A DNA stretch of 64,000 bases. It comes from a bacterium (GTDB taxonomy: Bacteria; Patescibacteriota; Microgenomatia; Levybacterales; UBA12049). Below the pieces are notes generated by a model. It was not told the origin of the DNA, did no database searches, and worked only from the letters and a program-made list of their open reading frames with translations. How positions within the stretch are numbered: position 1 is the stretch's first letter; the number at the start of each line of letters is the position of its first letter. The stretch lies in NCBI GenBank assembly GCA_021780675.1, contig JAJXYH010000013.1, forward strand, positions 593 to 64,592, in the 5' to 3' direction. The position numbers were made by a program, and so were the translations under genes. Of the stretch, positions 1-64,000 are shown in pieces.

Positions 1-184
1 GCTTTTTATTTTTTGTTCGATGTACTTTTTGCAAGCCGCCGGCGCGGTATTTTGATTGGCGGATTTATTTGCCTATATTTGGCTTTAAGATATTTTGGAC
101 TCACCCACCCGTTATTTTTAGTACTATTAATAGTACTGTTTGGGGGAATTGAAATGTTTTTCGTTAAACGAAGCTAATTCTGCT

Positions 185-190
185 ATAATC
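185..190 (+). promoter_or_regulatory. Extended -10 element TGCTATAAT ending 7 nt before the metG ATG (198). The implied transcript is leaderless or has a very short leader.
   Basis: Sequence tgcTATAATctttaattATG seen directly. No Shine-Dalgarno is possible in the 7-nt gap. Confidence 0.35.
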
Positions 191-197
191 TTTAATT

Positions 198-1643
198 ATG
201 GACAAGTACTACGTTACAACACCAATTTATTATATTAATGACATTCCGCATGTTGGACATGCCTACACTACTGTTTCTGCAGACATCCTAACAAGATATT
301 ACAAACAAAAATTAGGAAACGATAATGTTTTATTTCTTACCGGTACCGATGAACATGGAACAAAAGTTGCAGCTGCGGCAAAAGAGGAAGGAAAAGAACC
401 TAAGGAATATGCCGACTCAATAGTTCCAAAATTTGAGGATGCTTGGAAAATTTTAAATATCGACTATGACCATTTCTTCAGAACCACCGATATTAGACAT
501 GAAAAAATTGTTCAAGAAGTATTACAAAAAATTTATGATAAGGGACTAATAGAAGAGGGAATTTACGAAGGACTATATTGTGTAGGTTGCGAAAAATTTT
601 TAACCGAATCAGACTTAGTAAACGGTAAATGCCCACTTCACCCAAACAAAAAACCTATTCACCAAAAAGAAAAAAATTATTTCTTTAAACTTTCTAAATA
701 TGAAGGTGAATTAATTAAGGATTTTGAGTCGGATAATGTTAATATCTTGCCCGAAAGTAGAAAAAAAGAAATCTTAGGTAAATTAAAAGAGGGATTAAAA
801 GATATTGCAATTTCACGAGAGGAAGTTTCTTGGGGAATTCCTATTCCATGGGATAAAAAACAAACCATATATGTATGGGTTGAGGCTCTCTTCAATTATT
901 ATACGGCGACGCAATTTTTAAATCATAAGCAGAAATTTTGGCCTGCGGATTTACATCTTATCGGCAAAGATATACTTTGGTTCCACACTGTGATTTGGTG
1001 TGCTTTATTAAAAGCTGCAGACCTCCCTTTACCAAAAACTATTTTTGCACATGGTTTTTTTAGCATCAACGGACAAAAAATGTCAAAATCTCTGGGAAAC
1101 GTCATTTCTCCCAAAGAACTTGTAGATAAGTTTGGCGCTGATGCAACCAGATACTTATTGGAATCGCAGTTTCCTTTTGGGGAAGATGGAGATTTTTCAA
1201 TCGAAAAACTTATTGAAGGATATAATGCCTACTTAGCAAACGGACTTGGTAATTTAATATCAAGAGTAGCAAAATTATGCGAAACGGCTCGGTTTGTCCA
1301 AAGCTCCAACGAAAAGTCGGGACACGTTATTGTTGAACAGGAAAGTTTTGATAAAGCAATGGAAGAATTTAGATTTAACGATGCATTATCGATTGTTTGG
1401 GAAAAAATTTCCAAACTTGATAAATATATTAACGAAGAAAAACCATGGGAACTTTTAAAACTTCCCGAGGGAAGTAAAAAACTTGGAAGTATCGAGGATG
1501 TTCTGGCTCATGCGGTTTCACAAATACAGGAAATTGGAATTTTACTCAAGCCCTTTATGCCGGAAACGAGCAAAAAAATAATCGACCAGTTTGAAAAACC
1601 ACAAATTGCTTCGTCTTCACCGCTTTTCCCGAGAATTGTTTAA
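198..1643 (+). CDS. metG: Methionyl-tRNA synthetase (class I aaRS), short form without the C-terminal tRNA-binding domain.
   Basis: HIGH-type motif (PHVGHAYT) near the N-terminus and a KMSKS motif. CxxC...CP zinc knuckle. 481 aa. Confidence 0.9.
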   Translation: MDKYYVTTPIYYINDIPHVGHAYTTVSADILTRYYKQKLGNDNVLFLTGTDEHGTKVAAAAKEEGKEPKEYADSIVPKFEDAWKILNIDYDHFFRTTDIRHEKIVQEVLQKIYDKGLIEEGIYEGLYCVGCEKFLTESDLVNGKCPLHPNKKPIHQKEKNYFFKLSKYEGELIKDFESDNVNILPESRKKEILGKLKEGLKDIAISREEVSWGIPIPWDKKQTIYVWVEALFNYYTATQFLNHKQKFWPADLHLIGKDILWFHTVIWCALLKAADLPLPKTIFAHGFFSINGQKMSKSLGNVISPKELVDKFGADATRYLLESQFPFGEDGDFSIEKLIEGYNAYLANGLGNLISRVAKLCETARFVQSSNEKSGHVIVEQESFDKAMEEFRFNDALSIVWEKISKLDKYINEEKPWELLKLPEGSKKLGSIEDVLAHAVSQIQEIGILLKPFMPETSKKIIDQFEKPQIASSSPLFPRIV

Positions 1644-2773
1644 ATAATAAGTGTTTGTTTTTCTAAACCGGGCACTCTACCCGTAATAGTTCCTGTTTGT
1701 ACTAAGTGACGATTTCCAATCGACTGAGGAGCATCCATGTCTAACTCCTCCACACCTGTAATTGATGCAAAAGTTGCAAAGCAATCGAACGGATCACCGG
1801 AAACAACCTCATCAAGATCCATTATTCCCGGAAACTCATCGGTGGGGTTGCCATCACCGGTTACCCACATTAATTCGAAAGCTCCACCTAAAGCTTTGGC
1901 AGCACATGCTGCTATTACCGCTTCCGGTTTTCCCCCGCTTCCAATTGAAAGAATCGGATGGTCTTCGGTTGTTAAGGCTTTAAGGGCCGGAGCCAAATCC
2001 CCTCTTGGTATTTCTATAACATTCGTACCCAAAGACTCATATCCATATATAATAGCTTGGTTTCTTGGTCTGCCTAAAATATAAACATCTATTTCATGAG
2101 GGTCGGTAATCCCATATTCCTTAAGGGTTGCCATTATGTTTTGTTCTGCAGTATTTGATAAACTTACCTTTCCTTTTAATCTCTTGTGGGCAACAATTCT
2201 GTCTGCATATTTAGCGCTTGAATCTTCTTCGGGAATTTTAGTAATATCACCACTTCGTGTTCCTGCAATAATTGCAAATGAACCATCTTTATTTAACGAT
2301 GCATTGGTTGTTCCTTCAATAGGATCAATTACCAATTTCACTTTTTCAGGCGCTTCCTGTAAAACCTGGCGTTTGGAAAATGGAATTGAGTTTCCGAGTC
2401 CGTAAGCTCCCTCTGCTACACGAAGATCGGTTCGCCCAATCCCATCCTCCTCTGCTTTTCTTTTTTCTTTTTTTCCTTCACAATCCACAACTTCCGAAAC
2501 GAAATCTGCTTCATGCAAACCAAATTCCAACAATTCCGTTGCTCTGGTATCAAGCTTATGCCCTACTTCTAAAATTTGTGCTTTTGTCTGGGGAATTCCG
2601 CTTGCTTCGTGTATATCTGAAATAGCTACCCGAGCATCAACTGCTATCTGGGCTGTAATCGATGAATAAACTTTTAAAGCGTGATCCATTTCGATTTTGT
2701 CTTTAGGAGGGGTGCTTTCTACCGGTCTTGCGGGGAAAACGGGTACTTGTTCAACTAAAACTTCGTGCAACAT
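1640..2773 (-). CDS. glpX: Fructose-1,6-bisphosphatase class II (GlpX-type) / sedoheptulose bisphosphatase.
   Basis: DPIEGT metal-binding motif and a GSGGKPEAV block are collinear with E. coli GlpX. Converges on metG with a 4-nt overlap. Confidence 0.7.
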   Translation of the reverse strand: MLHEVLVEQVPVFPARPVESTPPKDKIEMDHALKVYSSITAQIAVDARVAISDIHEASGIPQTKAQILEVGHKLDTRATELLEFGLHEADFVSEVVDCEGKKEKRKAEEDGIGRTDLRVAEGAYGLGNSIPFSKRQVLQEAPEKVKLVIDPIEGTTNASLNKDGSFAIIAGTRSGDITKIPEEDSSAKYADRIVAHKRLKGKVSLSNTAEQNIMATLKEYGITDPHEIDVYILGRPRNQAIIYGYESLGTNVIEIPRGDLAPALKALTTEDHPILSIGSGGKPEAVIAACAAKALGGAFELMWVTGDGNPTDEFPGIMDLDEVVSGDPFDCFATFASITGVEELDMDAPQSIGNRHLVQTGTITGRVPGLEKQTLII

Positions 2774-2877
2774 ATAAAAATTATAAATCGAAACATTAAC
2801 GCATACTTGACGGAAATTAGTAATTTTTTCTGTCCAAATCCTGACAGAAAATATACAATTTAGTATATAATTAAATT

Positions 2878-3447
2878 GTGGACAGCATATCTGTTTTAAT
2901 AATTTTGTCTTTAGTAATTTACATAATAAATGTAATTCCTGTGTTTATGCCTCCTACATGGACCATCCTTGCGTTTTATTACATCCAGTTTCATCCGCCT
3001 CTTTTACCGGCTGCCGTAGCCGGAGCGATCGCGGCAACACTGGGAAGAGTAACTTTATATTATATTTCTAAAAATCATTTCCGCAGGTTTTTTTCCAAAA
3101 AAGATTTAACAAACTATGATGCATTGGGACTTTTTTTTAAAAAAAAACAAAAATTATCGGCACAACTTTTTTTAACTTACGCATTCTTCCCTATTTCTTC
3201 TAATTATGTTTATATTGCCGCCGGACTATCAAAAATTAATATTAAACTTTTGGCGGGATGTTTTTTATTGGGAAGAATTTTTAGTTATACTTTTTGGGTG
3301 GCAACCTCACATGTAGTTTTTACAAGAATTGACCAAATTTTTTCAAAGGAATTATCCAATACAGGTGTTATTATCCTTGAAATTGTAGGTTTATTAGTCT
3401 TAGTTGGAATAGGAAAAATAAATTGGAAAAGAGTGCTGCACGTATAA
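2878..3447 (+). CDS. Small polytopic membrane protein, possibly of the DedA/TVP38 (VTT-domain) family. GTG start.
   Basis: 4 to 5 hydrophobic helices and a G-R-containing loop reminiscent of DedA. TATAAT at about 2863 just upstream. Confidence 0.35.
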   Translation: MDSISVLIILSLVIYIINVIPVFMPPTWTILAFYYIQFHPPLLPAAVAGAIAATLGRVTLYYISKNHFRRFFSKKDLTNYDALGLFFKKKQKLSAQLFLTYAFFPISSNYVYIAAGLSKINIKLLAGCFLLGRIFSYTFWVATSHVVFTRIDQIFSKELSNTGVIILEIVGLLVLVGIGKINWKRVLHV

Positions 3448-3495
3448 ATAATTTTTCTTATTGACTTAGCGGAAAATAATGATATATTTATGTAA

Positions 3496-4164
3496 ATGAA
3501 GAATAAAAACGTACTCATAGCTTTTGTTGTAGTTTTACTTCTTTTGCTTTTAGGAGCCGGAGCATACCTTATGCTTAGTAAAAACGCAACTAAGTCCGCT
3601 CAAGTACCAACAGAAAAAACTCAAAAAACAAATACCCAAGCAGAGCAAACAACAAAATCTCTTTTAGATCTTGTTAATTCCGGACAAAAATTACGTTGCA
3701 CGTATAAAACAGCTATTGCCAACGGAACATCCGACGGCACTGTTTACATCTCGGGACAAAACATTAGAGCAGACTTTAATGCTACCGTACAGGGTCAGAA
3801 GCCTACGCAAACCAGTATGATTAAAAATAGAACCACTACTTATATTTGGGGATCTATCATGCAAGGCAAGGGCATAAAAATGACCACAAGCTTGGATGCA
3901 ATGGCGCAAAGTAAAGAGGCTGCTCAGTATGTAGATCCTACTCAAAAACTTGATTATAGTTGCGCTCCGTGGAATGTTGATTCTTCACTTTTCACTGCTC
4001 CTTCAAACGTTGAGTTTACCGATATGACAAATCTTATGGTGCCAAAAGCAACCGTTACGGGAACCCAAACACAAACCGCTCCATCCTCTTCTGATCCATG
4101 CGCTCAACTTACGGGTAGTGTTAAAACCGCTTGTGAAAATGCTTTACAGCAAAGCGGTAAATAG
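3496..4164 (+). CDS. Secreted or membrane-anchored hypothetical protein (N-terminal signal anchor, Thr/Gln-rich, conserved Cys pairs).
   Basis: N-terminal hydrophobic segment followed by a polar extracytoplasmic domain. No recognisable catalytic motif. Confidence 0.4.
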   Translation: MKNKNVLIAFVVVLLLLLLGAGAYLMLSKNATKSAQVPTEKTQKTNTQAEQTTKSLLDLVNSGQKLRCTYKTAIANGTSDGTVYISGQNIRADFNATVQGQKPTQTSMIKNRTTTYIWGSIMQGKGIKMTTSLDAMAQSKEAAQYVDPTQKLDYSCAPWNVDSSLFTAPSNVEFTDMTNLMVPKATVTGTQTQTAPSSSDPCAQLTGSVKTACENALQQSGK

Positions 4165-4165
4165 T

Positions 4166-4312
4166 TTCATCACGAGTTCCGCCTGATAAGCGGACGGCAA
4201 CCGAAAGACAAACGGTGCCAATCCGGAAAGGAAGATGTGTCCTTAAACGTTATCTTAAGGAAAGTCTAATTAAAAGCATTTATGCCTTCCGGATTTTCGG
4301 GAGGTTTTTTGT
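4166..4312 (+). ncRNA. SAM-I-family (S-box) riboswitch with an intrinsic-terminator expression platform, in the metK leader.
   Basis: Conserved S-box core elements GGCAACC (4196-4202) and GGUGCCAAUCC (4214-4224). P1-like 5' strand UCAUCACGAG resembles the consensus UUAUCAAGAG. Terminator hairpin CCUUCCGG-AUUUU-CGGGAGG plus U6 at 4285-4310. The 5' arm of the terminator can alternatively pair with CCGGAAAGG (4223-4231). Sits directly upstream of metK. Confidence 0.55.
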
Positions 4313-4384
4313 TGCGGAGGCAACATTCCGAACAACTCGCGAAGCGGATTAGTTGTGAGGAATTATGAACTTTAAATTTTATAT

Positions 4385-5476
4385 ATGAATTATACTTTTA
4401 CATCAGAATCTGTTTGTGCTGGACATCCGGATAAAATTTGCGATTCTATATCCGACGCAATTTTAGATGCAATTTTAAGCGAAGATAAAAAGGCGCGGGT
4501 TGCAGTCGAAACCGTTGCAGCATTTAATAGGGTTGCAATTGTTGGAGAAGTAACAACCCATGCAAAAGTCGACTATAAAAAGATTGCCAGACAAAGAATA
4601 ATAGACTTAGGATATACAAATCCAAAATTTAATTTCACCGATAAATCCAGGATCGAAGTCGATATCCACGAACAATCACCGGAAATTTATAAAGGTGTAA
4701 AAACTAAAGGTGCCGGAGATCAGGGAATGATGTTCGGCTTTGCATGTACCGAAACTAAAAGTTTAATGCCAATGCCAATAACTATTGCGCATAATTTAGC
4801 AAAAAGATTAGACGAAGTTAAAAAAGACACCCTACCGTTTTTAAGACCGGACGGAAAAACGCAAGTAACTATAGAGTATAAAAATAATAAACCTTACAAG
4901 GTTAACCAAATCGTTATTGCTGTCCCCCATGACGAAAATAAATCATTAAATCAAGTAAAAAAGGCATTATATAAGCATGTCGTTAAATATGTATTAGATG
5001 AATTCGGATTTAAACTATTAGAAAAAGATTTAATTGTTAACGGAACAGGCGTTTGGCATATTCCCGGACCGGCAAGCGATGCAGGGTTAACAGGCAGAAA
5101 AATCATAGTAGATACCTATGGCGGATATGCAAGAGTTGGTGGCGGAGCGTTTTCGGGAAAAGACCCAACCAAAGTTGATAGAAGCGGCGCCTATGCGGCA
5201 AGATTTTTAGCAAAAAATATCGTCAGGGAAGGCTTAGCGGAGAAGGCAGAAGTAAGACTTGCTTATTTTATCGGCGCAAAAAATCCAAGTATGCAGGAGA
5301 TTGAAACTTTTGGTACAGCCAAAGCAAGCGATAAAACAATCAAAAATTTTATGTCTAAAATTCTTGATACCTCTGTTAAGGGAATTTTGAAAGGGTTAGA
5401 CCTGCAAAGGCCTATTTATCTGCAAACTTCAGCTTACGGCCATTTCGGACGAGAAATATTTCCTTGGGAGAAATAA
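4385..5476 (+). CDS. metK: S-adenosylmethionine synthetase.
   Basis: GHPDKICDSISDAILD signature and the C-terminal glycine-rich P-loop GGGAFSGKD. Confidence 0.9.
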   Translation: MNYTFTSESVCAGHPDKICDSISDAILDAILSEDKKARVAVETVAAFNRVAIVGEVTTHAKVDYKKIARQRIIDLGYTNPKFNFTDKSRIEVDIHEQSPEIYKGVKTKGAGDQGMMFGFACTETKSLMPMPITIAHNLAKRLDEVKKDTLPFLRPDGKTQVTIEYKNNKPYKVNQIVIAVPHDENKSLNQVKKALYKHVVKYVLDEFGFKLLEKDLIVNGTGVWHIPGPASDAGLTGRKIIVDTYGGYARVGGGAFSGKDPTKVDRSGAYAARFLAKNIVREGLAEKAEVRLAYFIGAKNPSMQEIETFGTAKASDKTIKNFMSKILDTSVKGILKGLDLQRPIYLQTSAYGHFGREIFPWEK

Positions 5477-5498
5477 GTTTTTGTGCTAAACTAAGTTT

Positions 5499-5744
5499 AT
5501 GAGAAAACTTTTGGCGCTTATCATTTTTTTGTTCCTGATAATCCTGATACCAAATTATTTTACCCAAAGGCAAACAGATGCATATAACAGCAATAATACG
5601 CCGACTACACAGAACGTACAACAACCTACAAATATCCCAACCCCAACTCCTACGGTAATCCCGGCAACTCCTACTCCGCTTCCTCCTATGCAAAACTCTC
5701 TGCAGCTTCCTTCATTTAGAGTAAATGGCGGCGGAGATGATTAA
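5499..5744 (+). CDS. Small membrane-anchored Pro/Thr-rich hypothetical protein.
   Basis: N-terminal TM helix, then a PTPTP low-complexity region. Confidence 0.3.
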   Translation: MRKLLALIIFLFLIILIPNYFTQRQTDAYNSNNTPTTQNVQQPTNIPTPTPTVIPATPTPLPPMQNSLQLPSFRVNGGGDD

Positions 5745-5750
5745 ACTACC

Positions 5751-6545
5751 ATGATTGACGCCCACTGTCATCTTAATTTCCACGCATTTGAAAATGATTT
5801 GGATGAAGTAGTAAAACGAGCAAAGGAAAAGGGCGTTGAAAAAATTATTAATGTAGGAACAAGCCTTGAGTCAAGCCAAAAAGCGGTGGAGCTGGCAGAA
5901 AAATATGAAAATCTTTATGCAATTGTTGGTATTCACCCCCACCATGCGGACAAACTTGAAAAAGGCTGGGAAGATGAATTAGAAAAAATTGCTAAACACC
6001 AAAAAGTAATTGGTATTGGGGAAATCGGGCTTGACTATTATAGTTATAAATCAAACGGAATTGTTGATCCCAAACTGCAAAAAGAGGTTTTTGAAGCTCA
6101 AATTAACCTTGCACATAAATTAAGACTACCGCTGCAAATCCACAACCGTCATGCAGGAGACGACATTTTAGCCATACTTTATAGGCACAAAAATAGTCTT
6201 TTGGAAACTCCGGGAATGTTTCATTGTTTTGCAGGAAGCCGCGATGTTTTAATTGATGCTTTGAAGTTTGGTTTTTATATTGGATTTGATGGTAATTCTA
6301 CTTATAGTGGGCTTGCACCAGGTGAAACTGTTGAACTGCCCGAACTTATCAAGATGACGCCCCTTGATAGAATTGTTGTAGAAACCGATTCTCCATATCT
6401 TACCCCGATACCCCACCGCGGTAGCAGAAACGAACCTTCCTATGTTATAATTACAGCTGAATTCATAGGTAAAATTAAAAATACTCCTTTCGAAAAATTA
6501 GAAAAAATCACAACGGAAAATGTTCTAAAAATATTTAAAATATGA
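5751..6545 (+). CDS. tatD: TatD-family metal-dependent hydrolase/DNase.
   Basis: N-terminal DAHCHL metal-binding motif. Internal HxH and terminal D are conserved. Confidence 0.85.
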   Translation: MIDAHCHLNFHAFENDLDEVVKRAKEKGVEKIINVGTSLESSQKAVELAEKYENLYAIVGIHPHHADKLEKGWEDELEKIAKHQKVIGIGEIGLDYYSYKSNGIVDPKLQKEVFEAQINLAHKLRLPLQIHNRHAGDDILAILYRHKNSLLETPGMFHCFAGSRDVLIDALKFGFYIGFDGNSTYSGLAPGETVELPELIKMTPLDRIVVETDSPYLTPIPHRGSRNEPSYVIITAEFIGKIKNTPFEKLEKITTENVLKIFKI

Positions 6546-8035
6546 CACAAACTTTTAACAGAATTTTCATCCGATATCCGGTAAAAACCAAAAGGGCTTT
6601 GGAAATCTTACCGGGTTTTGTCTCATGGATGCTTATACTTTTTCCTCTATGGGGTTCTTTTTTTATACCATTGGTGGTTGCCTATTTCATCCTGTTTTTT
6701 GACGTATATTGGTTTTATAAAAGTTTTTCTCTTGTAATTACTGCCTATATTTCATCAAGAAAAATCCGACAGGCGGAAAAAGAAAATTGGCTGGAGGCTG
6801 CAAAACCACTAGAGAATTTTGAAAACACAAGCCATATTGTAATTATTCCTAATTATAAAGAAACATTAGAAAAACTAAGAAAAACTATTGAAAGCTTGGC
6901 TGACCAAAGTTTCCCGGCAAAAAGAATTTACGTTGTACTTGCCATGGAAAAAAGAGAAACCGAAGCAAAAGAAAGAGCAGAAAAACTAACCACAGAATTT
7001 AAAGATGTCTTCGGAGATATTTTTGCAACCTTTCATCCCGATATTCAAGGTGAAGTAAAAGGTAAATCATCTAACGAAAGCTATGCCGGAAAGGTTGCCT
7101 ATAAAAAATTGACTAAAGAGAAAAAAATTGACTATGACTTTACAACTATTTCCTCTGTTGATGCCGATTCTATCTTTGATAAACAGTATTTTTCGTATCT
7201 TACCTTTCTATTTTTAACCGATAAAAATAGGTATGAAAAGTTCTGGCAATCGGCCAATGTTAATTACAATAATTTTTGGAATGTTCCGGCTCCGATTAGA
7301 GTCATTTCATTTTTCGGAAGTCTATACAGAACCGCACTTTTGGTACAAAAAGACAGGCTCGTTTCTAATTCCACTTATTCGCTATCCCTTAAGCTTATGC
7401 ATGAAATCGGATTTTGGGATACAGACGTAATTCCAGAAGATTATAGAATATTCTTTAAGGCATTTTTTAAAAAACAGGGACAAGTATATATGGAGCCAAT
7501 ATTCTTAAAAACTTCCATGGATGCCCCACTTTCTTCAAGCTATGTAAAATCGCTTAATAATAAATACCAGCAGGAAAGAAGATGGAGCTGGGGGGCATCT
7601 GACGATGCTCTGTTTATAAAATGGTGGCTTACTATTCCTAATGTTCCCTTTTTTAGAAAAACACACTTAGTTTTTAATGTTCTGGTAGATCATTTTTTAT
7701 GGCCGGTAAATTGGTTTATAATTACAATAGCTGCAAATATTATGCCGTTTGTTAATCCGGTTTTTACAAGAACTACACTTGGTTACAATCTTCCCAGGAT
7801 GGCTGGATTTATCTTAACCCTCTGTCTATTAGCAACTTTTGGAATGATAATAATAGATTATAGACAACGAAGTTCGCATCAAAAGACTTCGAAAAAAAGA
7901 CAACTTTTATTTCCACTGGAATTTTTGCTTCTTCCTATTATCGGATTTTTCCTTTCTTCACTTCCCGCTCTAATTTCTCATACACAACTTATGCTTGGCA
8001 AAAGACTTGAGTATAAAGTTACAGAAAAACTTTAA
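6542..8035 (+). CDS. Polytopic membrane glycosyltransferase-like protein (GT2-like cytoplasmic domain flanked by TM helices).
   Basis: N-terminal TM pair, a roughly 250-aa soluble domain with a D..D-type acidic patch (SSVDADSIFD), then a C-terminal TM bundle. Start overlaps the tatD stop (ATGA). Confidence 0.45.
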   Translation: MTQTFNRIFIRYPVKTKRALEILPGFVSWMLILFPLWGSFFIPLVVAYFILFFDVYWFYKSFSLVITAYISSRKIRQAEKENWLEAAKPLENFENTSHIVIIPNYKETLEKLRKTIESLADQSFPAKRIYVVLAMEKRETEAKERAEKLTTEFKDVFGDIFATFHPDIQGEVKGKSSNESYAGKVAYKKLTKEKKIDYDFTTISSVDADSIFDKQYFSYLTFLFLTDKNRYEKFWQSANVNYNNFWNVPAPIRVISFFGSLYRTALLVQKDRLVSNSTYSLSLKLMHEIGFWDTDVIPEDYRIFFKAFFKKQGQVYMEPIFLKTSMDAPLSSSYVKSLNNKYQQERRWSWGASDDALFIKWWLTIPNVPFFRKTHLVFNVLVDHFLWPVNWFIITIAANIMPFVNPVFTRTTLGYNLPRMAGFILTLCLLATFGMIIIDYRQRSSHQKTSKKRQLLFPLEFLLLPIIGFFLSSLPALISHTQLMLGKRLEYKVTEKL

Positions 8036-9525
8036 TGATTAACTTATTAAAAAAATTAGAGAAAAACATTAATTTTTGGTTTTTAGTAGGAATATCTTTT
8101 TTATTTTTCTTGTTAAGATTTCCTTCTCTTTTTGAACCTAACTGGTATGGAGATGAAGGAATTTACCAAGTATTGGGATTAGGAATAAATGCGGGGAGAC
8201 TTTTATACAGAGATATTTTCGACAACAAACCACCGCTTCTATATATACTTTACAGCCTCGTAAATTCTAATTTATTTTGGATAAGATTTCTTTCCTTAGT
8301 TGCAGGACTTTTTGCTGTTTGGGGATTTTATTATTTATCTAAGAAAATTTTAAAAACAAAAAAGGCAAGCTTTGTTACAACCGGAATTTTTGCAATACTC
8401 TTCGGTCTTCCTTTAATTGAGGGCAACATCGCAAATGCGGAAAATTTTATGTTGCTTCCTAATATTATTGGTGCAATTCTTGTTTTAAAATCCATAGAGG
8501 TTGCAAGCCTTAATAAAAAATTGATACTGCTTTCTGCATCAGGCTTTATATTGGGTTTATCATTTTTATTAAAAATAGTTGCTGTTTTTGATTTTGCAGC
8601 GTTTTTTATGTTTTTATTTATTGCAGATTTTCCCGGTAAAATTTCGCAATTTTTTGAAAAGGAAAAATTTTTATTAGCCTTTAAAAAACTTTCCGTTTTT
8701 ACCGTTAGCTTTGCCCTTCCGATAATTCTTACTACTTTATTTTTTATTCTAAATAATTCCCTCTCCTATTTCTTAAAAGCAGTTCTTTTCAATAACGTAG
8801 GGTATGTAGGATATGGCAACCAATTTATAATTCCTCAGGGCTTACTGATTATTAAGCTTGCTTTATTGTTAATATCTATACTTTTCTTATTTATTAAAAG
8901 AAAATCATTTGATAAAACTTTTATCTTTGTAGGTATTTGGTTGGGTTTTTCGCTTTTTGATACGTTTTTTTCGCAGCGACCTTATACCCATTATGTATTA
9001 ACACTTTTACCCAGTTTTTGTCTTATGGTTGGTTTACTTTATCAAGATAATAAATCATCTAAACTTGCCGGAATTTTTGCTTTATCAACTCTTATAATAG
9101 TGCTTCTCAATTTTAAGTTTTATTCTAAAACCGGTTATTATTATCAAAATTTTATTTCATACATCACTGGTTTTGAAAAAACTTATGATTACAGGAAATT
9201 TTTTGATGGTAATACTCCGCGTGATTATGAGCTTGCGGACTATCTACTTCTTCAAGAAAAATCCGGATCAAAAACTTTTATCTGGGGTAATAATGCGGAA
9301 GTTTATACACTAATTAATTCTCTTCCTCCCGGAAGATATACTGTTGCTTATCATATTACCAACTATAAAGACGGTTATCAAAATACACTAGACGGATTAA
9401 AAAATAGTCCTCCTCAATTTATTGTAATAATGCCAAATGTTCCATCTTATCCATTCAGCCTTTACGGCTATAATCTAAAAATTAATTTAAGCGGTATAAA
9501 TATTTATGAAAAAATTAATCAATAA
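8035..9525 (+). CDS. GT-C fold membrane glycosyltransferase (ArnT/PMT/GT83-GT39-like).
   Basis: At least 10 TM helices. First extracytoplasmic loop carries WYGDEGIY, the DE motif of GT-C enzymes that use polyprenyl-phosphate sugar donors. C-terminal soluble domain. Confidence 0.55.
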   Translation: MINLLKKLEKNINFWFLVGISFLFFLLRFPSLFEPNWYGDEGIYQVLGLGINAGRLLYRDIFDNKPPLLYILYSLVNSNLFWIRFLSLVAGLFAVWGFYYLSKKILKTKKASFVTTGIFAILFGLPLIEGNIANAENFMLLPNIIGAILVLKSIEVASLNKKLILLSASGFILGLSFLLKIVAVFDFAAFFMFLFIADFPGKISQFFEKEKFLLAFKKLSVFTVSFALPIILTTLFFILNNSLSYFLKAVLFNNVGYVGYGNQFIIPQGLLIIKLALLLISILFLFIKRKSFDKTFIFVGIWLGFSLFDTFFSQRPYTHYVLTLLPSFCLMVGLLYQDNKSSKLAGIFALSTLIIVLLNFKFYSKTGYYYQNFISYITGFEKTYDYRKFFDGNTPRDYELADYLLLQEKSGSKTFIWGNNAEVYTLINSLPPGRYTVAYHITNYKDGYQNTLDGLKNSPPQFIVIMPNVPSYPFSLYGYNLKINLSGINIYEKINQ

Positions 9526-9859
9526 TATTAAATCTGACAAAATTACATTAAGAGGATTTTTACTTAGTTTAATTTTAGGCTTGTTAACAAGTGTGTACGT
9601 ATTGTTTTATTACGGATCACTTCCTCCATTTATTCCTATTTTTAATCAACTTCCCTGGGGGGAACAAAGATTTACCTCTACTATTGGAATTTTTATTCCT
9701 ATCATTATATTTTCTTTATTATTTCTATTTAACCTAATTGTTACCGGAGTTATTTATAACAAAAATCCCCTAATTGCAAGGATAATTGCCGCAACAACTC
9801 TTCTTATAGCTATCATGAATTCTATTTTTATTATAAGAACAATTTTAGTAATAATTTAA
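9506..9859 (+). CDS. Small 3-TM membrane protein, unknown function.
   Basis: 117 aa, three hydrophobic helices. Translationally coupled within the glycan operon. Confidence 0.35.
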   Translation: MKKLINNIKSDKITLRGFLLSLILGLLTSVYVLFYYGSLPPFIPIFNQLPWGEQRFTSTIGIFIPIIIFSLLFLFNLIVTGVIYNKNPLIARIIAATTLLIAIMNSIFIIRTILVII

Positions 9860-10938
9860 TGGAAAATTTAATCCAAATTATTTTTTTTCCGTTTTTAACA
9901 TCTCTTATAGTTACTGCAGTTACAACGCCTTTTATATTACGAATTCTCAAAAAGTTTAACATTGTGGATGATCCAAATAAACATAAACATCCTGCAATAA
10001 TTCACAAAATACCGGTGCCAAGAGGCGGTGGTATACCTCTTTTTATCGGTGCATTTGTGGCAAGCATATTCTTTCTTCCATTTGATAAAGTTTTAATTGC
10101 TACATTTATAGCGAGTTTTATTTCGCTTACGGTTGGAGTATTAGATGATAAATTCGATATCTCCCCTTATTTAAGATTTTTTGTAAATATATTTTGCGCA
10201 ATATTTGTTGTAGCTATGGGAGTAAGCATTCCTTTTATAACCAATCCTTTCGGGGGAATATTATTTTTAAATAATTTTCATCTACCATTTCTTAATAATA
10301 TTTCCATGCCGTTTTTCTCGGAGCTAATTGCAATTGTCTGGATTGTTTGGGTTATGAACATGTTAAATTGGAGTAAGGGAGTTGATGGTCAAATGCCGGG
10401 AATTGTAGCCATTTCCGCAATAACCATTGGCATTCTTAGCCTAAGGTTTTCCCATTTAGACGTTTCAAGTCAAACTGCAGCAACTCTTTCTTTTATAATT
10501 GCCGGTGCTTCGTTGGGTTTTTTAATATTTAATTTTTCTCCGGCTAAAATATTCCCGGGATACGGTGCAACTAGTATATATTTGCTTTTAGCAATTGCGT
10601 CAATTTTATCAGGAGCAAAACTTGCAACTGCAATACTTGTTATGGGAGTTCCTATGACCGACGGATTATTTACAATACTTAGAAGGATTTTGTCGGGAAA
10701 ATCACCCTTTTGGCATGATAAAAAACATCTTCACCATTTGTTATTGGGTTTAGGATTAAGCCAAAGGCGCGTTGCATTGTTTTATTGGATTATTTCTGCT
10801 ATATTAGGCACAATATCATTAGTTCTTTCCAGTAAGGGTAAGCTTTTTGCGATAATAATGTTAGTAATTTTAGTAGGTGGATCATTATTATTTTTACATT
10901 ACTTAATTAATAAAACCAATAATGAAACTAATTTATAA
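9859..10938 (+). CDS. Polyprenyl-phosphate N-acetylhexosamine-1-phosphate transferase (GT4, MraY/WecA family).
   Basis: VLDDKFDISP (DDxxD Mg-binding) and the NxxNxxDGIDGL-like motif NWSKGVDGQ. 10 to 11 TM helices. 359 aa. Confidence 0.8.
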   Translation: MENLIQIIFFPFLTSLIVTAVTTPFILRILKKFNIVDDPNKHKHPAIIHKIPVPRGGGIPLFIGAFVASIFFLPFDKVLIATFIASFISLTVGVLDDKFDISPYLRFFVNIFCAIFVVAMGVSIPFITNPFGGILFLNNFHLPFLNNISMPFFSELIAIVWIVWVMNMLNWSKGVDGQMPGIVAISAITIGILSLRFSHLDVSSQTAATLSFIIAGASLGFLIFNFSPAKIFPGYGATSIYLLLAIASILSGAKLATAILVMGVPMTDGLFTILRRILSGKSPFWHDKKHLHHLLLGLGLSQRRVALFYWIISAILGTISLVLSSKGKLFAIIMLVILVGGSLLFLHYLINKTNNETNL

Positions 10939-11860
10939 CATATTAAGACTTTTAAGACCCAGGCAATGGGTAAAAAACTTCGCTCTCTTTGCGGCAATTA
11001 CATTTGCCGGACAACTCTTTAATCCACCCGTATTTGAAAAAGTGGTATTTAGCTTTTTTGTTTTCTGCGGAATTGCAAGCTCTACATATATTATGAATGA
11101 TATCTTTGATGCTAAAAAAGATAGGCTACACCCGTTTAAAAAATTTAGGCCTATTGCTCATGGTGATGTGCCAATACCCTTTGCAACCGGTCTTGCATTA
11201 TTTTTAATTTTCATATCATTAATAGTAGCCAGAGCTATTACTCCCGGATTTTTTGCTTTATCCATACTTTATTTGCTAATACAGTTTATGTATTCAGGTT
11301 TTTTAAAAACAATTGCTGTAATCGACATACTTTTAATTGCAACCGGATATATTTTAAGAGTTTATGCGGGAGAGTTTGCAAGTGGATTTCATATTTCGGT
11401 TTGGCTATTATTAACAACTATCTCTATCTCGCTTTTTTTGGCAATCGGAAAAAGAAGGTCGGAATTAACGCTTTTATCTCACGAAAAGAATTTGAGTCTA
11501 TCCGAAACACGGGCATCATTAACCCATTATTCGGAAAAATTACTTGATGTATATGCATCAATCTTTGCAACTTCAACTTTTATTTCTTACTCTCTTTTTA
11601 CCTTTTTGGAAAATCCCGGCGGATTTAAATTATCTTTCGGAGTTTTGCTCCCCGATTTTCTGCCCACGTTTTTACAACGCAAGTGGTTAATGATTACTAT
11701 TATTCCTGTTGTTTACGGACTAATGAGATATATTCAGGATATTTATGAAAAGGATGAAGGCGAAAGCCCTGAAAAAGTTCTTTTTTCAGACAAACCATTG
11801 TTAGTAACTGTAGCTATTTGGACAGTCTTAGTAGTTTTTCTTGTATATTTTGTCTCCTAA
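10922..11860 (+). CDS. UbiA-family prenyltransferase of the decaprenyl-phosphate 5-phosphoribosyltransferase (DPPR synthase) subfamily.
   Basis: N-terminal LRPRQWVKN hallmark of the DPPR-synthase subfamily. NDxxDxxxD motif (NDIFDAKKD). 8 to 9 TM helices. Confidence 0.65.
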   Translation: MKLIYNILRLLRPRQWVKNFALFAAITFAGQLFNPPVFEKVVFSFFVFCGIASSTYIMNDIFDAKKDRLHPFKKFRPIAHGDVPIPFATGLALFLIFISLIVARAITPGFFALSILYLLIQFMYSGFLKTIAVIDILLIATGYILRVYAGEFASGFHISVWLLLTTISISLFLAIGKRRSELTLLSHEKNLSLSETRASLTHYSEKLLDVYASIFATSTFISYSLFTFLENPGGFKLSFGVLLPDFLPTFLQRKWLMITIIPVVYGLMRYIQDIYEKDEGESPEKVLFSDKPLLVTVAIWTVLVVFLVYFVS

Positions 11861-12708
11861 GGATGTTTTTGCGCGTATTGTGAGCTTATCCACCCGTTGC
11901 TACCATCAGATAATTTTATTTCATACCATCCTGTTTTTTCATCTAAAAGTTCGTATGTTTCACCCGGTTTTACCTGAGATATTTCTGCAGCGGAAAGACT
12001 TGCATCTTGTCTAACCCTTAAAAACCCGGTTGGCGTTTGTAATATTAACACTGCTTGTGTATTTGATTTTACTCCGGACTGAAGTTCTGACGGCATCGTA
12101 AGCGCCGAACTTGAGGCGTTAAAATCGGGATCTATCCCTAAATAAATCAAGGCTTCCAGTTTATATCCCAAAACACTTCTAACTCTTATAATTTTATCTT
12201 TGTATCCTTTATAAGAAACTTCTAATTCATGATCACTTTCTTTAACATTTTTAATAATTTGGGGACTTACTCCTTGTAACTTACTGTCTAAAAAAACTTG
12301 TGCGCCGGATGGAGAGGTCACAACGGCAATTTGAGCATCATTTTTATTGTCTATCGAAGATAAACTAATAATACTTGCATTACCCAAACCTTTTTCTGCA
12401 AAATTTTTATCAACTACGGTTAATGTTTTAGGGGAAATGGTAACTGTCTGTTCAAAAGGATTAGCACTGCCAGACTGTGGCACTAACTTAAGAGTATAAC
12501 TTCCTTGATAAAGCATGTCTTTTAAATCACATTTACAAAGTGGTGTTACTCCAACTAACTTATCGTTTAAATAAACTTTTGAGTTGGGATTTGAAGTAAT
12601 CTGCAAAGCACCTTTGCCTTTATTTAATATAAATAAATATGAAATTACTATGAATACTAAAACTGCTGCCAGAATTGTAAGAAAAACATATAAAAATTTC
12701 TTCATCAA
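11857..12708 (-). CDS. Membrane-anchored extracytoplasmic protein with a PEGA domain and a C-terminal bacterial SH3 domain.
   Basis: N-terminal signal anchor. PEGA-like NSKVYLNDKLVGVTPL. C-terminal GWYEIKLSDGSNGWISSQY, typical of SH3b. Confidence 0.5.
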   Translation of the reverse strand: MMKKFLYVFLTILAAVLVFIVISYLFILNKGKGALQITSNPNSKVYLNDKLVGVTPLCKCDLKDMLYQGSYTLKLVPQSGSANPFEQTVTISPKTLTVVDKNFAEKGLGNASIISLSSIDNKNDAQIAVVTSPSGAQVFLDSKLQGVSPQIIKNVKESDHELEVSYKGYKDKIIRVRSVLGYKLEALIYLGIDPDFNASSSALTMPSELQSGVKSNTQAVLILQTPTGFLRVRQDASLSAAEISQVKPGETYELLDEKTGWYEIKLSDGSNGWISSQYAQKHP

Positions 12709-12773
12709 AGTATTTTAACATTATAACTTAAAAGGGGGTATAAAAAAACTGTTTACTCCGAATATTTATTGTA

Positions 12774-14411
<1,638 letters not shown>

Positions 14412-14708
14412 TTATTCTACAATTGCCAAAATATCTTTTTGTTCAACTAAGATTAATTCCTCGCCATTGACTTTAATTTCATTTCCTCCCCATTTTTTAT
14501 ACATAACTTTTTGACCAACTTTAACAACTATTTTTTCAACTTCTCCTTTTGGCATTACTTTACCCGGCCCAACTGCAACAATTTCTCCCATTTGCGGTTT
14601 TTCTTTAGCAGAATCGGGAAGTAAAATCCCGGATGCGGTTTTCTCTTCGGCCTCTAAAGGCCTTACTAAAATATTGTCAAAAAGCGGTTGAATTTTTGTT
14701 TTTGCCAT
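14412..14708 (-). CDS. groS: Co-chaperonin GroES (Cpn10).
   Basis: 98 aa. Mobile-loop sequence and the ILLPDSAKEKPQ.GEIVAVG pattern. Confidence 0.95.
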   Translation of the reverse strand: MAKTKIQPLFDNILVRPLEAEEKTASGILLPDSAKEKPQMGEIVAVGPGKVMPKGEVEKIVVKVGQKVMYKKWGGNEIKVNGEELILVEQKDILAIVE

Positions 14709-14742
14709 AAAATTAAAATATCAGTTGATTGTCTAGAGTGCT

Positions 14743-14772
14743 AGTTTAGCAGATACCCATTTTTTTTGTCAA
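14743..14772 (-). promoter_or_regulatory. Sigma-70-like promoter for groES-groEL (TTGACA, 18-nt spacer, TAAACT), followed by a degenerate CIRCE-like element (CTAGCACTC).
   Basis: Minus-strand reading gives TTGACAAAAAAAATGGGTATCTGCTAAACTAGCACTCTAGA. TAGCACTC matches a CIRCE half-site, but no properly spaced partner half-site is present. Confidence 0.35.
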
Positions 14773-14827
14773 GGGTTTAAATTAACCCAGTTGACAAATA
14801 AACAAAACATTGTGAATAATATTATTG

Positions 14828-15565
14828 ATGGCAAAATCAATAAAGTTTAGGGAAAGGTTTCCGCATTTTGGAATTTTCTTAGTTATTGCAATTGCACTCG
14901 CAATCCCATTCACCGTTTGGTCTTTAAATAATATACAAACACAAACTCAGCAATATGCCGCAATGCCATCTTATTACTATTCTCAGTATAGTTCTTCTTG
15001 GCAAACATCAACCTGTCATCTGGCTACATATGGCTGTTTTGAAACCTCTCTAGCAATGACTTTAAAGAAATATATCAGTGATACATACAATCCACTGAGC
15101 GTCGCTAAGTCTGTTAGCCAAGGGTGTACAAGTGGTACCAACTTAAGTGAACAAGATTCCATTATGACCGGCTATGCAAGAAATAAAGGCTTGACAACCG
15201 TTATATTAAGAGGAAGCGATAAATCTACAAAAATACTTAATTATGGGAGTAAATACTTTAATTATTCATTAGCAAAAAATTATATCGATAAGGGATATAC
15301 ATTAATACTTAGCGGATGTATGAAATTTTACAATACTAATGGTACTTTATCGTCTTATCCACTTTCACATGCGATTGTCGTAATTGATGTAAACACATCA
15401 ACTCATGTACTTACTGTACTTGACCCAACAAAAGAAAATGGTATTAGATATTTTAATGGTAACTCTGAAATCCTAAGTTGTCCAAACGTAGTAAATGGAT
15501 GGGTTTCTGCATATGCCATAAAAAACCAAAGTAGTGGATGTATAACGAAGTATTGTCCGCTTTAA
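14828..15565 (+). CDS. Secreted papain-like (C39-like) cysteine-peptidase-domain protein.
   Basis: Signal anchor. Q....C..A..AMTL block (WQTSTCHLATYGCFETSLAMTL) and a downstream His (SHAIVVID), arranged as in Peptidase_C39-like domains. ATG at 14828; the ORF track starts at a TTG at 14825. Confidence 0.35.
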   Translation: MAKSIKFRERFPHFGIFLVIAIALAIPFTVWSLNNIQTQTQQYAAMPSYYYSQYSSSWQTSTCHLATYGCFETSLAMTLKKYISDTYNPLSVAKSVSQGCTSGTNLSEQDSIMTGYARNKGLTTVILRGSDKSTKILNYGSKYFNYSLAKNYIDKGYTLILSGCMKFYNTNGTLSSYPLSHAIVVIDVNTSTHVLTVLDPTKENGIRYFNGNSEILSCPNVVNGWVSAYAIKNQSSGCITKYCPL

Positions 15566-17301
15566 CTCTGAAGCATCGACAATAGTGCTTTTTGGGGAAT
15601 TTCAACTTTGGATACATTAATCATACGCACCTTACCTTTTTTCTGAGCTTCTAATAATTTATCTTTTCTTGTTCTATCTCCACCCGACATTTTTGCTAAA
15701 ACGTCTTTTCTGTAAGGAGGAATTTCAGTTCTTGCGACTATTTTTGTACCAACTGCCGATTGTATGATTTGTCTAAATTGTTGTCGTGGTAAAAATTCCT
15801 TAAGCTTCTCTGTCTTTTCTCTTCCCACATGATCAATTTCATCTTTATAAACAAGCTCCGACAGGACATCAATCACGTTTTCATTTATCAAAATATCCAT
15901 TTTAACTAAATTTGCTTCTTTAAAACCGGTAATTTCATAATCAAGACTTGCAAAACCCTGAGAGACACTTTTAAGCTCCGACGACAAACCCCTGATAAAC
16001 ATCGAGTAAGGCATTTCGTATTCTAGTATTGCGTTATCTTTATGGTAAGTAATATTTAAAAGAATTCCTTTTTTGTTTTGAGCAACTGTCATCACACCTC
16101 CAACGTAAGATGAGGGAACAAAGATAGTTAAATTCATAACCGGTTCGTAGATTTTTTCTCCCTCTTCTTTATATAAAACCCGTGGCATCGTTAATAATGG
16201 GTCTACAGCACCTTCCTGCGTAAGTCTTTCTTTAACAATTTCCGCGTGTAGTAACCCCAAAAAACCAACTCGAAAACCACTTCCTAAAAAAGCCGAATGT
16301 TCATTTGCAACAGTTAATGATCCATCATTTAAAGAAAGCTTGTTTAACGCCTCCCTAAGATGAATATAATCATTTGTACTTTTAGGATAAATTCCAAAAA
16401 ATACCATCGGCTTAGGTAAAGAATATCCGGGAAGCGGCATAACCAATTCTTTGGTGTTTTGAAAGGTAATAGTATCCCCAACTCTTGTTTGCCTGATATC
16501 CTTGATTCCTGTCACAACATATCCTATTTGTCCCGCTACTATTTCTTTCTGAGAAATAAGGAAGGGAGAAAAAAATCCAACCTCAGAAACATCAATCTTT
16601 GTCCCGGTTTGAATAAATTCCAATTTATCCTGTTTTTTTATTAGGCCATCAAATAACTTTATAAAAATAATGACTCCTCTATGCTCATCAAATGCGGCAT
16701 CAAAAACCAATCCTCTAAGAGGTTTGTTTAAATCTGCGCTGGGCGGGGGTACTTTTTTAATAACTTCTTCCAAAAGCTCTCTGGTACCTTCGCCTGTTTT
16801 TGCAGATATATATAATATCTCTTCCTCCCTAAAACCGAATATCTCTATCATACTTTTAGCAACAATTTCTTTATTTGAAGAGGGAAGATCGATTTTATTT
16901 ATTACAGGAATTACCTTAAGACTCTCTTTTTTAGCAGTGTTGTAATGAGCGACTGTCTGCGCTTGGATCCCTTTTGTTGCGTCAACTAAAAGTATTGCCC
17001 CTTCACAAGCAGCTAAAGTCCTTGAAACTTCGTAAGAAAAATCCATATGCCCGGGGGTATCAATTAGATTAAGACTATATTCTTCTTCGTTAAATTTATA
17101 TTGCATTCTTACCGGAGCAAGTTTAATAGTAATACCCCTTTCTCTTGAAATAGGATTTTGATCTAAAAATTGTTCTTTTAATTTATCTTTAGATATCGTA
17201 CTTGTTATTTCTAAAAATCTATCGGCAAGCGTGGACTTTCCGTGATCAATATGTGCAATAATGGCAAAATTTCTAATATTTTTGGGTTTCATACGAAGCA
17301 A
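15562..17301 (-). CDS. lepA: Translation elongation factor 4 (LepA GTPase).
   Basis: G1 motif AHIDHGKST, DTPGH, and the LepA-specific C-terminal domain. Confidence 0.9.
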   Translation of the reverse strand: MLRMKPKNIRNFAIIAHIDHGKSTLADRFLEITSTISKDKLKEQFLDQNPISRERGITIKLAPVRMQYKFNEEEYSLNLIDTPGHMDFSYEVSRTLAACEGAILLVDATKGIQAQTVAHYNTAKKESLKVIPVINKIDLPSSNKEIVAKSMIEIFGFREEEILYISAKTGEGTRELLEEVIKKVPPPSADLNKPLRGLVFDAAFDEHRGVIIFIKLFDGLIKKQDKLEFIQTGTKIDVSEVGFFSPFLISQKEIVAGQIGYVVTGIKDIRQTRVGDTITFQNTKELVMPLPGYSLPKPMVFFGIYPKSTNDYIHLREALNKLSLNDGSLTVANEHSAFLGSGFRVGFLGLLHAEIVKERLTQEGAVDPLLTMPRVLYKEEGEKIYEPVMNLTIFVPSSYVGGVMTVAQNKKGILLNITYHKDNAILEYEMPYSMFIRGLSSELKSVSQGFASLDYEITGFKEANLVKMDILINENVIDVLSELVYKDEIDHVGREKTEKLKEFLPRQQFRQIIQSAVGTKIVARTEIPPYRKDVLAKMSGGDRTRKDKLLEAQKKGKVRMINVSKVEIPQKALLSMLQS

Positions 17302-17303
17302 TT

Positions 17304-18971
17304 CTAAGGGTTAAACTTGTTTCCGTCAATTGTTTCTTCCGATTTTTTAAGAATCTGTCTCCAATCACCGAACTTTTTGAAAAGCATAATAAACATTGTT
17401 GCCTCTTTAACGTCAAATAGCCAGGTTAAGAAAAGGTACAGACAAAGTCCGACAAAACTTGAAATTCCGGTTAGAAGCAAAAGGTTAATCGTTTTTGTGG
17501 TATCAAAAACCAACTGATCTAAAAGTTTTATGGGAATATAAAGTGCAAAAGCCGTAAAAGCTGTAGAAATAAATATTTGGGAAGTTGTAATAATTAAATG
17601 TCTTTTTTCAAATCCTTTTACTTTAATATCCAATAAGATAAACATAATAATTAAATTGATAACCGATGCAATCGAAAAAGCCAAAGCTATTGCTTGTATT
17701 CCAAAATGGTAATAGAAAACAAAAATACTTCCTAAAATAATCATAATGGCGGTTGAAAATACCCCAACCGAAAGAGGAGTTTTTGTATCATGTAATGCAT
17801 AAAACCCTCTTGAAACCAAATATATTAAGGCTTGCGAAAAAATTGAAATACTAAAAAAAGCTAAAGTTCTTCCCGTAGCAACAGTTGCATCCCAATCAAA
17901 TTGAGCGGCTCCAAAGACAAGTCTTACAATCGGAATCCTTAATACCAGAAAAAGTACGGAAAACGGCAGGATTAAATATAAAAGCTGATTAAAACTGGTA
18001 ATAAAAGTTGTTTTAAATGCCTCAAGATTATCCTTTTCTTTGGAAAGAACCGGGAATGCAGCCTGTGCAATAGCTTGTCCAAATAAAACTACGGGGGCAA
18101 AAGCAAGTGTTTGTGCATAATCAAAGATTACATAATTCCTACCCGGGTTTTGTAAAAATGACACCATGGTAACGGTAATAACCGTTCCCAACTGAAAAAC
18201 AGCAATTGAAAGCGTCCTTGGCCAAATTAATTTAAACACATCTATAACACCGGACGTTCTTATAAATTCCGGCGAAAGATTTGGGATAAAGGAAAATCCC
18301 ATTTTTTTAACAAAAGGTATTTGAATTAAAACGAAAATTAATGCTCCTAAGATTACCCCAAGCGCAGCTGAATAAATTCCTACAAATGGTGAAAATATAA
18401 TAATTCCAATGATGATTCCCAAGTTATATAAGGCAGAGGCTATACCCGGGATAAAAAAATGATTATAAGATTGTAAAACCGCCGAAAAAAAGCTTCCAAC
18501 TATAAAAAGCATTTCCCCAAAAATTATTATTCTTGTTAGAGATGCCATTAGAGCCAGCTGGTCAGGAGGAAAACCCGGGGCCATAAGAGATGAAAACTGT
18601 TTTGCAAAAATAAATAATACTATCGATAAAGCGGCGAATACTAAAAGACTAATCGCTAAAAGCGTAGAAGCTACTTTATGTGCCTCATGCTCCTTGTTCT
18701 TTGCCAGGTAATCTGAAAAAACAGGTATAAAAGCGGATGATAAAGCTCCGGCAATAATTAGTTGAAACAAAAAGTCTGGAAGTCTTGTTGAGGCAAGATA
18801 AACACCAAGTGTGTTTGATGCACCAAAAATAGAAACTAGAAGTCTTTGTCTAAAAAGTCCTAGAATTTGCGAAAAAACAATTGTTCCCATGATTACAACA
18901 GCTGCAGTAATAATGTTATTTTGCTGTTTGAGAAGAAAATTTAAGCTTTTTTTAATAAAATCACCCGGCAT
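17304..18971 (-). CDS. murJ: Lipid II flippase MurJ/MviN.
   Basis: 14 TM helices. N-terminal pattern ILGLFRQRLLVSIFGAS...LPDFLFQLIIAGALSSAFIPVFS matches MurJ. Confidence 0.85.
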   Translation of the reverse strand: MPGDFIKKSLNFLLKQQNNIITAAVVIMGTIVFSQILGLFRQRLLVSIFGASNTLGVYLASTRLPDFLFQLIIAGALSSAFIPVFSDYLAKNKEHEAHKVASTLLAISLLVFAALSIVLFIFAKQFSSLMAPGFPPDQLALMASLTRIIIFGEMLFIVGSFFSAVLQSYNHFFIPGIASALYNLGIIIGIIIFSPFVGIYSAALGVILGALIFVLIQIPFVKKMGFSFIPNLSPEFIRTSGVIDVFKLIWPRTLSIAVFQLGTVITVTMVSFLQNPGRNYVIFDYAQTLAFAPVVLFGQAIAQAAFPVLSKEKDNLEAFKTTFITSFNQLLYLILPFSVLFLVLRIPIVRLVFGAAQFDWDATVATGRTLAFFSISIFSQALIYLVSRGFYALHDTKTPLSVGVFSTAIMIILGSIFVFYYHFGIQAIALAFSIASVINLIIMFILLDIKVKGFEKRHLIITTSQIFISTAFTAFALYIPIKLLDQLVFDTTKTINLLLLTGISSFVGLCLYLFLTWLFDVKEATMFIMLFKKFGDWRQILKKSEETIDGNKFNP

Positions 18972-19011
18972 ATGTATTGTTTTTTACAGTATAGCATGCT
19001 AAAATACCCGC

Positions 19012-19329
19012 ATGCCAGTAATAAAGTCTGCCAGAAAAAAGTTAAGAAAAGACAGAAAAAGGGAAAAACTAAATAGCGTCGTCAAAGAAGGTTATAGGAG
19101 TGCTGTTAAGAAAGCTCAAAAAAGCAAAACTCCGGAAAATGTTAAACTTGCTGTAAAGCTTATTGACAAAGCTACTAAAAAAAGACTCCTTCATAAGAAT
19201 AAAGCTGCAAGATTAAAATCCAAATTAAGCAAGTTGGCAAAACCCGCATCAAAATCAAATACATTAGCTAATTCTGCTGCTAAAAAGATCTCAAAACCAG
19301 CTTCAAAAAAACTCCCCAAAAAGAAATAA
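19012..19329 (+). CDS. rpsT: 30S ribosomal protein S20 with a Lys-rich C-terminal extension.
   Basis: LLHKNKAARLKSKL corresponds to the S20 core LIHKNKAARHKANL. Basic composition. Confidence 0.8.
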   Translation: MPVIKSARKKLRKDRKREKLNSVVKEGYRSAVKKAQKSKTPENVKLAVKLIDKATKKRLLHKNKAARLKSKLSKLAKPASKSNTLANSAAKKISKPASKKLPKKK

Positions 19330-19344
19330 TTTTAACCTTAATTC

Positions 19345-19373
19345 AGCTTTGACAAACAGACAAAAAAACCGTA
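19345..19373 (+). promoter_or_regulatory. Sigma-70-like promoter (TTGACA, 17 nt, TAGACT) upstream of the pilN-like operon.
   Basis: tTTGACAaacagacaaaaaaaccgTAGACTaaaattagtATG. Confidence 0.4.
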
Positions 19374-19386
19374 GACTAAAATTAGT

Positions 19387-19950
19387 ATGTGGAAAAAATC
19401 TTCCTCTATAAATTTAGTAAAAAAGGACAATAATCAGCTTGCAAATCAGGTCATAAACTGGGCACTAACTATTGGAAGATTAATGGTAATAATTGTTGAA
19501 ATTATTGCTCTTTCGGCATTTATATATAGATTCTATTTAGATAATCAATTAAGAGACATTAATGCGAAAATTCAACAAGATCAGGCTGTTTTAAGTTCCC
19601 AGAGGCAAAAAGAGGTAGAGTATAGAAACCTACAAGATCGCCTAAATTTAGAATCTTTAATTGTTAACCAGGGAAAACAACAATTAAATACATTTAAAGA
19701 AGTAATTGGATTAACCCCTCAAGGAATAAGCTATACAAACTTTTCGTTAATAGGTAACCAATTAAATATTCAGTTAAACACTTCTTCCGTCTTTCCACTT
19801 AGTGCACTTGTTGATCAATTAAGAAAGTATCCCCAGACCGATTTTATCAGTATAAATACAATTGAAAATAGAGCTTCAACCACGGTAATAAGCGTTGGAC
19901 TAACTGTAAATCTTAAAACTAAAGGAGGGATTATAAATGGCGGGAATTAA
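19387..19950 (+). CDS. PilN-like type IV pilus/competence assembly protein (bitopic, coiled-coil).
   Basis: Short cytoplasmic N-terminus, one TM helix, a periplasmic coiled-coil, then a PilN-like C-terminal domain. About 190 aa. Confidence 0.4.
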   Translation: MWKKSSSINLVKKDNNQLANQVINWALTIGRLMVIIVEIIALSAFIYRFYLDNQLRDINAKIQQDQAVLSSQRQKEVEYRNLQDRLNLESLIVNQGKQQLNTFKEVIGLTPQGISYTNFSLIGNQLNIQLNTSSVFPLSALVDQLRKYPQTDFISINTIENRASTTVISVGLTVNLKTKGGIINGGN

Positions 19951-20569
19951 AGAATTAATCTTAAAAAGTGTTAAACAAGACAGATACCAAAAATATGTAG
20001 AGCTTATACCGGAATTAAAATCGGAAAAAAGTGAGAAAATGGTCATGGTAATTTTAACCATTGTAGCTTTTATAGTTTTAGGTCTATTTGCAATAAAACC
20101 AACTCTTTCAACAATTGCAAGTCTACAAAAACAAGTGAATGATAGTAAATACTTCGAGTTTAGATTGGAAGAAAAAATAAATAATCTTTCGCTTTTGGAT
20201 CAGAAATACCACAGCATTATACAAGATTTACCGTTAATTTATGACGCAGTACCAGCTACTCATCAAATAGCTACACTTGCGGCAACGATTCAAACTATTG
20301 CTACCCCTTCTGGTATAAATCTTGTAGACTTAGAGGTTCAAAATGCCGATATTTCAAAAAATGCTATTGCATCAAAAAAATATTCCAGTTTTGACTTTAC
20401 AGTTGGTGCTCAGGGAAATTACCAAGATCTTATTGACCTTACCGGTAATATTATAACTTTTCAAAGAATCTTAACACTTAAAAGCATATCTATTGTAAAA
20501 TCTACTACAGTTAAGCAAGAGGCAACTTTACAGTTGAATGTATCTGGAAATGCTTATTTCAAACCTTAA
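19937..20569 (+). CDS. PilO-like pilus assembly protein.
   Basis: Same bitopic plus coiled-coil architecture. Overlaps the pilN-like gene by 14 nt. Confidence 0.35.
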   Translation: MAGIKELILKSVKQDRYQKYVELIPELKSEKSEKMVMVILTIVAFIVLGLFAIKPTLSTIASLQKQVNDSKYFEFRLEEKINNLSLLDQKYHSIIQDLPLIYDAVPATHQIATLAATIQTIATPSGINLVDLEVQNADISKNAIASKKYSSFDFTVGAQGNYQDLIDLTGNIITFQRILTLKSISIVKSTTVKQEATLQLNVSGNAYFKP

Positions 20570-20572
20570 TTT

Positions 20573-20866
20573 ATGAAAAAAAAGGATTTACTAATTATTC
20601 TTATTCCGACACTTATATTTGTTATTGCCTGGATTGGCTTTAGCATCTATGACAGTGCAGTAACTTCCACAATTTCATCACAAGAAGTTTCACAAATTAC
20701 GCCTATTGATCCAACTTTTAATACAGCTGTAATTTCTGAACTTAAAAAACGTAACAGAATTGAACCTAAATATGTAACATCGGAGACTCCAAGTCCAACA
20801 CCATCACCAAAGCTTACGAATACAAAAAATGCCGAAGCAACTAGCGGAGGGGCATTAAAACCATGA
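20573..20866 (+). CDS. Small membrane-anchored Pro/Thr/Ser-rich protein (PilP-like position).
   Basis: Single TM helix plus a low-complexity extracytoplasmic tail. 4-nt overlap with the next gene. Confidence 0.3.
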   Translation: MKKKDLLIILIPTLIFVIAWIGFSIYDSAVTSTISSQEVSQITPIDPTFNTAVISELKKRNRIEPKYVTSETPSPTPSPKLTNTKNAEATSGGALKP

Positions 20867-22137
20867 ACAAGTCGGTTTTAAATAAAAGAATCCCTACTCT
20901 CTTAGGGTTGATTATAATTATCTTCGGACTAAGTGTTACTACCCTCTTAACAAATAAAGCAACATTTTTACAATCAAACGCAACAGAAAATAAACAACCG
21001 CAAGACGTAAGAATTACTAATATAAGTGATAATTCATTTACTGTTTCTTATACAACAGTTTCTATGGAAAGTGGATTTGTTAAATACGGATCAACCGGAT
21101 CGCTAGATCAAACTGCATTTGATGACAAAGACACCACTCAAAAATTACAGACACATATTGTACACAGCATCACATTAAATAACCTAAATCCTGATACTAA
21201 ATATTATTTCTCTATTAATAGCGGTGGGGAAACATACTTAGATAATAATAACAACTTCGAAATAACAACTGCTGCTAATACATTTAACGCAACTTCTAAT
21301 TCTCCTGTTTCAGGAAGAGTGATGCTTGCAAATTCAAACCCTCCCAAGGAAGCAATTGTTTACATAACAGTAGATAACTCTCAAGTCTTATCAACACTCG
21401 TCAATACTGATGGTACATATAAAATAGACCTCCAGCATCTATTAAATTTTAATTTATCAAATACTCTTAGTCTTACAAGAGATTCCGTGATAAAAATGCT
21501 TGTCGCAGGAGATTCGTTATCCTCAAATGTCACATTGAATTATTACCAAAGCGCTGATGTCCCCGTAATCACACTTTCAAACAATTATGACTTTAGAGAA
21601 GGCAATCAACAAACAGCAAGTCCATCTGCTGCACTTGAGGGATTTCCAATGCAAAATATAACGTCATCAAAATCTAATAGTATTAGCATACTAAGCCCAT
21701 CTAAAGATCAGGTTATTTCTACTCAACAACCGGTATTAAAGGGTCAAGCAACGCCCAACCAAAATTTACAAATTACTATTCATTCGCAACAGGTCGTAAA
21801 AGCAAATGTTATTACCGACTCAAGCGGCAACTGGAGCTATCAACCAACTACACCACTTGATCCGGGAACACACACAATAACAGTAACCGGTAAGGATTCA
21901 AAAGGTATTCTAAGAACAATTACCGAAAGTTTCACGGTTTATGCTGCTGAAAATTCTTCTACAGCAACTGCTGCCATAGAAACACCGACTAATACACCCA
22001 CTACCGTAACTGCACAAAATAAAAAGCAAACATTGATAACAACAAATAACACCTCTATAATCACAGCAATTATTGTAGGATTAATAATTACTTTTGTTGG
22101 GGGTTTTATTTTCCTTCTGTCCCGCAAAGGAATTTAA
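20863..22137 (+). CDS. Cell-surface protein with fibronectin-III-like and Ig-like domains, anchored by an N-terminal signal/TM and a C-terminal TM helix.
   Basis: FN3-like block (ITNISDNSFTVSYTT...LNPDTKYYFSI). Ig-like block (PGTHTITVTGKDSKG). C-terminal hydrophobic helix followed by RKGI. Confidence 0.45.
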   Translation: MNKSVLNKRIPTLLGLIIIIFGLSVTTLLTNKATFLQSNATENKQPQDVRITNISDNSFTVSYTTVSMESGFVKYGSTGSLDQTAFDDKDTTQKLQTHIVHSITLNNLNPDTKYYFSINSGGETYLDNNNNFEITTAANTFNATSNSPVSGRVMLANSNPPKEAIVYITVDNSQVLSTLVNTDGTYKIDLQHLLNFNLSNTLSLTRDSVIKMLVAGDSLSSNVTLNYYQSADVPVITLSNNYDFREGNQQTASPSAALEGFPMQNITSSKSNSISILSPSKDQVISTQQPVLKGQATPNQNLQITIHSQQVVKANVITDSSGNWSYQPTTPLDPGTHTITVTGKDSKGILRTITESFTVYAAENSSTATAAIETPTNTPTTVTAQNKKQTLITTNNTSIITAIIVGLIITFVGGFIFLLSRKGI

Positions 22138-22138
22138 T

Positions 22139-23416
22139 ATGAAAATAGCCATAATTGGTGCAGGCTTTACCGGCCTTTCCGCAGCATATGAGTTATCGAA
22201 AAAGGGTCATAAAGTAACTGTATTTGAAAAAGATAAAAACCCCGGTGGTCTTGCAGTGGGATTTAAACAAAAAGGATGGAAATGGTCGCTTGAAAAGCAT
22301 TACCACCATTGGTTTACTAACGACAAGGAAATTATAAGCTTAGCCAAAGAAATTAAATTTCCGGTAGTCACTAGACGTCCAAAAACAAGTATATATGTTA
22401 ATCAAAATACATATAAGCTTGATTCCCCGCTAAACGTTATCTTCTTCCCACTTTTACCTATTATTGATAGGTTTAGATTGGGATTTTCTATTGCTGTTTT
22501 TCGATTTAATCCTTTCTGGAAACCATTAGAAAAATATAACGCTGTTAAAATCTTACCAAAACTTATGGGCAAAAAAGCCTATGAAATGATCTGGGAACCT
22601 CTTTTTATAAATAAATTTGGTAGGTTTTCTCAAAATGTTTCTCTGGCCTGGTTTTGGGCAAGAATTATCAAAAGAACACCATCGCTTTGTTATCCTAAAG
22701 GTGGATTCTTAGAGTTTGCAAATAGCTTAACAAAGAAAATCGAGGAAAAAGAAGGAGTATTTTATTTTAGTACCGAGGTCAAAAAACTCGAGTCTGATAA
22801 TTTACCCCTAATTACATACCAAAAAGAAAACGCAGTAATAGAAACAGAAGAGTTTGATAAAGTCATAGTAACTACTCCTATCTTTATCTTCTTCTCGTTT
22901 ACTCCACAGCTTCCCGAAAAGTATAAAAATAATATACTAAACTTGAAAAGCTTGGGTGCAATAAATTTAGTATTAAGACTTAAAAAACCATTTTTTAAAG
23001 ATAATACTTATTGGTTAAGCGTATGCGATAAAAATGCTCCGGTTATGGCAATTGTTGAACACACCAACTTTATCGACAAAAAAAACTATAATAATGAACA
23101 TTTACTTTATCTTGGAAATTACAAAGAGCGGGAAAATAGTTTATTCTCAATGGATGCCAATCAAATCTTAAGTCTATTTGACCCCTATTTAAAAAAAATT
23201 AACCCCAAATATTCAAAATTTATCATCGGATATGATCTTTTTAAAGATCCTTTTGCTCAACCGGTTATTCCCGTTAATTATTCAAAGATAATTCCTAAAA
23301 TGATTACACCTCTTAAAAATGTGTATCTTGCAAATATCGAACAGGTATACCCCTGGGACAGGGGAACTAACTATGCCGTTGAGCTTGGAAAAAGAGTTGC
23401 TGATAAAGTAATTTAA
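22139..23416 (+). CDS. FAD-dependent Rossmann-fold enzyme resembling UDP-galactopyranose mutase (Glf) / amine-oxidase family.
   Basis: N-terminal GxGxxG (IIGAGFTGLSAAYEL). HHWFTNDK corresponds to Glf HIFHTNDK. A KxxxWG....ARIIKR block is collinear with E. coli Glf. The ORF track begins upstream at 22094, but the ATG at 22139 directly follows the stop of the previous gene. Confidence 0.5.
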   Translation: MKIAIIGAGFTGLSAAYELSKKGHKVTVFEKDKNPGGLAVGFKQKGWKWSLEKHYHHWFTNDKEIISLAKEIKFPVVTRRPKTSIYVNQNTYKLDSPLNVIFFPLLPIIDRFRLGFSIAVFRFNPFWKPLEKYNAVKILPKLMGKKAYEMIWEPLFINKFGRFSQNVSLAWFWARIIKRTPSLCYPKGGFLEFANSLTKKIEEKEGVFYFSTEVKKLESDNLPLITYQKENAVIETEEFDKVIVTTPIFIFFSFTPQLPEKYKNNILNLKSLGAINLVLRLKKPFFKDNTYWLSVCDKNAPVMAIVEHTNFIDKKNYNNEHLLYLGNYKERENSLFSMDANQILSLFDPYLKKINPKYSKFIIGYDLFKDPFAQPVIPVNYSKIIPKMITPLKNVYLANIEQVYPWDRGTNYAVELGKRVADKVI

Positions 23417-23418
23417 TA

Positions 23419-25041
23419 ATGAAAAAAATAAAGCTTTTCGTAATTAAATATAAGCTGGAGATTATTATAGTTATTTTCTCTTTAATATTTTCTACTTGGC
23501 TTATGTTTTCTTCCTTTTCTTACGAAAATGGTTTTATGCAAATCTCAACAAAATCATGGAGTGATTTTGCTAGTCATATTCCCTTAATTAGATCATTTTC
23601 TTTTGGAAATAATTTTCCGCCTGAATATCCCCTTTTCTTAGGACCTGCTATCAAATATCATTTTTTATTTTTTGCAGTGGTTGGGTATCTTGAGCGTTTT
23701 GGCTTAAGAATTGATTATGCGTTTAACATCCCCTCAATTTTAGGATTCAGTTTTTTAATTTTTATGATTTATATTTTTTCAAAATATTTATTTAAGTCTA
23801 AAAGTGTTGGTGTATTAAGCATAATCTTCTTTTTGTTTAATAGTTCGCTTGATTTTGTAAAATTTTTTACAAAAACCCCGTTATCTCTAAACACCCCCAT
23901 AGATATTATTACTAATAAAACTTTTCCGTCCTTTGGTCCTTATGATAATAGTGTAATTTCTGCATTTTGGAACTTAAATATCTATACAAACCAAAGGCAT
24001 CTTGGATTGTCTTACGCGTTGTCTCTACTTTTAATCTATTTTGTATTAAAAAATATTACAAATAAAAAAATATCTTATAAATACTATCTATTACTAGGAG
24101 TTGCAACGGGATTATTGTTCTTTTTAAACATGGCAGTCTTTTTAATGACGATGATTATACTGCTTTGTATGCTTCTAATATTTTCTAAAAATAGGGTAAA
24201 ATTATTCATTCTAATTTTATCTACCGGAGTTATTGCTTTTCCACAATATCTGTATGTTGAATCCGGACCATCAATTTTTCATATAAAAATTCATGTGGGA
24301 TATCTTTTGAATCGTGTTGATTTGTTTTCCTTTTTAAATTATTGGTGGCAAAATATAGGATTGAATCTAATTCTTATACCAATTGGTTTTATACTTTCGG
24401 ACAAAACAGCTAAAAAAGTAATTATTTCATTTTTTACCCTTTTTATGGTCGGAAATGTATTACAATTTTCTCCCGAAATTGCTGCTAATCATAAATTTTT
24501 TAATTTTTTTGTAATTATAGGCAGCATGTATTCGGCGTTTTTAATTATCAAGCTATTTAGAAAAAACATTAAATACAAATTACTTGGCATAAGTTTAGTT
24601 TTATTACTTACCCTGTCTGGAATTATCGACTTCTTCCCAATCTACAATGACACTAAAATCAATCTTGCCGACTATTCGCAAAACAAAAATATTTTATGGA
24701 TTAAAGATCATACGTCTCAAAAGGCAAAATTTCTAAATACAGACTATCTTTACGATACAGCATCATTAGCGGGAAGAAGAATATTTTTAGGATGGCCTTA
24801 TTTTGCATGGTCACAAGGGTATGATACGACTTCAAGAGATAATTTACGAAAATCTCTACTGTTAACTAACAATTTTTCTTATTTTTGTAGTAATATATCA
24901 AAATATAAAATCAGTTTTGCCGAAGTTAATACAAATTCACAGGATGCTAAGGTAAACATAAATTTTTTTAACAATAATTTTCCTAAGGTTTATACTAATA
25001 ATAGTAATTATAGTATTTACAATTTAAGTAGGTGCAGATGA
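23419..25041 (+). CDS. Large polytopic membrane protein, putative GT-C-type glycosyltransferase.
   Basis: 540 aa, at least 11 TM helices. Conserved acidic/aromatic first loop. C-terminal soluble domain. 3-nt gap after the Glf-like gene. Confidence 0.4.
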   Translation: MKKIKLFVIKYKLEIIIVIFSLIFSTWLMFSSFSYENGFMQISTKSWSDFASHIPLIRSFSFGNNFPPEYPLFLGPAIKYHFLFFAVVGYLERFGLRIDYAFNIPSILGFSFLIFMIYIFSKYLFKSKSVGVLSIIFFLFNSSLDFVKFFTKTPLSLNTPIDIITNKTFPSFGPYDNSVISAFWNLNIYTNQRHLGLSYALSLLLIYFVLKNITNKKISYKYYLLLGVATGLLFFLNMAVFLMTMIILLCMLLIFSKNRVKLFILILSTGVIAFPQYLYVESGPSIFHIKIHVGYLLNRVDLFSFLNYWWQNIGLNLILIPIGFILSDKTAKKVIISFFTLFMVGNVLQFSPEIAANHKFFNFFVIIGSMYSAFLIIKLFRKNIKYKLLGISLVLLLTLSGIIDFFPIYNDTKINLADYSQNKNILWIKDHTSQKAKFLNTDYLYDTASLAGRRIFLGWPYFAWSQGYDTTSRDNLRKSLLLTNNFSYFCSNISKYKISFAEVNTNSQDAKVNINFFNNNFPKVYTNNSNYSIYNLSRCR

Positions 25042-27230
25042 ACAATCAAGATATAATTTATATTTTAAGATGGTTTCTTACTTTTTTTGTTATCGGTATA
25101 TCTTTTTTACCGATAACTTTAAATTTGTTTAATAACTTTAGAGATAAAGGTTATATCTTTTCCAAAATCATAGGAATGATAGTACTCTCCTACTTTATTT
25201 TTATCTTAGGGATTCTAAGATTATCCCAATTTTCTTTTTCTTTAACAATTATCTTATTAATTATATTATTTGTATTAAATTATTCTATTTTTGATAGGAA
25301 AAATATTCTTGTTACAATTAAGAAAAATTTAAATATATTTATATTTGAAGAAATAATTTTTTTTATTACCTTGGTCTTTTGGTCGTTCATAAGAAGCCGC
25401 ATGCCGGACATTTTTGGGCTAGAGAAATTTATGGATTTTGGTTTCTTAAACTCAATTTTAAGAAGTGATTACTTTCCGCCCAAAGACATGTGGTACACAC
25501 CGCTTCCAATAAATTATTATTATTTCGGGCATCTTATAACTGCTGTATTAACCAAAATATCGCAAATCCCTTCATTTATAAGCTATAACTTAATGATTAC
25601 TACTCTTTTTGCCTTAACTTTTACTTCGGCGTTCTCAATTGCGGTTAACCTTCTTAGCGAATTTAAGTCTAAATTTATAACTAAAGTATTATCTTTCATA
25701 TTTCCCGTTTTCTTGGCGTTTGGAGGAAACCTTACCACAATATATACATTCTTTAAGCCTTATACACCGGCAGATATGCCTATACCGTTTTGGAATTTAC
25801 AGTTTTTGCCCTTTAGCTTCCCAAATGACTTTTGGTATCCTAACGCTACCCGTTTTATTCCTTTTACAATTCATGAGTTCCCTATTTATTCCTTTGTAGT
25901 TTCAGATTTACATGGCCACGTATTAGACATACCTATTGTTTTACTAACTATAGCTTTTCTCTTCTCAATAATTTTAAGGATTAATAAGCAAAATGATAAA
26001 CAGTTATTGTTTAGTAATCATTTTTTAAAAATATTTAATACTATAAAAATTAAATCGCTTGAAAATTGGAAATTTAAATTCACCGATTTAATTATAGTGA
26101 GCTTTTTATTGGCAATAATGTATATGGCAAATGCCTGGGACGGGCTAATCTATTTTCTTTTAACTGGGCTGATAATTATTTTTTTAAATTTTTCAAAAGA
26201 AAATTTAGGCGAGTTTATTATAAATTCATTTAATAATACCCTGACCGTCGGTTTAGGATTTTTACTATTTTCACTTCCATTTAGTATTAATTTTAAGCCG
26301 TTTGTTTCCGGAATAGGAATATTATGTGCGCCGGGATTTCTTACAAAAATTGGTAAAATTGGGCCATTTCTTTTTGAAGCAAATCACTGTCAAAAATCAC
26401 CAATCTGGCAATTACTTATACTTTATGGCTTTTTCTATTTTTTTGTATTTTCATTTATTTCCTTTTTAAAATTTAAGAGAAAATATACATTATCAAATAA
26501 CGATAAATTTGTTCTAATATTAATAATTTTATCTACAATTTTAATTGTTGTTCCTGAATTTATTTACGTTAAAGATATCTATCCCTTACATTACCGTGCT
26601 AATACAATGTTCAAGCTTGTTTATCAGTCATTTATAATGCTGTCTCTTGTAAGCGGTTATGTGTTAATAAAACTTATGTTTGAGATAAAAAATATAATTT
26701 TAAAACTGGCTTTCACTGGAGTTGCTATTTTCTTAAGTTTCTTTATATTAATATATCCGTTTTTTGCAATCGGGTCATACTACAATAATTTAACGGGAAA
26801 AGGATCGTTAGACGGATTTAAATATATGTTAAAAACTTATCCTCAGGATTACAATTTAATAAACTGGGTCAATAGCAATATTAAAGGGCAACCGGTCGTT
26901 TTGGAAGCAAACGGTGATTCATATACCGAATATGCAAGAATTTCGGCAAATACAGGACTACCTACGGTTATAGGATGGCCGGTGCATGAATGGCTTTGGA
27001 GAGGAACCTACGATATTGTCGCACCCAGAATTGATGACGTTAGAACTTTATATACAACTTCCGATATAAGCTTAACAAAATCATTAATTAAAAAATATAA
27101 TATTTCTTACGTAGTGGTATCCATGCTTGAAGAAAAAAAATATCCCGGTATAAACATTAATAAATTTAATACTTTAGGAAAAATCGTCTATCAAAATGGT
27201 GGGGCTACTCTCTATAAAATCACAGACTAG
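25032..27230 (+). CDS. Chlor_Arch_YYY-domain membrane protein (putative GT-C glycosyltransferase, 732 aa).
   Basis: Signature PINYYYFGH, matching the YYY motif of the Chloroflexi/Archaea domain family. About 14 TM helices plus a C-terminal globular domain. Overlaps the previous gene by 10 nt. Confidence 0.5.
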   Translation: MQMNNQDIIYILRWFLTFFVIGISFLPITLNLFNNFRDKGYIFSKIIGMIVLSYFIFILGILRLSQFSFSLTIILLIILFVLNYSIFDRKNILVTIKKNLNIFIFEEIIFFITLVFWSFIRSRMPDIFGLEKFMDFGFLNSILRSDYFPPKDMWYTPLPINYYYFGHLITAVLTKISQIPSFISYNLMITTLFALTFTSAFSIAVNLLSEFKSKFITKVLSFIFPVFLAFGGNLTTIYTFFKPYTPADMPIPFWNLQFLPFSFPNDFWYPNATRFIPFTIHEFPIYSFVVSDLHGHVLDIPIVLLTIAFLFSIILRINKQNDKQLLFSNHFLKIFNTIKIKSLENWKFKFTDLIIVSFLLAIMYMANAWDGLIYFLLTGLIIIFLNFSKENLGEFIINSFNNTLTVGLGFLLFSLPFSINFKPFVSGIGILCAPGFLTKIGKIGPFLFEANHCQKSPIWQLLILYGFFYFFVFSFISFLKFKRKYTLSNNDKFVLILIILSTILIVVPEFIYVKDIYPLHYRANTMFKLVYQSFIMLSLVSGYVLIKLMFEIKNIILKLAFTGVAIFLSFFILIYPFFAIGSYYNNLTGKGSLDGFKYMLKTYPQDYNLINWVNSNIKGQPVVLEANGDSYTEYARISANTGLPTVIGWPVHEWLWRGTYDIVAPRIDDVRTLYTTSDISLTKSLIKKYNISYVVVSMLEEKKYPGININKFNTLGKIVYQNGGATLYKITD

Positions 27231-28344
27231 GATTTTGCGGTATCACACAACTACTATTATTTATTTCACAAGAAATATACTTTTGTATCTCAGAAAAATT
27301 GCCGTCACCAATTCTTGGAATAAGTACCCACGAATAGTCATATTCTGCAGTATAAGGCGGGTTAAATAAAAGTCCGGGTCTGTTTGTTGCGGGATCTCCA
27401 TAATCTATGACAGCACTTTGGATTTTAGCACCTTTCATTTTCTGTGCAAGCCTTACAAAATCATCGAATTCACTTTGCTTAATATCGGTATCTATACTCC
27501 CGCTTAAAATACTGTAAAGTTGGATTATCTTTGCCGGATTTATCAACGTTTGTGCAGATAATATTTTATCTTTAAGAGCCTTTATTACTTTTTCCTGCCT
27601 TTTACTCCTTGCAAAATCCGTTCCCTCGACTCCTGTTGCATGTCTTGATCTTACAAATTCAAGAGCAGTTTCTCCATCCATATGCATTAAACCTTTATCA
27701 AAATGTACATGCTTATACCTACATGGAAATTTAATTAAATCCATTTCTGCCGATGCGGTACCACTTTCGGTATATGCCTTAATATCCTCTGCTAAGTTTC
27801 CGCAAGTATCATCTTCTTTTCCACTAATCGGGTACGCATAATCGTCAAATGTATTATCAACATTAATGTCTAGTCCTCCTAGGATATCAACTGCTTTTAC
27901 AAAACCTGAAAAATCAACTCTAACACCGTAATCTATATGTTGCCCTGTAATTTTACTAACTACAGCTTCTGCCTCAACCAATCCTCCTCCTTTTCTTTTA
28001 TTCTCCCCATCTGCATAGGCTTCATTTACTTTTTTAAAGCTAGTGGTTAAGCTGGGAAACCACAAATCACGCGGGATAGAAGTAAGAACCACTTTATTAT
28101 TTTTTTGATTTACTGATGCAAGAATTATCGTATCGGTTAAATTCGGTCCATCATGACTTCCTCCCCCAATACCTAAAAGTAATATATTAATATTATTATT
28201 GGTTTGTTTTAAAGAAACTCCTTTATCAACTACCAATTGGAATAAAAAGGGATAAAAACTTGCTGTTTTATAAACAAAAAATCCTATTATGATTAATAGG
28301 AAAACTAATAGGGCTAGTAATGGCCTTTTTTTATTTCTACGCAT
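27220..28344 (-). CDS. LytR-CpsA-Psr (LCP) family cell-wall glycopolymer phosphotransferase.
   Basis: Signal anchor. Conserved LCP core ILLLGIGGGSHDGPNLTDTIILASV...IPRDLW. Confidence 0.8.
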   Translation of the reverse strand: MRRNKKRPLLALLVFLLIIIGFFVYKTASFYPFLFQLVVDKGVSLKQTNNNINILLLGIGGGSHDGPNLTDTIILASVNQKNNKVVLTSIPRDLWFPSLTTSFKKVNEAYADGENKRKGGGLVEAEAVVSKITGQHIDYGVRVDFSGFVKAVDILGGLDINVDNTFDDYAYPISGKEDDTCGNLAEDIKAYTESGTASAEMDLIKFPCRYKHVHFDKGLMHMDGETALEFVRSRHATGVEGTDFARSKRQEKVIKALKDKILSAQTLINPAKIIQLYSILSGSIDTDIKQSEFDDFVRLAQKMKGAKIQSAVIDYGDPATNRPGLLFNPPYTAEYDYSWVLIPRIGDGNFSEIQKYISCEINNSSCVIPQNPSL

Positions 28345-28999
28345 TTTTAATTATGTTTAAAAATTCCATGGGGTCAAGACTTGCTCCACCCACCAAAACG
28401 CCTTTTATTTTATCACTTTTTGTAAAATTTGCTACATTATCTGAAGTAACACTTCCACCATAAAGAACAGAAAGATTGTCATGGTTAGCGATGATATCTT
28501 CGCAAACCTTATCCGCATTTTCTGGAGTATCTGGAGTTCCGGTGCCAATAGCAAAAACGGGCTCATAGGCAACAACATTCACTCCTTGTGGAATATTTGT
28601 ATCTTTTCCCTGAACACAGAATATGGGAGTTAATCCGTATTTTAAAGCTAAATTCACCTTTTTAGTTAACATTTCATCTGTCTCCCCAAAGTTATTTCTT
28701 CGTTCAGAATGTCCAATTATTACATAATCTGCAAAATCTTTAATTTGTTTACCATTTACCTCACCCGTAAATGCCCCTTCATCAAAAGGTGACAAATTCT
28801 GTGCCGAAAGCTTGATATTTGTACCGGAAAAAACTGAATTAAAACTTAAAAGGAATGTAAAAGTTGGAGCTAAAATGACTTCTTTGTCGCCCATATTTTT
28901 CAGTTCCTGCTTATGACTAATAAAGACATCTAGCCAGTTTTTAGCCTCATTATTAGTCATATTAGACTTAAAATTGGCAACTATATAAAGCTTTTCCAT
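28337..28999 (-). CDS. tpiA: Triosephosphate isomerase (compact, 220 aa).
   Basis: ANFK substrate-binding N-terminus, catalytic IIGHSERR, C-terminal GGASL-type phosphate-binding loop (VGGASLD). Confidence 0.8.
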   Translation of the reverse strand: MEKLYIVANFKSNMTNNEAKNWLDVFISHKQELKNMGDKEVILAPTFTFLLSFNSVFSGTNIKLSAQNLSPFDEGAFTGEVNGKQIKDFADYVIIGHSERRNNFGETDEMLTKKVNLALKYGLTPIFCVQGKDTNIPQGVNVVAYEPVFAIGTGTPDTPENADKVCEDIIANHDNLSVLYGGSVTSDNVANFTKSDKIKGVLVGGASLDPMEFLNIIKNA

Positions 29000-30874
29000 G
29001 TGGTATCATTATACGGTATGAATAAAGATTTTCTCAAGGACTTAAACTCCGAACAGCTTGAAGCGGTAAAACAAAAGAATGGCCCAATGATAATTTTGGC
29101 AGGTGCAGGAAGCGGCAAAACACGGGTTCTTACCTATAAAGTAATTTATTTAATTGATCAGGGGGTTGACCCAACAAACATTTTAATGGTTACTTTTACA
29201 AATAAAGCAGCTAATGAAATGAAAGAAAGAATGAGAAGATCTTTTGCAAAACAAAACGTCTTAATTTCTGATTTCCCTACTATTTCCACGTTTCATGCAT
29301 TATGCGCAAAACTTCTAAGAATCGAGGGAGAAGCAATCGGAATCCCTAAAAACTTTTTAATCTATGACGATCAAGATCAAAAAGATGCAATAAAAGAGTG
29401 TTTTAATCTTCTTAACATTTCAATAAAAGAATACAAACCAAATTCTGTTCTAAATAATATTTCACAAGCTAAGAATGAATTGATAAACGAACTTGAATAC
29501 CCTCAGTACGCAAGAGGACATTTTCAAGAAGTCGTATCTAAAGTTTATATAATTTACCAAAAATTATTAAAAGAAAATGCTGCTCTTGATTTTGATGACC
29601 TTATTTTAAAAACAGTTGAGCTTTTTCAAAAAAATCCGCAAATTTTGGAGAAATATCAAAATAAATTTAAATATATTTTAGTTGACGAGTATCAGGATAC
29701 AAATCATGCCCAATACCAATTAACGAAAATGCTATCTAAAAGATGGAATAATATTTGTGTGGTAGGAGATTTTTCTCAAAGCATATATAGTTTTAGAGGG
29801 GCTGATTTTTTAAACCTGTCTAAATTTAAAGAAGACTTTAGTAACGTAAAGACCTTTTCTCTCTCACAAAACTACCGCTCAACGCAAAGAATATTAGATG
29901 CTGCTTCGTCTGTAATTTCAAAAAATAACTCACATCCTGTTTTAAAACTTTGGACAGAAAATAAAAAAGGTGAAGATGTTTTTGTCCATGAATCACTAAA
30001 TGAACAAAAAGAGGCGGAGTATATTTTAGAAAATATTTCAGAAATTAAGTACCAAAACCCGGATCTTAAGTATTCTGATTTTTGTGTTCTTTATAGAACA
30101 AACGCTCAATCAAGGTCGATAGAAGAGGTGTTTATTCATAATTCCCTTTCCTATATATTAATCGGTGGAACAAGATTTTATGAAAGAAAAGAAATAAAAG
30201 ACGTTTTGGCATATCTAAAATATATTGCCAACCGAAGAGATAAAGTTTCTTTAAAAAGAATTGAAAAATTAGGAAAAGGCCGCTTAGGAAAATTTAATGA
30301 ATTCCTAAACAGGTTAGAAAATAAAAAAATTGAAGAAATAAAAACCATCGACATTTTGGATGATGTCATAAAAAATACAGATTATCTTTCGCTCTATGAT
30401 GAAAAGGACGAAGAAGATCTTGCAAGACTAGAAAACATTAAAGAGTTAAGATCTGTTGCTATTGCGTTTACAGACATTAATCTGTTCTTGGAGAATGTTT
30501 CACTTGTCGAACAAGAATACCTTCCTGACAATATAAAAGAGGAAGACGGTAAAAAAAATGCAGTTAATTTAATGACATTGCACGCGGCAAAAGGTTTGGA
30601 GTTCCCGATAGTATTTATGGTGGGTATGGAAGAAGGCCTTTTCCCGCATAGTAGAAGCTTAATGGATAAGAACAACTTAGAAGAAGAAAGAAGACTTTGT
30701 TATGTCGGAATGACTAGAGCAAAAGAAAAACTGTTCTTAACATACTCAAGAAAGCGTCTGTTCTTTGGTCAAAAGACGACAAACATTGTTTCAAGGTTTA
30801 TACTAGAATTACCTGAACAAACGCTTGAAAAAAATTTAAACGATATGCAATCAGATATTCCGGAATATTTATGA
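29000..30874 (+). CDS. pcrA: ATP-dependent DNA helicase PcrA/UvrD (SF1).
   Basis: Walker A AGAGSGKT. Motifs II (VDEYQDTN) and VI (VGMTRAKEKL). Confidence 0.85.
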   Translation: MVSLYGMNKDFLKDLNSEQLEAVKQKNGPMIILAGAGSGKTRVLTYKVIYLIDQGVDPTNILMVTFTNKAANEMKERMRRSFAKQNVLISDFPTISTFHALCAKLLRIEGEAIGIPKNFLIYDDQDQKDAIKECFNLLNISIKEYKPNSVLNNISQAKNELINELEYPQYARGHFQEVVSKVYIIYQKLLKENAALDFDDLILKTVELFQKNPQILEKYQNKFKYILVDEYQDTNHAQYQLTKMLSKRWNNICVVGDFSQSIYSFRGADFLNLSKFKEDFSNVKTFSLSQNYRSTQRILDAASSVISKNNSHPVLKLWTENKKGEDVFVHESLNEQKEAEYILENISEIKYQNPDLKYSDFCVLYRTNAQSRSIEEVFIHNSLSYILIGGTRFYERKEIKDVLAYLKYIANRRDKVSLKRIEKLGKGRLGKFNEFLNRLENKKIEEIKTIDILDDVIKNTDYLSLYDEKDEEDLARLENIKELRSVAIAFTDINLFLENVSLVEQEYLPDNIKEEDGKKNAVNLMTLHAAKGLEFPIVFMVGMEEGLFPHSRSLMDKNNLEEERRLCYVGMTRAKEKLFLTYSRKRLFFGQKTTNIVSRFILELPEQTLEKNLNDMQSDIPEYL

Positions 30875-31812
30875 AAAATTCGCATCCGTTACAGACCATG
30901 CTTTGGGCACAATTTAGAACAAACACGGGTATAAAAGTTATAAATTTAAATGATTTATTTATTACAATCCATCCCGTTCCGCACACAAATTATGCAATCG
31001 GATATTTACCAAAAGGGCCTGATGTCACTAAAGAATTATTAGACAGTCTTTGGGAACTGGGTAAAAAGGAAAATTGTATTTTTATTCAAATTGAGCCAAA
31101 TATAGAAAAAGACAATAAAAAATACAATTTCAAAAATTTATTTCCTTCTGCTCATCCACTTTTTACAAAATATAACTTTATTTTAGATTTAACAAAATCA
31201 GAAGATGAGTTATTAAAGAACATGCAACCAAAAACAAGATATAATATACGTCTTGCACAAAAAAGGGGAGTAACCGTAAAAGAGGACAACAGTGATAATG
31301 CGTTTAAAGAGTACATAAACTTAACTAAAGAAACTACTAAAAGGCAGAATTTTTATGCACACACAACAAAATATCATGAAATAATGTGGGATACTTTTAA
31401 AAAAAACAAAAATAATGATCCTGACAATTTTACGCCTCATTTATTAATAGCACGTTACGAAGGTAAAGTATTAACAGCATGGTTATTGTTTTCTTTAAAA
31501 GACACTTTATATTACCCATACGGTGCGTCGACAATTGAACATCGTGAGGTTATGGCTTCAAATTTAATGATGTGGGAAGCCATAAGGTTTGGCAAAAAAA
31601 TGGGTTTGAAAAAATTTGACATGTGGGGGGCGGCAAATGTAGAAACCCCTAAACCAGATAATATATATTATGGATTCCATAAATTTAAATCGGGGTATGG
31701 ACCAAGACACGTCGAATATATGGGAAGTTATGATTTTGCAATAAGAAAAAACTTATATCTTTTTTATAAACTTGCCAATAAGTTAAGGTGGATTATTCTA
31801 AAATTTAGATAA
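30871..31812 (+). CDS. FemAB-family peptidoglycan interpeptide aminoacyl-transferase-like protein.
   Basis: PKTRYNIRLAQKRGV and YYPYGAS blocks are typical of FemX/FemAB. 313 aa. Confidence 0.55.
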   Translation: MKNSHPLQTMLWAQFRTNTGIKVINLNDLFITIHPVPHTNYAIGYLPKGPDVTKELLDSLWELGKKENCIFIQIEPNIEKDNKKYNFKNLFPSAHPLFTKYNFILDLTKSEDELLKNMQPKTRYNIRLAQKRGVTVKEDNSDNAFKEYINLTKETTKRQNFYAHTTKYHEIMWDTFKKNKNNDPDNFTPHLLIARYEGKVLTAWLLFSLKDTLYYPYGASTIEHREVMASNLMMWEAIRFGKKMGLKKFDMWGAANVETPKPDNIYYGFHKFKSGYGPRHVEYMGSYDFAIRKNLYLFYKLANKLRWIILKFR

Positions 31813-32320
31813 TATACAATTTTAATCTATTTTCTTTATCTATTAGTTGTGGCTTTTGATCTTCAATATCATATATAAAACTTACAATTTTTGTTCCTTT
31901 TTTTAATTCTTTTTTAAATTTAGGAAGCAATTTTTTTAATGCTACAGGAACCAAATATACTATTACAACCGTTGCTTCAGATATATTCTCCTTAAAAAAG
32001 TTATCTTTTTTAATAATAACCTTACGTTCTAAATTATTTTTCTTAATCCTTAAGATTGCAATCCAGACCCTTATTGGATCAATCTCTATTCCAACACCTT
32101 TTGCCCCAAGCTTCCCTGTCTGAATAAGAACCTCCCCATCCCCACAACCTAAATCGTAAACTACGTCTTTGGAGGAAATTTTTGCCAGTTTACAGATTGC
32201 CTTAGCAGTTTTAGTATTCGTTCTCCACCATGGTGCCCAAGGACTATCCGGCGGCCAAATCATTGATAAAAAAATCAATAACACAAAAACTATAAAAATG
32301 ATAATTACATTTACTAACAT
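31805..32320 (-). CDS. Membrane-anchored class I SAM-dependent methyltransferase.
   Basis: N-terminal TM helix. Motif I VYDLGCGDG and motif post-I GIEID. Confidence 0.6.
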   Translation of the reverse strand: MLVNVIIIFIVFVLLIFLSMIWPPDSPWAPWWRTNTKTAKAICKLAKISSKDVVYDLGCGDGEVLIQTGKLGAKGVGIEIDPIRVWIAILRIKKNNLERKVIIKKDNFFKENISEATVVIVYLVPVALKKLLPKFKKELKKGTKIVSFIYDIEDQKPQLIDKENRLKLYII

Positions 32321-32604
32321 TAAATAATTTTAAATACTTTACCTAAAATATTTTTACGATCTATGAAGCCAATTTTTCTACTATCTAAACTGTCATTTAT
32401 ATTATCACCAATTACAAAATATTGATTATCTTTAATTTGGGAGATTCGCTTTACCATTTTCTTATTATTGAACTTAAAAGCAACTATATCATTAACTTTG
32501 GGTTCTTTAAATATGTAAAATAAATTACTAACCAGTACGATGTTATTATTTTTAAGTGCAGGTTCCATGCTGTGTCCAATTATTCTTAATTTACCAAGAA
32601 GCAT
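32320..32604 (-). CDS. sodX: S26/S24-type serine peptidase, the NiSOD maturation protease SodX.
   Basis: Catalytic Ser box GHSMEP and downstream KRI(S) Lys dyad. 94 aa. Start lies directly at the stop of sodN. Confidence 0.6.
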   Translation of the reverse strand: MLLGKLRIIGHSMEPALKNNNIVLVSNLFYIFKEPKVNDIVAFKFNNKKMVKRISQIKDNQYFVIGDNINDSLDSRKIGFIDRKNILGKVFKII

Positions 32605-33086
32605 TATTTGTAGATTACTACTTCACCTTCTGTGGGGTAAACAGATTTAATTCTGACCGGAGTAACCTTTTTTGTCTTATAAAAAATTTCCGCTATTTCC
32701 AAAACTCCATAAAGTGCCATGAGTGCCGAATCCATATCTATGTTCTGTCTTGCTTTTGCCGAAGCTCTTAGAGTTTTCACAAATAACTCGTTTAGGTTTT
32801 TGAATTCATTAAAATGTTCATCCTTAAAATAGTCATTTCTAAGTGTTTCCAGTTCTTCTTCTAATAAATCCGAGTGTTTTTCTTTAACATGAGTAATTCT
32901 TGCAATTGTGTGATCTGAAGTTAAATTATCATCTTGTTTTATATCTTGTAACATCTTGGTCATTCTTACTACTGTGTGTGCAGCAAGTTGTGCCTGATGT
33001 GGATCATAAATTCCGCAAGGAATATCACAATGCGCAAAAGCAATGTCTTCTTTTATAAATTTTGTAACAAATTTAATAATGTTCAT
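32604..33086 (-). CDS. sodN: Nickel-containing superoxide dismutase precursor.
   Basis: 18-aa propeptide followed by the Ni-hook HCDIPCGIYDP (His-Cys-x-x-Pro-Cys-Gly-x-Tyr). Four-helix-bundle-length protein, 160 aa. Confidence 0.8.
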   Translation of the reverse strand: MNIIKFVTKFIKEDIAFAHCDIPCGIYDPHQAQLAAHTVVRMTKMLQDIKQDDNLTSDHTIARITHVKEKHSDLLEEELETLRNDYFKDEHFNEFKNLNELFVKTLRASAKARQNIDMDSALMALYGVLEIAEIFYKTKKVTPVRIKSVYPTEGEVVIYK

Positions 33087-33127
33087 TATTTGAAAATAGT
33101 ACTACTTAAAAAAAGAAAAGTCAAAAC

Positions 33128-33739
33128 TTAAAATCCTAAAGCTTCGTTTACTATAATTGCAGTTACCCGGTCTTTTACAGGTTCTTTTGTATAAATAACA
33201 AGCTTACTTACGTTGCTGGGAATCCCATAAAGCTTCTTAAGTCTTTCCGACTCAAGCGGTAAAACATAATCGTATATCCTTCTATTTGCCTCCTCGAGAT
33301 CTTTTACGATTTTTTGCGCACCAATTACCCATATTACCTTTCCGGCGCTAAACACATATGCCGCCATTTGACTCCCTGAATTTGATACAACCAATACTTC
33401 TCCTAACTCTGTTACAGCGTGAACGCTACCAACAATAACTTGAGGAGTTGAACGAAGTTCCCGTATTCTATCAGCATCTTTTTCATGATCTAATGCCATA
33501 TATTCTTTTCTTACCGAAACGATGTTATCCGAATTTTCAATTTCATTCGCAATATCTGTTTGATTAAGAGTTTCCGACTGACTAGCTAAAACCCGTGCTC
33601 CTTGAGGAATTAATTCTAATACTTTTTTCTTTGCCTCCTCGGAAGTTTCTACAAAATATGCATCTATATTTCTGTTTTTAAGATTATTAACTACTTTATG
33701 TATAATATTTTTGTCTGCAACTTTTTTCCAATCATTCAT
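33128..33739 (-). CDS. LUD-domain (LutC/YkgG-like) protein.
   Basis: About 200 aa. The central VIVGSVHAVTELGEVLVVSNSG...VIWVIGAQKIV pattern resembles LUD-domain proteins. Confidence 0.4.
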   Translation of the reverse strand: MNDWKKVADKNIIHKVVNNLKNRNIDAYFVETSEEAKKKVLELIPQGARVLASQSETLNQTDIANEIENSDNIVSVRKEYMALDHEKDADRIRELRSTPQVIVGSVHAVTELGEVLVVSNSGSQMAAYVFSAGKVIWVIGAQKIVKDLEEANRRIYDYVLPLESERLKKLYGIPSNVSKLVIYTKEPVKDRVTAIIVNEALGF

Positions 33740-33755
33740 ATTGACATGATAAACT

Positions 33756-34100
33756 ATGCACTATATAATGTCAAGTAGTTACAATAAGTATAGTATGGGA
33801 AACAGAGATATACAAGAAATTTCAAAAGTTGCAAAAATTATCGGTAGTAAATGGACACTCTCAATAATTAATTCTCTTTTAGAAGGAACTAAAAGGTTTG
33901 GGCAACTACAAAAAGAGGTTGGTGAAATAAACCCTCGAACCTTATCTAAAAGACTGCAAGATCTTGAAAAACAGGGTTACCTTACAAAAAAAGTTTACGC
34001 TCAAGTTCCACCCAAAGTTGAATATTCTTTAACCAAAAAGGGTGGGGTTTTTAAATTAGTAGTAAGTGCCGTTAAAACTTGTGATAATAAGTTAAAATAA
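33756..34100 (+). CDS. HxlR-family winged-helix transcriptional regulator.
   Basis: KWTLSIINSL...RFGQLQ...NPRTLSKRLQDLEKQGYL..K.Y..VPPKVEYSLT matches the HxlR signature. Divergent from the LUD/NiSOD genes. Confidence 0.75.
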   Translation: MHYIMSSSYNKYSMGNRDIQEISKVAKIIGSKWTLSIINSLLEGTKRFGQLQKEVGEINPRTLSKRLQDLEKQGYLTKKVYAQVPPKVEYSLTKKGGVFKLVVSAVKTCDNKLK

Positions 34101-34101
34101 A

Positions 34102-34686
34102 TTATCTATAACGGATATCTTTAAAATCCGCACCTTCTTCATTGAAATGCATCCATCTAATAATAGGTTCTTTTATTGCTTCGCCGTTAACCATTTTTTC
34201 TGTTTTTCCCAAAATAACCCTGACATATAATCCTCTTTCTCCAACGAACTTAAAACTCGCATCATAAAATTCTCCTTCAGCAGGAGGACATACCTCCAAA
34301 GCTGTAGCAGCCCTTTCTTCTATACTGTCCCAACTTGCAGCTTTAGAATTTTCATCTTTATTGGGAATATCCAATGTAGGTATATCTTCAATTTTTTTAT
34401 AGTAAACTATGCCTGACGGAGCCCAAACATCTGTAGGAAGATCCCTTCCTTTAAAATACTCTCCACCATTTCTTATCACCGGCACTTGTTCAGATTTTGG
34501 AGCTACGTAAGTAGATTCCTCACTAGGTTTAGGTGGATTATCAAAAAAACTAACAGGTACGCTCCTAACTTTATCAGGATGATTACCTAATCGTCTTATA
34601 GCTTTTGGCACTCTGCCGGTTGGACCTTCTTCTCCCATACGCAGATTATAACATAATGGGTTGAATGAAAAATATTTTTCCTGCAT
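34102..34686 (-). CDS. Hypothetical protein (194 aa, acidic, no TM).
   Basis: Clean ORF with good codon usage. No motif I can assign with confidence. Confidence 0.35.
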   Translation of the reverse strand: MQEKYFSFNPLCYNLRMGEEGPTGRVPKAIRRLGNHPDKVRSVPVSFFDNPPKPSEESTYVAPKSEQVPVIRNGGEYFKGRDLPTDVWAPSGIVYYKKIEDIPTLDIPNKDENSKAASWDSIEERAATALEVCPPAEGEFYDASFKFVGERGLYVRVILGKTEKMVNGEAIKEPIIRWMHFNEEGADFKDIRYR

Positions 34687-34695
34687 AATTAGTTT

Positions 34696-35697
34696 ATGCT
34701 AGACCTTTTGAATGTTGGTGATACAGTTATTGATATTTTTTTAAGAATATCCGAAGATAATCCCAAATTTAGCCTCGACAAAAACACCAATAAGCTAATG
34801 ATTAATTTTGGGGATAAACTAACTGTTGAAAAATACGTTATTGGACTTGGTGGCAATGCTACTAATACTGCTGTTGGAACAGCAAGACTAGGAATAAAAA
34901 CAGGACTCGTTGCGGAAGCAGGAAACGATGAATTTTCCCAAAAAATTATTAAGTCTTTAAAAGAAGAGGGTGTTGATTCAAAATATGTAATATTTGACAA
35001 TAACAAACAAACCTCAATTACTGTTGCGCTAAGCTACGACGGAGAAAGAACTTTATTTACAGAATATGTAGAAAGAGGACATAAATTCGATTTCGAGGAT
35101 GCAGAAACCAAAATGGTTTACTTAACCAGTTTAGGCAATGTTTGGGAACACGTGTATGGGGAAACCATTGATTTCGTTAATAAAAAACAGACTTTACTTG
35201 CTTTTAACCCGGGGACTGTTCAACTTGAGCATAAAAATAAAACCGTAATTGATGTAATTGAAAAAACAGATTATTTATTTGTGAACAAACAGGAGGCAGA
35301 AGAAATTTTATATGGAAAGGAATTAGGACTTAACAAGGAAACCGACGGAAATTTAATTACAAAATTACTCTTTGGACTTAAGGCTCTTGGAGCAAAAAAT
35401 GTAATTATTACAGATTCGGATAAAGGTTCTTATGTTTATACGAAAGATGATAAAAAATACCATTTAGGAATTGTAAAAGTAGATGTTGTAGAAAAAACCG
35501 GCGCGGGGGATGCTTATACTGCCGGATTTTTGTCTGCAATTTTAAAAGGGCATGATATAAAAGATGCTATGATTTGGGGATCAATTAACTCCTCTGGTGC
35601 AATTCAACAAATTGGATCGCAAAACGGGATGCTAAATGAAGAAAAAATTACCACAATTATAAATTCGCTTTCAAATTTTACTCCCGAAGAGTTATAA
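34696..35697 (+). CDS. PfkB-family (ribokinase-like) carbohydrate/nucleoside kinase.
   Basis: N-terminal GG motif (LGGNATNTAV) and C-terminal GAGDAYTAGF ATP/anion-hole motif. Confidence 0.75.
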   Translation: MLDLLNVGDTVIDIFLRISEDNPKFSLDKNTNKLMINFGDKLTVEKYVIGLGGNATNTAVGTARLGIKTGLVAEAGNDEFSQKIIKSLKEEGVDSKYVIFDNNKQTSITVALSYDGERTLFTEYVERGHKFDFEDAETKMVYLTSLGNVWEHVYGETIDFVNKKQTLLAFNPGTVQLEHKNKTVIDVIEKTDYLFVNKQEAEEILYGKELGLNKETDGNLITKLLFGLKALGAKNVIITDSDKGSYVYTKDDKKYHLGIVKVDVVEKTGAGDAYTAGFLSAILKGHDIKDAMIWGSINSSGAIQQIGSQNGMLNEEKITTIINSLSNFTPEEL

Positions 35698-35719
35698 TTT
35701 TATCCACATATTAACTTTT

Positions 35720-37489
35720 ATGAAAAATATAGTTAAAATTATTAAAATATCAAAACCCCTCCATCCTTTAATAGGTCTTATTTCCTTATTAATTATTATT
35801 TATTCCGTATTAGGCCTTGTGTCTCCTGTTCTTTCTAAATTAATTGTTGATGAAATTGTTAAACATATTCAAAGAAAAAATTCTAGCTTAGACTATCTAA
35901 TTTTTTTAATTTTTATTGCTTTTTTATCAAGTGTATTATCAATTATCTTAAATTCTATCAGCGATCGCCTTGGAGACTATTTGGCAGGCCGACTCAGAAA
36001 ATTCTTAACAGAAAAATTTTATTATAAAATACTTGGACTTCCCCAAAGTTTTTTTGACTCCTCAGTTTCCGGAAAAATTGTTAACCAGCTAAACAGAGGA
36101 ATACAAATAATTCAAGACTTTGCCAACACAGTTACTAGTTTTATATTGCCATCCATTTTACAAACAATATTTACGATTGCTATTTTAGCCTATTATAACG
36201 TTCCAATTGCAATCTTTACTTTTCTTTTATTCCCTATTTACATAATACTTTCTTACTTTTCAATTAAACAGTGGGGAAGATACGAAGAACAAAAAAATAA
36301 AATTGAGGATTTTAATAGAGGTAGGATTCAGGAAGTAATTTTAAACATCCCTCTTGTAAAAAGTTTTAACAACCAATTGGATGAATTTAAACAAGTAGTT
36401 GATAATTTAAGTCAAATTAATACGCTTTATGACAAACAAAGTAATAATTATCATCTTATAGATTTTTTAAGAAATTTTAGCCTAAGTATTATTCTACTTT
36501 TAGTAAATGTTATTGTTTTTTACGGCGCTTTTAAGCAAAGTTTAACCCTAGGAGAAATGGTATTAATTTTACAGCTTATGGGACAAATTAGATCTCCACT
36601 TTTTGCAATGTCATTTATTTTATCTAGAGTACAGGCTGCAGAAAGCGGTTCAAAAGAATTTTTTGAAATATTAAATCTTAAATCTACTGAAGATTTTGAA
36701 AACTATAAACAAACAAAAAAATTAGAAAATGCAGGTATAGAATTTAAGGGGGTTTCGTTTAAATATAAGGATAGCAAAGATGTGTTAAATAATATTTCAT
36801 TTAAACTTAGGGCAAATGAAAAAATTGCTTTGGTTGGGCATAGCGGTGCAGGAAAAACTACAATTATTAATTTAATTATGAAGTTTTATGATCCTATAAA
36901 AGGAGATATTTTTTTAAACAATATTAATTATAAAAATCAGGACGTGAGTTTTATAAGGAATAATATTTCATTGGTTTTTCAAGAAAGTGAACTTTTTTCA
37001 TCCAGCATTAAAGATAATGTTTCTTATGGAAAAAAACTGGCAAGTGAAAAAGAGATAATTAATGCATTAAAACTTGCAAATGCCTATGAATTTGTAGTGG
37101 ATTTTACGGATAAACTTAACACTTTGGTTGGAGAAAAAGGGGTTAAGCTTTCGGGCGGACAAAAACAAAGAATTCAAATAGCAAGAGCTATTCTTAAAGA
37201 TAGTCCAATTGTAATTTTAGATGAAGCAACCAGCTCTTTGGATGCAAAAAGCGAAAGAGATGTTCATGAAGCATTGGAAAACTTAACTAAAAATAAGCTG
37301 GTATTAATAATTGCACACCGTTTTTCAACCATACAAAATGTAGAAAAAATTATTGTACTTGATAAAGGACATATAAGTGATTTCGATACTCCCAAAAATC
37401 TTGCAAATAAGAAAGGTATTTATTCTGAGCTTCTACATTATCAAATTGAGGGAAATAAAAAATTACTTAAAGAATTTGATTTACAGTAA
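35720..37489 (+). CDS. ABC exporter, fused permease/ATPase (MsbA/type I exporter).
   Basis: 6 TM helices, then Walker A GHSGAGKTT, signature LSGGQKQR, Walker B ILDEATS. Confidence 0.85.
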   Translation: MKNIVKIIKISKPLHPLIGLISLLIIIYSVLGLVSPVLSKLIVDEIVKHIQRKNSSLDYLIFLIFIAFLSSVLSIILNSISDRLGDYLAGRLRKFLTEKFYYKILGLPQSFFDSSVSGKIVNQLNRGIQIIQDFANTVTSFILPSILQTIFTIAILAYYNVPIAIFTFLLFPIYIILSYFSIKQWGRYEEQKNKIEDFNRGRIQEVILNIPLVKSFNNQLDEFKQVVDNLSQINTLYDKQSNNYHLIDFLRNFSLSIILLLVNVIVFYGAFKQSLTLGEMVLILQLMGQIRSPLFAMSFILSRVQAAESGSKEFFEILNLKSTEDFENYKQTKKLENAGIEFKGVSFKYKDSKDVLNNISFKLRANEKIALVGHSGAGKTTIINLIMKFYDPIKGDIFLNNINYKNQDVSFIRNNISLVFQESELFSSSIKDNVSYGKKLASEKEIINALKLANAYEFVVDFTDKLNTLVGEKGVKLSGGQKQRIQIARAILKDSPIVILDEATSSLDAKSERDVHEALENLTKNKLVLIIAHRFSTIQNVEKIIVLDKGHISDFDTPKNLANKKGIYSELLHYQIEGNKKLLKEFDLQ

Positions 37490-37490
37490 T

Positions 37491-38060
37491 CTATTTAACG
37501 CTTAGAAGTTCAACTTCAAATATTAAAGTTGAATTGGGTGGGATTGAGCCCGCGGGTTGACTTCCGTAACCTAAATCCGGCGGAATGATAAGTTTTCTCT
37601 TCCCACCGACTTTCATGCCAACTATCCCCTCATCCCAACCTTTAATTACTTGTCCTACTCCAATTCGTGTTGTAAACGGAGTATTTCTGTCATATGAGCT
37701 ATCAAATTTAGTTCCATTTTCAAGTGTGCCTACATAATTAACCATAACTGTATCCCCTGTCTTAGCCTCTTGTCCTGATCCCACAGTTTCATCCATATAT
37801 TTTAACCCGTCTGCTGTCGTTGTGTAATTATCCATACTAGCTCCGTTTGTTGCCTGTGCGTTTTCAGGCTGTGGAGTAATTATAGCAGGTTGTTGAATTG
37901 GTGTAGGGGTTATTTGATTGGTTGGGAAAAGCGTTGGAATTAAATCCATTGGATTTTGTTTGGGAGCCGAGGGACCCTGATTTGATAAAAAGAATATTGC
38001 CCCAATACCAATAAAAATAACAGCAGCGACGATAAAATATGGTACAGCTTTTTTTAACAT
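37491..38060 (-). CDS. FKBP-type peptidyl-prolyl cis-trans isomerase, membrane-anchored or secreted.
   Basis: C-terminal FKBP domain (VNYVGTLENGTKFDSSYDR...GVGQVIKGWDEG). N-terminal signal anchor and Pro/Thr linker. Confidence 0.8.
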   Translation of the reverse strand: MLKKAVPYFIVAAVIFIGIGAIFFLSNQGPSAPKQNPMDLIPTLFPTNQITPTPIQQPAIITPQPENAQATNGASMDNYTTTADGLKYMDETVGSGQEAKTGDTVMVNYVGTLENGTKFDSSYDRNTPFTTRIGVGQVIKGWDEGIVGMKVGGKRKLIIPPDLGYGSQPAGSIPPNSTLIFEVELLSVK

Positions 38061-38103
38061 AGGTGAATAATACTAAAAAAATTAATTTTAGTGAATAGGC
38101 AAT

Positions 38104-38442
38104 TTAATGTTTTCCCAAAAAACCTAAAAAGGTATTTGAAATTGATAATACAATTCCAAATACTAAGGCCGATAAGAATCCATCAACTATAAATCCGGGG
38201 ACAATCCAACCCACCAACAAAATTAAAACCGCATTTAATACAAGAGCAAAAAGACCAAGAGTTAATAAAGTGATCGGAAGTGTCAATATAATTAATAACG
38301 GTTTTAAAACTGCATTAACTACACCCAAAACTAATGCTACAGCTAAGGCAGTAATAAAACCCGAAACATGAACTCCGGGCACAATATATGCCGCAACTAC
38401 TATTACCATTGCCGATATTATCCAGTTTATAAGTATTTTCAT
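38104..38442 (-). CDS. Four-TM small membrane protein of the Phage_holin_4_2 / DUF360 family.
   Basis: 112 aa, four hydrophobic helices with VPG and GF motifs typical of that family. Confidence 0.5.
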   Translation of the reverse strand: MKILINWIISAMVIVVAAYIVPGVHVSGFITALAVALVLGVVNAVLKPLLIILTLPITLLTLGLFALVLNAVLILLVGWIVPGFIVDGFLSALVFGIVLSISNTFLGFLGKH

Positions 38443-38444
38443 CT

Positions 38445-38846
38445 TTATATGTTCTGTTGCCCCTCTTGTCCTCCGGCAGTAACTGACTGAAAAACCGTAC
38501 CAAACAAGGATTCTTGAGCATCTGGACTTACAATTTTATGAATCCTTTCAGAAAGACCGATAACCTCTATTAAATTACCCTGATTAACTGCTCTATTAAC
38601 CTCATCTGCTTGTTCCGTAAGTCCAACTTCCTCCGCAATTCCAATTGCCCGTCTGGCTGTTCGTAAAGCTAATTTTTCTGACAACTCGCTTGCCGAAGAA
38701 ATCCCTAGAGAAAGTCTTAAGCTTGGGTTGGAATCTAGAACTTGTCCTGAAAAATAATCTAAAGCTTCTTTTGGATCTGCCATGTAAAAAAAGTATACAG
38801 CTATATATTTAGGGTTGTCAATAAAATTAACATTCACGATTACCAA
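38445..38846 (-). CDS. Hypothetical cytoplasmic protein.
   Basis: ORF only. Probable true start at the internal Met (MADPKEA). Confidence 0.3.
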   Translation of the reverse strand: MVIVNVNFIDNPKYIAVYFFYMADPKEALDYFSGQVLDSNPSLRLSLGISSASELSEKLALRTARRAIGIAEEVGLTEQADEVNRAVNQGNLIEVIGLSERIHKIVSPDAQESLFGTVFQSVTAGGQEGQQNI

Positions 38847-38870
38847 ATAGAGTAATGTATAATAAACATT

Positions 38871-39425
38871 ATGAAAAATGATGTGGCAACTTTTGCCGGC
38901 GGCTGTTTTTGGTGCACAGAAGCAATATTTAAAAGATTAAAGGGTGTTTACTCTGTAACACCTGGTTATAGTGGAGGGGATATAGAAAATCCTTCTTATG
39001 AAAAGGTTTCCTCGGGAGAAACCGGACATGCAGAAAGTATTCAAATAAAATTTAATCTTGAAGAAATGCCTTATGCAGTACTATTAGAAATTTTCTGGCA
39101 TACCCATGACCCCACTACTATAAACATGCAGGGTAACGATATTGGCACACAATATAGATCGGCAATTTTTTATCATTCTGAAGAACAAAAAAATCAGGCC
39201 CTTGAATCCAAGAAAAAAATTGAAAAAGATAAAATCTATAAAGATCCAATCGTAACTCAAATATTACCTTTTAAGAATTTTTATGAAGCTGAAAATTACC
39301 ATAAAGATTATTATGACCGAAATAAAGATTATCCGTATTGCAATTTTGTAATAAGTCCCAAAATAAAAAAACTTATGGATAAATACAGTAAATTCGTTAA
39401 GAATGAATATTTAGAAAATAACTAG
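38871..39425 (+). CDS. msrA: Peptide-methionine (S)-S-oxide reductase.
   Basis: Active-site GCFWC motif at the N-terminus. Confidence 0.9.
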   Translation: MKNDVATFAGGCFWCTEAIFKRLKGVYSVTPGYSGGDIENPSYEKVSSGETGHAESIQIKFNLEEMPYAVLLEIFWHTHDPTTINMQGNDIGTQYRSAIFYHSEEQKNQALESKKKIEKDKIYKDPIVTQILPFKNFYEAENYHKDYYDRNKDYPYCNFVISPKIKKLMDKYSKFVKNEYLENN

Positions 39426-40649
39426 TTATTTTCTAACAAAAAGAAGAGCGTTTGGTATGTTTCTGCCTGGTCCTGCCTTATAACCTCCGCCATACCAAAG
39501 TGCAGTTGATCCACCTTGATCTAAATTCATTGCATTATCCATTCCTAGCGCCTTTAATACATTTGCGCTTTCTTGCATCGTTGCGTTAAAAACAATTCCT
39601 ATATATGCAGTATTTCCCTTGTTCGCAACAAATGTTCTTGCTGCTTTTGGAGCATATTTTGCATCCCCTCCGCCGGAATAAACAACATTTCCATTATTAA
39701 CTAAAAGTGGGTAATTTGATAAAACCGAATCAACGCTTGTATCTCTTCCCCAAGATAAGGCTTGAGAAACAAATCTGGCATTATTACCATAGAAAATTAC
39801 TGCGGGATTGGTGCTATATACATTATTGGATGAATTAAAATATGTTTTATTTTTATTCATCACTAAAAGATCGAAAGAATTTGTTTTACCCACACAACTA
39901 GGATATTCTGCAGGGCAAAAATAAGAACCGTTAATTCCGGCGTATGCACCGCTTCTGGCAACATAATCTGCAAGCGGCATTACAGGACAATTATTGCCGC
40001 AATCCCCATCCGATGCGGTATCAACAATTACCTTTGTGGAATTTAGGTCGGCAGCAATAATATATACCGTAAAATCTGCTCCGTTTGCAGATACGGACTG
40101 AACAGAAAATCCGTTAGTGGGGGGGGTATTACTCTTAGTAACGTTTTGTGCCGGCGCACTTGCTGCAGCTTGAGCTTTCGCCAGCTCATCTTGTTTTTTC
40201 TTAACGCTATCCGCCAAAGAATTTAATTGAGCCGAGGCTGAAGGATAGTTAATTTCAGATATGTAATTTATTCCCTGCGCCAATTGCTTATCTAAATCGG
40301 ATGTGTCTTGTTTTTGTACTTTTAGGTCTAATATATTTTGATAAATATCAACAACGTCCTTAGATAAACTTTGTATATTGGTAATATTTTTCTTAAGTTG
40401 TTGATTTATTTTATATTGGTCTTGATTTTGTAAATCATTTAATTTACCTGCTGTAACTTTTAATTTATTCGTCAAATCGCTATTAGATCTTTTATAACTA
40501 TTTACATTATTTAACAAATTTACATTAGTAATAACCAATACAACAATTAGTACAGAAATTACTAGAATATCCGGAAGCTGCGTCTTAAATATGTGTTTAA
40601 AATCTAATTGTTTAAAATGTTTGATATATTTAAGTATGTTTAAGACCAC
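39426..40649 (-). CDS. Phosphodiester glycosidase-family (NAGPA/DUF2233) exoprotein with an N-terminal TM anchor and coiled-coil.
   Basis: C-terminal NLDQGGSTAL (family DGGGSS motif). Conserved Cys-rich central region. Confidence 0.55.
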   Translation of the reverse strand: MVLNILKYIKHFKQLDFKHIFKTQLPDILVISVLIVVLVITNVNLLNNVNSYKRSNSDLTNKLKVTAGKLNDLQNQDQYKINQQLKKNITNIQSLSKDVVDIYQNILDLKVQKQDTSDLDKQLAQGINYISEINYPSASAQLNSLADSVKKKQDELAKAQAAASAPAQNVTKSNTPPTNGFSVQSVSANGADFTVYIIAADLNSTKVIVDTASDGDCGNNCPVMPLADYVARSGAYAGINGSYFCPAEYPSCVGKTNSFDLLVMNKNKTYFNSSNNVYSTNPAVIFYGNNARFVSQALSWGRDTSVDSVLSNYPLLVNNGNVVYSGGGDAKYAPKAARTFVANKGNTAYIGIVFNATMQESANVLKALGMDNAMNLDQGGSTALWYGGGYKAGPGRNIPNALLFVRK

Positions 40650-40672
40650 AATTTATTATAGCAAATTATGCT

Positions 40673-41092
40673 TTATCTCTTAAACTTTGGGTAATAATTT
40701 ATTGTTAGAGCAATTACAAAACTTAATAACATTACCAGCTGACAAGTTAAACAAACAGGACAAATAACATGTAGAACAAATATCTCCTGAATCGTTAAAT
40801 AAAGGCAAAATATCATTCCAAATGTTACAATTGCCAAAACTGTTTTAGATTTCCTTAGTATTGATGACAATAATATGCCTATATACCCAAACAAACCAAT
40901 AATTGAAACTGGTATTCCCAAAATGGTTGAAAGAGCACCTTTCGTAACAGCATCGCAATTAACAGAACTATTTATATAGCATGACTCTAATACTGGTTTT
41001 GTTAAATAATTATAAAAAAGATACAGTGCAAGTAGTATTCCTATTACAGATAGAGTAGTCAAAACTTTCCAAATATTCAGTTTACTTAACAT
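40673..41092 (-). CDS. Vitamin K epoxide reductase (VKOR) family thiol-disulfide oxidoreductase.
   Basis: 4 TM helices. Loop cysteines (CYINSSVNC) and active-site CPVC in the last helix. Confidence 0.7.
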   Translation of the reverse strand: MLSKLNIWKVLTTLSVIGILLALYLFYNYLTKPVLESCYINSSVNCDAVTKGALSTILGIPVSIIGLFGYIGILLSSILRKSKTVLAIVTFGMIFCLYLTIQEIFVLHVICPVCLTCQLVMLLSFVIALTINYYPKFKR

Positions 41093-41120
41093 AATTTTAT
41101 ATTCTCAATAAAAACATTAT

Positions 41121-41621
41121 ATGTCAATCTATTTGCCCCAAAGATGTATAATAAATGTGATGAAGGTATCTGATGTATTTCAAAAGAATATCGGGTACAC
41201 CACTCCAGAATCCACGCTTATAGAGGCGGCAAAATATATTTTTGGTCACGGTCATAAAGGAATACCAGTTGTTAAGAAAAACTCTAAGAAACTAATCGGT
41301 TTTATTACCGAACAGGATATACTATCTCAGCTTTTCCCGCAAGTTCAAAGCTTATTTGAAGATTATATTCATGAAAGGGACTTTGAGGAAATGGAAATGA
41401 ATATAAAACCCATATTAAAAAGAAGGGTTAAGGAGGTCATGACTAGAACAATTATTGCAATTCATGTTGATGAACCGCTTCTTAAAGCTGAGTCTATCAT
41501 GAAATTAAAAGACATATCACGCTTACCTGTTATCGATAGCAAGGGTACGCTTTTGGGAATAATATCAAAAGTAGACATTTTTAGAGCCTTGGTGAGCCAC
41601 AAATTGAGAGGTTTTAAATAA
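41121..41621 (+). CDS. CBS-domain pair protein.
   Basis: Two tandem CBS motifs (GIPVVKKNSKKLIGFIT and RLPVIDSKGTLLGIIS). Confidence 0.7.
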   Translation: MSIYLPQRCIINVMKVSDVFQKNIGYTTPESTLIEAAKYIFGHGHKGIPVVKKNSKKLIGFITEQDILSQLFPQVQSLFEDYIHERDFEEMEMNIKPILKRRVKEVMTRTIIAIHVDEPLLKAESIMKLKDISRLPVIDSKGTLLGIISKVDIFRALVSHKLRGFK

Positions 41622-41670
41622 ACTTAATTGACTACTTTATAAATAAGTAAAATTTGATTAAAATAAGAAT

Positions 41671-43611
41671 ATGACTGCCCTAAAAAGAGCTGCGGAAAAT
41701 CCAATTTTAATTCCTAACCCACAAAATGATTGGGAACATGACGGTGCATTTAATGGCTGTGTCGTATACGCCGAAGGAACATACCACATGGTATACAGAG
41801 CCCTTTCTTCTTCTAAAAAAAGGAATGGTGTAAATATGCAGGTTTCATCGGTAGGTTATGCCAAAAGCGATGACGGAGTAATATTTAAAGATCAAAGACT
41901 TTTATTTGGTCCCACAGAAGATTGGGATACTTACGGATGTGAGGATCCTAGAATTACTTATCTAGATGGTAAATTTTATATTTTCTATACTGCTCTTTCT
42001 ACCTATCCATTTTCAGCTTTTGGCATAAAATTGGGAGTTGCAGTCACTAAAGACTTTACGTCTTTTGAAAAACACCCCGTTACCACTTTTAATTCTAAAG
42101 CCATGGCATTATTCCCCGAAAAAATAAATGGTAAATTCGTGGCAATACTTACTAAAGATACAGATCAGCCTCCGGCTAAAATAACCATTGCGGAATTTGA
42201 TAAAGAAGAGGACATTTATTCTGCTGATTATTGGAATAATTGGAAAGAAAAGGTTTACGATCATATTGTTTATTTACTTAGAGATATTCACGATCAAGTA
42301 GAATTAGGTTCTCCACCAATAAAAACAGAAAAGGGCTGGCTAGTAATTTATTCTTATATTAAAAACTATACTTCCAATAATAAAGAATTTAGAATTGAAG
42401 CAGTTCTTTTAGATCCCAACAATCCGCGTAAAGTAATAGGAAGAACTTCCTCTTCACTTTTAAATCCTGAGGAAAAGTATGAACTTGAGGGAAACGTGAC
42501 CAACGTAATTTTTCCATCAGGAGCAATTATTAAGGATGGGAGGCTATTTGTATATTATGGCGCGGCAGACACTGTTTGTGCACTCGCAACTTGTGATTTA
42601 AACCTACTTTTAAATGAGCTTACCACAGAAGAAAAGCCTCAACAAGAAATAAATCCTAAAAAATTTACCAGGTTTGAAGGTAATCCAATTCTATCACCAA
42701 TTATAGAGCTTGATTGGCAAAAAGAAGGGGTTTTTAACCCTGCAGCAATTTATGAAGACGGAAAAGTACATTTAATTTATAGGGCTCAGGGGGGTGATGG
42801 CACTTCTGTTTTTGGATATGCCTCCAGCAAAGACGGCTTTAATATTGACGAAAACCTTGATTACCCTATTTATACTCCTCGTGAAAGTTTTGAAAAAAAG
42901 GCAGATCCAGAAAAAAATAAAAATGGAAACTCAGGTTGTGAAGATCCGAGAATTACTAAAATTAACGATAGGTATTATCTAACCTACACAGCATATGACG
43001 GTAAAAACCCACCACGGATTGCTTTATCATCTATTTCTATCAATGACTTTTTACATAAAAATTGGAATTGGGAAAAACCAAAGCTAATTTCCCCACCGGG
43101 AGTAGACGACAAAGATTCCTGCATTATCCGAAAAGTTAATAGTAATGGTTTTCTTGCATTTCACCGTCTTGGAGATGTTATTTGGATGGATAACTTACGA
43201 GACTTAGATTTTCCGGAAACTAAATACTTATCGGGTGGAATAATTGCTCAGGCAAGGAAAGACAAATGGGATAATGTTAAGATTGGAATCGGAGCTCCAC
43301 CTATTGAAACAGAGCATGGATGGTTACTAATTTACCATGCGGTATCGGACCCCGGTTTTATGTATAAAGTGGGCGCAATAATGCTTGACTATAATGATCC
43401 TAAAAAGATACTTGCACGTACCGATGAGCCAATTTTTGAACCGGAAAAAGAATATGAATTAAACGGAAGAGTCCCTAACGTAGTATTTCCGTGCGGAGCT
43501 GTCGTAATAAATGATCTTTTATATATTTACTATGGTGGAGCAGATACGGTAACAGGCGTTGCAACAATACCACTAAATACCTTGGTTAATGATATACTAT
43601 TAAAAAAGTAG
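41671..43611 (+). CDS. Tandem GH130-like (five-bladed beta-propeller glycoside phosphorylase/hydrolase) protein.
   Basis: Two homologous halves each start with the NPIL(I/S)P...W(E/Q).(D/E)G.FN motif and contain CEDPRIT...Y.TYTA...GW.IY.. blocks typical of GH130. Confidence 0.55.
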   Translation: MTALKRAAENPILIPNPQNDWEHDGAFNGCVVYAEGTYHMVYRALSSSKKRNGVNMQVSSVGYAKSDDGVIFKDQRLLFGPTEDWDTYGCEDPRITYLDGKFYIFYTALSTYPFSAFGIKLGVAVTKDFTSFEKHPVTTFNSKAMALFPEKINGKFVAILTKDTDQPPAKITIAEFDKEEDIYSADYWNNWKEKVYDHIVYLLRDIHDQVELGSPPIKTEKGWLVIYSYIKNYTSNNKEFRIEAVLLDPNNPRKVIGRTSSSLLNPEEKYELEGNVTNVIFPSGAIIKDGRLFVYYGAADTVCALATCDLNLLLNELTTEEKPQQEINPKKFTRFEGNPILSPIIELDWQKEGVFNPAAIYEDGKVHLIYRAQGGDGTSVFGYASSKDGFNIDENLDYPIYTPRESFEKKADPEKNKNGNSGCEDPRITKINDRYYLTYTAYDGKNPPRIALSSISINDFLHKNWNWEKPKLISPPGVDDKDSCIIRKVNSNGFLAFHRLGDVIWMDNLRDLDFPETKYLSGGIIAQARKDKWDNVKIGIGAPPIETEHGWLLIYHAVSDPGFMYKVGAIMLDYNDPKKILARTDEPIFEPEKEYELNGRVPNVVFPCGAVVINDLLYIYYGGADTVTGVATIPLNTLVNDILLKK

Positions 43612-43656
43612 CTTTAACTTGAGAAGAATAACCATTTCTCCGTATAATTAAACTGT

Positions 43657-44469
43657 ATGTTTAAAAAAATTCTACAACCGCTGATTATTTTTATTACCTT
43701 AATACTAACAGGGGCACTCTTTTTTTCAAATGCAAACGCACAAACTACTTCAAATAATTTTTCTATTACAACCGAAGGTGCCGCAAGCTTAGGTGTTGCC
43801 CAAATTGTTGAACTTGCCCAGAAGGATGTAAAAGATGGAAGTATTGTTTCTTCTTCAAAAGACGGGGTTATTCTTTCAAATACACCTTATGACCCACAAG
43901 TTTTAGGAATTGTTGCAAGAGATGCGGCAATCATATTCTCAACAAGCGATGTCAACAATGGTGTTCCGGTAATTCCCGTTGGGAGAGTTTATGTATTGGT
44001 TTCAACTAAAGACGGTATTATTAAAAAAGGTGATGAAATAACCACCTCAACGATACCGGGTGTTGGTGTAAAAGCCACAAAAGACGGATATGTGCTGGGT
44101 CCTGCTTTAGAAGATTATACTAATACAAAACAGGTTGGAAAAATTGCATTAAATCTTGAACTACATTATTTTAATGCCAAACCCACTTTAGCAGGATCGC
44201 TTTCCGATATTTTTAAATTTGCACTTTTACCTACAAAAGAAGGACCTGCTCCAATTTTTAAATATATAGTTGCAGCGCTGGTTGTTTTAGCATCAGTAAT
44301 CTTTGGTTTCTTAAGCTTTGGAAGAACGGCTGCAAAAGGAGTAGAAGCGTTAGGAAGAAATCCCGCAGCTGGAAGAATTATTCAACTTGGCATTATATTC
44401 AACGTCATTATTGTTATTGCAATAATTATAGCAGGACTTAGTGTTGCCTTTTTAATTCTTAGACTTTGA
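43657..44469 (+). CDS. Secreted hypothetical protein with a C-terminal two-helix membrane hairpin.
   Basis: Signal peptide, about 200-aa extracytoplasmic domain, then helix-GRNPAAGR-helix. Confidence 0.35.
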   Translation: MFKKILQPLIIFITLILTGALFFSNANAQTTSNNFSITTEGAASLGVAQIVELAQKDVKDGSIVSSSKDGVILSNTPYDPQVLGIVARDAAIIFSTSDVNNGVPVIPVGRVYVLVSTKDGIIKKGDEITTSTIPGVGVKATKDGYVLGPALEDYTNTKQVGKIALNLELHYFNAKPTLAGSLSDIFKFALLPTKEGPAPIFKYIVAALVVLASVIFGFLSFGRTAAKGVEALGRNPAAGRIIQLGIIFNVIIVIAIIIAGLSVAFLILRL

Positions 44470-45570
44470 TGCAATAAAATTTTCTATTTCCTCCTTAAAT
44501 CTCTCCTTGGAGAATTTTTGCGACTGCTTATTACAATCCATAGGATTAATCTTTAAACTTTCAAATTTTTTAATAGCGGCGGTTAAACTTTCTGTTGTTA
44601 AATCATTAAATAATATTCCGGTTTTATTATCTATTACTGTTTCTTTAACTCCGCCTGATCGATATGCTATTACCGCTGTCCCCACAGACATTGCCTCAAC
44701 CGGCATAATTCCAAAATCTTCATCCTCTGCCGGGAATATAAAAACCTTTGCTTGCTCATATAACTTCCATTTTTCTTCATCGGTTACTTCACCTAAAAAT
44801 TCTACAGTCGGACCAGCTAATCTTTTTAATTCGCTTCCGTATCCTGAGAATTCTCTTCCAAAAACTTTTAGGGGGAAACCCATTTTTGTACATACCAAGA
44901 CCGCCAGATCTACATGTTTGGGTCTTGCAAGCCTTCCACCGGCCAATAGATAATTACCCTTTTTCTGATTTAAATAACCCTCCTTTACTTGCACAGGAGG
45001 ATAAATTATTTTTGGGTCTCGTCTATAAAATTTTTTAATTCTTTTGGAAACTTCTTCTGAATTAGCAATAAAATAGTCGGGAATTTGAGCTGATTTAAAA
45101 TCTAACAAACGGATAAAATGAATGGGTACTAAACCAACTAGATATAACAACTTTCTCCACCAAACACTTTTCCATGGGGCGGCTGTTGAGTAACCATACA
45201 AATACCTGGGGGGCGTATGACAATAACAAAATAATTTAGCATCCTTTTTCTTTTTAACAAAATTTGGACTTGTATAGGTACCTGTTGCAGATGTAATAAT
45301 CACATCATAATCTGAAAGATCCAAAGACTTAAAAACAAATGGCGCAATTAAACGAAAATAACTAAGTAATTTATTTTTAAAAGGGGTGTTTTGAAACCAA
45401 GTAGTCCTAATATCCATTTTATTAAACCTTTCTCTATGCGAACCTAAAAAGGACGGTGAATAAAATGCTGTATATATTGGAGCTTCAGGATAAATTTCCG
45501 ACAGAGTTTCCAAAACTTTTTCTGCTCCGCCGTACTCTTTTATATAATCATGGACTAATGCAACTTTCAT
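44452..45570 (-). CDS. GT4 (GT-B, retaining) glycosyltransferase.
   Basis: N-terminal MKVALVHDY...GGAE, C-terminal E-x7-E region (FPAEDEDFGIMPVEAM). Confidence 0.75.
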   Translation of the reverse strand: MKVALVHDYIKEYGGAEKVLETLSEIYPEAPIYTAFYSPSFLGSHRERFNKMDIRTTWFQNTPFKNKLLSYFRLIAPFVFKSLDLSDYDVIITSATGTYTSPNFVKKKKDAKLFCYCHTPPRYLYGYSTAAPWKSVWWRKLLYLVGLVPIHFIRLLDFKSAQIPDYFIANSEEVSKRIKKFYRRDPKIIYPPVQVKEGYLNQKKGNYLLAGGRLARPKHVDLAVLVCTKMGFPLKVFGREFSGYGSELKRLAGPTVEFLGEVTDEEKWKLYEQAKVFIFPAEDEDFGIMPVEAMSVGTAVIAYRSGGVKETVIDNKTGILFNDLTTESLTAAIKKFESLKINPMDCNKQSQKFSKERFKEEIENFIASKSKN

Positions 45571-46493
45571 AATAAGCTCATCTGATTATCTTCTTTTTTT
45601 TCCTCTTTTTGTTTTTTTATAATAGGCTTTGAATCAAAAACGGACAGTCTTTTTAATAAACTGCTAAACCCAAGTGATTCAAATTGTTTTTTTAAACCAT
45701 TAGCATCAATATTTGAAATTAAACAATCGTTTTCATTTAATTCAACCGGTGCATCGGTAATAATTGTTGCAAGATTTTTTGACATTACAGCTTGCTCTGC
45801 GTCGTTTGCCAGTTTTTCTTGAAGTTGTGGAAGTAACTCCGATATATGTTTATATAAATTTTCTAGACTTTCATATTTGTTTATAAGCTGCGATGCTGTT
45901 TTTGACCCAATGCCTGTTACTCCCGGATAATTATCTGATGAATCACCAGCCAATGCTTTATAGTCTATGATTTGTTTAGGCTTAAGTCCATACTTTTCTT
46001 TTATTTTTGCTTCATCAAAAAGTATCATATTTGTAATACCAACAACGGGTGCTAAAACTAACACATGAGAGTTAACAAGTTGTAATAAATCTCTGTCTCC
46101 CGAAACAATAATTACTTCAAAATTCTTTTCAACACCCTTTTTAGATAATGTGCCAATTAAATCGTCTGCCTCATATCCCTCAACACCAAAATGAACTATC
46201 TGTGCTTCGTCTAATGATTTATGAATAATATCTATTTGAGGTACTAAATCTTCCGACATTTTTGGTCTTTTTGCCTGATACCCAACATAAATTTGCTTCC
46301 TAAAGGTCGGTGCCTTTTTATCAAAGCATACTATTAAATTTTCAGGTTTTAAGCTTTCAATAATTTTAAAAAGCATGGTAAAAAAACCATAAACTGCATT
46401 TGTTGGTTGTCCTTCCTTGTTATTTAACGGGGGCAGTGCGTGATAAGCTCTGTGGATAATTGCATTACCGTCTATAAGAACGAGTTTCTTCAT
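45567..46493 (-). CDS. Stand-alone 5'-3' exonuclease (Pol I N-terminal-domain / FEN homolog).
   Basis: LIDGNAIIHRAYHALPPL...GQPTNAVYGF is collinear with the Pol I 5'-nuclease domain. 308 aa, no polymerase domain. Confidence 0.8.
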   Translation of the reverse strand: MKKLVLIDGNAIIHRAYHALPPLNNKEGQPTNAVYGFFTMLFKIIESLKPENLIVCFDKKAPTFRKQIYVGYQAKRPKMSEDLVPQIDIIHKSLDEAQIVHFGVEGYEADDLIGTLSKKGVEKNFEVIIVSGDRDLLQLVNSHVLVLAPVVGITNMILFDEAKIKEKYGLKPKQIIDYKALAGDSSDNYPGVTGIGSKTASQLINKYESLENLYKHISELLPQLQEKLANDAEQAVMSKNLATIITDAPVELNENDCLISNIDANGLKKQFESLGFSSLLKRLSVFDSKPIIKKQKEEKKEDNQMSLL

Positions 46494-46508
46494 GAAGCTT
46501 ATTATAAC

Positions 46509-47147
46509 TTATTTAAATGAAGATTGTGATAAAAGTTTTCTGTAAACGTAGGCTTCCGCCACCATTGCAAGTGGCACCGTAATAATCAGTCCAATCAAAA
46601 GACACAAAAATCCTAATATATTAATAAGTCCCAATAAAAGCCCTAATAAAAATAAATTCCATTTAACTCCTTTTGTCATTTCCCAGCTTGCCTTTATAGC
46701 ATCAACTGCATCCATTTTTTTATCAACAATCAAGTATTCCGTAAATTGAAGTTTAATTGAAAAGATAATTCCGGGAATTATTAAAAGAATAAAACCAACT
46801 GCAATTATTAATCCTCTAATAAGAGATGCTAACATAAAATTAAATAATTTTGTAATATAATAAAGGTCTTTATATTCAGGTTTTTTCCTATCAACAAACT
46901 TAAGTATAATATTGACAAACCCCATTGATATAATAGAAGTTACGACCCATGAAACAAGAGCTAACATAAAACTTATTAAGGATTGTTTGTCTGCATTTAG
47001 TGTGTGTTGTATAGATGAAGAAATAACTGTAATAACTCCCCAAATTACAAAAAGTCCGATAAAGAATACGATGTTTTCTTTTGCAATTTTAAAACCAAAA
47101 TTTATTGCTTCTTTTTTTGAAAAACTTCGTTTTTGTGAAGTACTCAT
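46509..47147 (-). CDS. Polytopic membrane protein (DUF975-like).
   Basis: 5 TM helices. No catalytic motif. Confidence 0.35.
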   Translation of the reverse strand: MSTSQKRSFSKKEAINFGFKIAKENIVFFIGLFVIWGVITVISSSIQHTLNADKQSLISFMLALVSWVVTSIISMGFVNIILKFVDRKKPEYKDLYYITKLFNFMLASLIRGLIIAVGFILLIIPGIIFSIKLQFTEYLIVDKKMDAVDAIKASWEMTKGVKWNLFLLGLLLGLINILGFLCLLIGLIITVPLAMVAEAYVYRKLLSQSSFK

Positions 47148-47163
47148 ACATTTATAGTATAAC

Positions 47164-49062
47164 TTACACTTTTACGGTTGCAAGAACTGCTTTTTTGGGG
47201 CCGACAATCCTTTCAAACTCTTCAGATTCAATCGTTTCATTTTTTAATAATTCTTCTGCTAAAACATCCAATTTTGTTTTTAATTTTTTAAGTACTCCGA
47301 TTGCGTTTTCGTATGCATCGTCAGTAATTTTTTTAACTTGTACATCAATCTTAGAGGCCATCTCCGAAGAAACATTAGTTTGCTCGTAAGGATTTCTTCT
47401 GTCTCCATCCAAATTAATAGGCCCAAGTTCACTCATTCCATATTCTACAACCATCGTTCTTGCAACTTCGGTAGCTTTTGCAATATCATCTGACGCTCCT
47501 GTTGTAACTTCTTTAAAAATTAAGCTTTCTGCAGCCCGTCCTCCAAGCATTACCGAAATCTCCTCCAAAAGATGTGTTTTTGTTTCATGTACTCTATCCA
47601 TTGGTTCCATCATTGTATGCCCCAAAGACATTCCCCTTGATACGATTGATATTCTATGCACCGGATCCATATGCGGCATAAACCAAGAAACCAAAGCATG
47701 TCCTGCTTCATGATATGCAGTCATTTTTCTGTCTTCATCCGACTGTAATCTCTTTTTTTCCGGCCCTAGTTTTACTTTAGTTGCTGCTTCTTCCAAGTCC
47801 TTCATATCAATTGATTTCTTGGAAAGTCTTGCTGCTAAAATTGCCGATTCATTAAGCATGTTTTCTAAATCTGCGCCTGAAAAACCTACTGTTCTTTTGG
47901 CAATTTTTTCCCATGAAACGTTACTTGCAAATGGTTTTCCTTTTGCATGGATTGCTAAAATTGCTTCACGGCCTTTAACATCAGGAAATTCTAAAACAAC
48001 CCTTCGATCAAACCTACCGGGCCTTATTAATGCCGGATCTAAAACATCAGGCCTATTAGTTGCGGCAATTACTACTAATTGTTCTGTTGGCGCAAACCCA
48101 TCCATCTCGACCAAAATTTGATTTAATGTTTGCTCTCTTTCATCATGGCCACCCATAAATCCTGTACCGCGTTGTCTTCCGATTGCGTCAACCTCGTCAA
48201 TAAAAATTATTGCAGGCTGTGCTTTTTTGGCGTTGCTAAATAAATCTCTTACCCTTGATGCACCGACTCCAACTAACATTTCCATAAATTCCGATCCCGC
48301 CATTGAAAAAAATGCCACACCTGCCTCACCGGCTGTTGCTCTTGCTAAAAGTGTTTTTCCCGTTCCGCTTGGACCAACCATTAATACTCCTTTTGGAGTC
48401 CTTGCACCCATTGCCTTGTATTTACCCGGGTTTTTCAAAAAATCCACAACTTCTGTTAATTCCTGTTTTGCTTCGTCAACCCCCGCAACATCTGCAAATG
48501 TAGTTCTTGGTGTATCTTTACTAAAAAGCTTTGCAGAAGATTTTCCGAAAGAAAATATGTTATCCTGCGCCCCTCTTGCCTGCCTAAAAATAAACCAGAA
48601 AAACGCAATCATTAAAACAATTGGCAAAACAGATCCTAATATATTTAGCCAGTTATTAAGTGTAGTATCATCTTTTATTACAACACTTGTTTTAGAAAGT
48701 GAAACTCCCGCATTTCTAAATAATTGATAAACATCAGCATTTGTCTCTTTGTAGCTTTCCAGAGTTTCCGTCTTTCCTACCGCATCAATTTTATTTGTGT
48801 ATACATTTATTGTGCTTATTTTCCCACCTTTAACTTCATTTATAAGTGTTGAAAGTGGCACGGTTTTGACATTTTGAAGATTTGTTCCACTTTGAGATCC
48901 TGCGCCAAAAAACAAGAATCCTGTAAAAATTATGAGGAATGCATAAAGAACAATATTTTTCCAGGAAAACTTCATTCTTACTCTTACCTGTTTTAATTTC
49001 TTTGGTTTTTTTATCGTTGCCATAACCTGGAGATTATAACATAAATCGAAGCTAACTAACAA
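47164..49062 (-). CDS. ftsH: ATP-dependent zinc metalloprotease FtsH.
   Basis: Two N-terminal TM helices. AAA Walker A GPSGTGKT, SRH. HEAGH zinc motif. Confidence 0.9.
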   Translation of the reverse strand: MLVSFDLCYNLQVMATIKKPKKLKQVRVRMKFSWKNIVLYAFLIIFTGFLFFGAGSQSGTNLQNVKTVPLSTLINEVKGGKISTINVYTNKIDAVGKTETLESYKETNADVYQLFRNAGVSLSKTSVVIKDDTTLNNWLNILGSVLPIVLMIAFFWFIFRQARGAQDNIFSFGKSSAKLFSKDTPRTTFADVAGVDEAKQELTEVVDFLKNPGKYKAMGARTPKGVLMVGPSGTGKTLLARATAGEAGVAFFSMAGSEFMEMLVGVGASRVRDLFSNAKKAQPAIIFIDEVDAIGRQRGTGFMGGHDEREQTLNQILVEMDGFAPTEQLVVIAATNRPDVLDPALIRPGRFDRRVVLEFPDVKGREAILAIHAKGKPFASNVSWEKIAKRTVGFSGADLENMLNESAILAARLSKKSIDMKDLEEAATKVKLGPEKKRLQSDEDRKMTAYHEAGHALVSWFMPHMDPVHRISIVSRGMSLGHTMMEPMDRVHETKTHLLEEISVMLGGRAAESLIFKEVTTGASDDIAKATEVARTMVVEYGMSELGPINLDGDRRNPYEQTNVSSEMASKIDVQVKKITDDAYENAIGVLKKLKTKLDVLAEELLKNETIESEEFERIVGPKKAVLATVKV

Positions 49063-49073
49063 GGATCCTTAAC

Positions 49074-50048
49074 TTACATCAAGCCTAATTGTTCCTTAGC
49101 TTTGTTTAGTGTTTTCAGTGATTTATTTATGGAATAATCCTTACCTTCATCTAATACTCTTCTTAAATATTTTTCATCACTTCTAATTTGAGTATATTTT
49201 CCCTGTATTTCCTTAAGTTTATCTACAACAAGTTCTGCCAGTAATCCTTTAAACTCTCCATAAGATTTTCCATCCAGCTCATTATATGTAATATCTAATG
49301 ATTGATCTTTAAAAGCGGAGTATATAGCTAATAGATTTGCAATTGCCTCTCCGCCGTTGTCTTTAGAAATTGAGGAATTAGAATCTGTCACAGCTTTTTT
49401 AATCTTTTCTTTAATTTTTTCGACCGTATCCAAAAGATTTATTGTACCCAACGGGTCATTATCGGATTTACTCATTTTTGATAAGGGATTTTGAAGACTC
49501 ATTATTCTTGCCGTATCTTTATGAATAACTGAGTTAGGTAATTTAAAAGTCTGTCCGAATTTTTTATTAAACTTTTCTGCCAAATCTCTGGTAAGTTCTA
49601 TGTGCTGTTTTTGATCTTCGCCAACCGGAACTTCATCTGTTTGATAGAGTAAAATGTCTGATGCCATTAAAACAGGGTAGTCAAAAAGACCAACATTTAC
49701 CTCATGTTTTTCCGACTTTTCCTTAAATTGCGTCATCCTCTCAAGCTGTCCAAACGGGGTAATTGTATTTAAAATCCAGGCAAGTTCCGTATGGTTGGGG
49801 TTTTCCGACTGAATAAAAATTTTTGATTTTCTTGGATCAATTCCGCATGCTAAATAAAGAGCCGCAACCTCTAACACTTTTTCTTTTATTGCTGAAGGAT
49901 TCTGTGGAACAGTTATTGCATGTAAATCTACGACACAAAAAATGCTTTCTGTAAAATCTTGCCCCTTAACCCACTGCGAAATTGCGCCTATATAGTTTCC
50001 AATATGTAAATCTCCGCTTGGCTGAATTCCCGAAAAAACTGTTTTCAT
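49074..50048 (-). CDS. trpS: Tryptophanyl-tRNA synthetase.
   Basis: FSGIQPSG...HIGNY (HIGH-type) and KMSKS (KMSKSDND). Confidence 0.9.
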   Translation of the reverse strand: MKTVFSGIQPSGDLHIGNYIGAISQWVKGQDFTESIFCVVDLHAITVPQNPSAIKEKVLEVAALYLACGIDPRKSKIFIQSENPNHTELAWILNTITPFGQLERMTQFKEKSEKHEVNVGLFDYPVLMASDILLYQTDEVPVGEDQKQHIELTRDLAEKFNKKFGQTFKLPNSVIHKDTARIMSLQNPLSKMSKSDNDPLGTINLLDTVEKIKEKIKKAVTDSNSSISKDNGGEAIANLLAIYSAFKDQSLDITYNELDGKSYGEFKGLLAELVVDKLKEIQGKYTQIRSDEKYLRRVLDEGKDYSINKSLKTLNKAKEQLGLM

Positions 50049-50077
50049 ATCAATATCTTAACACAAAATTCTATTCA

Positions 50078-50353
50078 TTATACATTTTTAAAATTCCCCT
50101 TTTGGATTTCCCGTGCACCTCTTGTTACGGTAGCAACACCAACTTGAATAGTTTTTGAAACTTCTTGTTGCGGAATTCCACGTTTTAACATTTTAACTAT
50201 TAAAAGCCTGTTGGATATTTCTTCCAGCTCTTTTGGTGTTAAAATTCCATGCAAGAAAGTATTAATTTCATCTTTTGTTTTTAGTCGTGAAATGAAATTA
50301 ACAAGATCTTCCAAGTTCTTTTCTTTATTATTACTATTTAATAATATTTTCAT
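50078..50353 (-). CDS. TrpR-related YerC/YecD-family DNA-binding protein.
   Basis: 91 aa. The LTPKELEEISNRL...G.SQQEVSKTIQVGVATVTRGAREI helix-turn-helix matches the YerC/YecD (Trp-repressor-like) family. Confidence 0.65.
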   Translation of the reverse strand: MKILLNSNNKEKNLEDLVNFISRLKTKDEINTFLHGILTPKELEEISNRLLIVKMLKRGIPQQEVSKTIQVGVATVTRGAREIQKGNFKNV

Positions 50354-50398
50354 AAAAAATCTTCCTAAACAATAAAAATTTTATATTTATTATTATTT

Positions 50399-50436
50399 GT
50401 ACATACTAGTATACTAATATTAATAATAAATGTCAA
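50399..50436 (-). promoter_or_regulatory. Promoter (TTGACA, 17 nt, TATACT) whose -10 and +1 are covered by a perfect palindrome containing the ACTAGT core. Candidate TrpR-type operator.
   Basis: Minus-strand reading gives TTGACAtttattattaatattagTATACTAGTATGTAC. ATACTAGTAT (50403-50412) and TAGTATACTA are perfect palindromes. The E. coli TrpR operator core is ACTAGT. Confidence 0.4.
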
Positions 50437-50463
50437 TTCAATATGTAATGGATGTATAAAATG

Positions 50464-52974
<2,511 letters not shown>

Positions 52975-52978
<4 letters not shown>

Positions 52979-53757
52979 AAGAGAGAAATTTTCTCAATTT
53001 TACCACTCTTTGTCAATTTATCAACATGAAACCCTATCGCATTCAAACCCCCTGTTGTATAAAAATTATATCTTGCTTTATTGGAATTAGAAAGAATTTT
53101 ATTGTTATTTAATATTCTTTCAACTTGTCTAACAACAGCTCCTGCTGAATCTAAAATTAAAACATTTGGCAACTTTTTTTTAATTTTTGAATAAATTAAC
53201 GGAAAATGGGAACATCCTAAAGCCAAAACATCAACCTTTTTTTCAATAAATGGCTTTAATTCCTTTTCTAATATTTTATCTATTGATACAAAATCCGGAT
53301 TTTCTATCTTCTCAACTAAATTATCTGAACCGATACTTATAACAGTATTTTCTTTTGCAAATTCATTGATTAATTTTTTTTGATATTTACTTTTTGCCGT
53401 AACCTTTGTTGAAAAAATGCCAATCTTTCCACTTTTTGAATTATTTATTGCTGTTTTTACCACAGGAACTATTCCTACAACCGGCAAATTAGGGTAATAT
53501 TTCCTTAATTTTTCTATTGACGTAACAGTTATTGTATTACAAGCTATTAAAAGTAATTTAATATTTTTGCTAAGTAGATAATCAACCATTTTTTTAGTTA
53601 ATTTATAGATTTCTTCCGCTGATTTTTGTCCATAAGGACAATTTTTAGAATCAGCAATATAAACAATTGATTCTTTAGGAAGTTTTTTTATTAAAACCGA
53701 GGCAATTGATAGGCCACCAATGCCAGAATCTATAATTCCAATTGGCTTATTATTCAT
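52975..53757 (-). CDS. murI: Glutamate racemase.
   Basis: GIIDSGIGGLS N-terminus. Catalytic Cys motifs (NCPYG... and GCSHFP). Confidence 0.85.
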
Positions 53758-54016
53758 AAGAAGAATTATAACAGAGGAAAAATGTGTTGCGGGGCTAGGA
53801 GTTGCGCCTAGTCTATAAGATTATGAGCCTCATGTGCACTGTACACTACCCCGCACGTGAAACTATTATATAACAAATTTGCTTCAATTTGAAGTTATTG
53901 ATAAAATACATTTATCGTTTCCTACCAAAATCCGAAGGATTTTGAAGAGGAACAACCGATAAAAAGTTGAAATCCGAATTTTACGAGGATGAAAACGCAA
54001 AATCGTGTTGCGACGT

Positions 54017-54090
54017 GCCAGGGTAGCTCAGTTGGTTAGAGCACAAGATTCATATCCTTGCGGTCGTGAGTTCGAATCTCACCCCTGGTA
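54017..54090 (+). tRNA. tRNA with a CAU anticodon (elongator tRNA-Met, or tRNA-Ile2 if C34 is converted to lysidine).
   Basis: Cloverleaf folded by hand. Acceptor GCCAGGG/CCCTGGT (G1-U72). D-arm GCTC-AGTTGGTTA-GAGC. Anticodon loop TTCATAT (U33, CAT, A37). T-arm GTGAG-TTCGAAT-CTCAC. Discriminator A, no encoded CCA. One A31-C39 mismatch. Confidence 0.8.
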
Positions 54091-54114
54091 CTTTTTGACC
54101 TTTAGTTATCCCCG

Positions 54115-54834
54115 TTGTATAATTCCCGCACAATGATGGCAATTGAAACTAATCAAATTTTTCCGGAACAAGAATTAAGGCCAGAACCTAAATTTGATGC
54201 AATCCTTGTTCATGGATATTGGATGAGTGAACCAGTCTCTGGCGATGTAAGATCTGCATTAAGAACCCGTTTGGCTACCAGATCCGCTGCACTGGCTTAC
54301 GACCGAGGAGATGGCGCAAGAAATATTGTTCTACCGTTAGGAAAATTGTGGGGGCAAGACTATGAATCATTAGGAAACTTAATGGCCGATGAACTTGAAT
54401 TTAAATATGGAGTTCCACCAGGCACAATAATAAGAGAAGGGAATGCATTTAGTACGGGTGGTGAAATAAAAACCTTTTTAGAAATTGCGCAAAAAAACGG
54501 CTGGACAAAACTTCTGGATATTGCTTTTTCTGCACATTTTTTAACAATCCCCCATGTATTTGATGCCTACTCTAAAGATGATGGAAAAATAACTGTTCAG
54601 TTTAGGTCTGTTGAGGAGATAATCGAATCTGAAGATTATGAATTAGTATCAGGGCTTGTCAAAAGACTTGGAAAATCTAGATATGGAATTGCCCATAAGG
54701 TTTATGAAAGAGGAAAACAAATAGTCACTAAAATTCATGGGACAGACTACGATTCCTTGGAAGAACGTAATAAAATGGCGCGAACAAAAAAAGGTAAGGA
54801 ATTTCCAATATCATTTGATGTTTACAAAATTTAG
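54115..54834 (+). CDS. DUF218 (YdcF/ElyC/SanA-like) domain protein. Higher GC than its neighbours.
   Basis: FDAILVHG...RL...AALAY.....IVLPLG...... then GVPPGTIIREGNAFSTGGEIKTFLEIAQ...LLDIAFSAHF matches the DUF218 pattern. Probable start at the internal Met-Met. Confidence 0.45.
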   Translation: MYNSRTMMAIETNQIFPEQELRPEPKFDAILVHGYWMSEPVSGDVRSALRTRLATRSAALAYDRGDGARNIVLPLGKLWGQDYESLGNLMADELEFKYGVPPGTIIREGNAFSTGGEIKTFLEIAQKNGWTKLLDIAFSAHFLTIPHVFDAYSKDDGKITVQFRSVEEIIESEDYELVSGLVKRLGKSRYGIAHKVYERGKQIVTKIHGTDYDSLEERNKMARTKKGKEFPISFDVYKI

Positions 54835-55166
54835 TAAAAAAGTTTGAGCCATTTTTGCCAGTTTGGGGTATTTTTCACAGCCGATTTCGAATCTGAATTA
54901 ATCATGTTTGAGGATATAATCACATCTTCTTCTCCGGGTTTTACCAAAAATAACTTATTTCTGGCAGTTTCGTCTACAAAACTCTGGGTTTTAACATAGG
55001 AAAGTTCGGCTTTTAACTTAGTATTATTATTTTTTTGCATCTGTAATTCATTTTTGGCAGAAGACAAAAGGTCTTGTTTTTGCCAAAGATCAATAATTGA
55101 CTGCAAAAGCCCGTTTATGACCAATAAAAGTACTATAACTGTTAGAATATATCCTATTTTTTTCAT
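54831..55166 (-). CDS. FtsB/DivIC-like septum-formation-initiator family protein.
   Basis: 111 aa. N-terminal TM helix, coiled-coil (ELQMQKNNNTKLKAELSYV) and the FLVKPGEE tail characteristic of FtsB/DivIC. Confidence 0.5.
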   Translation of the reverse strand: MKKIGYILTVIVLLLVINGLLQSIIDLWQKQDLLSSAKNELQMQKNNNTKLKAELSYVKTQSFVDETARNKLFLVKPGEEDVIISSNMINSDSKSAVKNTPNWQKWLKLFY

Positions 55167-55289
55167 AACCTATTGTAATGATACCATACCCCAGCCTCTT
55201 TTCATGCTTGACTATTATAAAGTTTAGTGATATTATAGGATACGTTAAACAGCCTTGATAGCAAGGCTTGTTTTGAATTTATAAGTATT

Positions 55290-56150
55290 ATGAAACAAGT
55301 TACCCTAAAAAATGCTCATGAAGAGTTTAAAAACTTTTTAGAGCAAAACAAGAAATCTGCATCAACTGTCGTTGCTTATGGCAAGGATATTGACCAGCTT
55401 ATTGGTTTTTTGGAAGAGGTTAAAAAGAATAATGTTCATGAAGTTTCTACAGAAGACATTCAAGCCTTCTTGGCTAAGCTTGGAAACGAAGGTTATACTC
55501 CAAAATCAGTCTCAAGAAAAATAAACTCAACCAGAACTTTTTATAGGTTTCTAAAGGTCAATGAGTATGTAACCGACGACCCTTCACTTTTAGTTTCCCA
55601 TCCCAAATATCAACTTGCCCCACCCAGAATTTTAACTCCCACAGAATATAGAGCATTAAGGGATGCTGCCAGAAACGATGCAAGAATGTTTGCAGTTATT
55701 GAGCTTTTGCTCCAAACCGGAATTAGGATCGGGGAACTGGCAAACCTTAGACTCTCCGACATAGTAAAAGATTCACTTCATATTGCCCCATTTGAAAAAC
55801 ACGAAGAAAGAAATGTCCCATTAAACAAAAGCGCACAAGCCGCATTAAATAAATATCTAGAAGCAAGACCCAAAGTTACCGATGATCATGTTTTTGTAAC
55901 AAAGAGCGGGAAACCATTTTTAATAAGAAATATTAGAACCGCGGTTGAAAGATATTTTAGGTTAGCAGAAATTAAAGGTGCAAAAGTAAATGATTTAAGA
56001 CATACATTTGTTGCTCATCATTTAAAACACGGAGTGTCCTTAGTTATGCTTTCTAAAGTTTTGGGGCATAAAAGAATTTCTACAACCGAAAGGTATCTTC
56101 AATACGTCCCAGATAGAGGCAAAGAAACCTCAACGCTAACCGAACTATAA
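55290..56150 (+). CDS. Tyrosine site-specific recombinase of the XerC/XerD family.
   Basis: N-terminal SAM-like core-binding domain (STVVAYGKDIDQLIGFL). Catalytic R...HxxR...Y (RHTFVAHHL ... RISTTERY) with Tyr at the C-terminus. Confidence 0.8.
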   Translation: MKQVTLKNAHEEFKNFLEQNKKSASTVVAYGKDIDQLIGFLEEVKKNNVHEVSTEDIQAFLAKLGNEGYTPKSVSRKINSTRTFYRFLKVNEYVTDDPSLLVSHPKYQLAPPRILTPTEYRALRDAARNDARMFAVIELLLQTGIRIGELANLRLSDIVKDSLHIAPFEKHEERNVPLNKSAQAALNKYLEARPKVTDDHVFVTKSGKPFLIRNIRTAVERYFRLAEIKGAKVNDLRHTFVAHHLKHGVSLVMLSKVLGHKRISTTERYLQYVPDRGKETSTLTEL

Positions 56151-56238
56151 ATTTTTAATTAGAAAGAATTCTTCAAAAATATATCTTCCCAGATGGTTTA
56201 TATTTATTGTATTAAATGAAGAAAAGAAAGGTAAATAG

Positions 56239-56310
56239 TGCCCCCGCTTGGATTCGAACCAAGGACATCTACTTTATAAGAGTAGCGCTCTACCGCTGAG
56301 CTACAGGGGC
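56239..56310 (-). tRNA. tRNA-Ile with a UAU anticodon.
   Basis: Reverse complement folds as GCCCCTG-TA-GCTC-AGCGGTA-GAGC-G-CTACT-CTTATAA-AGTAG-ATGTC-CTTGG-TTCGAAT-CCAAG-CGGGGGC-A. All stems perfect, one G-U wobble. Anticodon loop C-U-UAU-A-A. Confidence 0.8.
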
Positions 56311-56354
56311 TTATACTTTGCAATTATATCAATAATCTTAAGATGTTCAAGTTT

Positions 56355-58727
56355 TTAAAGTCTTGCTCTTTGGGCAATTTGGGTTTCTAAATTAACGACG
56401 TCTTTACCGTATTTAAGTCTTGAAAGCTCACGAATAAGCTCTGCAACCCTTTGGTTTTCCATCGCTTTTTCTTTTGCCATATCCTTAGTAGTATCCATCG
56501 AAAACGGAGTTACCGGTTCGTTTTTTACAATTGTTTTAACAAAAGCATTAAAAACATCAACATTAATTAAATCCGCTTCGGTAAAAATAGGTTGGAATTC
56601 ATGCTGCAAATAACTTGCATCTGTTACACCCACCCTAAAAGACATTATTGTTCCAACGTTTCCAAAAATTGCGTTTTTAACCTCTTCATCCATTTGTCCA
56701 ATAAACTGGTTTGCAACAATTAAATTCAATCGATATTTTCTTGCCTCCGATAAAATTTGCGCAAAATCCGGTGTAGCGAAATTTTGGAACTCGTCAACAT
56801 AAAGATAGAAATCTTTTCTTTGCTCTTGTGGAACATCTTGTCTACTCATGGCGGCAACTAAAATTTTAGGTACCATAACAAGTCCTAAAAAGTTAGAATT
56901 TTCTTCTCCGATTTTTCCTTTAGAAAGATTTACCAAAAGAATTTTTTGCTCATCCATTACCTTTCTAAAATCAAAGGCTGATTGTGATTGACCGATAATA
57001 TTTCTCATCATTTTATTAGTAACAAACCTACCAAATTTGGAAACTATATAATCCAAGGTTTCCGACTTATGAAAATCGCTGGTTTGGGCGATCTGATCAG
57101 TCCAGTAACGCCTAACAATGGGGTCTGAAACTTTAGGCAATAACTCTTGTACAAACGAGGCATCGGTTAAAGCTCTTACCACCTCTATAAAAGTACTACC
57201 TTGCTCATACATAACCGTAAGCATTGCATTTCTAATTGCATGCTCAAACCTTGGACCAATAATACCGGTTTTATTAGGATCGTAAAGTTTATACATGAGC
57301 CCTACAATTGATGAAACAATATAATGTTTTTCCTGTTCGGTTTGTGCTTCTAGCATATTAAGTCCCATTGGTCTTTGTGAATCTGATGGATCAAATAAAA
57401 TAACATCTTCCGCTCTTTTAGCAGGAATCATTTTAAGTATGTCTTCTATTAAATCTCCGTGCGGGTCAATTACTCCGATTCCTTTTCCCTCCTGAATATC
57501 CTGGATTATCATTTGCTTAAGAAGTTCAGATTTACCAACGCCGGTTTTTCCAATAATGTACATGTGCCTTCTCCTATCGTCATCCTGAATATAAACTGGC
57601 TTACCAATTCCTCTAAATGTACTCATTCCCAAATAAAGTCCGCTTGATGGAATTTGCGATGGAGCCGGAGCCCTTTTTGCATTAATCCATTCAATATGTG
57701 GAGTTGTTACGCTTTTATTTGGAAAATGGAATATTCCTGCCAACTCCTCGCTATTTAAAACAGATAAATTTCCATTTGAAGGAAAATACCTATAAACAAA
57801 ATCTGAAATAAATCCTCCCTTTAGCCAATGTTTATTTTTACTTAAGGAGTTGCTTCCGTCAAACTGGCTAAAAGAAGTTAAAATATTTTCAAGATGGGCT
57901 GTTGCCGCTTCGCTTGATGAAGAAGAGACTACAATTCTAATGACTGCATAAAACCCAGGTTTTGAAATTTTATTCTCAATCGCTTCCAACTCTTTAGGAT
58001 CCGATGAATACTTTGCAGTTTCCGGGTTTGACTCATTTTTCTTGGTTGTTGCAATAAAACTTCGCCCAGCCTTACTCCATTTACTATCTGCTCCTGATAT
58101 TAAAATTTGAATTGCCGCACCTTCACCTTGACTCATTTTTGCAAGAACAGAAGTAATTGAAGCAAGCGGGTCAACTGCAAAGTCCTTATATAATTTTAAG
58201 GATTTAAAATTAGAATCCTTTAGCTTAAGCGATGCAAAAGCAACTTTACCTTCCTTGCTAAAAATATTATATTCGTTGCCAATGATATACCCTTCTTTTG
58301 ATCCCTTTTCCTCAACAACTCTAATTTCTGCATCCGGGTACGAAGCATTAATTTGTTTTTCAACTAAATCTTTATATTTGTTAGGTGTATAGATATAAAA
58401 TCTTATATCTTCGGGCATTCCAACAATTTCAAATGAGATATGCGGAGGATTTTTTAAAAAAGAGAACATTCCGTGAGCTTTAATTCCGGCAAAACTTGCA
58501 AACATTTGTTCGGCTGCATCTATTTTTATTTCATTATCCCTTGGAAGAGAGATTTGAAGAAGTGTAGAATCTAAAGACTGCTTTTCCCTATCCCTGTTTT
58601 TATACCAAATCATCAAAACGTAAGTAACAGCAAAAATTCCAACAATAATAATCGCCAACAAAACAAGGACTACGAAAACTGCAATTATCACATTAAACAT
58701 GTTTGATAAAGAAAAGGCTTGAATCAT
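56355..58727 (-). CDS. Membrane-anchored P-loop ATPase of the VirD4/TraD/TraG (type IV coupling protein) or HerA-FtsK superfamily. 790 aa.
   Basis: N-terminal TM helix. Roughly 380-aa domain of unknown function. Then Walker A IIGKTGVGKSE, a VIDPHGDL block and a Walker-B-like LYVDEFQNF. Confidence 0.55.
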   Translation of the reverse strand: MIQAFSLSNMFNVIIAVFVVLVLLAIIIVGIFAVTYVLMIWYKNRDREKQSLDSTLLQISLPRDNEIKIDAAEQMFASFAGIKAHGMFSFLKNPPHISFEIVGMPEDIRFYIYTPNKYKDLVEKQINASYPDAEIRVVEEKGSKEGYIIGNEYNIFSKEGKVAFASLKLKDSNFKSLKLYKDFAVDPLASITSVLAKMSQGEGAAIQILISGADSKWSKAGRSFIATTKKNESNPETAKYSSDPKELEAIENKISKPGFYAVIRIVVSSSSSEAATAHLENILTSFSQFDGSNSLSKNKHWLKGGFISDFVYRYFPSNGNLSVLNSEELAGIFHFPNKSVTTPHIEWINAKRAPAPSQIPSSGLYLGMSTFRGIGKPVYIQDDDRRRHMYIIGKTGVGKSELLKQMIIQDIQEGKGIGVIDPHGDLIEDILKMIPAKRAEDVILFDPSDSQRPMGLNMLEAQTEQEKHYIVSSIVGLMYKLYDPNKTGIIGPRFEHAIRNAMLTVMYEQGSTFIEVVRALTDASFVQELLPKVSDPIVRRYWTDQIAQTSDFHKSETLDYIVSKFGRFVTNKMMRNIIGQSQSAFDFRKVMDEQKILLVNLSKGKIGEENSNFLGLVMVPKILVAAMSRQDVPQEQRKDFYLYVDEFQNFATPDFAQILSEARKYRLNLIVANQFIGQMDEEVKNAIFGNVGTIMSFRVGVTDASYLQHEFQPIFTEADLINVDVFNAFVKTIVKNEPVTPFSMDTTKDMAKEKAMENQRVAELIRELSRLKYGKDVVNLETQIAQRARL

Positions 58728-58730
58728 AAA

Positions 58731-59258
58731 TTATGCCTTCCTGCCGAATAATTTTTTATGCATCTCTTTAATAATTTTATTAAGAAGTGTTGCTAAAAAC
58801 GGTTTAGAGTCCTCTGTATATTCTCCCGCAAATTCACCAACATTTTCATGTAGGTTAAATTTTGTTTGTTTAGTTTTTAATGTTTCATTTATTTCATCTT
58901 CGCTCATCGGTAAAACAATTGTACTAGATGGCGAACTTGGAACCGGCGCGTTTTCTTGTGAATGTTTAACCCCAATTTGTTCATGGATCTCATCAAGGTT
59001 TGGCTTGTCCGAGTTTGCAGCAACACCAACATCTTTTAATTCTTGTTCAACTTTAACTTCTTCCTCCGAAGGTTTTATTACCTCCGATAAAGGGACTCCA
59101 CCAACTCTTTCCTTGTTTGCTGAAGGTGTTGGAGAAAATTGTCCTTGTCCTGTAAGAATTTTATCATCCGGTTTTGCTTGCTGCACCTGAGGAGCAGATG
59201 AACTCTGTAAGTTTTGATCTGATGGTTGCGCTTTTTGATTTTGAGCAGTGTTATCCAT
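58731..59258 (-). CDS. Hypothetical Gln/Pro/Ser-rich protein.
   Basis: Low-complexity N-terminal half, conserved-looking C-terminal roughly 60 aa. Sits 3 nt upstream of the ATPase gene. Confidence 0.35.
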   Translation of the reverse strand: MDNTAQNQKAQPSDQNLQSSSAPQVQQAKPDDKILTGQGQFSPTPSANKERVGGVPLSEVIKPSEEEVKVEQELKDVGVAANSDKPNLDEIHEQIGVKHSQENAPVPSSPSSTIVLPMSEDEINETLKTKQTKFNLHENVGEFAGEYTEDSKPFLATLLNKIIKEMHKKLFGRKA

Positions 59259-59311
59259 ACAATTATAATAACATTATTGAGAATAAACGACAATTAAACC
59301 GGTAGGTTAAA

Positions 59312-60466
59312 TTAACATCTGACGTTTTTTCCACAATCCGGATTTTGACAATTTTCTATTAATTGGTTTTCCGGTCGTAAATTTTTCCAACCACAATGCG
59401 GACAATCAAAAGTTCTGTCTCCAAATCTATCTTTTAATTTCCCAAACTCCGAAACACTAAACGGGGCTTTACCTGGCTCCATAAAACTTCCCAAACTAAA
59501 TCCTTCCGAAGTTCCGGGACATGGGCCTTGAGCCTTACGGACATTTTTTGTTCCCATAGCCCAGGAAATATCTTCGGCATAATTTGGGTCAAATGCATAT
59601 CTGTAATACAAGCTGTCCAAAAATTTAGAATCTCCGTTTTTAATTGCATCCAGAACCATATCTGATTGGTTTAGAATTGCATTGTATTTAAGTCTGTGGA
59701 TAAAATGATCGTTTGGTAAACCAACTAAAGAATTTATATAGCTTGTAATAAGAGGTGCGTTTATTTTATTGATTTTATCCATCTCGTCTTTTTCCAAAGC
59801 CTTTATACCGCCGTTTAGATATTTTTGGAGTTCTCCTGAATTATCGAATCCTGTTACTTTTATCGGGTCTTTTAGAAAATCCTCAGCTTTTGGCAAATTT
59901 TCGAAAACTTTAAAAGGTGCTACTCTTTGTCTATATTCATCTGCTGTAAGGTTTGATAAGAAACGTCTGTGTTCTACATATCTTCCTTTTTCATCCTCCT
60001 GAACCGAAAATGTATCAAAAAAATTGTTTGTATAATCCGACCCTGCAATACCCGGAAGCGACACCACCAAGAAAGTAGTTCCGGGAGGGATGTCTTCGTT
60101 AACCAGTTCAGGCTGCATTAGCTTAACTCCGGCAAGTTCTGCATCTTCCCTTTCAAAATCAATAGGATTCCCGTGCTCTCTTCTAAAATTAATTCCATTT
60201 ATCATCATGTCCTCAAGCGATTGTCCCATTGAGGCGGAAAAAATTTTACCCTCAACAATGTCATAACGCGTAACAGATTCTGCAACCTGCACCCTTTCAC
60301 CCATATACGTCTCAAGTTGTCTTTGAGTATATTCTTTTAACCTTTGTTGCTCTTTAAGAGATAGTTCGGAAAAATTTTCATAATCCCTCTCATCAAACGA
60401 AGGATTATATGCAAGTTTTGCCTCTTCCTGTCTATTTGGTATGTAATTTAGTCCTTCTCTTTCCAT
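59312..60466 (-). CDS. Hypothetical 384-aa cytoplasmic protein with a C-terminal Cys4 zinc ribbon.
   Basis: C-terminal CPHCGW...CQNPDCGK. No other recognisable domain. SD GAGGAG 7 nt upstream of the ATG. Confidence 0.4.
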   Translation of the reverse strand: MEREGLNYIPNRQEEAKLAYNPSFDERDYENFSELSLKEQQRLKEYTQRQLETYMGERVQVAESVTRYDIVEGKIFSASMGQSLEDMMINGINFRREHGNPIDFEREDAELAGVKLMQPELVNEDIPPGTTFLVVSLPGIAGSDYTNNFFDTFSVQEDEKGRYVEHRRFLSNLTADEYRQRVAPFKVFENLPKAEDFLKDPIKVTGFDNSGELQKYLNGGIKALEKDEMDKINKINAPLITSYINSLVGLPNDHFIHRLKYNAILNQSDMVLDAIKNGDSKFLDSLYYRYAFDPNYAEDISWAMGTKNVRKAQGPCPGTSEGFSLGSFMEPGKAPFSVSEFGKLKDRFGDRTFDCPHCGWKNLRPENQLIENCQNPDCGKNVRC

Positions 60467-60495
60467 AAAAAAACTCCTCTTTTCTTTTCGAGGAG
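60467..60495 (-). terminator. Intrinsic terminator of the nrdR-nrdJ-pduO operon. Its 3' arm doubles as the SD of the downstream gene.
   Basis: Minus-strand RNA: CUCCUC-GAAAAGAAAA-GAGGAG-UUUUUUU-AUG. Confidence 0.45.
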
Positions 60496-60593
60496 TCTTA
60501 TAAAAAGCACTTTTTGCTCGAAAAGATTTTAAGGGGATCTGGCTTTACAGTTGCGGCACAGCGTCGGAATTACACCGACTTTCACCCTAAGAA

Positions 60594-61139
60594 TCATCTG
60601 GATAACCAAATAATTTCTTTTTTGTTTTGTTTCTTATTTATAAATCTAGCATACATAAAAAGCAAGTCCGAAAGCCTATTCATGTAAATTAAAATTTCAT
60701 TGCCAACCTTTTCTTTTTCGGAAAGTTCAACAACCCTTCTCTCCGCACGGCGTACTAATGTTCGCGCAAAATGTAAACTTGCCCCTACTTCCGAACCTCC
60801 CGGAAAAATAAAATTTCTTAAAACCGGCAATTTTTTTGTTAATCCGTCTATTTCTTTTTCAAATAATTTAACTTGTTCTATCAGATGTTTTTCCAACGCC
60901 TGATTATTTAATTTGCTTGGGTTTGCTAAATAAGCGCCGATTTGAAATAAATCGTTTTGAATAACTTCTAAATTTTTTTTAATATTTTTGTTTTTATTCT
61001 TGGAAAGTATGACACCAAGATAACTATTTAGCTCATCAAGCGATCCATAGGTATTAACACGAAGCGAAGCCTTAGAAACTACCTTTCCTGCAAAAAGAGA
61101 AGTCTTGCCTTTATCACCAAATTTAGTATAAATGGACAT
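60594..61139 (-). CDS. PduO-type ATP:cob(I)alamin adenosyltransferase.
   Basis: N-terminal IYTKFGDKGKTSL matches the PduO/MMAB signature IYTKTGDKGTTSL. 181 aa. Confidence 0.8.
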   Translation of the reverse strand: MSIYTKFGDKGKTSLFAGKVVSKASLRVNTYGSLDELNSYLGVILSKNKNKNIKKNLEVIQNDLFQIGAYLANPSKLNNQALEKHLIEQVKLFEKEIDGLTKKLPVLRNFIFPGGSEVGASLHFARTLVRRAERRVVELSEKEKVGNEILIYMNRLSDLLFMYARFINKKQNKKEIIWLSR

Positions 61140-61148
61140 AAAATTTAC

Positions 61149-63560
61149 TTAACACTCGGAATATCCACAGGAGTAGCATTTCTTACATCCTTCTTCATAT
61201 GCAAGGCTTGCTGCACCACAATCAGGGCAGATATCATAAAGTCCTGTTGCAGTTCCTTCTGTTGTGGACAAACTTCCGGAATGAGATTGCAGCGTTAATT
61301 GCTCAAGTTTTACAATTTCCTCCTTTGGCTGAGCGTCTGCGGCTATTGGAGCGTGTGTTAAGGCAATATTAACATTGGTTGTTCCATTTGAATTTACAAT
61401 TCTGGGTTTATCTTCGACAACACCGTTTACTTTAAATTCGAAGTGTTTTGATAGAACCTTAGCAACTGCGTCGGGAAGAGATAATACTTTGTTTGCACCA
61501 AATCCTACAGACCTCGCACCACCAATACCAATTAGCTGCGCGACAATTTGCCTAATTCTTTCCCTTGGCGCCAAGCTTCCGTTAAGCCTTAAATTAAGAG
61601 AAATCATTCTACCCAAAGCGTCTGCCATTGCTGTGACATCCGAACCCGATTTACCAATTGTTATAAACACTTCAAAAGGCTCCTTATATTCGTTATGATT
61701 GATCGTTATGAATGTTTTACCAACCGGCGTTTCCGACTGATATGTGACGCCTTCAACCATCATTGGTCTTGGCATTACCGGAAGAGTTGTTTGCATTTGG
61801 AGTTTTTCTACTTCTTCTTTTTTATCGTCTGTCCTTGATAAAACTCCCTCTCTTGATCCGTCTCTCATGTAAGTTATTCCCTTAAGACCCATATCATGTG
61901 CCATTTCATATAGTTTCTTAACATCTTCTACTGTATGTCCCTTAGGCGCATTCACTGTTTTAGAAATAGACGAATCAATATATTCTTGGGCAACAGACTG
62001 TACTTTTACGTGTTCCTCGGGCGTTAGGTCGTTTGCGGAAACAAAGTATTCTGGTCTCTGTTTGCTTGGATTTTCGCTTCTCCACTGCTCAAAAAGCGGG
62101 TGATACATCTTATGTTCTCCCAGTCTATCCCTTCGTATAAATTCAAATTCATAAACCGGTTCTATTCCCGATGAAGCACCGGCCAAAAGCCCTGTTGAAC
62201 CGGTTGGCGCAATTGTTAAAAGTACCGCATTTCTTATTCCCTGTTTGGCAATCTTTTTTCTAATTTCCTCCGGAAGTCTTTTAATAAACCAGCCGTTTAG
62301 GTATTTTTCTTTATTAAATTTAGGGAAAGAACCTTTCTCGGCTGCAATATCGGATGAAGATATATAGGCATTATCTCTTAATGTTTTAAATATTTTTTCA
62401 ATTATTTTTAAGGATTCCTCAGAGCCATATTTTACTTCCATCTTTATTAATGCGTCTGCCAAACCCATGATTCCCAAACCTTGTCTTCTAATGTCTTTAG
62501 CTACTTTTTCATTTTCTTTTATAAAATAATGGGTATCATCAATTACATCATCTAAAAACCTGACTGCCGTTTGAACATCTTTACCCAAATTTACATAATC
62601 AAATTTTTTGTTCTTTACGTAAGCGGACAGGTTCATTGCTCCTAAATTACAAACCGCATAACCGGATAACGGCTGTTCTCCGCATGGATTTGTAGCGATT
62701 AACCTTTCAAAATACCAGGTATTAGAGCGTTTATTGCTTCTATCTAAGAAGTGAAGTCCTGGCTCTGCACTACGCCAAGCTGCCGTACAAATTAAATCCC
62801 AAAGTTGTTTTGCTTTAACGGTTTTTTTAACTTCTACCTTACCACCCAACTTCTTCCATTCTTCGATATCTCCTGTCCATTTTTTATCATATTTTTTATC
62901 CGCAAGGTCAGGATAAACCAAATCCCAATTTCCGTCCTTTTTAACAGCCTCCATAAAAGCATCGGATACGCAAACCGAAAGGTTTGCACCATTTAATTTA
63001 GTTAAATCTTGCTTGGTCGTTATAAATTCCTCTACGTCAGGATGCCAATCATGAAGCATAAGCATTAAAGCCCCCCTTCTTGACCCACCCTGCTGGACAA
63101 TATCAATTGTTGAGGTTGAATAAAGCTGTGCCCAATTAAGCGGACCGGATGAAAACCCGTTGACTTTTTTAACCCTTGATCCTCTTGGTCTTAAGGAAGA
63201 CAAATTAACCCCAACTCCGCCGCCATGAGCCATAATTTCAATCATTTGGGTTAAATTTTGCATTATTCCGCCTCTTGAATCCGGAGGATTAGGGATTACG
63301 AAACAATTATAGTAAGTTACATCAAATCCTGTTCCTGCACCTGCTAAAATTCTTCCTCCAGGTAAGAATTTAAAATCAGACATTACTTCAAAGAATTTTT
63401 TTTCCCATTTTTTGCGGTCTTTTGGTTTTTCTACATTGGCAATACCCTTAGCAACTCTTTTCCACATTTCCTCCGGGGTTTTTTCTAGTGGATTACCTTT
63501 GGCATCTTTTAACGAATACCTATCTAAAAATACTTTTTGTCTTACTCCATCTAATTTCAT
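61149..63560 (-). CDS. nrdJ: Class II (adenosylcobalamin-dependent) ribonucleotide reductase with a C-terminal zinc ribbon.
   Basis: Length, conserved catalytic Cys region (NPCGEQPL) and the ten-stranded-barrel finger loop. C-terminal CPDCG...CKKCYSCG. Confidence 0.85.
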   Translation of the reverse strand: MKLDGVRQKVFLDRYSLKDAKGNPLEKTPEEMWKRVAKGIANVEKPKDRKKWEKKFFEVMSDFKFLPGGRILAGAGTGFDVTYYNCFVIPNPPDSRGGIMQNLTQMIEIMAHGGGVGVNLSSLRPRGSRVKKVNGFSSGPLNWAQLYSTSTIDIVQQGGSRRGALMLMLHDWHPDVEEFITTKQDLTKLNGANLSVCVSDAFMEAVKKDGNWDLVYPDLADKKYDKKWTGDIEEWKKLGGKVEVKKTVKAKQLWDLICTAAWRSAEPGLHFLDRSNKRSNTWYFERLIATNPCGEQPLSGYAVCNLGAMNLSAYVKNKKFDYVNLGKDVQTAVRFLDDVIDDTHYFIKENEKVAKDIRRQGLGIMGLADALIKMEVKYGSEESLKIIEKIFKTLRDNAYISSSDIAAEKGSFPKFNKEKYLNGWFIKRLPEEIRKKIAKQGIRNAVLLTIAPTGSTGLLAGASSGIEPVYEFEFIRRDRLGEHKMYHPLFEQWRSENPSKQRPEYFVSANDLTPEEHVKVQSVAQEYIDSSISKTVNAPKGHTVEDVKKLYEMAHDMGLKGITYMRDGSREGVLSRTDDKKEEVEKLQMQTTLPVMPRPMMVEGVTYQSETPVGKTFITINHNEYKEPFEVFITIGKSGSDVTAMADALGRMISLNLRLNGSLAPRERIRQIVAQLIGIGGARSVGFGANKVLSLPDAVAKVLSKHFEFKVNGVVEDKPRIVNSNGTTNVNIALTHAPIAADAQPKEEIVKLEQLTLQSHSGSLSTTEGTATGLYDICPDCGAASLAYEEGCKKCYSCGYSEC

Positions 63561-63565
63561 AATAT

Positions 63566-64000
63566 TTATTTAATTAACCTTTTTACCTCTTTTTCGAAAT
63601 CCTCAATATCTACAAACCTTTTAAATACACTACTAAACCTTATGTATGCCACCTTGTCCTTCGTTTTTAGTCTGGCCGAAACTAATTGCCCAATTTTTTT
63701 ACTTTCAACCTCAACCGAATCTGCGCCCCTTAACTCTCTTTCTATTTCCGTTACTATCTTTTCAATGTCTTCAAGAGATACTGTTGTCTTTTCGCAGGAT
63801 CTTATAATTCCCGCTTTTAATTTGTCCCTGTCAAATTGCTCTCTCTTACCGTCCTTTTTTATTACTATTAAGTTAACGTTCTCTATTCTTTCGTATGTCG
63901 TAAACCTTTTATTACACTTTAAACATTCTCGTCTTCTTCTTATTGTCTCTAGGTCTTCGCTATCTCTGGTTTCTACGACCTCCGAGTCTTTATTACCGCA
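63566..64000 (-). CDS. nrdR: Transcriptional repressor NrdR (partial: the N-terminal zinc-ribbon start lies beyond the window edge).
   Basis: Hand translation of the reverse strand gives ...RRRECLKCNKRFTTYERIE..LIVIKKDGKREQFDRDKL...VAYIRFSSVFKRF..IEDF..E, collinear with NrdR (zinc ribbon plus ATP-cone). The stop lies 5 nt before the nrdJ start. Confidence 0.75.
   Translation of the reverse strand, partial: CGNKDSEVVETRDSEDLETIRRRRECLKCNKRFTTYERIENVNLIVIKKDGKREQFDRDKLKAGIIRSCEKTTVSLEDIEKIVTEIERELRGADSVEVESKKIGQLVSARLKTKDKVAYIRFSSVFKRFVDIEDFEKEVKRLIK

Follow-up and report, generated by a model that had tools for sequence, protein, structure and literature searches.

A gene for a TrpR-family protein, in an ultra-small bacterium of the Patescibacteria/Microgenomates, carries on its own promoter a TrpR-type operator that is conserved in 119 of 124 related loci, and it is directly followed by trpS. 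With a probability of roughly 0.6, we read this arrangement as a TrpR-type repressor acting on its own promoter, with read-through into trpS and with tryptophan as co-repressor. Binding of the protein to the site, the role of tryptophan and a material contribution of read-through to the supply of TrpS are what we infer from the sequence. The locus lies on the minus strand of a 64-kb stretch of DNA (64,000 nucleotides, hereafter the window) in the order trpR-like gene, 29 nt, trpS, about 50 nt, ftsH (Table 1), and trpS is the only tryptophan gene there, no trp biosynthesis gene being present within the 64 kb. An earlier note on this DNA had described the promoter, the palindromes and the three genes, which were all found again in place, and had interpreted them as a yerC-trpS-ftsH operon with a Gram-positive-like aminoacyl-tRNA synthetase gene, under the control of a TrpR-operator-like palindrome. 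This interpretation holds in part. The TrpR-type gene, its operator and the lack of a T-box are supported, whereas the identity with YerC is not, the three-gene operon is doubtful and the host belongs to the Patescibacteria/Microgenomates.

Table 1. Features of the locus (coordinates are those of the window)
Feature	Position	Strand	Evidence or remark
TTGACA, -35 box for trpR	50436..50431	minus	TTGAC invariant in 74 orthologous promoters chosen for it
-10 hexamer TATACT, 17-nt spacer after -35	50413..50408	minus	11/12 consensus matches together with the -35
TrpR-type operator, tandem 8-bp units TATTAGTA + TACTAGTA	50419..50404	minus	matrix, 22.5 bits
Predicted 5' leader of trpR, ~47 nt	50401..50354	minus	start site inferred from -10 position
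trpR-like gene, 91 aa, Trp_repressor family	50353..50078	minus	Pfam PF01371, 70 bits
trpR-trpS spacer, 29 nt	50077..50049	minus	no terminator, no Shine-Dalgarno (SD) sequence
Extended -10-like TGtTAAGAT, candidate internal leaderless promoter	50063..50055	minus	6 nt before trpS ATG
trpS, tryptophan--tRNA ligase, 324 aa	50048..49074	minus	TIGR00233, 371 bits (cutoff 176.75)
Extended -10-like TGtTATAAT, candidate separate promoter	49041..49033	minus	9 nt upstream of ftsH ATG
ftsH	49023..47164	minus	TIGR01241, 740 bits; conserved start ATG 49023, ORF list gives TTG 49062

The product of the first gene was assigned by Pfam to the Trp_repressor family (70.1 bits for a cutoff of 27, residues 13-87), and its AF2 model (pLDDT 90.6) shows five helices arranged in the all-helical TrpR fold, with a helix-turn-helix (HTH) formed by helices D and E. 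The top 41 Foldseek matches in the PDB were all TrpR or TrpR-like chains (TM-scores 0.63-0.71), headed by E. coli TrpR and 3KOR. Among NCBIfam models, TrpR scored best (TIGR01321, 50.2 bits, below the equivalog cutoff of 67.25), whereas the YerC/YecD model, to which the earlier note had assigned the protein, gave 37.5 bits and thus remained below its cutoff of 42.2 (TIGR02531). Moreover, the description of YerC as poorly characterised is outdated, since this family is HisR, a histidine repressor with the motif cacTTTAnnnnnnTAAAgtg, whose regulon comprises his genes and histidine transporters and which in many cases controls its own gene by means of a 20-bp palindrome (PMC9413887).

Overall similarity proved uninformative to separate TrpR from HisR. 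The protein shares PF01371 and a similar length with HisR and aligns without gaps with 3KOR, 3FRW and 3G1C. Its whole-sequence profile gives HisR-type structures a marginal lead over E. coli TrpR (46.9 versus 39.6 bits), and the Foldseek matches of both types interleave. The decision for TrpR over HisR rests on diagnostic residues, operator and gene context. The tryptophan pocket of E. coli TrpR, which we take to comprise L41, L43, T44, P45, R54, I57, V58, T81, R84, G85 and S88, is matched at 9 of these 11 positions: L38, T39, P40, R49, I52, V53, T75, R78 and G79 are identical to E. coli L43, T44, P45, R54, I57, V58, T81, R84 and G85, and invariant or nearly so in the clade, whereas L41 and S88 are replaced by G36 and E82, Glu being the clade residue at position 88. 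The effector pocket of HisR differs. The recognition helix reads GVATVTRG, compared to GIATITRG in E. coli. Among the DNA-contact residues of TrpR (R69, I79, A80, T81, T83 and R84; PMC9413887), four of six are identical here (A74, T75, T77, R78) and one is conservative (V73 for Ile), compared to three of six in HisR, and the clade presents Gln or His instead of Arg at position 69. The recognition helix of HisR carries Thr and Ser at TrpR positions 79 and 83, where Val and Thr are found in the window protein. Although family, fold, recognition helix and the pocket positions of the Arg54, Arg84 and Thr44 type are shared with E. coli TrpR, identity reaches only about 34% over 74 residues, and the clade proteins are shorter (82-91 aa), without the region of C-terminal helix F. 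By its sequence, the 91-aa protein falls within a branch of the Trp_repressor family that is specific to Patescibacteria, and TrpR-like proteins of Microgenomates should not be filed with YerC/HisR in annotations.

The promoter of the trpR-like gene is the best promoter-like site within 46000..52000, and its -10 hexamer arises where the two operator units meet. The palindrome ATACTAGTAT (50403..50412) belongs to the operator and overlaps the -10 region, and a second palindrome, TAGTATACTA, is found at 50407..50416. Palindromy was rejected as evidence for an operator, because perfect 10-bp palindromes are no more frequent than chance predicts in such AT-rich DNA (88 found in the window, about 112 expected under a first-order Markov model). 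On the contrary, the motif itself is neither random nor frequent, a doubt that the earlier note had raised: ATACTAGTAT is present once in the window for 0.04 expected, and a 16-bp matrix built from orthologous trpR promoters gave 22.5 bits to the operator, 11.1 bits to the next-best window site and at most 18.8 bits over 50 shuffles. The search for additional copies suggested in the same note yielded none in the 64 kb beyond the trpR promoter, the next-best site being under the shuffle maxima, and CTAG units are absent from the other promoters of the window. Three candidate extra operators were discarded, as a site with two mismatches at 16016 and a CTAG....CTAG match at 14733 were not backed by the matrix, and TAACTAGTTA at 39419 lies where two convergent genes meet. 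The window copy of the operator, ATATTAGTATACTAGTAT (18-mer, 50403..50420), is degenerate: it equals the clade consensus GTACTAGTATACTAGTAC at 15 of 18 positions, with TTAG in place of one of the two CTAG cores.

The orthologous promoters, from which the palindrome might have been absent, nearly all present the operator: the 119 loci counted above have a site scoring 15 bits or more no further than 170 nt upstream of trpR, and among them are 42 of the 45 loci left out of matrix building, for a single site elsewhere in 793 kb of related flanks. Similarly, 94 copies of TACTAGTA were counted in 7.2 kb of trpR promoters, versus 7 in about 557 kb outside them. Across 74 aligned orthologous promoters, a set chosen for carrying the box, TTGAC is invariant; conservation also covers positions 17-22 and 29-32, numbered from the -35 box, which a promoter does not need. 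A metagenome scan provided only relatives with an identity of 64% or less, and protein look-ups added five closer loci (L081 and L125-L128). In the relatives with 70-96% protein identity, only the -35 box and TATATCAGTATACTAGTATG are conserved in the intergenic alignment. In E. coli, the symmetric trp operator consensus is GTACTAGTTAACTAGTAC, from which the clade operator consensus differs by two central bases. The clade consensus (found for instance in L022, L030 and L049) fits GNACT-N8-AGTNC, with CTAG cores 8 bp apart as in the operators of trpEDCBA, aroH and trpR in E. coli, and it agrees with the published TrpR motif TGTAcTnGTnnACnAgTACA (PMC9413887). As for E. coli trpR, the operator overlaps the -10 and +1 of the repressor's own promoter.

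Regarding gene context, the same-strand genes downstream of trpR in relatives usually form an operon ending with trpS, and genuine trpB (TIGR00263, 568 bits, cutoff 392) was identified in between, together with a trpE scoring near its cutoff and a trpD-like gene that matched less well; his genes were never encountered beside trpR in the relatives examined. Many relatives also harbor an attenuator just after trpR, made of a terminator and a leader peptide with W or WW codons, whose translation is often coupled to the stop codon of trpR. Since the minimum-energy fold did not change from terminator to antiterminator in every case when the leader was masked as far as the Trp codon, this attenuator is supported by architecture and conservation and not by thermodynamics alone. 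The window clade has neither the attenuator nor the intervening genes. In the window, as the earlier note had proposed, trpS is devoid of a T-box: no Rfam element matched at E<=1 in 44000..54000, no T-box or known RNA leader exceeded the gathering score in 18 related loci, and such a leader upstream of trpS or trpR was consequently rejected. Since trpS lies directly behind trpR, it is probably switched by tryptophan through the repressor and not by an RNA switch.

In the mechanism that we favour, a tryptophan-bound dimeric HTH repressor would sit on the tandem CTAG units and, as these overlap the -10 box and the start site of the strong trpR promoter, would block RNA polymerase. Transcripts initiated at this promoter would continue into trpS, given the absence of terminator in the short gap, so that tryptophan scarcity would result in more mRNA for both the repressor and the tryptophanyl-tRNA synthetase. 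The weak internal -10-like element before trpS would probably ensure the basal level required for an essential gene, whereas ftsH would be expressed mainly from its own promoter.

It is also conceivable, but in our opinion unlikely, that the operator controls trpR alone, trpS and ftsH being served by leaderless promoters, and that the locus is, in this reduced lineage, the remnant of a larger trp operon whose regulated genes (trpB, the attenuator and others) were lost, or that the repressor has its targets elsewhere in the genome. The box before trpS is conserved in L127, L081 and L125, and in many relatives a TATAAT is plainly recognisable 6-9 nt ahead of the trpS ATG, with a hairpin in front of it in some cases. 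Leaderless-type promoters dominate the genome (34 of 59 genes, with an SD in only 6 of 59), and trpS might therefore be made largely or wholly apart from the trpR promoter; like most genes of this genome, it has no SD for internal initiation on a bicistronic RNA. The lack of the attenuator and intervening genes in the window clade would fit a remnant too. However, read-through into trpS is hard to avoid without a terminator in the spacer, and in several relatives trpS directly adjoins the operon gene before it, or overlaps with it, and has an SD. Linkage of trpS to trpR on the same strand is observed in 60 of 81 loci, and upstream synteny with tgt in 28 of 92 only. Furthermore, a repressor regulating only itself would have no obvious selective value, yet protein and operator are well conserved in close relatives with the minimal arrangement, and the window and the 793 kb of related flanks contain no further operator apart from the single site mentioned above. 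The control of trpS by the operator put forward in the earlier note thus appears plausible for the linkage and the spacer, with the conserved box before its start codon speaking against it.

Extension of the regulated unit to ftsH, which would make the FtsH protease tryptophan-responsive as well, seems improbable. The three genes share the same strand with short spacers and no recognisable terminator, and ftsH is adjacent to trpS in 31 of the 80 loci having trpS downstream. This adjacency is nevertheless seen in only a subset of the clade and resembles synteny inherited along with murD-tgt, and the -10-like box of ftsH, stronger than that of trpS, is conserved in L081, L125 and L126. In L128, the gene after trpR is a candidate ftsH, with an ftsH-type box and an ftsH-like start, and there is no room for trpS. 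The three-gene operon of the earlier note is therefore doubtful, because trpS and ftsH have their own conserved boxes in a genome dominated by leaderless-type promoters, and ftsH is probably transcribed separately. Finally, we give very little credit to the view that the block is a mere promoter element or the site of another factor, or that the protein is of YerC/HisR type and senses histidine or another ligand. The block overlaps the -10 hexamer, which would be conserved in any case, and the TrpR equivalog score and the profile comparison could be cited in its favour, but conservation extends beyond the hexamer, other promoters of the window have no CTAG units, and the conserved site, TACTAGTATACTAGTA, corresponds to the TrpR motif and not to that of HisR (PMC9413887). 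The trp neighbours, the tryptophan codons of the leader peptides and the pocket residues likewise speak for TrpR.

The trpR gene of E. coli is monocistronic and, to our knowledge, trpS lies outside the TrpR regulon in that species. Another parallel is found in Chlamydia trachomatis, where trpR is the first gene of trpRBA and represses its own operon from P_trpR, with tryptophan-salvage genes (trpB) downstream, and where the trpRBA intergenic region contains a second promoter and attenuation-type control on which YtgR acts in trans (PMC7755916). Relatives of the window similarly display trpR, an attenuator and then trpB, and the organism is here also a reduced, nutrient-scavenging bacterium. 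On the contrary, the operon described here ends in trpS, which alone follows trpR in the window form, and the attenuator of relatives is a classical leader peptide acting in cis, unlike the chlamydial YtgR (PMC7755916). The logic resembles that of T-box control of trpS in Firmicutes, in which the synthetase increases when tryptophan or charged tRNA-Trp is scarce, but control would be exerted here by a DNA-binding repressor at transcription initiation.

The bacteria of the Candidate Phyla Radiation combine very small genomes with a paucity of recognisable regulators and lack cultured genetics, so that knowledge of their gene control is scant; they are regarded as organisms with almost no transcriptional regulation. 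We found no paper on a link between TrpR and trpS or on TrpR in Patescibacteria. Whether the locus belongs to a Microgenomates-wide tryptophan-starvation module, comprising the TrpR-type repressor, a Trp-codon attenuator, variable proteins and trpS, seems to us evenly balanced; the window would represent its minimal trpR-trpS form, with the synthetase as direct and possibly sole output. In such a module, the repressor may head its own, often leaderless, operon with trpS as the usual last gene, and the variable tryptophan-free proteins may include TrpB, TrpE, a TrpD-like protein, an amino-acid racemase, DUF3182 and a pair of 540 and 138 aa of unknown function. Autoregulation of TrpR is known, whereas its putative extension, in the Candidate Phyla Radiation, to the gene of an aminoacyl-tRNA synthetase is new, and direct control of such a gene by a classical amino-acid repressor may be a mode not yet described. 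If trpS is truly controlled, this would be a third coupling of an aminoacyl-tRNA synthetase to amino-acid supply, beside T-box RNAs and leader-peptide attenuation, and it would point to tryptophan scavenging as a major constraint on these symbiont-like cells, as in Chlamydia. In any case, the locus provides a regulator-operator pair readable from sequence and conserved across a superphylum-level group, and the near-identity of the operator with that of E. coli over a very long evolutionary distance makes protein, 16-18 bp site and presumed ligand a ready-made testable system.

The predicted trpR leader presents an SD-like AGGAAG (50366..50361, minus strand) and a vestigial ORF of three codons (ATG TAC AAA TAA), located at the site where the leaderless trpR starts in most relatives.

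The Trp_repressor-family gene of the window (hereafter trpR) is followed on the same strand by trpS and ftsH, and the family assignments of the three products are secure. The TTG at 49062 called by the ORF tool is probably not the real start of ftsH, the conserved ATG lying downstream of it. The predicted trpR promoter matches 11 of 12 consensus positions and is the top sigma-70-like match in 46000..52000. Its -10 box is spanned by TATTAGTATACTAGTATG, which continues past the box and contains both overlapping 10-bp palindromes pointed out by the earlier note. Palindromy by itself was rejected as evidence, the window holding 88 perfect 10-bp palindromes vs ~112 expected under a first-order Markov model. 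The particular operator sequence is more than chance: ATACTAGTAT occurs once in the window vs 0.04 expected, and with a 16-bp weight matrix built from orthologous promoters (maximum possible score 24.6 bits) the site at 50404..50419 reaches 22.5 bits, compared to 11.1 bits for the next-best site in the 64 kb and a maximum of 18.8 over 50 shuffles. The only other CTAG-centred 10-bp palindrome of the window, TAACTAGTTA (39419..39428), has a low matrix score, sits exactly where the convergent genes 38871..39425 (+) and 39426..40649 (-) meet, and probably reflects overlapping stop codons.

Features of the trpR-trpS-ftsH locus and examples from related loci (L numbers; L081 and L125-L127 are close relatives of the window locus)
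Feature	Position	Strand	Remarks
tgt, 3' end	50464	-	110-nt spacer before trpR
trpR promoter, -35 TTGACA	50436..50431	-	17-nt spacer to -10
trpR promoter, -10 TATACT	50413..50408	-	predicted from sequence
Palindrome TAGTATACTA	50407..50416	-	10 bp, overlaps ATACTAGTAT
Palindrome ATACTAGTAT	50403..50412	-	10 bp, overlaps TAGTATACTA
trpR leader		-	~47 nt; Shine-Dalgarno (SD)-like AGGAAG at 50366..50361
trpR ORF	50353..50078	-	91 aa; Trp_repressor PF01371, 70 bits
trpS candidate -10, TGtTAAGAT	50063..50055	-	6 nt before ATG; kept in L127, L081, L125
trpS	50048..49074	-	29 nt after trpR; TIGR00233, 371 bits
ftsH candidate -10 (extended), TGtTATAAT	49041..49033	-	9 nt before ATG; kept in L081, L125, L126
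ftsH	ATG 49023, end 47164	-	~50 nt after trpS; TIGR01241, 740 bits
Leaderless-type boxes (examples)	198, 9506, 28999(-), 39426(-), 43657, 45567(-), 46509(-), 52975(-)
Genes between trpR and trpS (examples)	L002:3684-5306, L002:5312-5728, L012:4356-5453, L004:4351-5202, L016:4306-5499
Putative attenuators (examples)	L001:3757-3865, L018:4184-4310, L048:4199-4330, L065:1695-1830, L015:954-1100

The 91-aa protein has many homologues, nearly all of them in Patescibacteria and chiefly in Levybacteria, Roizmanbacteria and other Microgenomates, and 80 genome loci, 43 metagenome loci and five closer relatives were compared. Anchored on the -35 box, the promoters of 73 of the 80 genome loci aligned without gaps; TTGAC is invariant among these, which were chosen for carrying it. 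Positions 17-32 downstream of the -35 read TACTAGTA-TACTAGTA at ~1-1.5 bits per position, with a third unit of this type at positions 9-16 in many loci. The -10 hexamer (TATACT/TATAAT) is the junction of two units, and the conserved positions 17-22 and 29-32 lie beyond promoter needs. Sites scoring 15 bits or more were present at most 170 nt upstream of trpR in 119 of the 124 evaluable loci, among them 42 of the 45 loci outside the matrix-building set, and only one other was found in 793 kb of fetched DNA. Similarly, 94 copies of TACTAGTA lie in 7.2 kb of trpR promoters, compared to 7 in ~557 kb elsewhere, five of these seven being trpR promoters with a misplaced start codon. In comparisons with relatives of 70-96% protein identity, nothing in the spacer is conserved but the -35 box and TATATCAGTATACTAGTATG, a classic phylogenetic footprint. 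As the site is conserved in orthologues and unique in the window, neither of the two objections that the earlier note had raised against itself, absence of the palindrome from orthologous promoters and frequent random occurrence in an AT-rich genome, holds.

The trpR ATG lies 3-11 nt past the -10 box in most relatives (promoters of L001-L080), and trpR is therefore leaderless there. Within the window clade (region 50354..50403 of the window), the ATG at the old leaderless position survives only as ATG TAC AAA TAA and the real start is found 51 nt further on, behind the SD-like AGGAAG, so that a leaderless gene would have turned leadered.

The full site in many loci (e.g., L022, L030, L049) is GTACTAGTATACTAGTAC. 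The symmetric E. coli trp operator is GTACTAGTTAACTAGTAC, from which the clade site differs only at two central bases; it also fits the half-site arrangement of E. coli TrpR, GNACT-N8-AGTNC, and its units repeating every 8 bp recall the binding of this repressor as tandem dimers. The top fold match of the 91-aa protein model is PDB 1TRR, which is this E. coli TrpR tandem-dimer complex. The window copy, ATATTAGTATACTAGTAT, is somewhat degenerate, with 15 of 18 positions as in the clade consensus and one CTAG core changed to TTAG, and Levybacteria-type relatives present the same degeneracy, with TATCAGTA as first unit. The clade site also matches the gamma-proteobacterial TrpR motif, TGTAcTnGTnnACnAgTACA (PMC9413887).

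Overall similarity is undecisive as to the identity of the protein, which lies between the curated TrpR and YerC/YecD subfamilies: it scores 50.2 with the TrpR model TIGR01321 (cutoff 67.25) and 37.5 with the YerC/YecD model TIGR02531 (cutoff 42.2), and the clade profile places HisR-type (histidine repressor) structures (46.9 bits) slightly above E. coli TrpR (39.6 bits). A confident structural model (pLDDT 90.6) is all-helical, and among PDB folds it matches well only TrpR or TrpR-like chains. The diagnostic positions, as aligned, do settle the question in favor of a TrpR-like protein. Indeed, the clade-invariant ILTPKE...R..IV and GVATVTRG align with E. coli LMLTPDE...R..IV and GIATITRG; the E. 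coli Trp-pocket residues L43, T44, P45, R54, I57, V58, T81, R84, and G85 are kept, as are the DNA contacts A80, T81, T83, and R84, Ile79 being replaced by Val. Two further pocket positions differ, Leu41 being replaced by Gly and Ser88 by Glu. HisR proteins carry CT(V/I)NE and ATISR(V) at the corresponding motifs. Their Trp-contacting residues are replaced, they bind another motif, upstream of his genes, and their co-repressor is histidine (PMC9413887). Since B. subtilis YerC was identified as HisR (PMC9413887), the YerC/YecD label first given to the 91-aa protein was wrong, as also indicated by the TIGR02531 score and the diagnostic residues, and the description of that family as poorly characterised is out of date. 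We put the probability that the protein binds the operator at roughly 0.85-0.9, judging from sequence. Such a regulator-operator pair with autoregulation is textbook TrpR biology, and trpR as the first gene of an operon is already known from Chlamydia; the lineage appears to be new, no report of a Patescibacteria Trp repressor having turned up in the literature searched. The regulatory assignment is solid and testable in a poorly understood group, its mechanism is familiar, and its extension to trpS is more conditional.

The first reading of the locus was a single operon reaching from trpR to ftsH. The absence of a terminator between trpR and trpS speaks for read-through, and ftsH has its own conserved box. 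A simple operon is doubtful, as trpS and ftsH may both possess leaderless-type promoters. Counted over 59 long ORFs of the whole window, a TAnnnT hexamer ends 6-9 nt before the ATG of 34 genes vs ~10 expected, and only six have an SD-like sequence, leaderless mRNAs and gene-by-gene promoters apparently prevailing in this genome; TATAAT-like boxes before the ATG are often joined by TTGACA ~36 nt upstream. The conserved candidate box of ftsH is better than that of trpS, and many relatives show a clear TATAAT 6-9 nt before the trpS ATG, sometimes behind a hairpin. In favor of read-through into trpS, other relatives have a trpS with an SD that directly adjoins the operon gene before it or overlaps it, no second operator was found nearby, and a repressor kept for self-regulation only would make little sense. 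No T-box or other Rfam family was detected at E<=1 in 44000..54000, except a tRNA at 53787. We favor an arrangement in which the operator-controlled promoter would produce a tryptophan-responsive trpR-trpS transcript over a basal trpS promoter, ftsH being essentially separate. This layout resembles that of Chlamydia trpRBA, where P_trpR is accompanied by an internal promoter (PMC7755916). Material control of trpS output by the operator is thus the somewhat better bet, and that of ftsH output is improbable. No report of a TrpR-controlled trpS was found in the literature searched.

Among loci with enough sequence, trpS lies downstream of trpR on the same strand in 60/81, at 33-3809 nt (median 1.8 kb), whereas tgt is immediately upstream of trpR in only 28/92; the trpR-trpS linkage is better kept than the surrounding synteny. 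Genes between the two are nearly always on the same strand and include trpB (TIGR00263, 568 bits vs a cutoff of 392; 20 loci), trpE with a trpD-like gene, an amino-acid racemase, a DUF3182 protein, and a pair of 540 and 138 aa without Pfam or NCBIfam match, directly before trpS in seven loci. A trp biosynthesis gene is found downstream of trpR in 39 of 104 loci and nowhere in the 64-kb window. One sequence was checked per intervening family and, trpE excepted, none contains tryptophan (TrpB, 397 aa; TrpD-like, 473 aa; racemase, 246 aa; DUF3182, 369 aa; proteins of unknown function of 540, 365, 283, 195, and 138 aa), a composition that would fit proteins made under tryptophan starvation. Among the closest relatives the common arrangement is the minimal murI-murD-tgt-trpR-trpS-ftsH, into which a single small unknown gene is sometimes inserted. 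Apparently new is the conserved position of trpS at the end of the unit, of which it is the sole gene in the window. Two loci harbor a second trpR-like copy in opposite orientation a few kb from the first (L030:2801-3007(-), L042:6910-7116(-)); next to these copies, no operator scoring 15 bits or more was detected. In L128 (541-1505), which is 76% identical, trpR is followed by a gene that starts like ftsH and is preceded by an ftsH-type promoter box, so trpS seems to be missing in between.

Behind trpR, most relatives have a short ORF in the spacer, and one to three of its codons specify Trp (e.g., MNKSNNNNWWDDLLW, MKIINNNNWWTTFLW, MYSFKNSKLVNGSWVKPLM, and MFKFDFINLNWSSLQLEACLSA, each ending at a stop). 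Such an ORF was found in 94/123 loci, starting within ~130 nt of the trpR stop or overlapping it. Its ATG often overlaps the last trpR codons (AATGTnTAA, ATG at -8) or the stop (ATATGA, ATG at -4), as in L018, L025, L001, and L048, which suggests a leader peptide translationally coupled to the repressor gene. A hairpin follows, its first arm 4-7 nt past the Trp codon, and its second arm is able to base-pair with the leading arm of a strong terminator, for instance AACCTCC-GAAA-GGAGGTT-TTTTTT. The layout is that of an attenuator, with a W/WW ORF, a hairpin 1:2, an alternative 2:3, and a terminator 3:4 with T-run, following the same logic as E. coli trpL. When the ribosome-covered part was masked, the minimum-energy fold switched to the antiterminator in several cases, not in all, and no Rfam family matched the trpR-proximal attenuator. 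Located behind trpR, such an attenuator implies that transcripts begun at the trpR promoter are intended to extend into downstream, tryptophan-regulated genes. This putative coupling of a leader-peptide attenuator to the stop codon of the repressor itself appears to be new. Neither the window nor L081, L125, and L128, its nearest relatives, has kept the attenuator; the end of the window trpR keeps AAAATGTATAATGA, leaving only a four-codon remnant (MYNE and a stop).

Follow-up and report, generated by a model that had tools for sequence, protein, structure and literature searches.

A riboswitch-gated B12-linked gene adjoins a separately transcribed gene pair with a coupling-protein-type ATPase in a Levybacteria synteny block

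Genes and neighbours at the locus

The window, 64,000 nt of a Levybacteria (CPR) chromosome, holds three co-directional open reading frames, g1, g2 and g3, with spacers of 53 nt (g1-g2) and 3 nt (g2-g3) exactly as given in the initial annotation, which had also named the adjoining tRNA-Ile and recombinase genes (Table 1). The gene order runs nrdR, nrdJ, adenosyltransferase gene, a variable slot, g2, g3 and tRNA-Ile, then xer on the opposite strand and divIC; at least 80 species genomes, in Levybacteria and outside them, share the syntenic arrangement nrdJ-pduO-(g1)-g2-g3-tRNA-Ile-xer-divIC. Pfam matches on the source contig comprise Cob_adeno_trans, Ribonuc_red_lgN/lgC, TSCPD and NrdR. The tRNA-Ile gene is intact and lies downstream of g3 in 42 of 44 loci, and the recombinase, whose best NCBIfam matches are XerD and XerC (∼166 bits, below the equivalog cut-offs), is 70–92% identical and keeps its position across loci, L091 and L092 included. 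Both are deeply syntenic housekeeping neighbours.

Table 1. Coordinates of the genes and regulatory features in the window
Feature	Position	Strand	Basis or remark
divIC	54831-55166	minus	beyond xer
Xer-type tyrosine recombinase (xer)	55290-56150	plus	convergent with g3
tRNA-Ile(UAU)	56238-56310	minus	ARAGORN; Rfam, 73.7 bits
Promoter-like site for tRNA-Ile	56350-56323		
g3, 790 aa	56355-58727	minus	Pfam, NCBIfam, AF2, Foldseek, hhalign
g2, 175 aa	58731-59258	minus	ORF; homologs in conserved position
g2-g3 promoter	59259-59293	minus	promoter scan and sequence
-35 element, TTGTCG	59293-59288	minus	
Extended -10 element, TGTTATTAT	59273-59265	minus	
g1, 384 aa, cytoplasmic, C-terminal Cys4 ribbon	59312-60466	minus	ORF and family profile
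Riboswitch expression platform	60467-60525	minus	sequence, minimum-free-energy fold
Seven T	60473-60467	minus	followed by g1 ATG at 60466
Terminator/SD-sequestering stem, ACTCCTC with GAGGAGT	60496-60490 with 60479-60473	minus	
Anti-terminator, 5′ arm CTTTTCGAG with CTCGAAAAG	60525-60517 with 60492-60484	minus	
AdoCbl-II (cobalamin) riboswitch aptamer	60517-60603	minus	Rfam, covariance model, covariation
pduO-type ATP:cob(I)alamin adenosyltransferase	60594-61139	minus	TIGR00636 PduO_Nterm, 200 bits
nrdJ, class II B12-dependent ribonucleotide reductase	61149-63560	minus	Pfam
nrdR	just outside the window, upstream of nrdJ		Pfam NrdR on the source contig

The three genes had been read as a single operon; they are in fact two units. 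Unit A is g1, tied to the riboswitch-gated nrdJ-pduO B12 unit, and unit B is g2-g3, a lineage-wide pair that is transcribed separately, as its own conserved, leaderless promoter and its presence without the B12 island indicate. The functions given for them below are proposals.

The AdoCbl-II riboswitch and g1

The hairpin at the 5′ boundary of the block had been taken for a terminator/SD hairpin. It is real, but that reading fell short: rather than a plain terminator, it forms the expression platform of a riboswitch of the AdoCbl-II type, which had been missed. The aptamer matches Rfam RF01689 at 60524-60599 with 40.5 bits (gathering score 36.5) and scores 85.4 bits with a covariance model built in this analysis, and it carries the conserved core GCUGUGCCGCAACUGUAA. 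Across 80 homologous copies from 80 related loci the covariation score is 0.608, whereas shuffles score 0.13 and slid controls no more than 0.11; 97.7% of alignment cells are paired, with compensatory changes in 8 of the 11 pairs. Downstream of nrdR-nrdJ, its 5′ end overlaps the pduO stop codon. The 3′ arm of the terminator is also the Shine-Dalgarno sequence of g1, and the terminator form is the minimum-free-energy fold of the platform. The design CTTCCGAG...ACTCCTCGGAAG...GAGGAGTTTTTTT-ATG recurs in more than 30 loci, relative to which the window copy shows the compensatory changes CC to TTT and GG to AAA.

The aptamer, core and terminator/SD-sequestering OFF platform are shared with other RF01689 riboswitches. 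The window copy differs from the typical ones in its position within an operon, where it sits on the stop codon of pduO and so controls the distal gene or genes alone; the gene it gates belongs to an uncharacterised family. Transcription from nrdJ-pduO would reach the riboswitch and, with AdoCbl bound, an extended P1 helix would hold the CTTTTCGAG segment, so that the ACTCCTC/GAGGAGT stem and the seven T would form, ending transcription and burying the g1 SD (OFF). If AdoCbl is absent, CTTTTCGAG would instead pair with CTCGAAAAG and g1 would be made. In relatives, two sequence subtypes of the riboswitch occur side by side in one gene cluster. Genes under riboswitch control there include those for an alpha/alpha-toroid protein, for DUF6580 and for DUF4430, the domain that transcobalamin-type binders carry at their C-terminus (PMC4350170).

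As first described, g1 has a C-terminal Cys4 ribbon (Cys355, 358, 373 and 378) and otherwise no recognisable domain; searches of Pfam, NCBIfam, PHROG and PADLOC gave no family match. The ribbon is preceded by a Gly-rich loop with an invariant Cys316. Only 35 word-indexed homologs were found, and the g1 family profile recognises 55 of the 61 ORFs that occupy the g1 slot. A profile search of PDB sequences matched the ribbon alone, and the AF2 model (pLDDT 83.5) gave a best Foldseek E of 0.058 against the PDB. g1 is a new, fast-evolving, Levybacteria-specific cytoplasmic family. It belongs to the B12 regulon, because it overlaps the pduO stop codon in many loci, occurs together with pduO in 43 loci and without it in none, and has a same-strand riboswitch upstream in 43/43 (directly abutting in 27).

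According to its model, g1 would have a new fold with a conserved charged pocket, the invariant Cys in a flexible Gly-rich loop and the Cys4 ribbon. We infer from its context that g1, which has no structural or sequence relative, would be an accessory, induced by B12 starvation, in the salvage and adenosylation of cobalamin, which it would process, reduce or pass on to PduO or NrdJ; a B12-independent bypass for deoxynucleotide supply is less likely. The resemblance of its Zn-ribbon to nucleic-acid-binding ribbons counts against a cobalamin role.

The g2-g3 pair

A promoter for g2 and g3 lies directly upstream of g2, where the extended -10 element stops 6 nt ahead of the ATG with no SD in between. 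Across loci, TGnTAnnAT ends 5–10 nt ahead of the g2 ATG in 69/76 (shuffle control: mean 0.4, maximum 3) and an SD-like motif precedes g2 in 2/76, while the element was found ahead of neither pduO (0/64) nor g1 (0/31). The same promoter design is seen in Gottesmanbacteria and at loci L090 and L091. A conserved extended -10 that stops just 6–9 nt short of the ATG, with no SD, makes g2-g3 look leaderless, the mRNA starting, on this reading, at the g2 ATG. The SD of g3 (AGGAAGG) sits within the last codons of g2, which implies that translation of g3 is coupled to that of g2. All Levybacteria loci that lack the B12 island still have the pair (5/5), and Curtissbacteria, L089 and L091 have it with neither B12 genes nor a riboswitch; of the conserved three-gene cassette that had been envisaged, the g2-g3 pair therefore holds and g1 does not. 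No intrinsic terminator was found in the 53-nt spacer, so transcription that the riboswitch lets through could continue into g2-g3 and raise its expression.

The first description of g2 as low-complexity stands, although the protein is not strictly Pro/Ser-rich: it is largely disordered, rich in K, E, S, Q and P, with short motifs that are conserved and, at its C-terminus, an amphipathic helix ('DS..WLA.L..K'). Pfam, NCBIfam and further family searches gave no match. A small g2-homologous ORF (129–273 aa) adjoins g3 in essentially every locus with upstream sequence, those of Gottesmanbacteria, Curtissbacteria and L089–L092 included; g2 is the invariant partner of g3. Homology and AF2 models suggest that it would bind g3. 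By analogy with CagZ for Cag-beta and the small adaptors of DotL, we infer that g2 may be an adaptor or regulator of g3.

The N-terminal hydrophobic helix and P-loop motifs that had been quoted for g3 are all found. A single TM helix (∼aa 10–42), predicted to be N-out, is followed by a ∼300-aa cytoplasmic domain (∼50–345), the ATPase with an all-alpha insertion (∼360–745) and a conserved helical C-tail; this topology is drawn from homology and AF2 models. Precomputed annotations identify the second part, a ∼380-aa domain to which no name could initially be put, as Pfam PF26449 (DUF8128). Walker A (393–400) and Walker B (642–647) are intact, with the motifs GKTGVGKS (393), DPHGD (421) and VDEFQN (644).

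The initial assignment of g3 to the VirD4/TraD-like coupling-type ATPases is borne out. Pfam TrwB_AAD_bind matches with 38.6 bits (gathering score 20.5), TraG-D_C scores above threshold, hhalign pairs g3 with TrwB at 95% probability (255 columns), and profile matches in the PDB are TrwB and DotL. The AF2 model (pLDDT 82.9) aligns with TrwB, Cag-beta and DotL at target-normalised TM 0.52–0.62, with the Cag-beta/CagZ structure 8dol among the matches. Sequence and models thus support g3 as a membrane-anchored VirD4/TrwB-type (T4CP) P-loop ATPase, which by homology and modelling probably forms a hexamer. With TrwB (R388), VirD4, TraD, DotL and Cag-beta it shares the nucleotide-binding domain and the all-alpha insertion, and with T4CPs in general a membrane anchor and a small adjoining partner. 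Unlike T4CPs, which have two TM helices, it has one, plus the extra DUF8128 domain; it is also a very highly conserved chromosomal core gene on a leaderless mRNA with a disordered partner, unlinked to a relaxase, virB4 or a mobile element.

VirB4 (TrwK) and HerA/FtsK belong to the same ATPase superfamily. TrwK gives the best full-length Foldseek alignments (E ∼1e-16, ∼860 columns) and HerA a target-normalised TM of ∼0.54, but TrwK has no sequence similarity to g3 beyond the P-loop (hhalign 3.6%), the CagE/TrbE N-domain is not matched in g3, and the FtsK domain is below threshold.

Possible roles of the g2-g3 unit

g3 is 68–87% identical among loci (top matches 75–89%) and has more than 7,800 homologs in a family of 23,240 representatives at 50% clustering. 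The initial annotation had set its reading against a housekeeping FtsK/SpoIIIE-type ATPase among ubiquitous core genes; g3 is not FtsK/SpoIIIE, but g2 and g3 are ubiquitous core genes of the lineage. As originally noted, no VirB4 or VirB6 gene is present in the window, nor is a relaxase gene, and no T4SS genes were found within ∼10 kb of g3 in any locus inspected. Orphan VirD4-like T4CP homologues have been noted in Patescibacteria, with only 148 of 5,713 lying near virB4 and with exaptation raised as a possibility (Quinonero-Coronel et al. 2025, PMC12102498). We take g3 to be one of these orphans not near virB4; its precomputed DUF8128 assignment supports this. The g2 partner, the leaderless promoter, the tRNA-Ile/Xer/DivIC synteny and the B12/RNR adjacency are not described in the accessible part of that report. 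The non-essential T4CP of S. epibionticum may or may not be of the DUF8128 type.

If g3 is instead a true T4CP, it would serve in trans a Patescibacterial VirB4-based T4SS encoded elsewhere near oriC and recruit substrates for host interaction, with g2 as adaptor or substrate. The T4CP-type sequence and fold of the ATPase are in keeping with this, as is a small adjoining partner, typical of T4CP adaptors such as CagZ in 8dol; the accessible parts of two reports add that T4CP genes can sit far from virB4 and that Saccharibacteria T4SSs are widespread and essential (PMC12102498, PMC12857230). However, besides the rarity of T4CP homologues near virB4, the former reports, in the same accessible part, a T4CP homologue that is non-essential where the T4SS is essential. 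The single TM helix and DUF8128 do not make a canonical two-TM anchor, and the conservation of g3 far exceeds that of T4SS parts, reportedly scarce or divergent in Microgenomatia. Furthermore, g3 homologs covering the DUF8128 region are found in Bacillus phages, which to our knowledge have no T4SS. We therefore regard an in trans T4CP as rather unlikely.

The B12/RNR island adjoins g2-g3 also in Gottesmanbacteria, L090 and L092. This could reflect a functional link to g2-g3, which we discount here. In another reading, g1-g2-g3 would be one B12-responsive system: when AdoCbl is scarce, and NrdJ therefore cannot make dNTPs, read-through at the riboswitch would extend across all three genes, and the g2-g3 motor with g1 would import or process host cobalamin, DNA or deoxynucleotides. 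The terminator-free g1/g2 boundary would permit this, the order RNR, adenosyltransferase, slot, g2, g3 is kept from Levybacteria to these loci even where a non-homologous CobA-type adenosyltransferase takes the pduO position (L092), and the literature calls the nucleotide-acquisition route of CPR unknown. Yet g2-g3 has its own strongly conserved promoter and occurs without B12 genes, the g1-g2 spacer is often ∼200 nt in other loci, relatives already have dedicated candidate B12 binder/transporter genes (DUF4430, DUF6580), and a riboswitch was looked for at the Gottesmanbacteria locus and none found, all of which makes a single system improbable.

A third possibility, that g3 is the FtsK equivalent of the lineage, a septal DNA pump acting with Xer and DivIC in chromosome segregation, draws on the common superfamily of T4CPs and FtsK, the HerA translocases among the fold matches, core-gene conservation, the DNA-metabolism theme of the upstream RNR, and the order g3, xer, divIC kept in Levybacteria, L091 and L092. 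Against it, Pfam FtsK_SpoIIIE reaches 19.8 bits (threshold 24) and covers the P-loop only, no gamma domain was detected in g3, which has a single TM helix instead of about four, FtsK structures are absent among the top 50 fold matches, and xer, being convergent, is not co-transcribed with g3. FtsK has also reportedly been seen in the Saccharibacterium TM7x, and we consider this role very improbable. Finally, the conjugative or integrative element remnant or DNA-uptake island suggested initially by a T4CP-like ATPase beside a tRNA gene and a tyrosine recombinase is effectively refuted by the conserved synteny and sequence of the block, the Xer type of the recombinase, the tRNA that proved intact rather than interrupted, the absence of att or other flanking direct repeats around the block, and its unremarkable composition (GC 0.34–0.37).

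Together, we consider it fairly probable that two units meet here within an ancient Microgenomates synteny block, with g2-g3 as a stand-alone motor. Its stand-alone action would follow from the absence of linkage to a T4SS, though a VirB4 system may be encoded elsewhere. On this explanation, to which we commit, g2-g3 would be a motor in the membrane with a housekeeping role, which was exapted from the coupling-protein lineage and probably works on DNA; it would not be a subunit of a conjugative element.

A cobalamin riboswitch ahead of g1

The three co-directional genes g1, g2 and g3 of this Levybacteria (Microgenomates, Patescibacteria/CPR) metagenomic contig have exactly the coordinates, lengths and spacers (53 nt between g1 and g2, 3 nt between g2 and g3) reported in the initial annotation, and the Cys4 ribbon of g1 and the low-complexity character of g2 are likewise as it described. 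Its observations are confirmed and its interpretation is borne out in part: the single three-gene operon it proposed separates into a B12 unit that includes g1 and a g2–g3 unit with its own conserved promoter, kept where the B12 genes are absent. Also listed in the table are three consecutive ORFs upstream of a Glycos_transf_4/UbiA pair and a nickel superoxide dismutase that is notable in a reduced CPR genome.

Features of the locus and other genes of interest in the window
Feature	Position	Strand	Description
g1	59312–60466	minus	ORF, 384 aa
g2	58731–59258	minus	ORF, 175 aa
g3	56355–58727	minus	ORF, 790 aa
tRNA-Ile(UAU)	56238–56310	minus	strand of g3
Promoter-like site of tRNA-Ile	56350–56323		extended −10
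Tyrosine recombinase (Xer-type)	55290–56150	plus	convergent with g3
g2 promoter, −35	59293–59288	minus	TTGTCG
g2 promoter, extended −10	59273–59265	minus	TGTTATTAT
g2 start codon	59258	minus	ATG
AdoCbl-II riboswitch (RF01689)	60524–60599	minus	upstream of g1
NrdJ C-terminus	61149–61230	minus	Cys-rich tail CPDCG...CKKCYSCGYSEC
Three consecutive ORFs	6542–9859	plus	497, 496 and 117 aa, no recorded Pfam match
Nickel superoxide dismutase (Sod_Ni)	32320–33086	minus	with adjoining S24/S26-type maturation peptidase

A degenerate-pattern scan recovered g3 relatives in at least 547 species genomes, and synteny was mapped by tblastn and ORF calling on the 80 loci retained. The order is fixed as nrdJ, (riboswitch), (DUF4430 and DUF6580), pduO, (riboswitch) and a g1-like ORF of 350–560 aa, followed by a g2-like ORF of 130–215 aa, g3, tRNA-Ile, xer on the opposite strand and divIC. 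The class II, B12-dependent ribonucleotide reductase gene nrdJ thus precedes pduO, which encodes a PduO-type ATP:cob(I)alamin adenosyltransferase (TIGR00636, 200 bits), and nrdR lies farther upstream on the source contig. As DUF4430, the C-terminal domain of transcobalamin-type B12 binders (PMC4350170), accompanies the B12 genes, in one locus together with an alpha/alpha-toroid protein, the region upstream of g1 is a B12 salvage island. A literature search on DUF6580 returned nothing relevant. Of the 60 loci whose sequence extends at least 4.5 kb upstream of g3, 43 have g1 together with pduO and none has g1 but no pduO; a same-strand riboswitch lies upstream of g1 in all 43, directly abutting it in 27. 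An overlap of g1 with the stop codon of pduO is seen in many loci. g1 therefore belongs to the B12 unit.

In the window this riboswitch is of the AdoCbl-II class (40.5 bits against an Rfam gathering score of 36.5), with its 5′ end overlapping the pduO stop codon, and copies in relatives are also recognised by Rfam (53.7 and 39.4 bits). It is a known class in an unusual intra-operon position. A search of 80 related genome loci with a local covariance model built from 27 relatives yielded 80 copies, of which a single one is not on the g3 strand. Across these copies 97.7% of cells are paired and compensatory changes affect both sides in 8 of 11 pairs; the score for covariation is 0.608, versus 0.13 for shuffles and ≤0.11 for slid controls. 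The terminator/SD hairpin noted earlier at the 5′ boundary of g1 is real; its meaning had been missed, as it is the expression platform of the riboswitch. A stem (ACTCCTC/GAGGAGT) followed by seven T directly abuts the g1 ATG, so that the terminator 3′ arm is the Shine-Dalgarno (SD) sequence of g1. In the alternative pairing an upstream anti-terminator arm, CTTTTCGAG, pairs with CTCGAAAAG, which overlaps the terminator 5′ arm. Over 30 loci share this design, with covariation (consensus CTTCCGAG and CTCGGAAG); relative to that consensus, the platform in the window is a compensatory variant. Such a layout is predicted to work as an OFF switch at both the transcriptional and the translational level.

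In relatives the riboswitch comes in two sequence subtypes that occur together in one gene cluster (L005–L084; e.g. L077:3006–3092 and L077:4739–4825). One, AGGTAAT...AAAAC, is found after nrdJ and before DUF4430/DUF6580/pduO; some of its copies miss the Rfam gathering score yet do well with the local model. The other, GGGTGAA...CCCC, lies between pduO and g1. Outside Levybacteria, no riboswitch was found in the Gottesmanbacteria locus (L087), and L090 has sub-threshold matches only. Literature searches on cobalamin riboswitches in Patescibacteria and on AdoCbl-II found nothing relevant.

The protein under this control evolves fast, as g1 identity is 23–45% among loci where g3 is 68–87% identical, and a family profile recovers 55 of the 61 ORFs in the g1 slot. 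No transmembrane (TM) segment was found in g1, nor any family match in four libraries. Its AF2 model is confident (pLDDT 83.5), Foldseek found no significant neighbour in the PDB (best E 0.058), and a sequence profile searched against PDB sequences matched only at the ribbon. Conserved features are the motifs LETxLGER, DFEREDAE, GS.Y.HNF[FY]D, RY.S.L, NAILN..D and PFSVSEF, an invariant Cys within a Gly-rich disordered loop, and the Cys4 ribbon. The Cys-rich tail of NrdJ resembles in layout this Gly-rich loop with its invariant Cys and the C-terminal ribbon, a likeness that may or may not be meaningful. g1 is a new riboswitch-controlled protein family, and we infer a cytoplasmic protein, induced by B12 starvation, that would aid cobalamin processing or adenosylation. 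Alternatively, it could provide a B12-independent bypass.

Variation at the island includes a CobA/CobO/BtuR-type adenosyltransferase that in one Microgenomates lineage (L092:4980–5591) stands between the ribonucleotide reductase (RNR) genes and g3, where it has replaced the non-homologous PduO-type enzyme in situ, a non-orthologous replacement. In L087 (4637–6526) and L090 (4866–6551) the position between the B12 genes and g2 is taken by another uncharacterised family of 560–630 aa, whose two members resemble each other at the N-terminus, and the L090 ORF is preceded by a weak riboswitch-like match (18.5 bits). In Gottesmanbacteria the nrdJ gene that lies upstream of the g3 homolog (L087:1–3687) contains two inteins with LAGLIDADG endonuclease domains. 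In L092 the g3/xer/divIC block is followed, a few kb downstream, by a group I catalytic intron (L092:13781–13975, minus strand, Rfam 81.9 bits).

g2 and g3 as a separate transcription unit

Five Levybacteria loci retain g2–g3 in the absence of nrdJ, pduO and the riboswitch, and the pair likewise stands without B12 genes in Curtissbacteria, L089 and L091. The small ORFs upstream of g3 are homologous across all lineages, sharing the motifs MDD..KE..P..SE.EP..E..GVE..P.L..H..G[IV].H..LPMT..EA..DS..WLA.L..K, and are otherwise disordered. Directly before the g2 ATG lies a promoter consisting of a −35-like TTGnnn, 17 nt and an extended −10, TGnTAnnAT; it was found in 69 of 76 loci (shuffles: mean 0.4, maximum 3), its end lying 5–10 nt, most often 6 or 8 nt, ahead of the ATG. 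The same motif was found before pduO in 0 of 64 loci and before g1 in 0 of 31. Only 2 of the 76 loci have an SD-like motif ahead of g2; together with the closeness of the extended −10 to the ATG, this implies a leaderless mRNA. The SD of g3 (AGGAAGG) is located within the last codons of g2, implying that translation of g3 is coupled to that of g2. On these data g2–g3 is a separate, universal unit. No terminator was found between g1 and g2, so read-through from the B12 unit into g2–g3 is possible.

Identity of the g3 ATPase

The motifs quoted for g3 in the initial annotation and its single N-terminal hydrophobic helix were verified, and its assignment as a coupling-protein-type (T4CP) ATPase holds. 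Pfam matches above threshold are TrwB_AAD_bind (38.6 bits, gathering score 20.5), DUF87 and TraG-D_C, the best NCBIfam matches are TraD/VirD4-like, and the Walker A and B motifs lie at residues 393–400 and 642–647. A profile search of PDB sequences found TrwB and DotL, and hhalign aligned g3 with R388 TrwB over the nucleotide-binding and all-alpha domains (95% probability, E 4e-8) as against 3.6%, P-loop only, for R388 VirB4/TrwK. In the AF2 model (pLDDT 82.9) a single long TM helix is joined by an alpha/beta N-domain, a RecA-like core and a helical tail that is conserved; an all-helical insertion (~464–592) sits between core strands, and the hhalign alignment covers the corresponding region of TrwB. 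In Foldseek the ATPase half matches TrwB, Cag-beta and DotL (target-normalised TM 0.52–0.62) and HerA (~0.54). The best full-length matches are to TrwK (VirB4) at a TM of only ~0.3, which leaves a VirB4-like character of the N-terminal domain unproven, and the Pfam search gave no VirB4 family match. That domain is DUF8128 (PF26449) in the precomputed Pfam annotation of this exact protein (P0001) and of all listed homologs; a literature search on it found nothing relevant.

g3 shares with canonical T4CPs the TrwB-type P-loop nucleotide-binding domain with its Walker motifs and the inserted all-alpha domain. However, where these have two TM helices and a small extracytoplasmic loop, g3 has a single helix (~aa 7–44), KNRDREK and then the ~300-aa DUF8128. 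The family comprises 23,240 clusters at 50% identity. It includes giant paralogs (P0175–P0213) of 1,400–2,000 aa, in which the g3-type ATPase carries long N- or C-terminal extensions; a "Rosetta stone" analysis of these yielded only TPR repeats in some and a second P-loop domain in one. Homologs in Bacillus phages (Goe26, L093:2954–5822; phage G gp156; phrog_5156, E 5e-86) cover DUF8128 and the ATPase at 19–23% identity. Goe26 has a small ORF overlapping the start of the ATPase, reminiscent of g2–g3, and the phage neighbourhoods (Goe26, D6E) hold uninformative hypothetical proteins. Residues 376–686 of g3 give a partial PADLOC match to mad8 of the candidate MADS defence system (E 7e-18), with no other MADS components nearby; a defence role was dropped, as there were only partial mad8 and HerA P-loop matches and no partner genes.

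As g3 is of coupling-protein type, it might serve a distant type IV secretion system (T4SS) in trans, which we consider possible though rather doubtful. No T4SS, relaxase (Dtr) or VirB4-type channel genes were found near g3 in the 64-kb window or in the 7–10 kb flanks of ~90 related loci. A published study (PMC12102498) counts 5,713 VirD4-like T4CPs across 2,918 genomes of Patescibacteria and places no more than 148 of these close to virB4; it describes the homologue as non-essential in S. epibionticum and mentions exaptation as a possibility. Most likely, g2–g3 is a stand-alone housekeeping motor that is not part of a conjugative system, and it probably acts on DNA.

Mechanism and significance

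In the proposed mechanism, the B12 unit would carry an AdoCbl-gated attenuator at the end of nrdJ–pduO, controlling g1, while g2–g3 would be expressed as a leaderless operon. g3 would act as a membrane-anchored TrwB-like ATPase, probably hexameric, with a cytoplasmic DUF8128 domain, and g2 as its disordered adaptor or regulator. The data show the arrangement of the genes, the promoter, the riboswitch, the family assignments and the synteny; the switching direction, the oligomeric state, the partnership of g2 with g3, the substrate and the activity of g1 are inferred.

It is unlikely that all three genes form a single B12-responsive acquisition system, even with an RNR/adenosyltransferase adjacency so deeply conserved that it persists with the CobA-type replacement in L092; g2–g3 is kept where the B12 genes are absent. 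Similarly improbable is a joint reading in which a Patescibacteria-specific, coupling-protein-derived housekeeping DNA motor outside any T4SS is functionally placed behind the B12-dependent RNR island and takes part in the response to AdoCbl shortage. In such a model NrdJ would stall when AdoCbl is short, and riboswitch read-through would raise g1 and top up g2–g3. The cell would then import or process host DNA or deoxynucleotides, or handle the chromosome with the neighbouring Xer.

A little less probable still is that g3 is an FtsK analog working with Xer, whose gene neighbours g3 and is 70–92% identical among loci. Identity of g3 with FtsK/SpoIIIE, a check the initial annotation had proposed, was rejected: PF01580 reaches 19.8 bits where the gathering score is 24, over the P-loop alone, and g3 has one TM helix. 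No gamma (winged-helix) domain was found in g3, and no FtsK structure among its top 50 fold matches.

The mobile-element remnant suggested by the initial annotation is hardly credible and was rejected, as no significant att-like direct repeats flank the block, its GC content (0.34–0.37) is that of the remaining window, the tRNA-Ile is intact and syntenic (after g3 in 42 of 44 loci across Microgenomates, distant lineages included), the recombinase is a conserved, syntenic Xer-type enzyme, and every related locus contains the block. In most bacteria AUA is read by a lysidine-modified CAU tRNA, which makes the UAU anticodon of this tRNA-Ile unusual; the gene has its own promoter-like site.

Patescibacteria make up a large share of bacterial diversity, and their acquisition of cofactors and nucleotides is poorly understood. 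Here a cobalamin riboswitch inside an operon provides a clean case, assigning the g1 family, uncharacterised and of a new fold, to the B12 economy of Levybacteria, and an attractive but wrong reading as a mobile-element remnant is corrected. Orphan coupling-protein ATPases exist in their thousands and their role is an acknowledged open question; for these, g2–g3 offers a defined two-gene module with a conserved leaderless promoter and a universal partner protein. Should g3 turn out to be a motor that moves DNA or protein on its own, it would exemplify conjugation machinery exapted into core cell biology. Were the unlikely joint reading true, cofactor status would be linked to nucleotide acquisition in organisms that can make neither.
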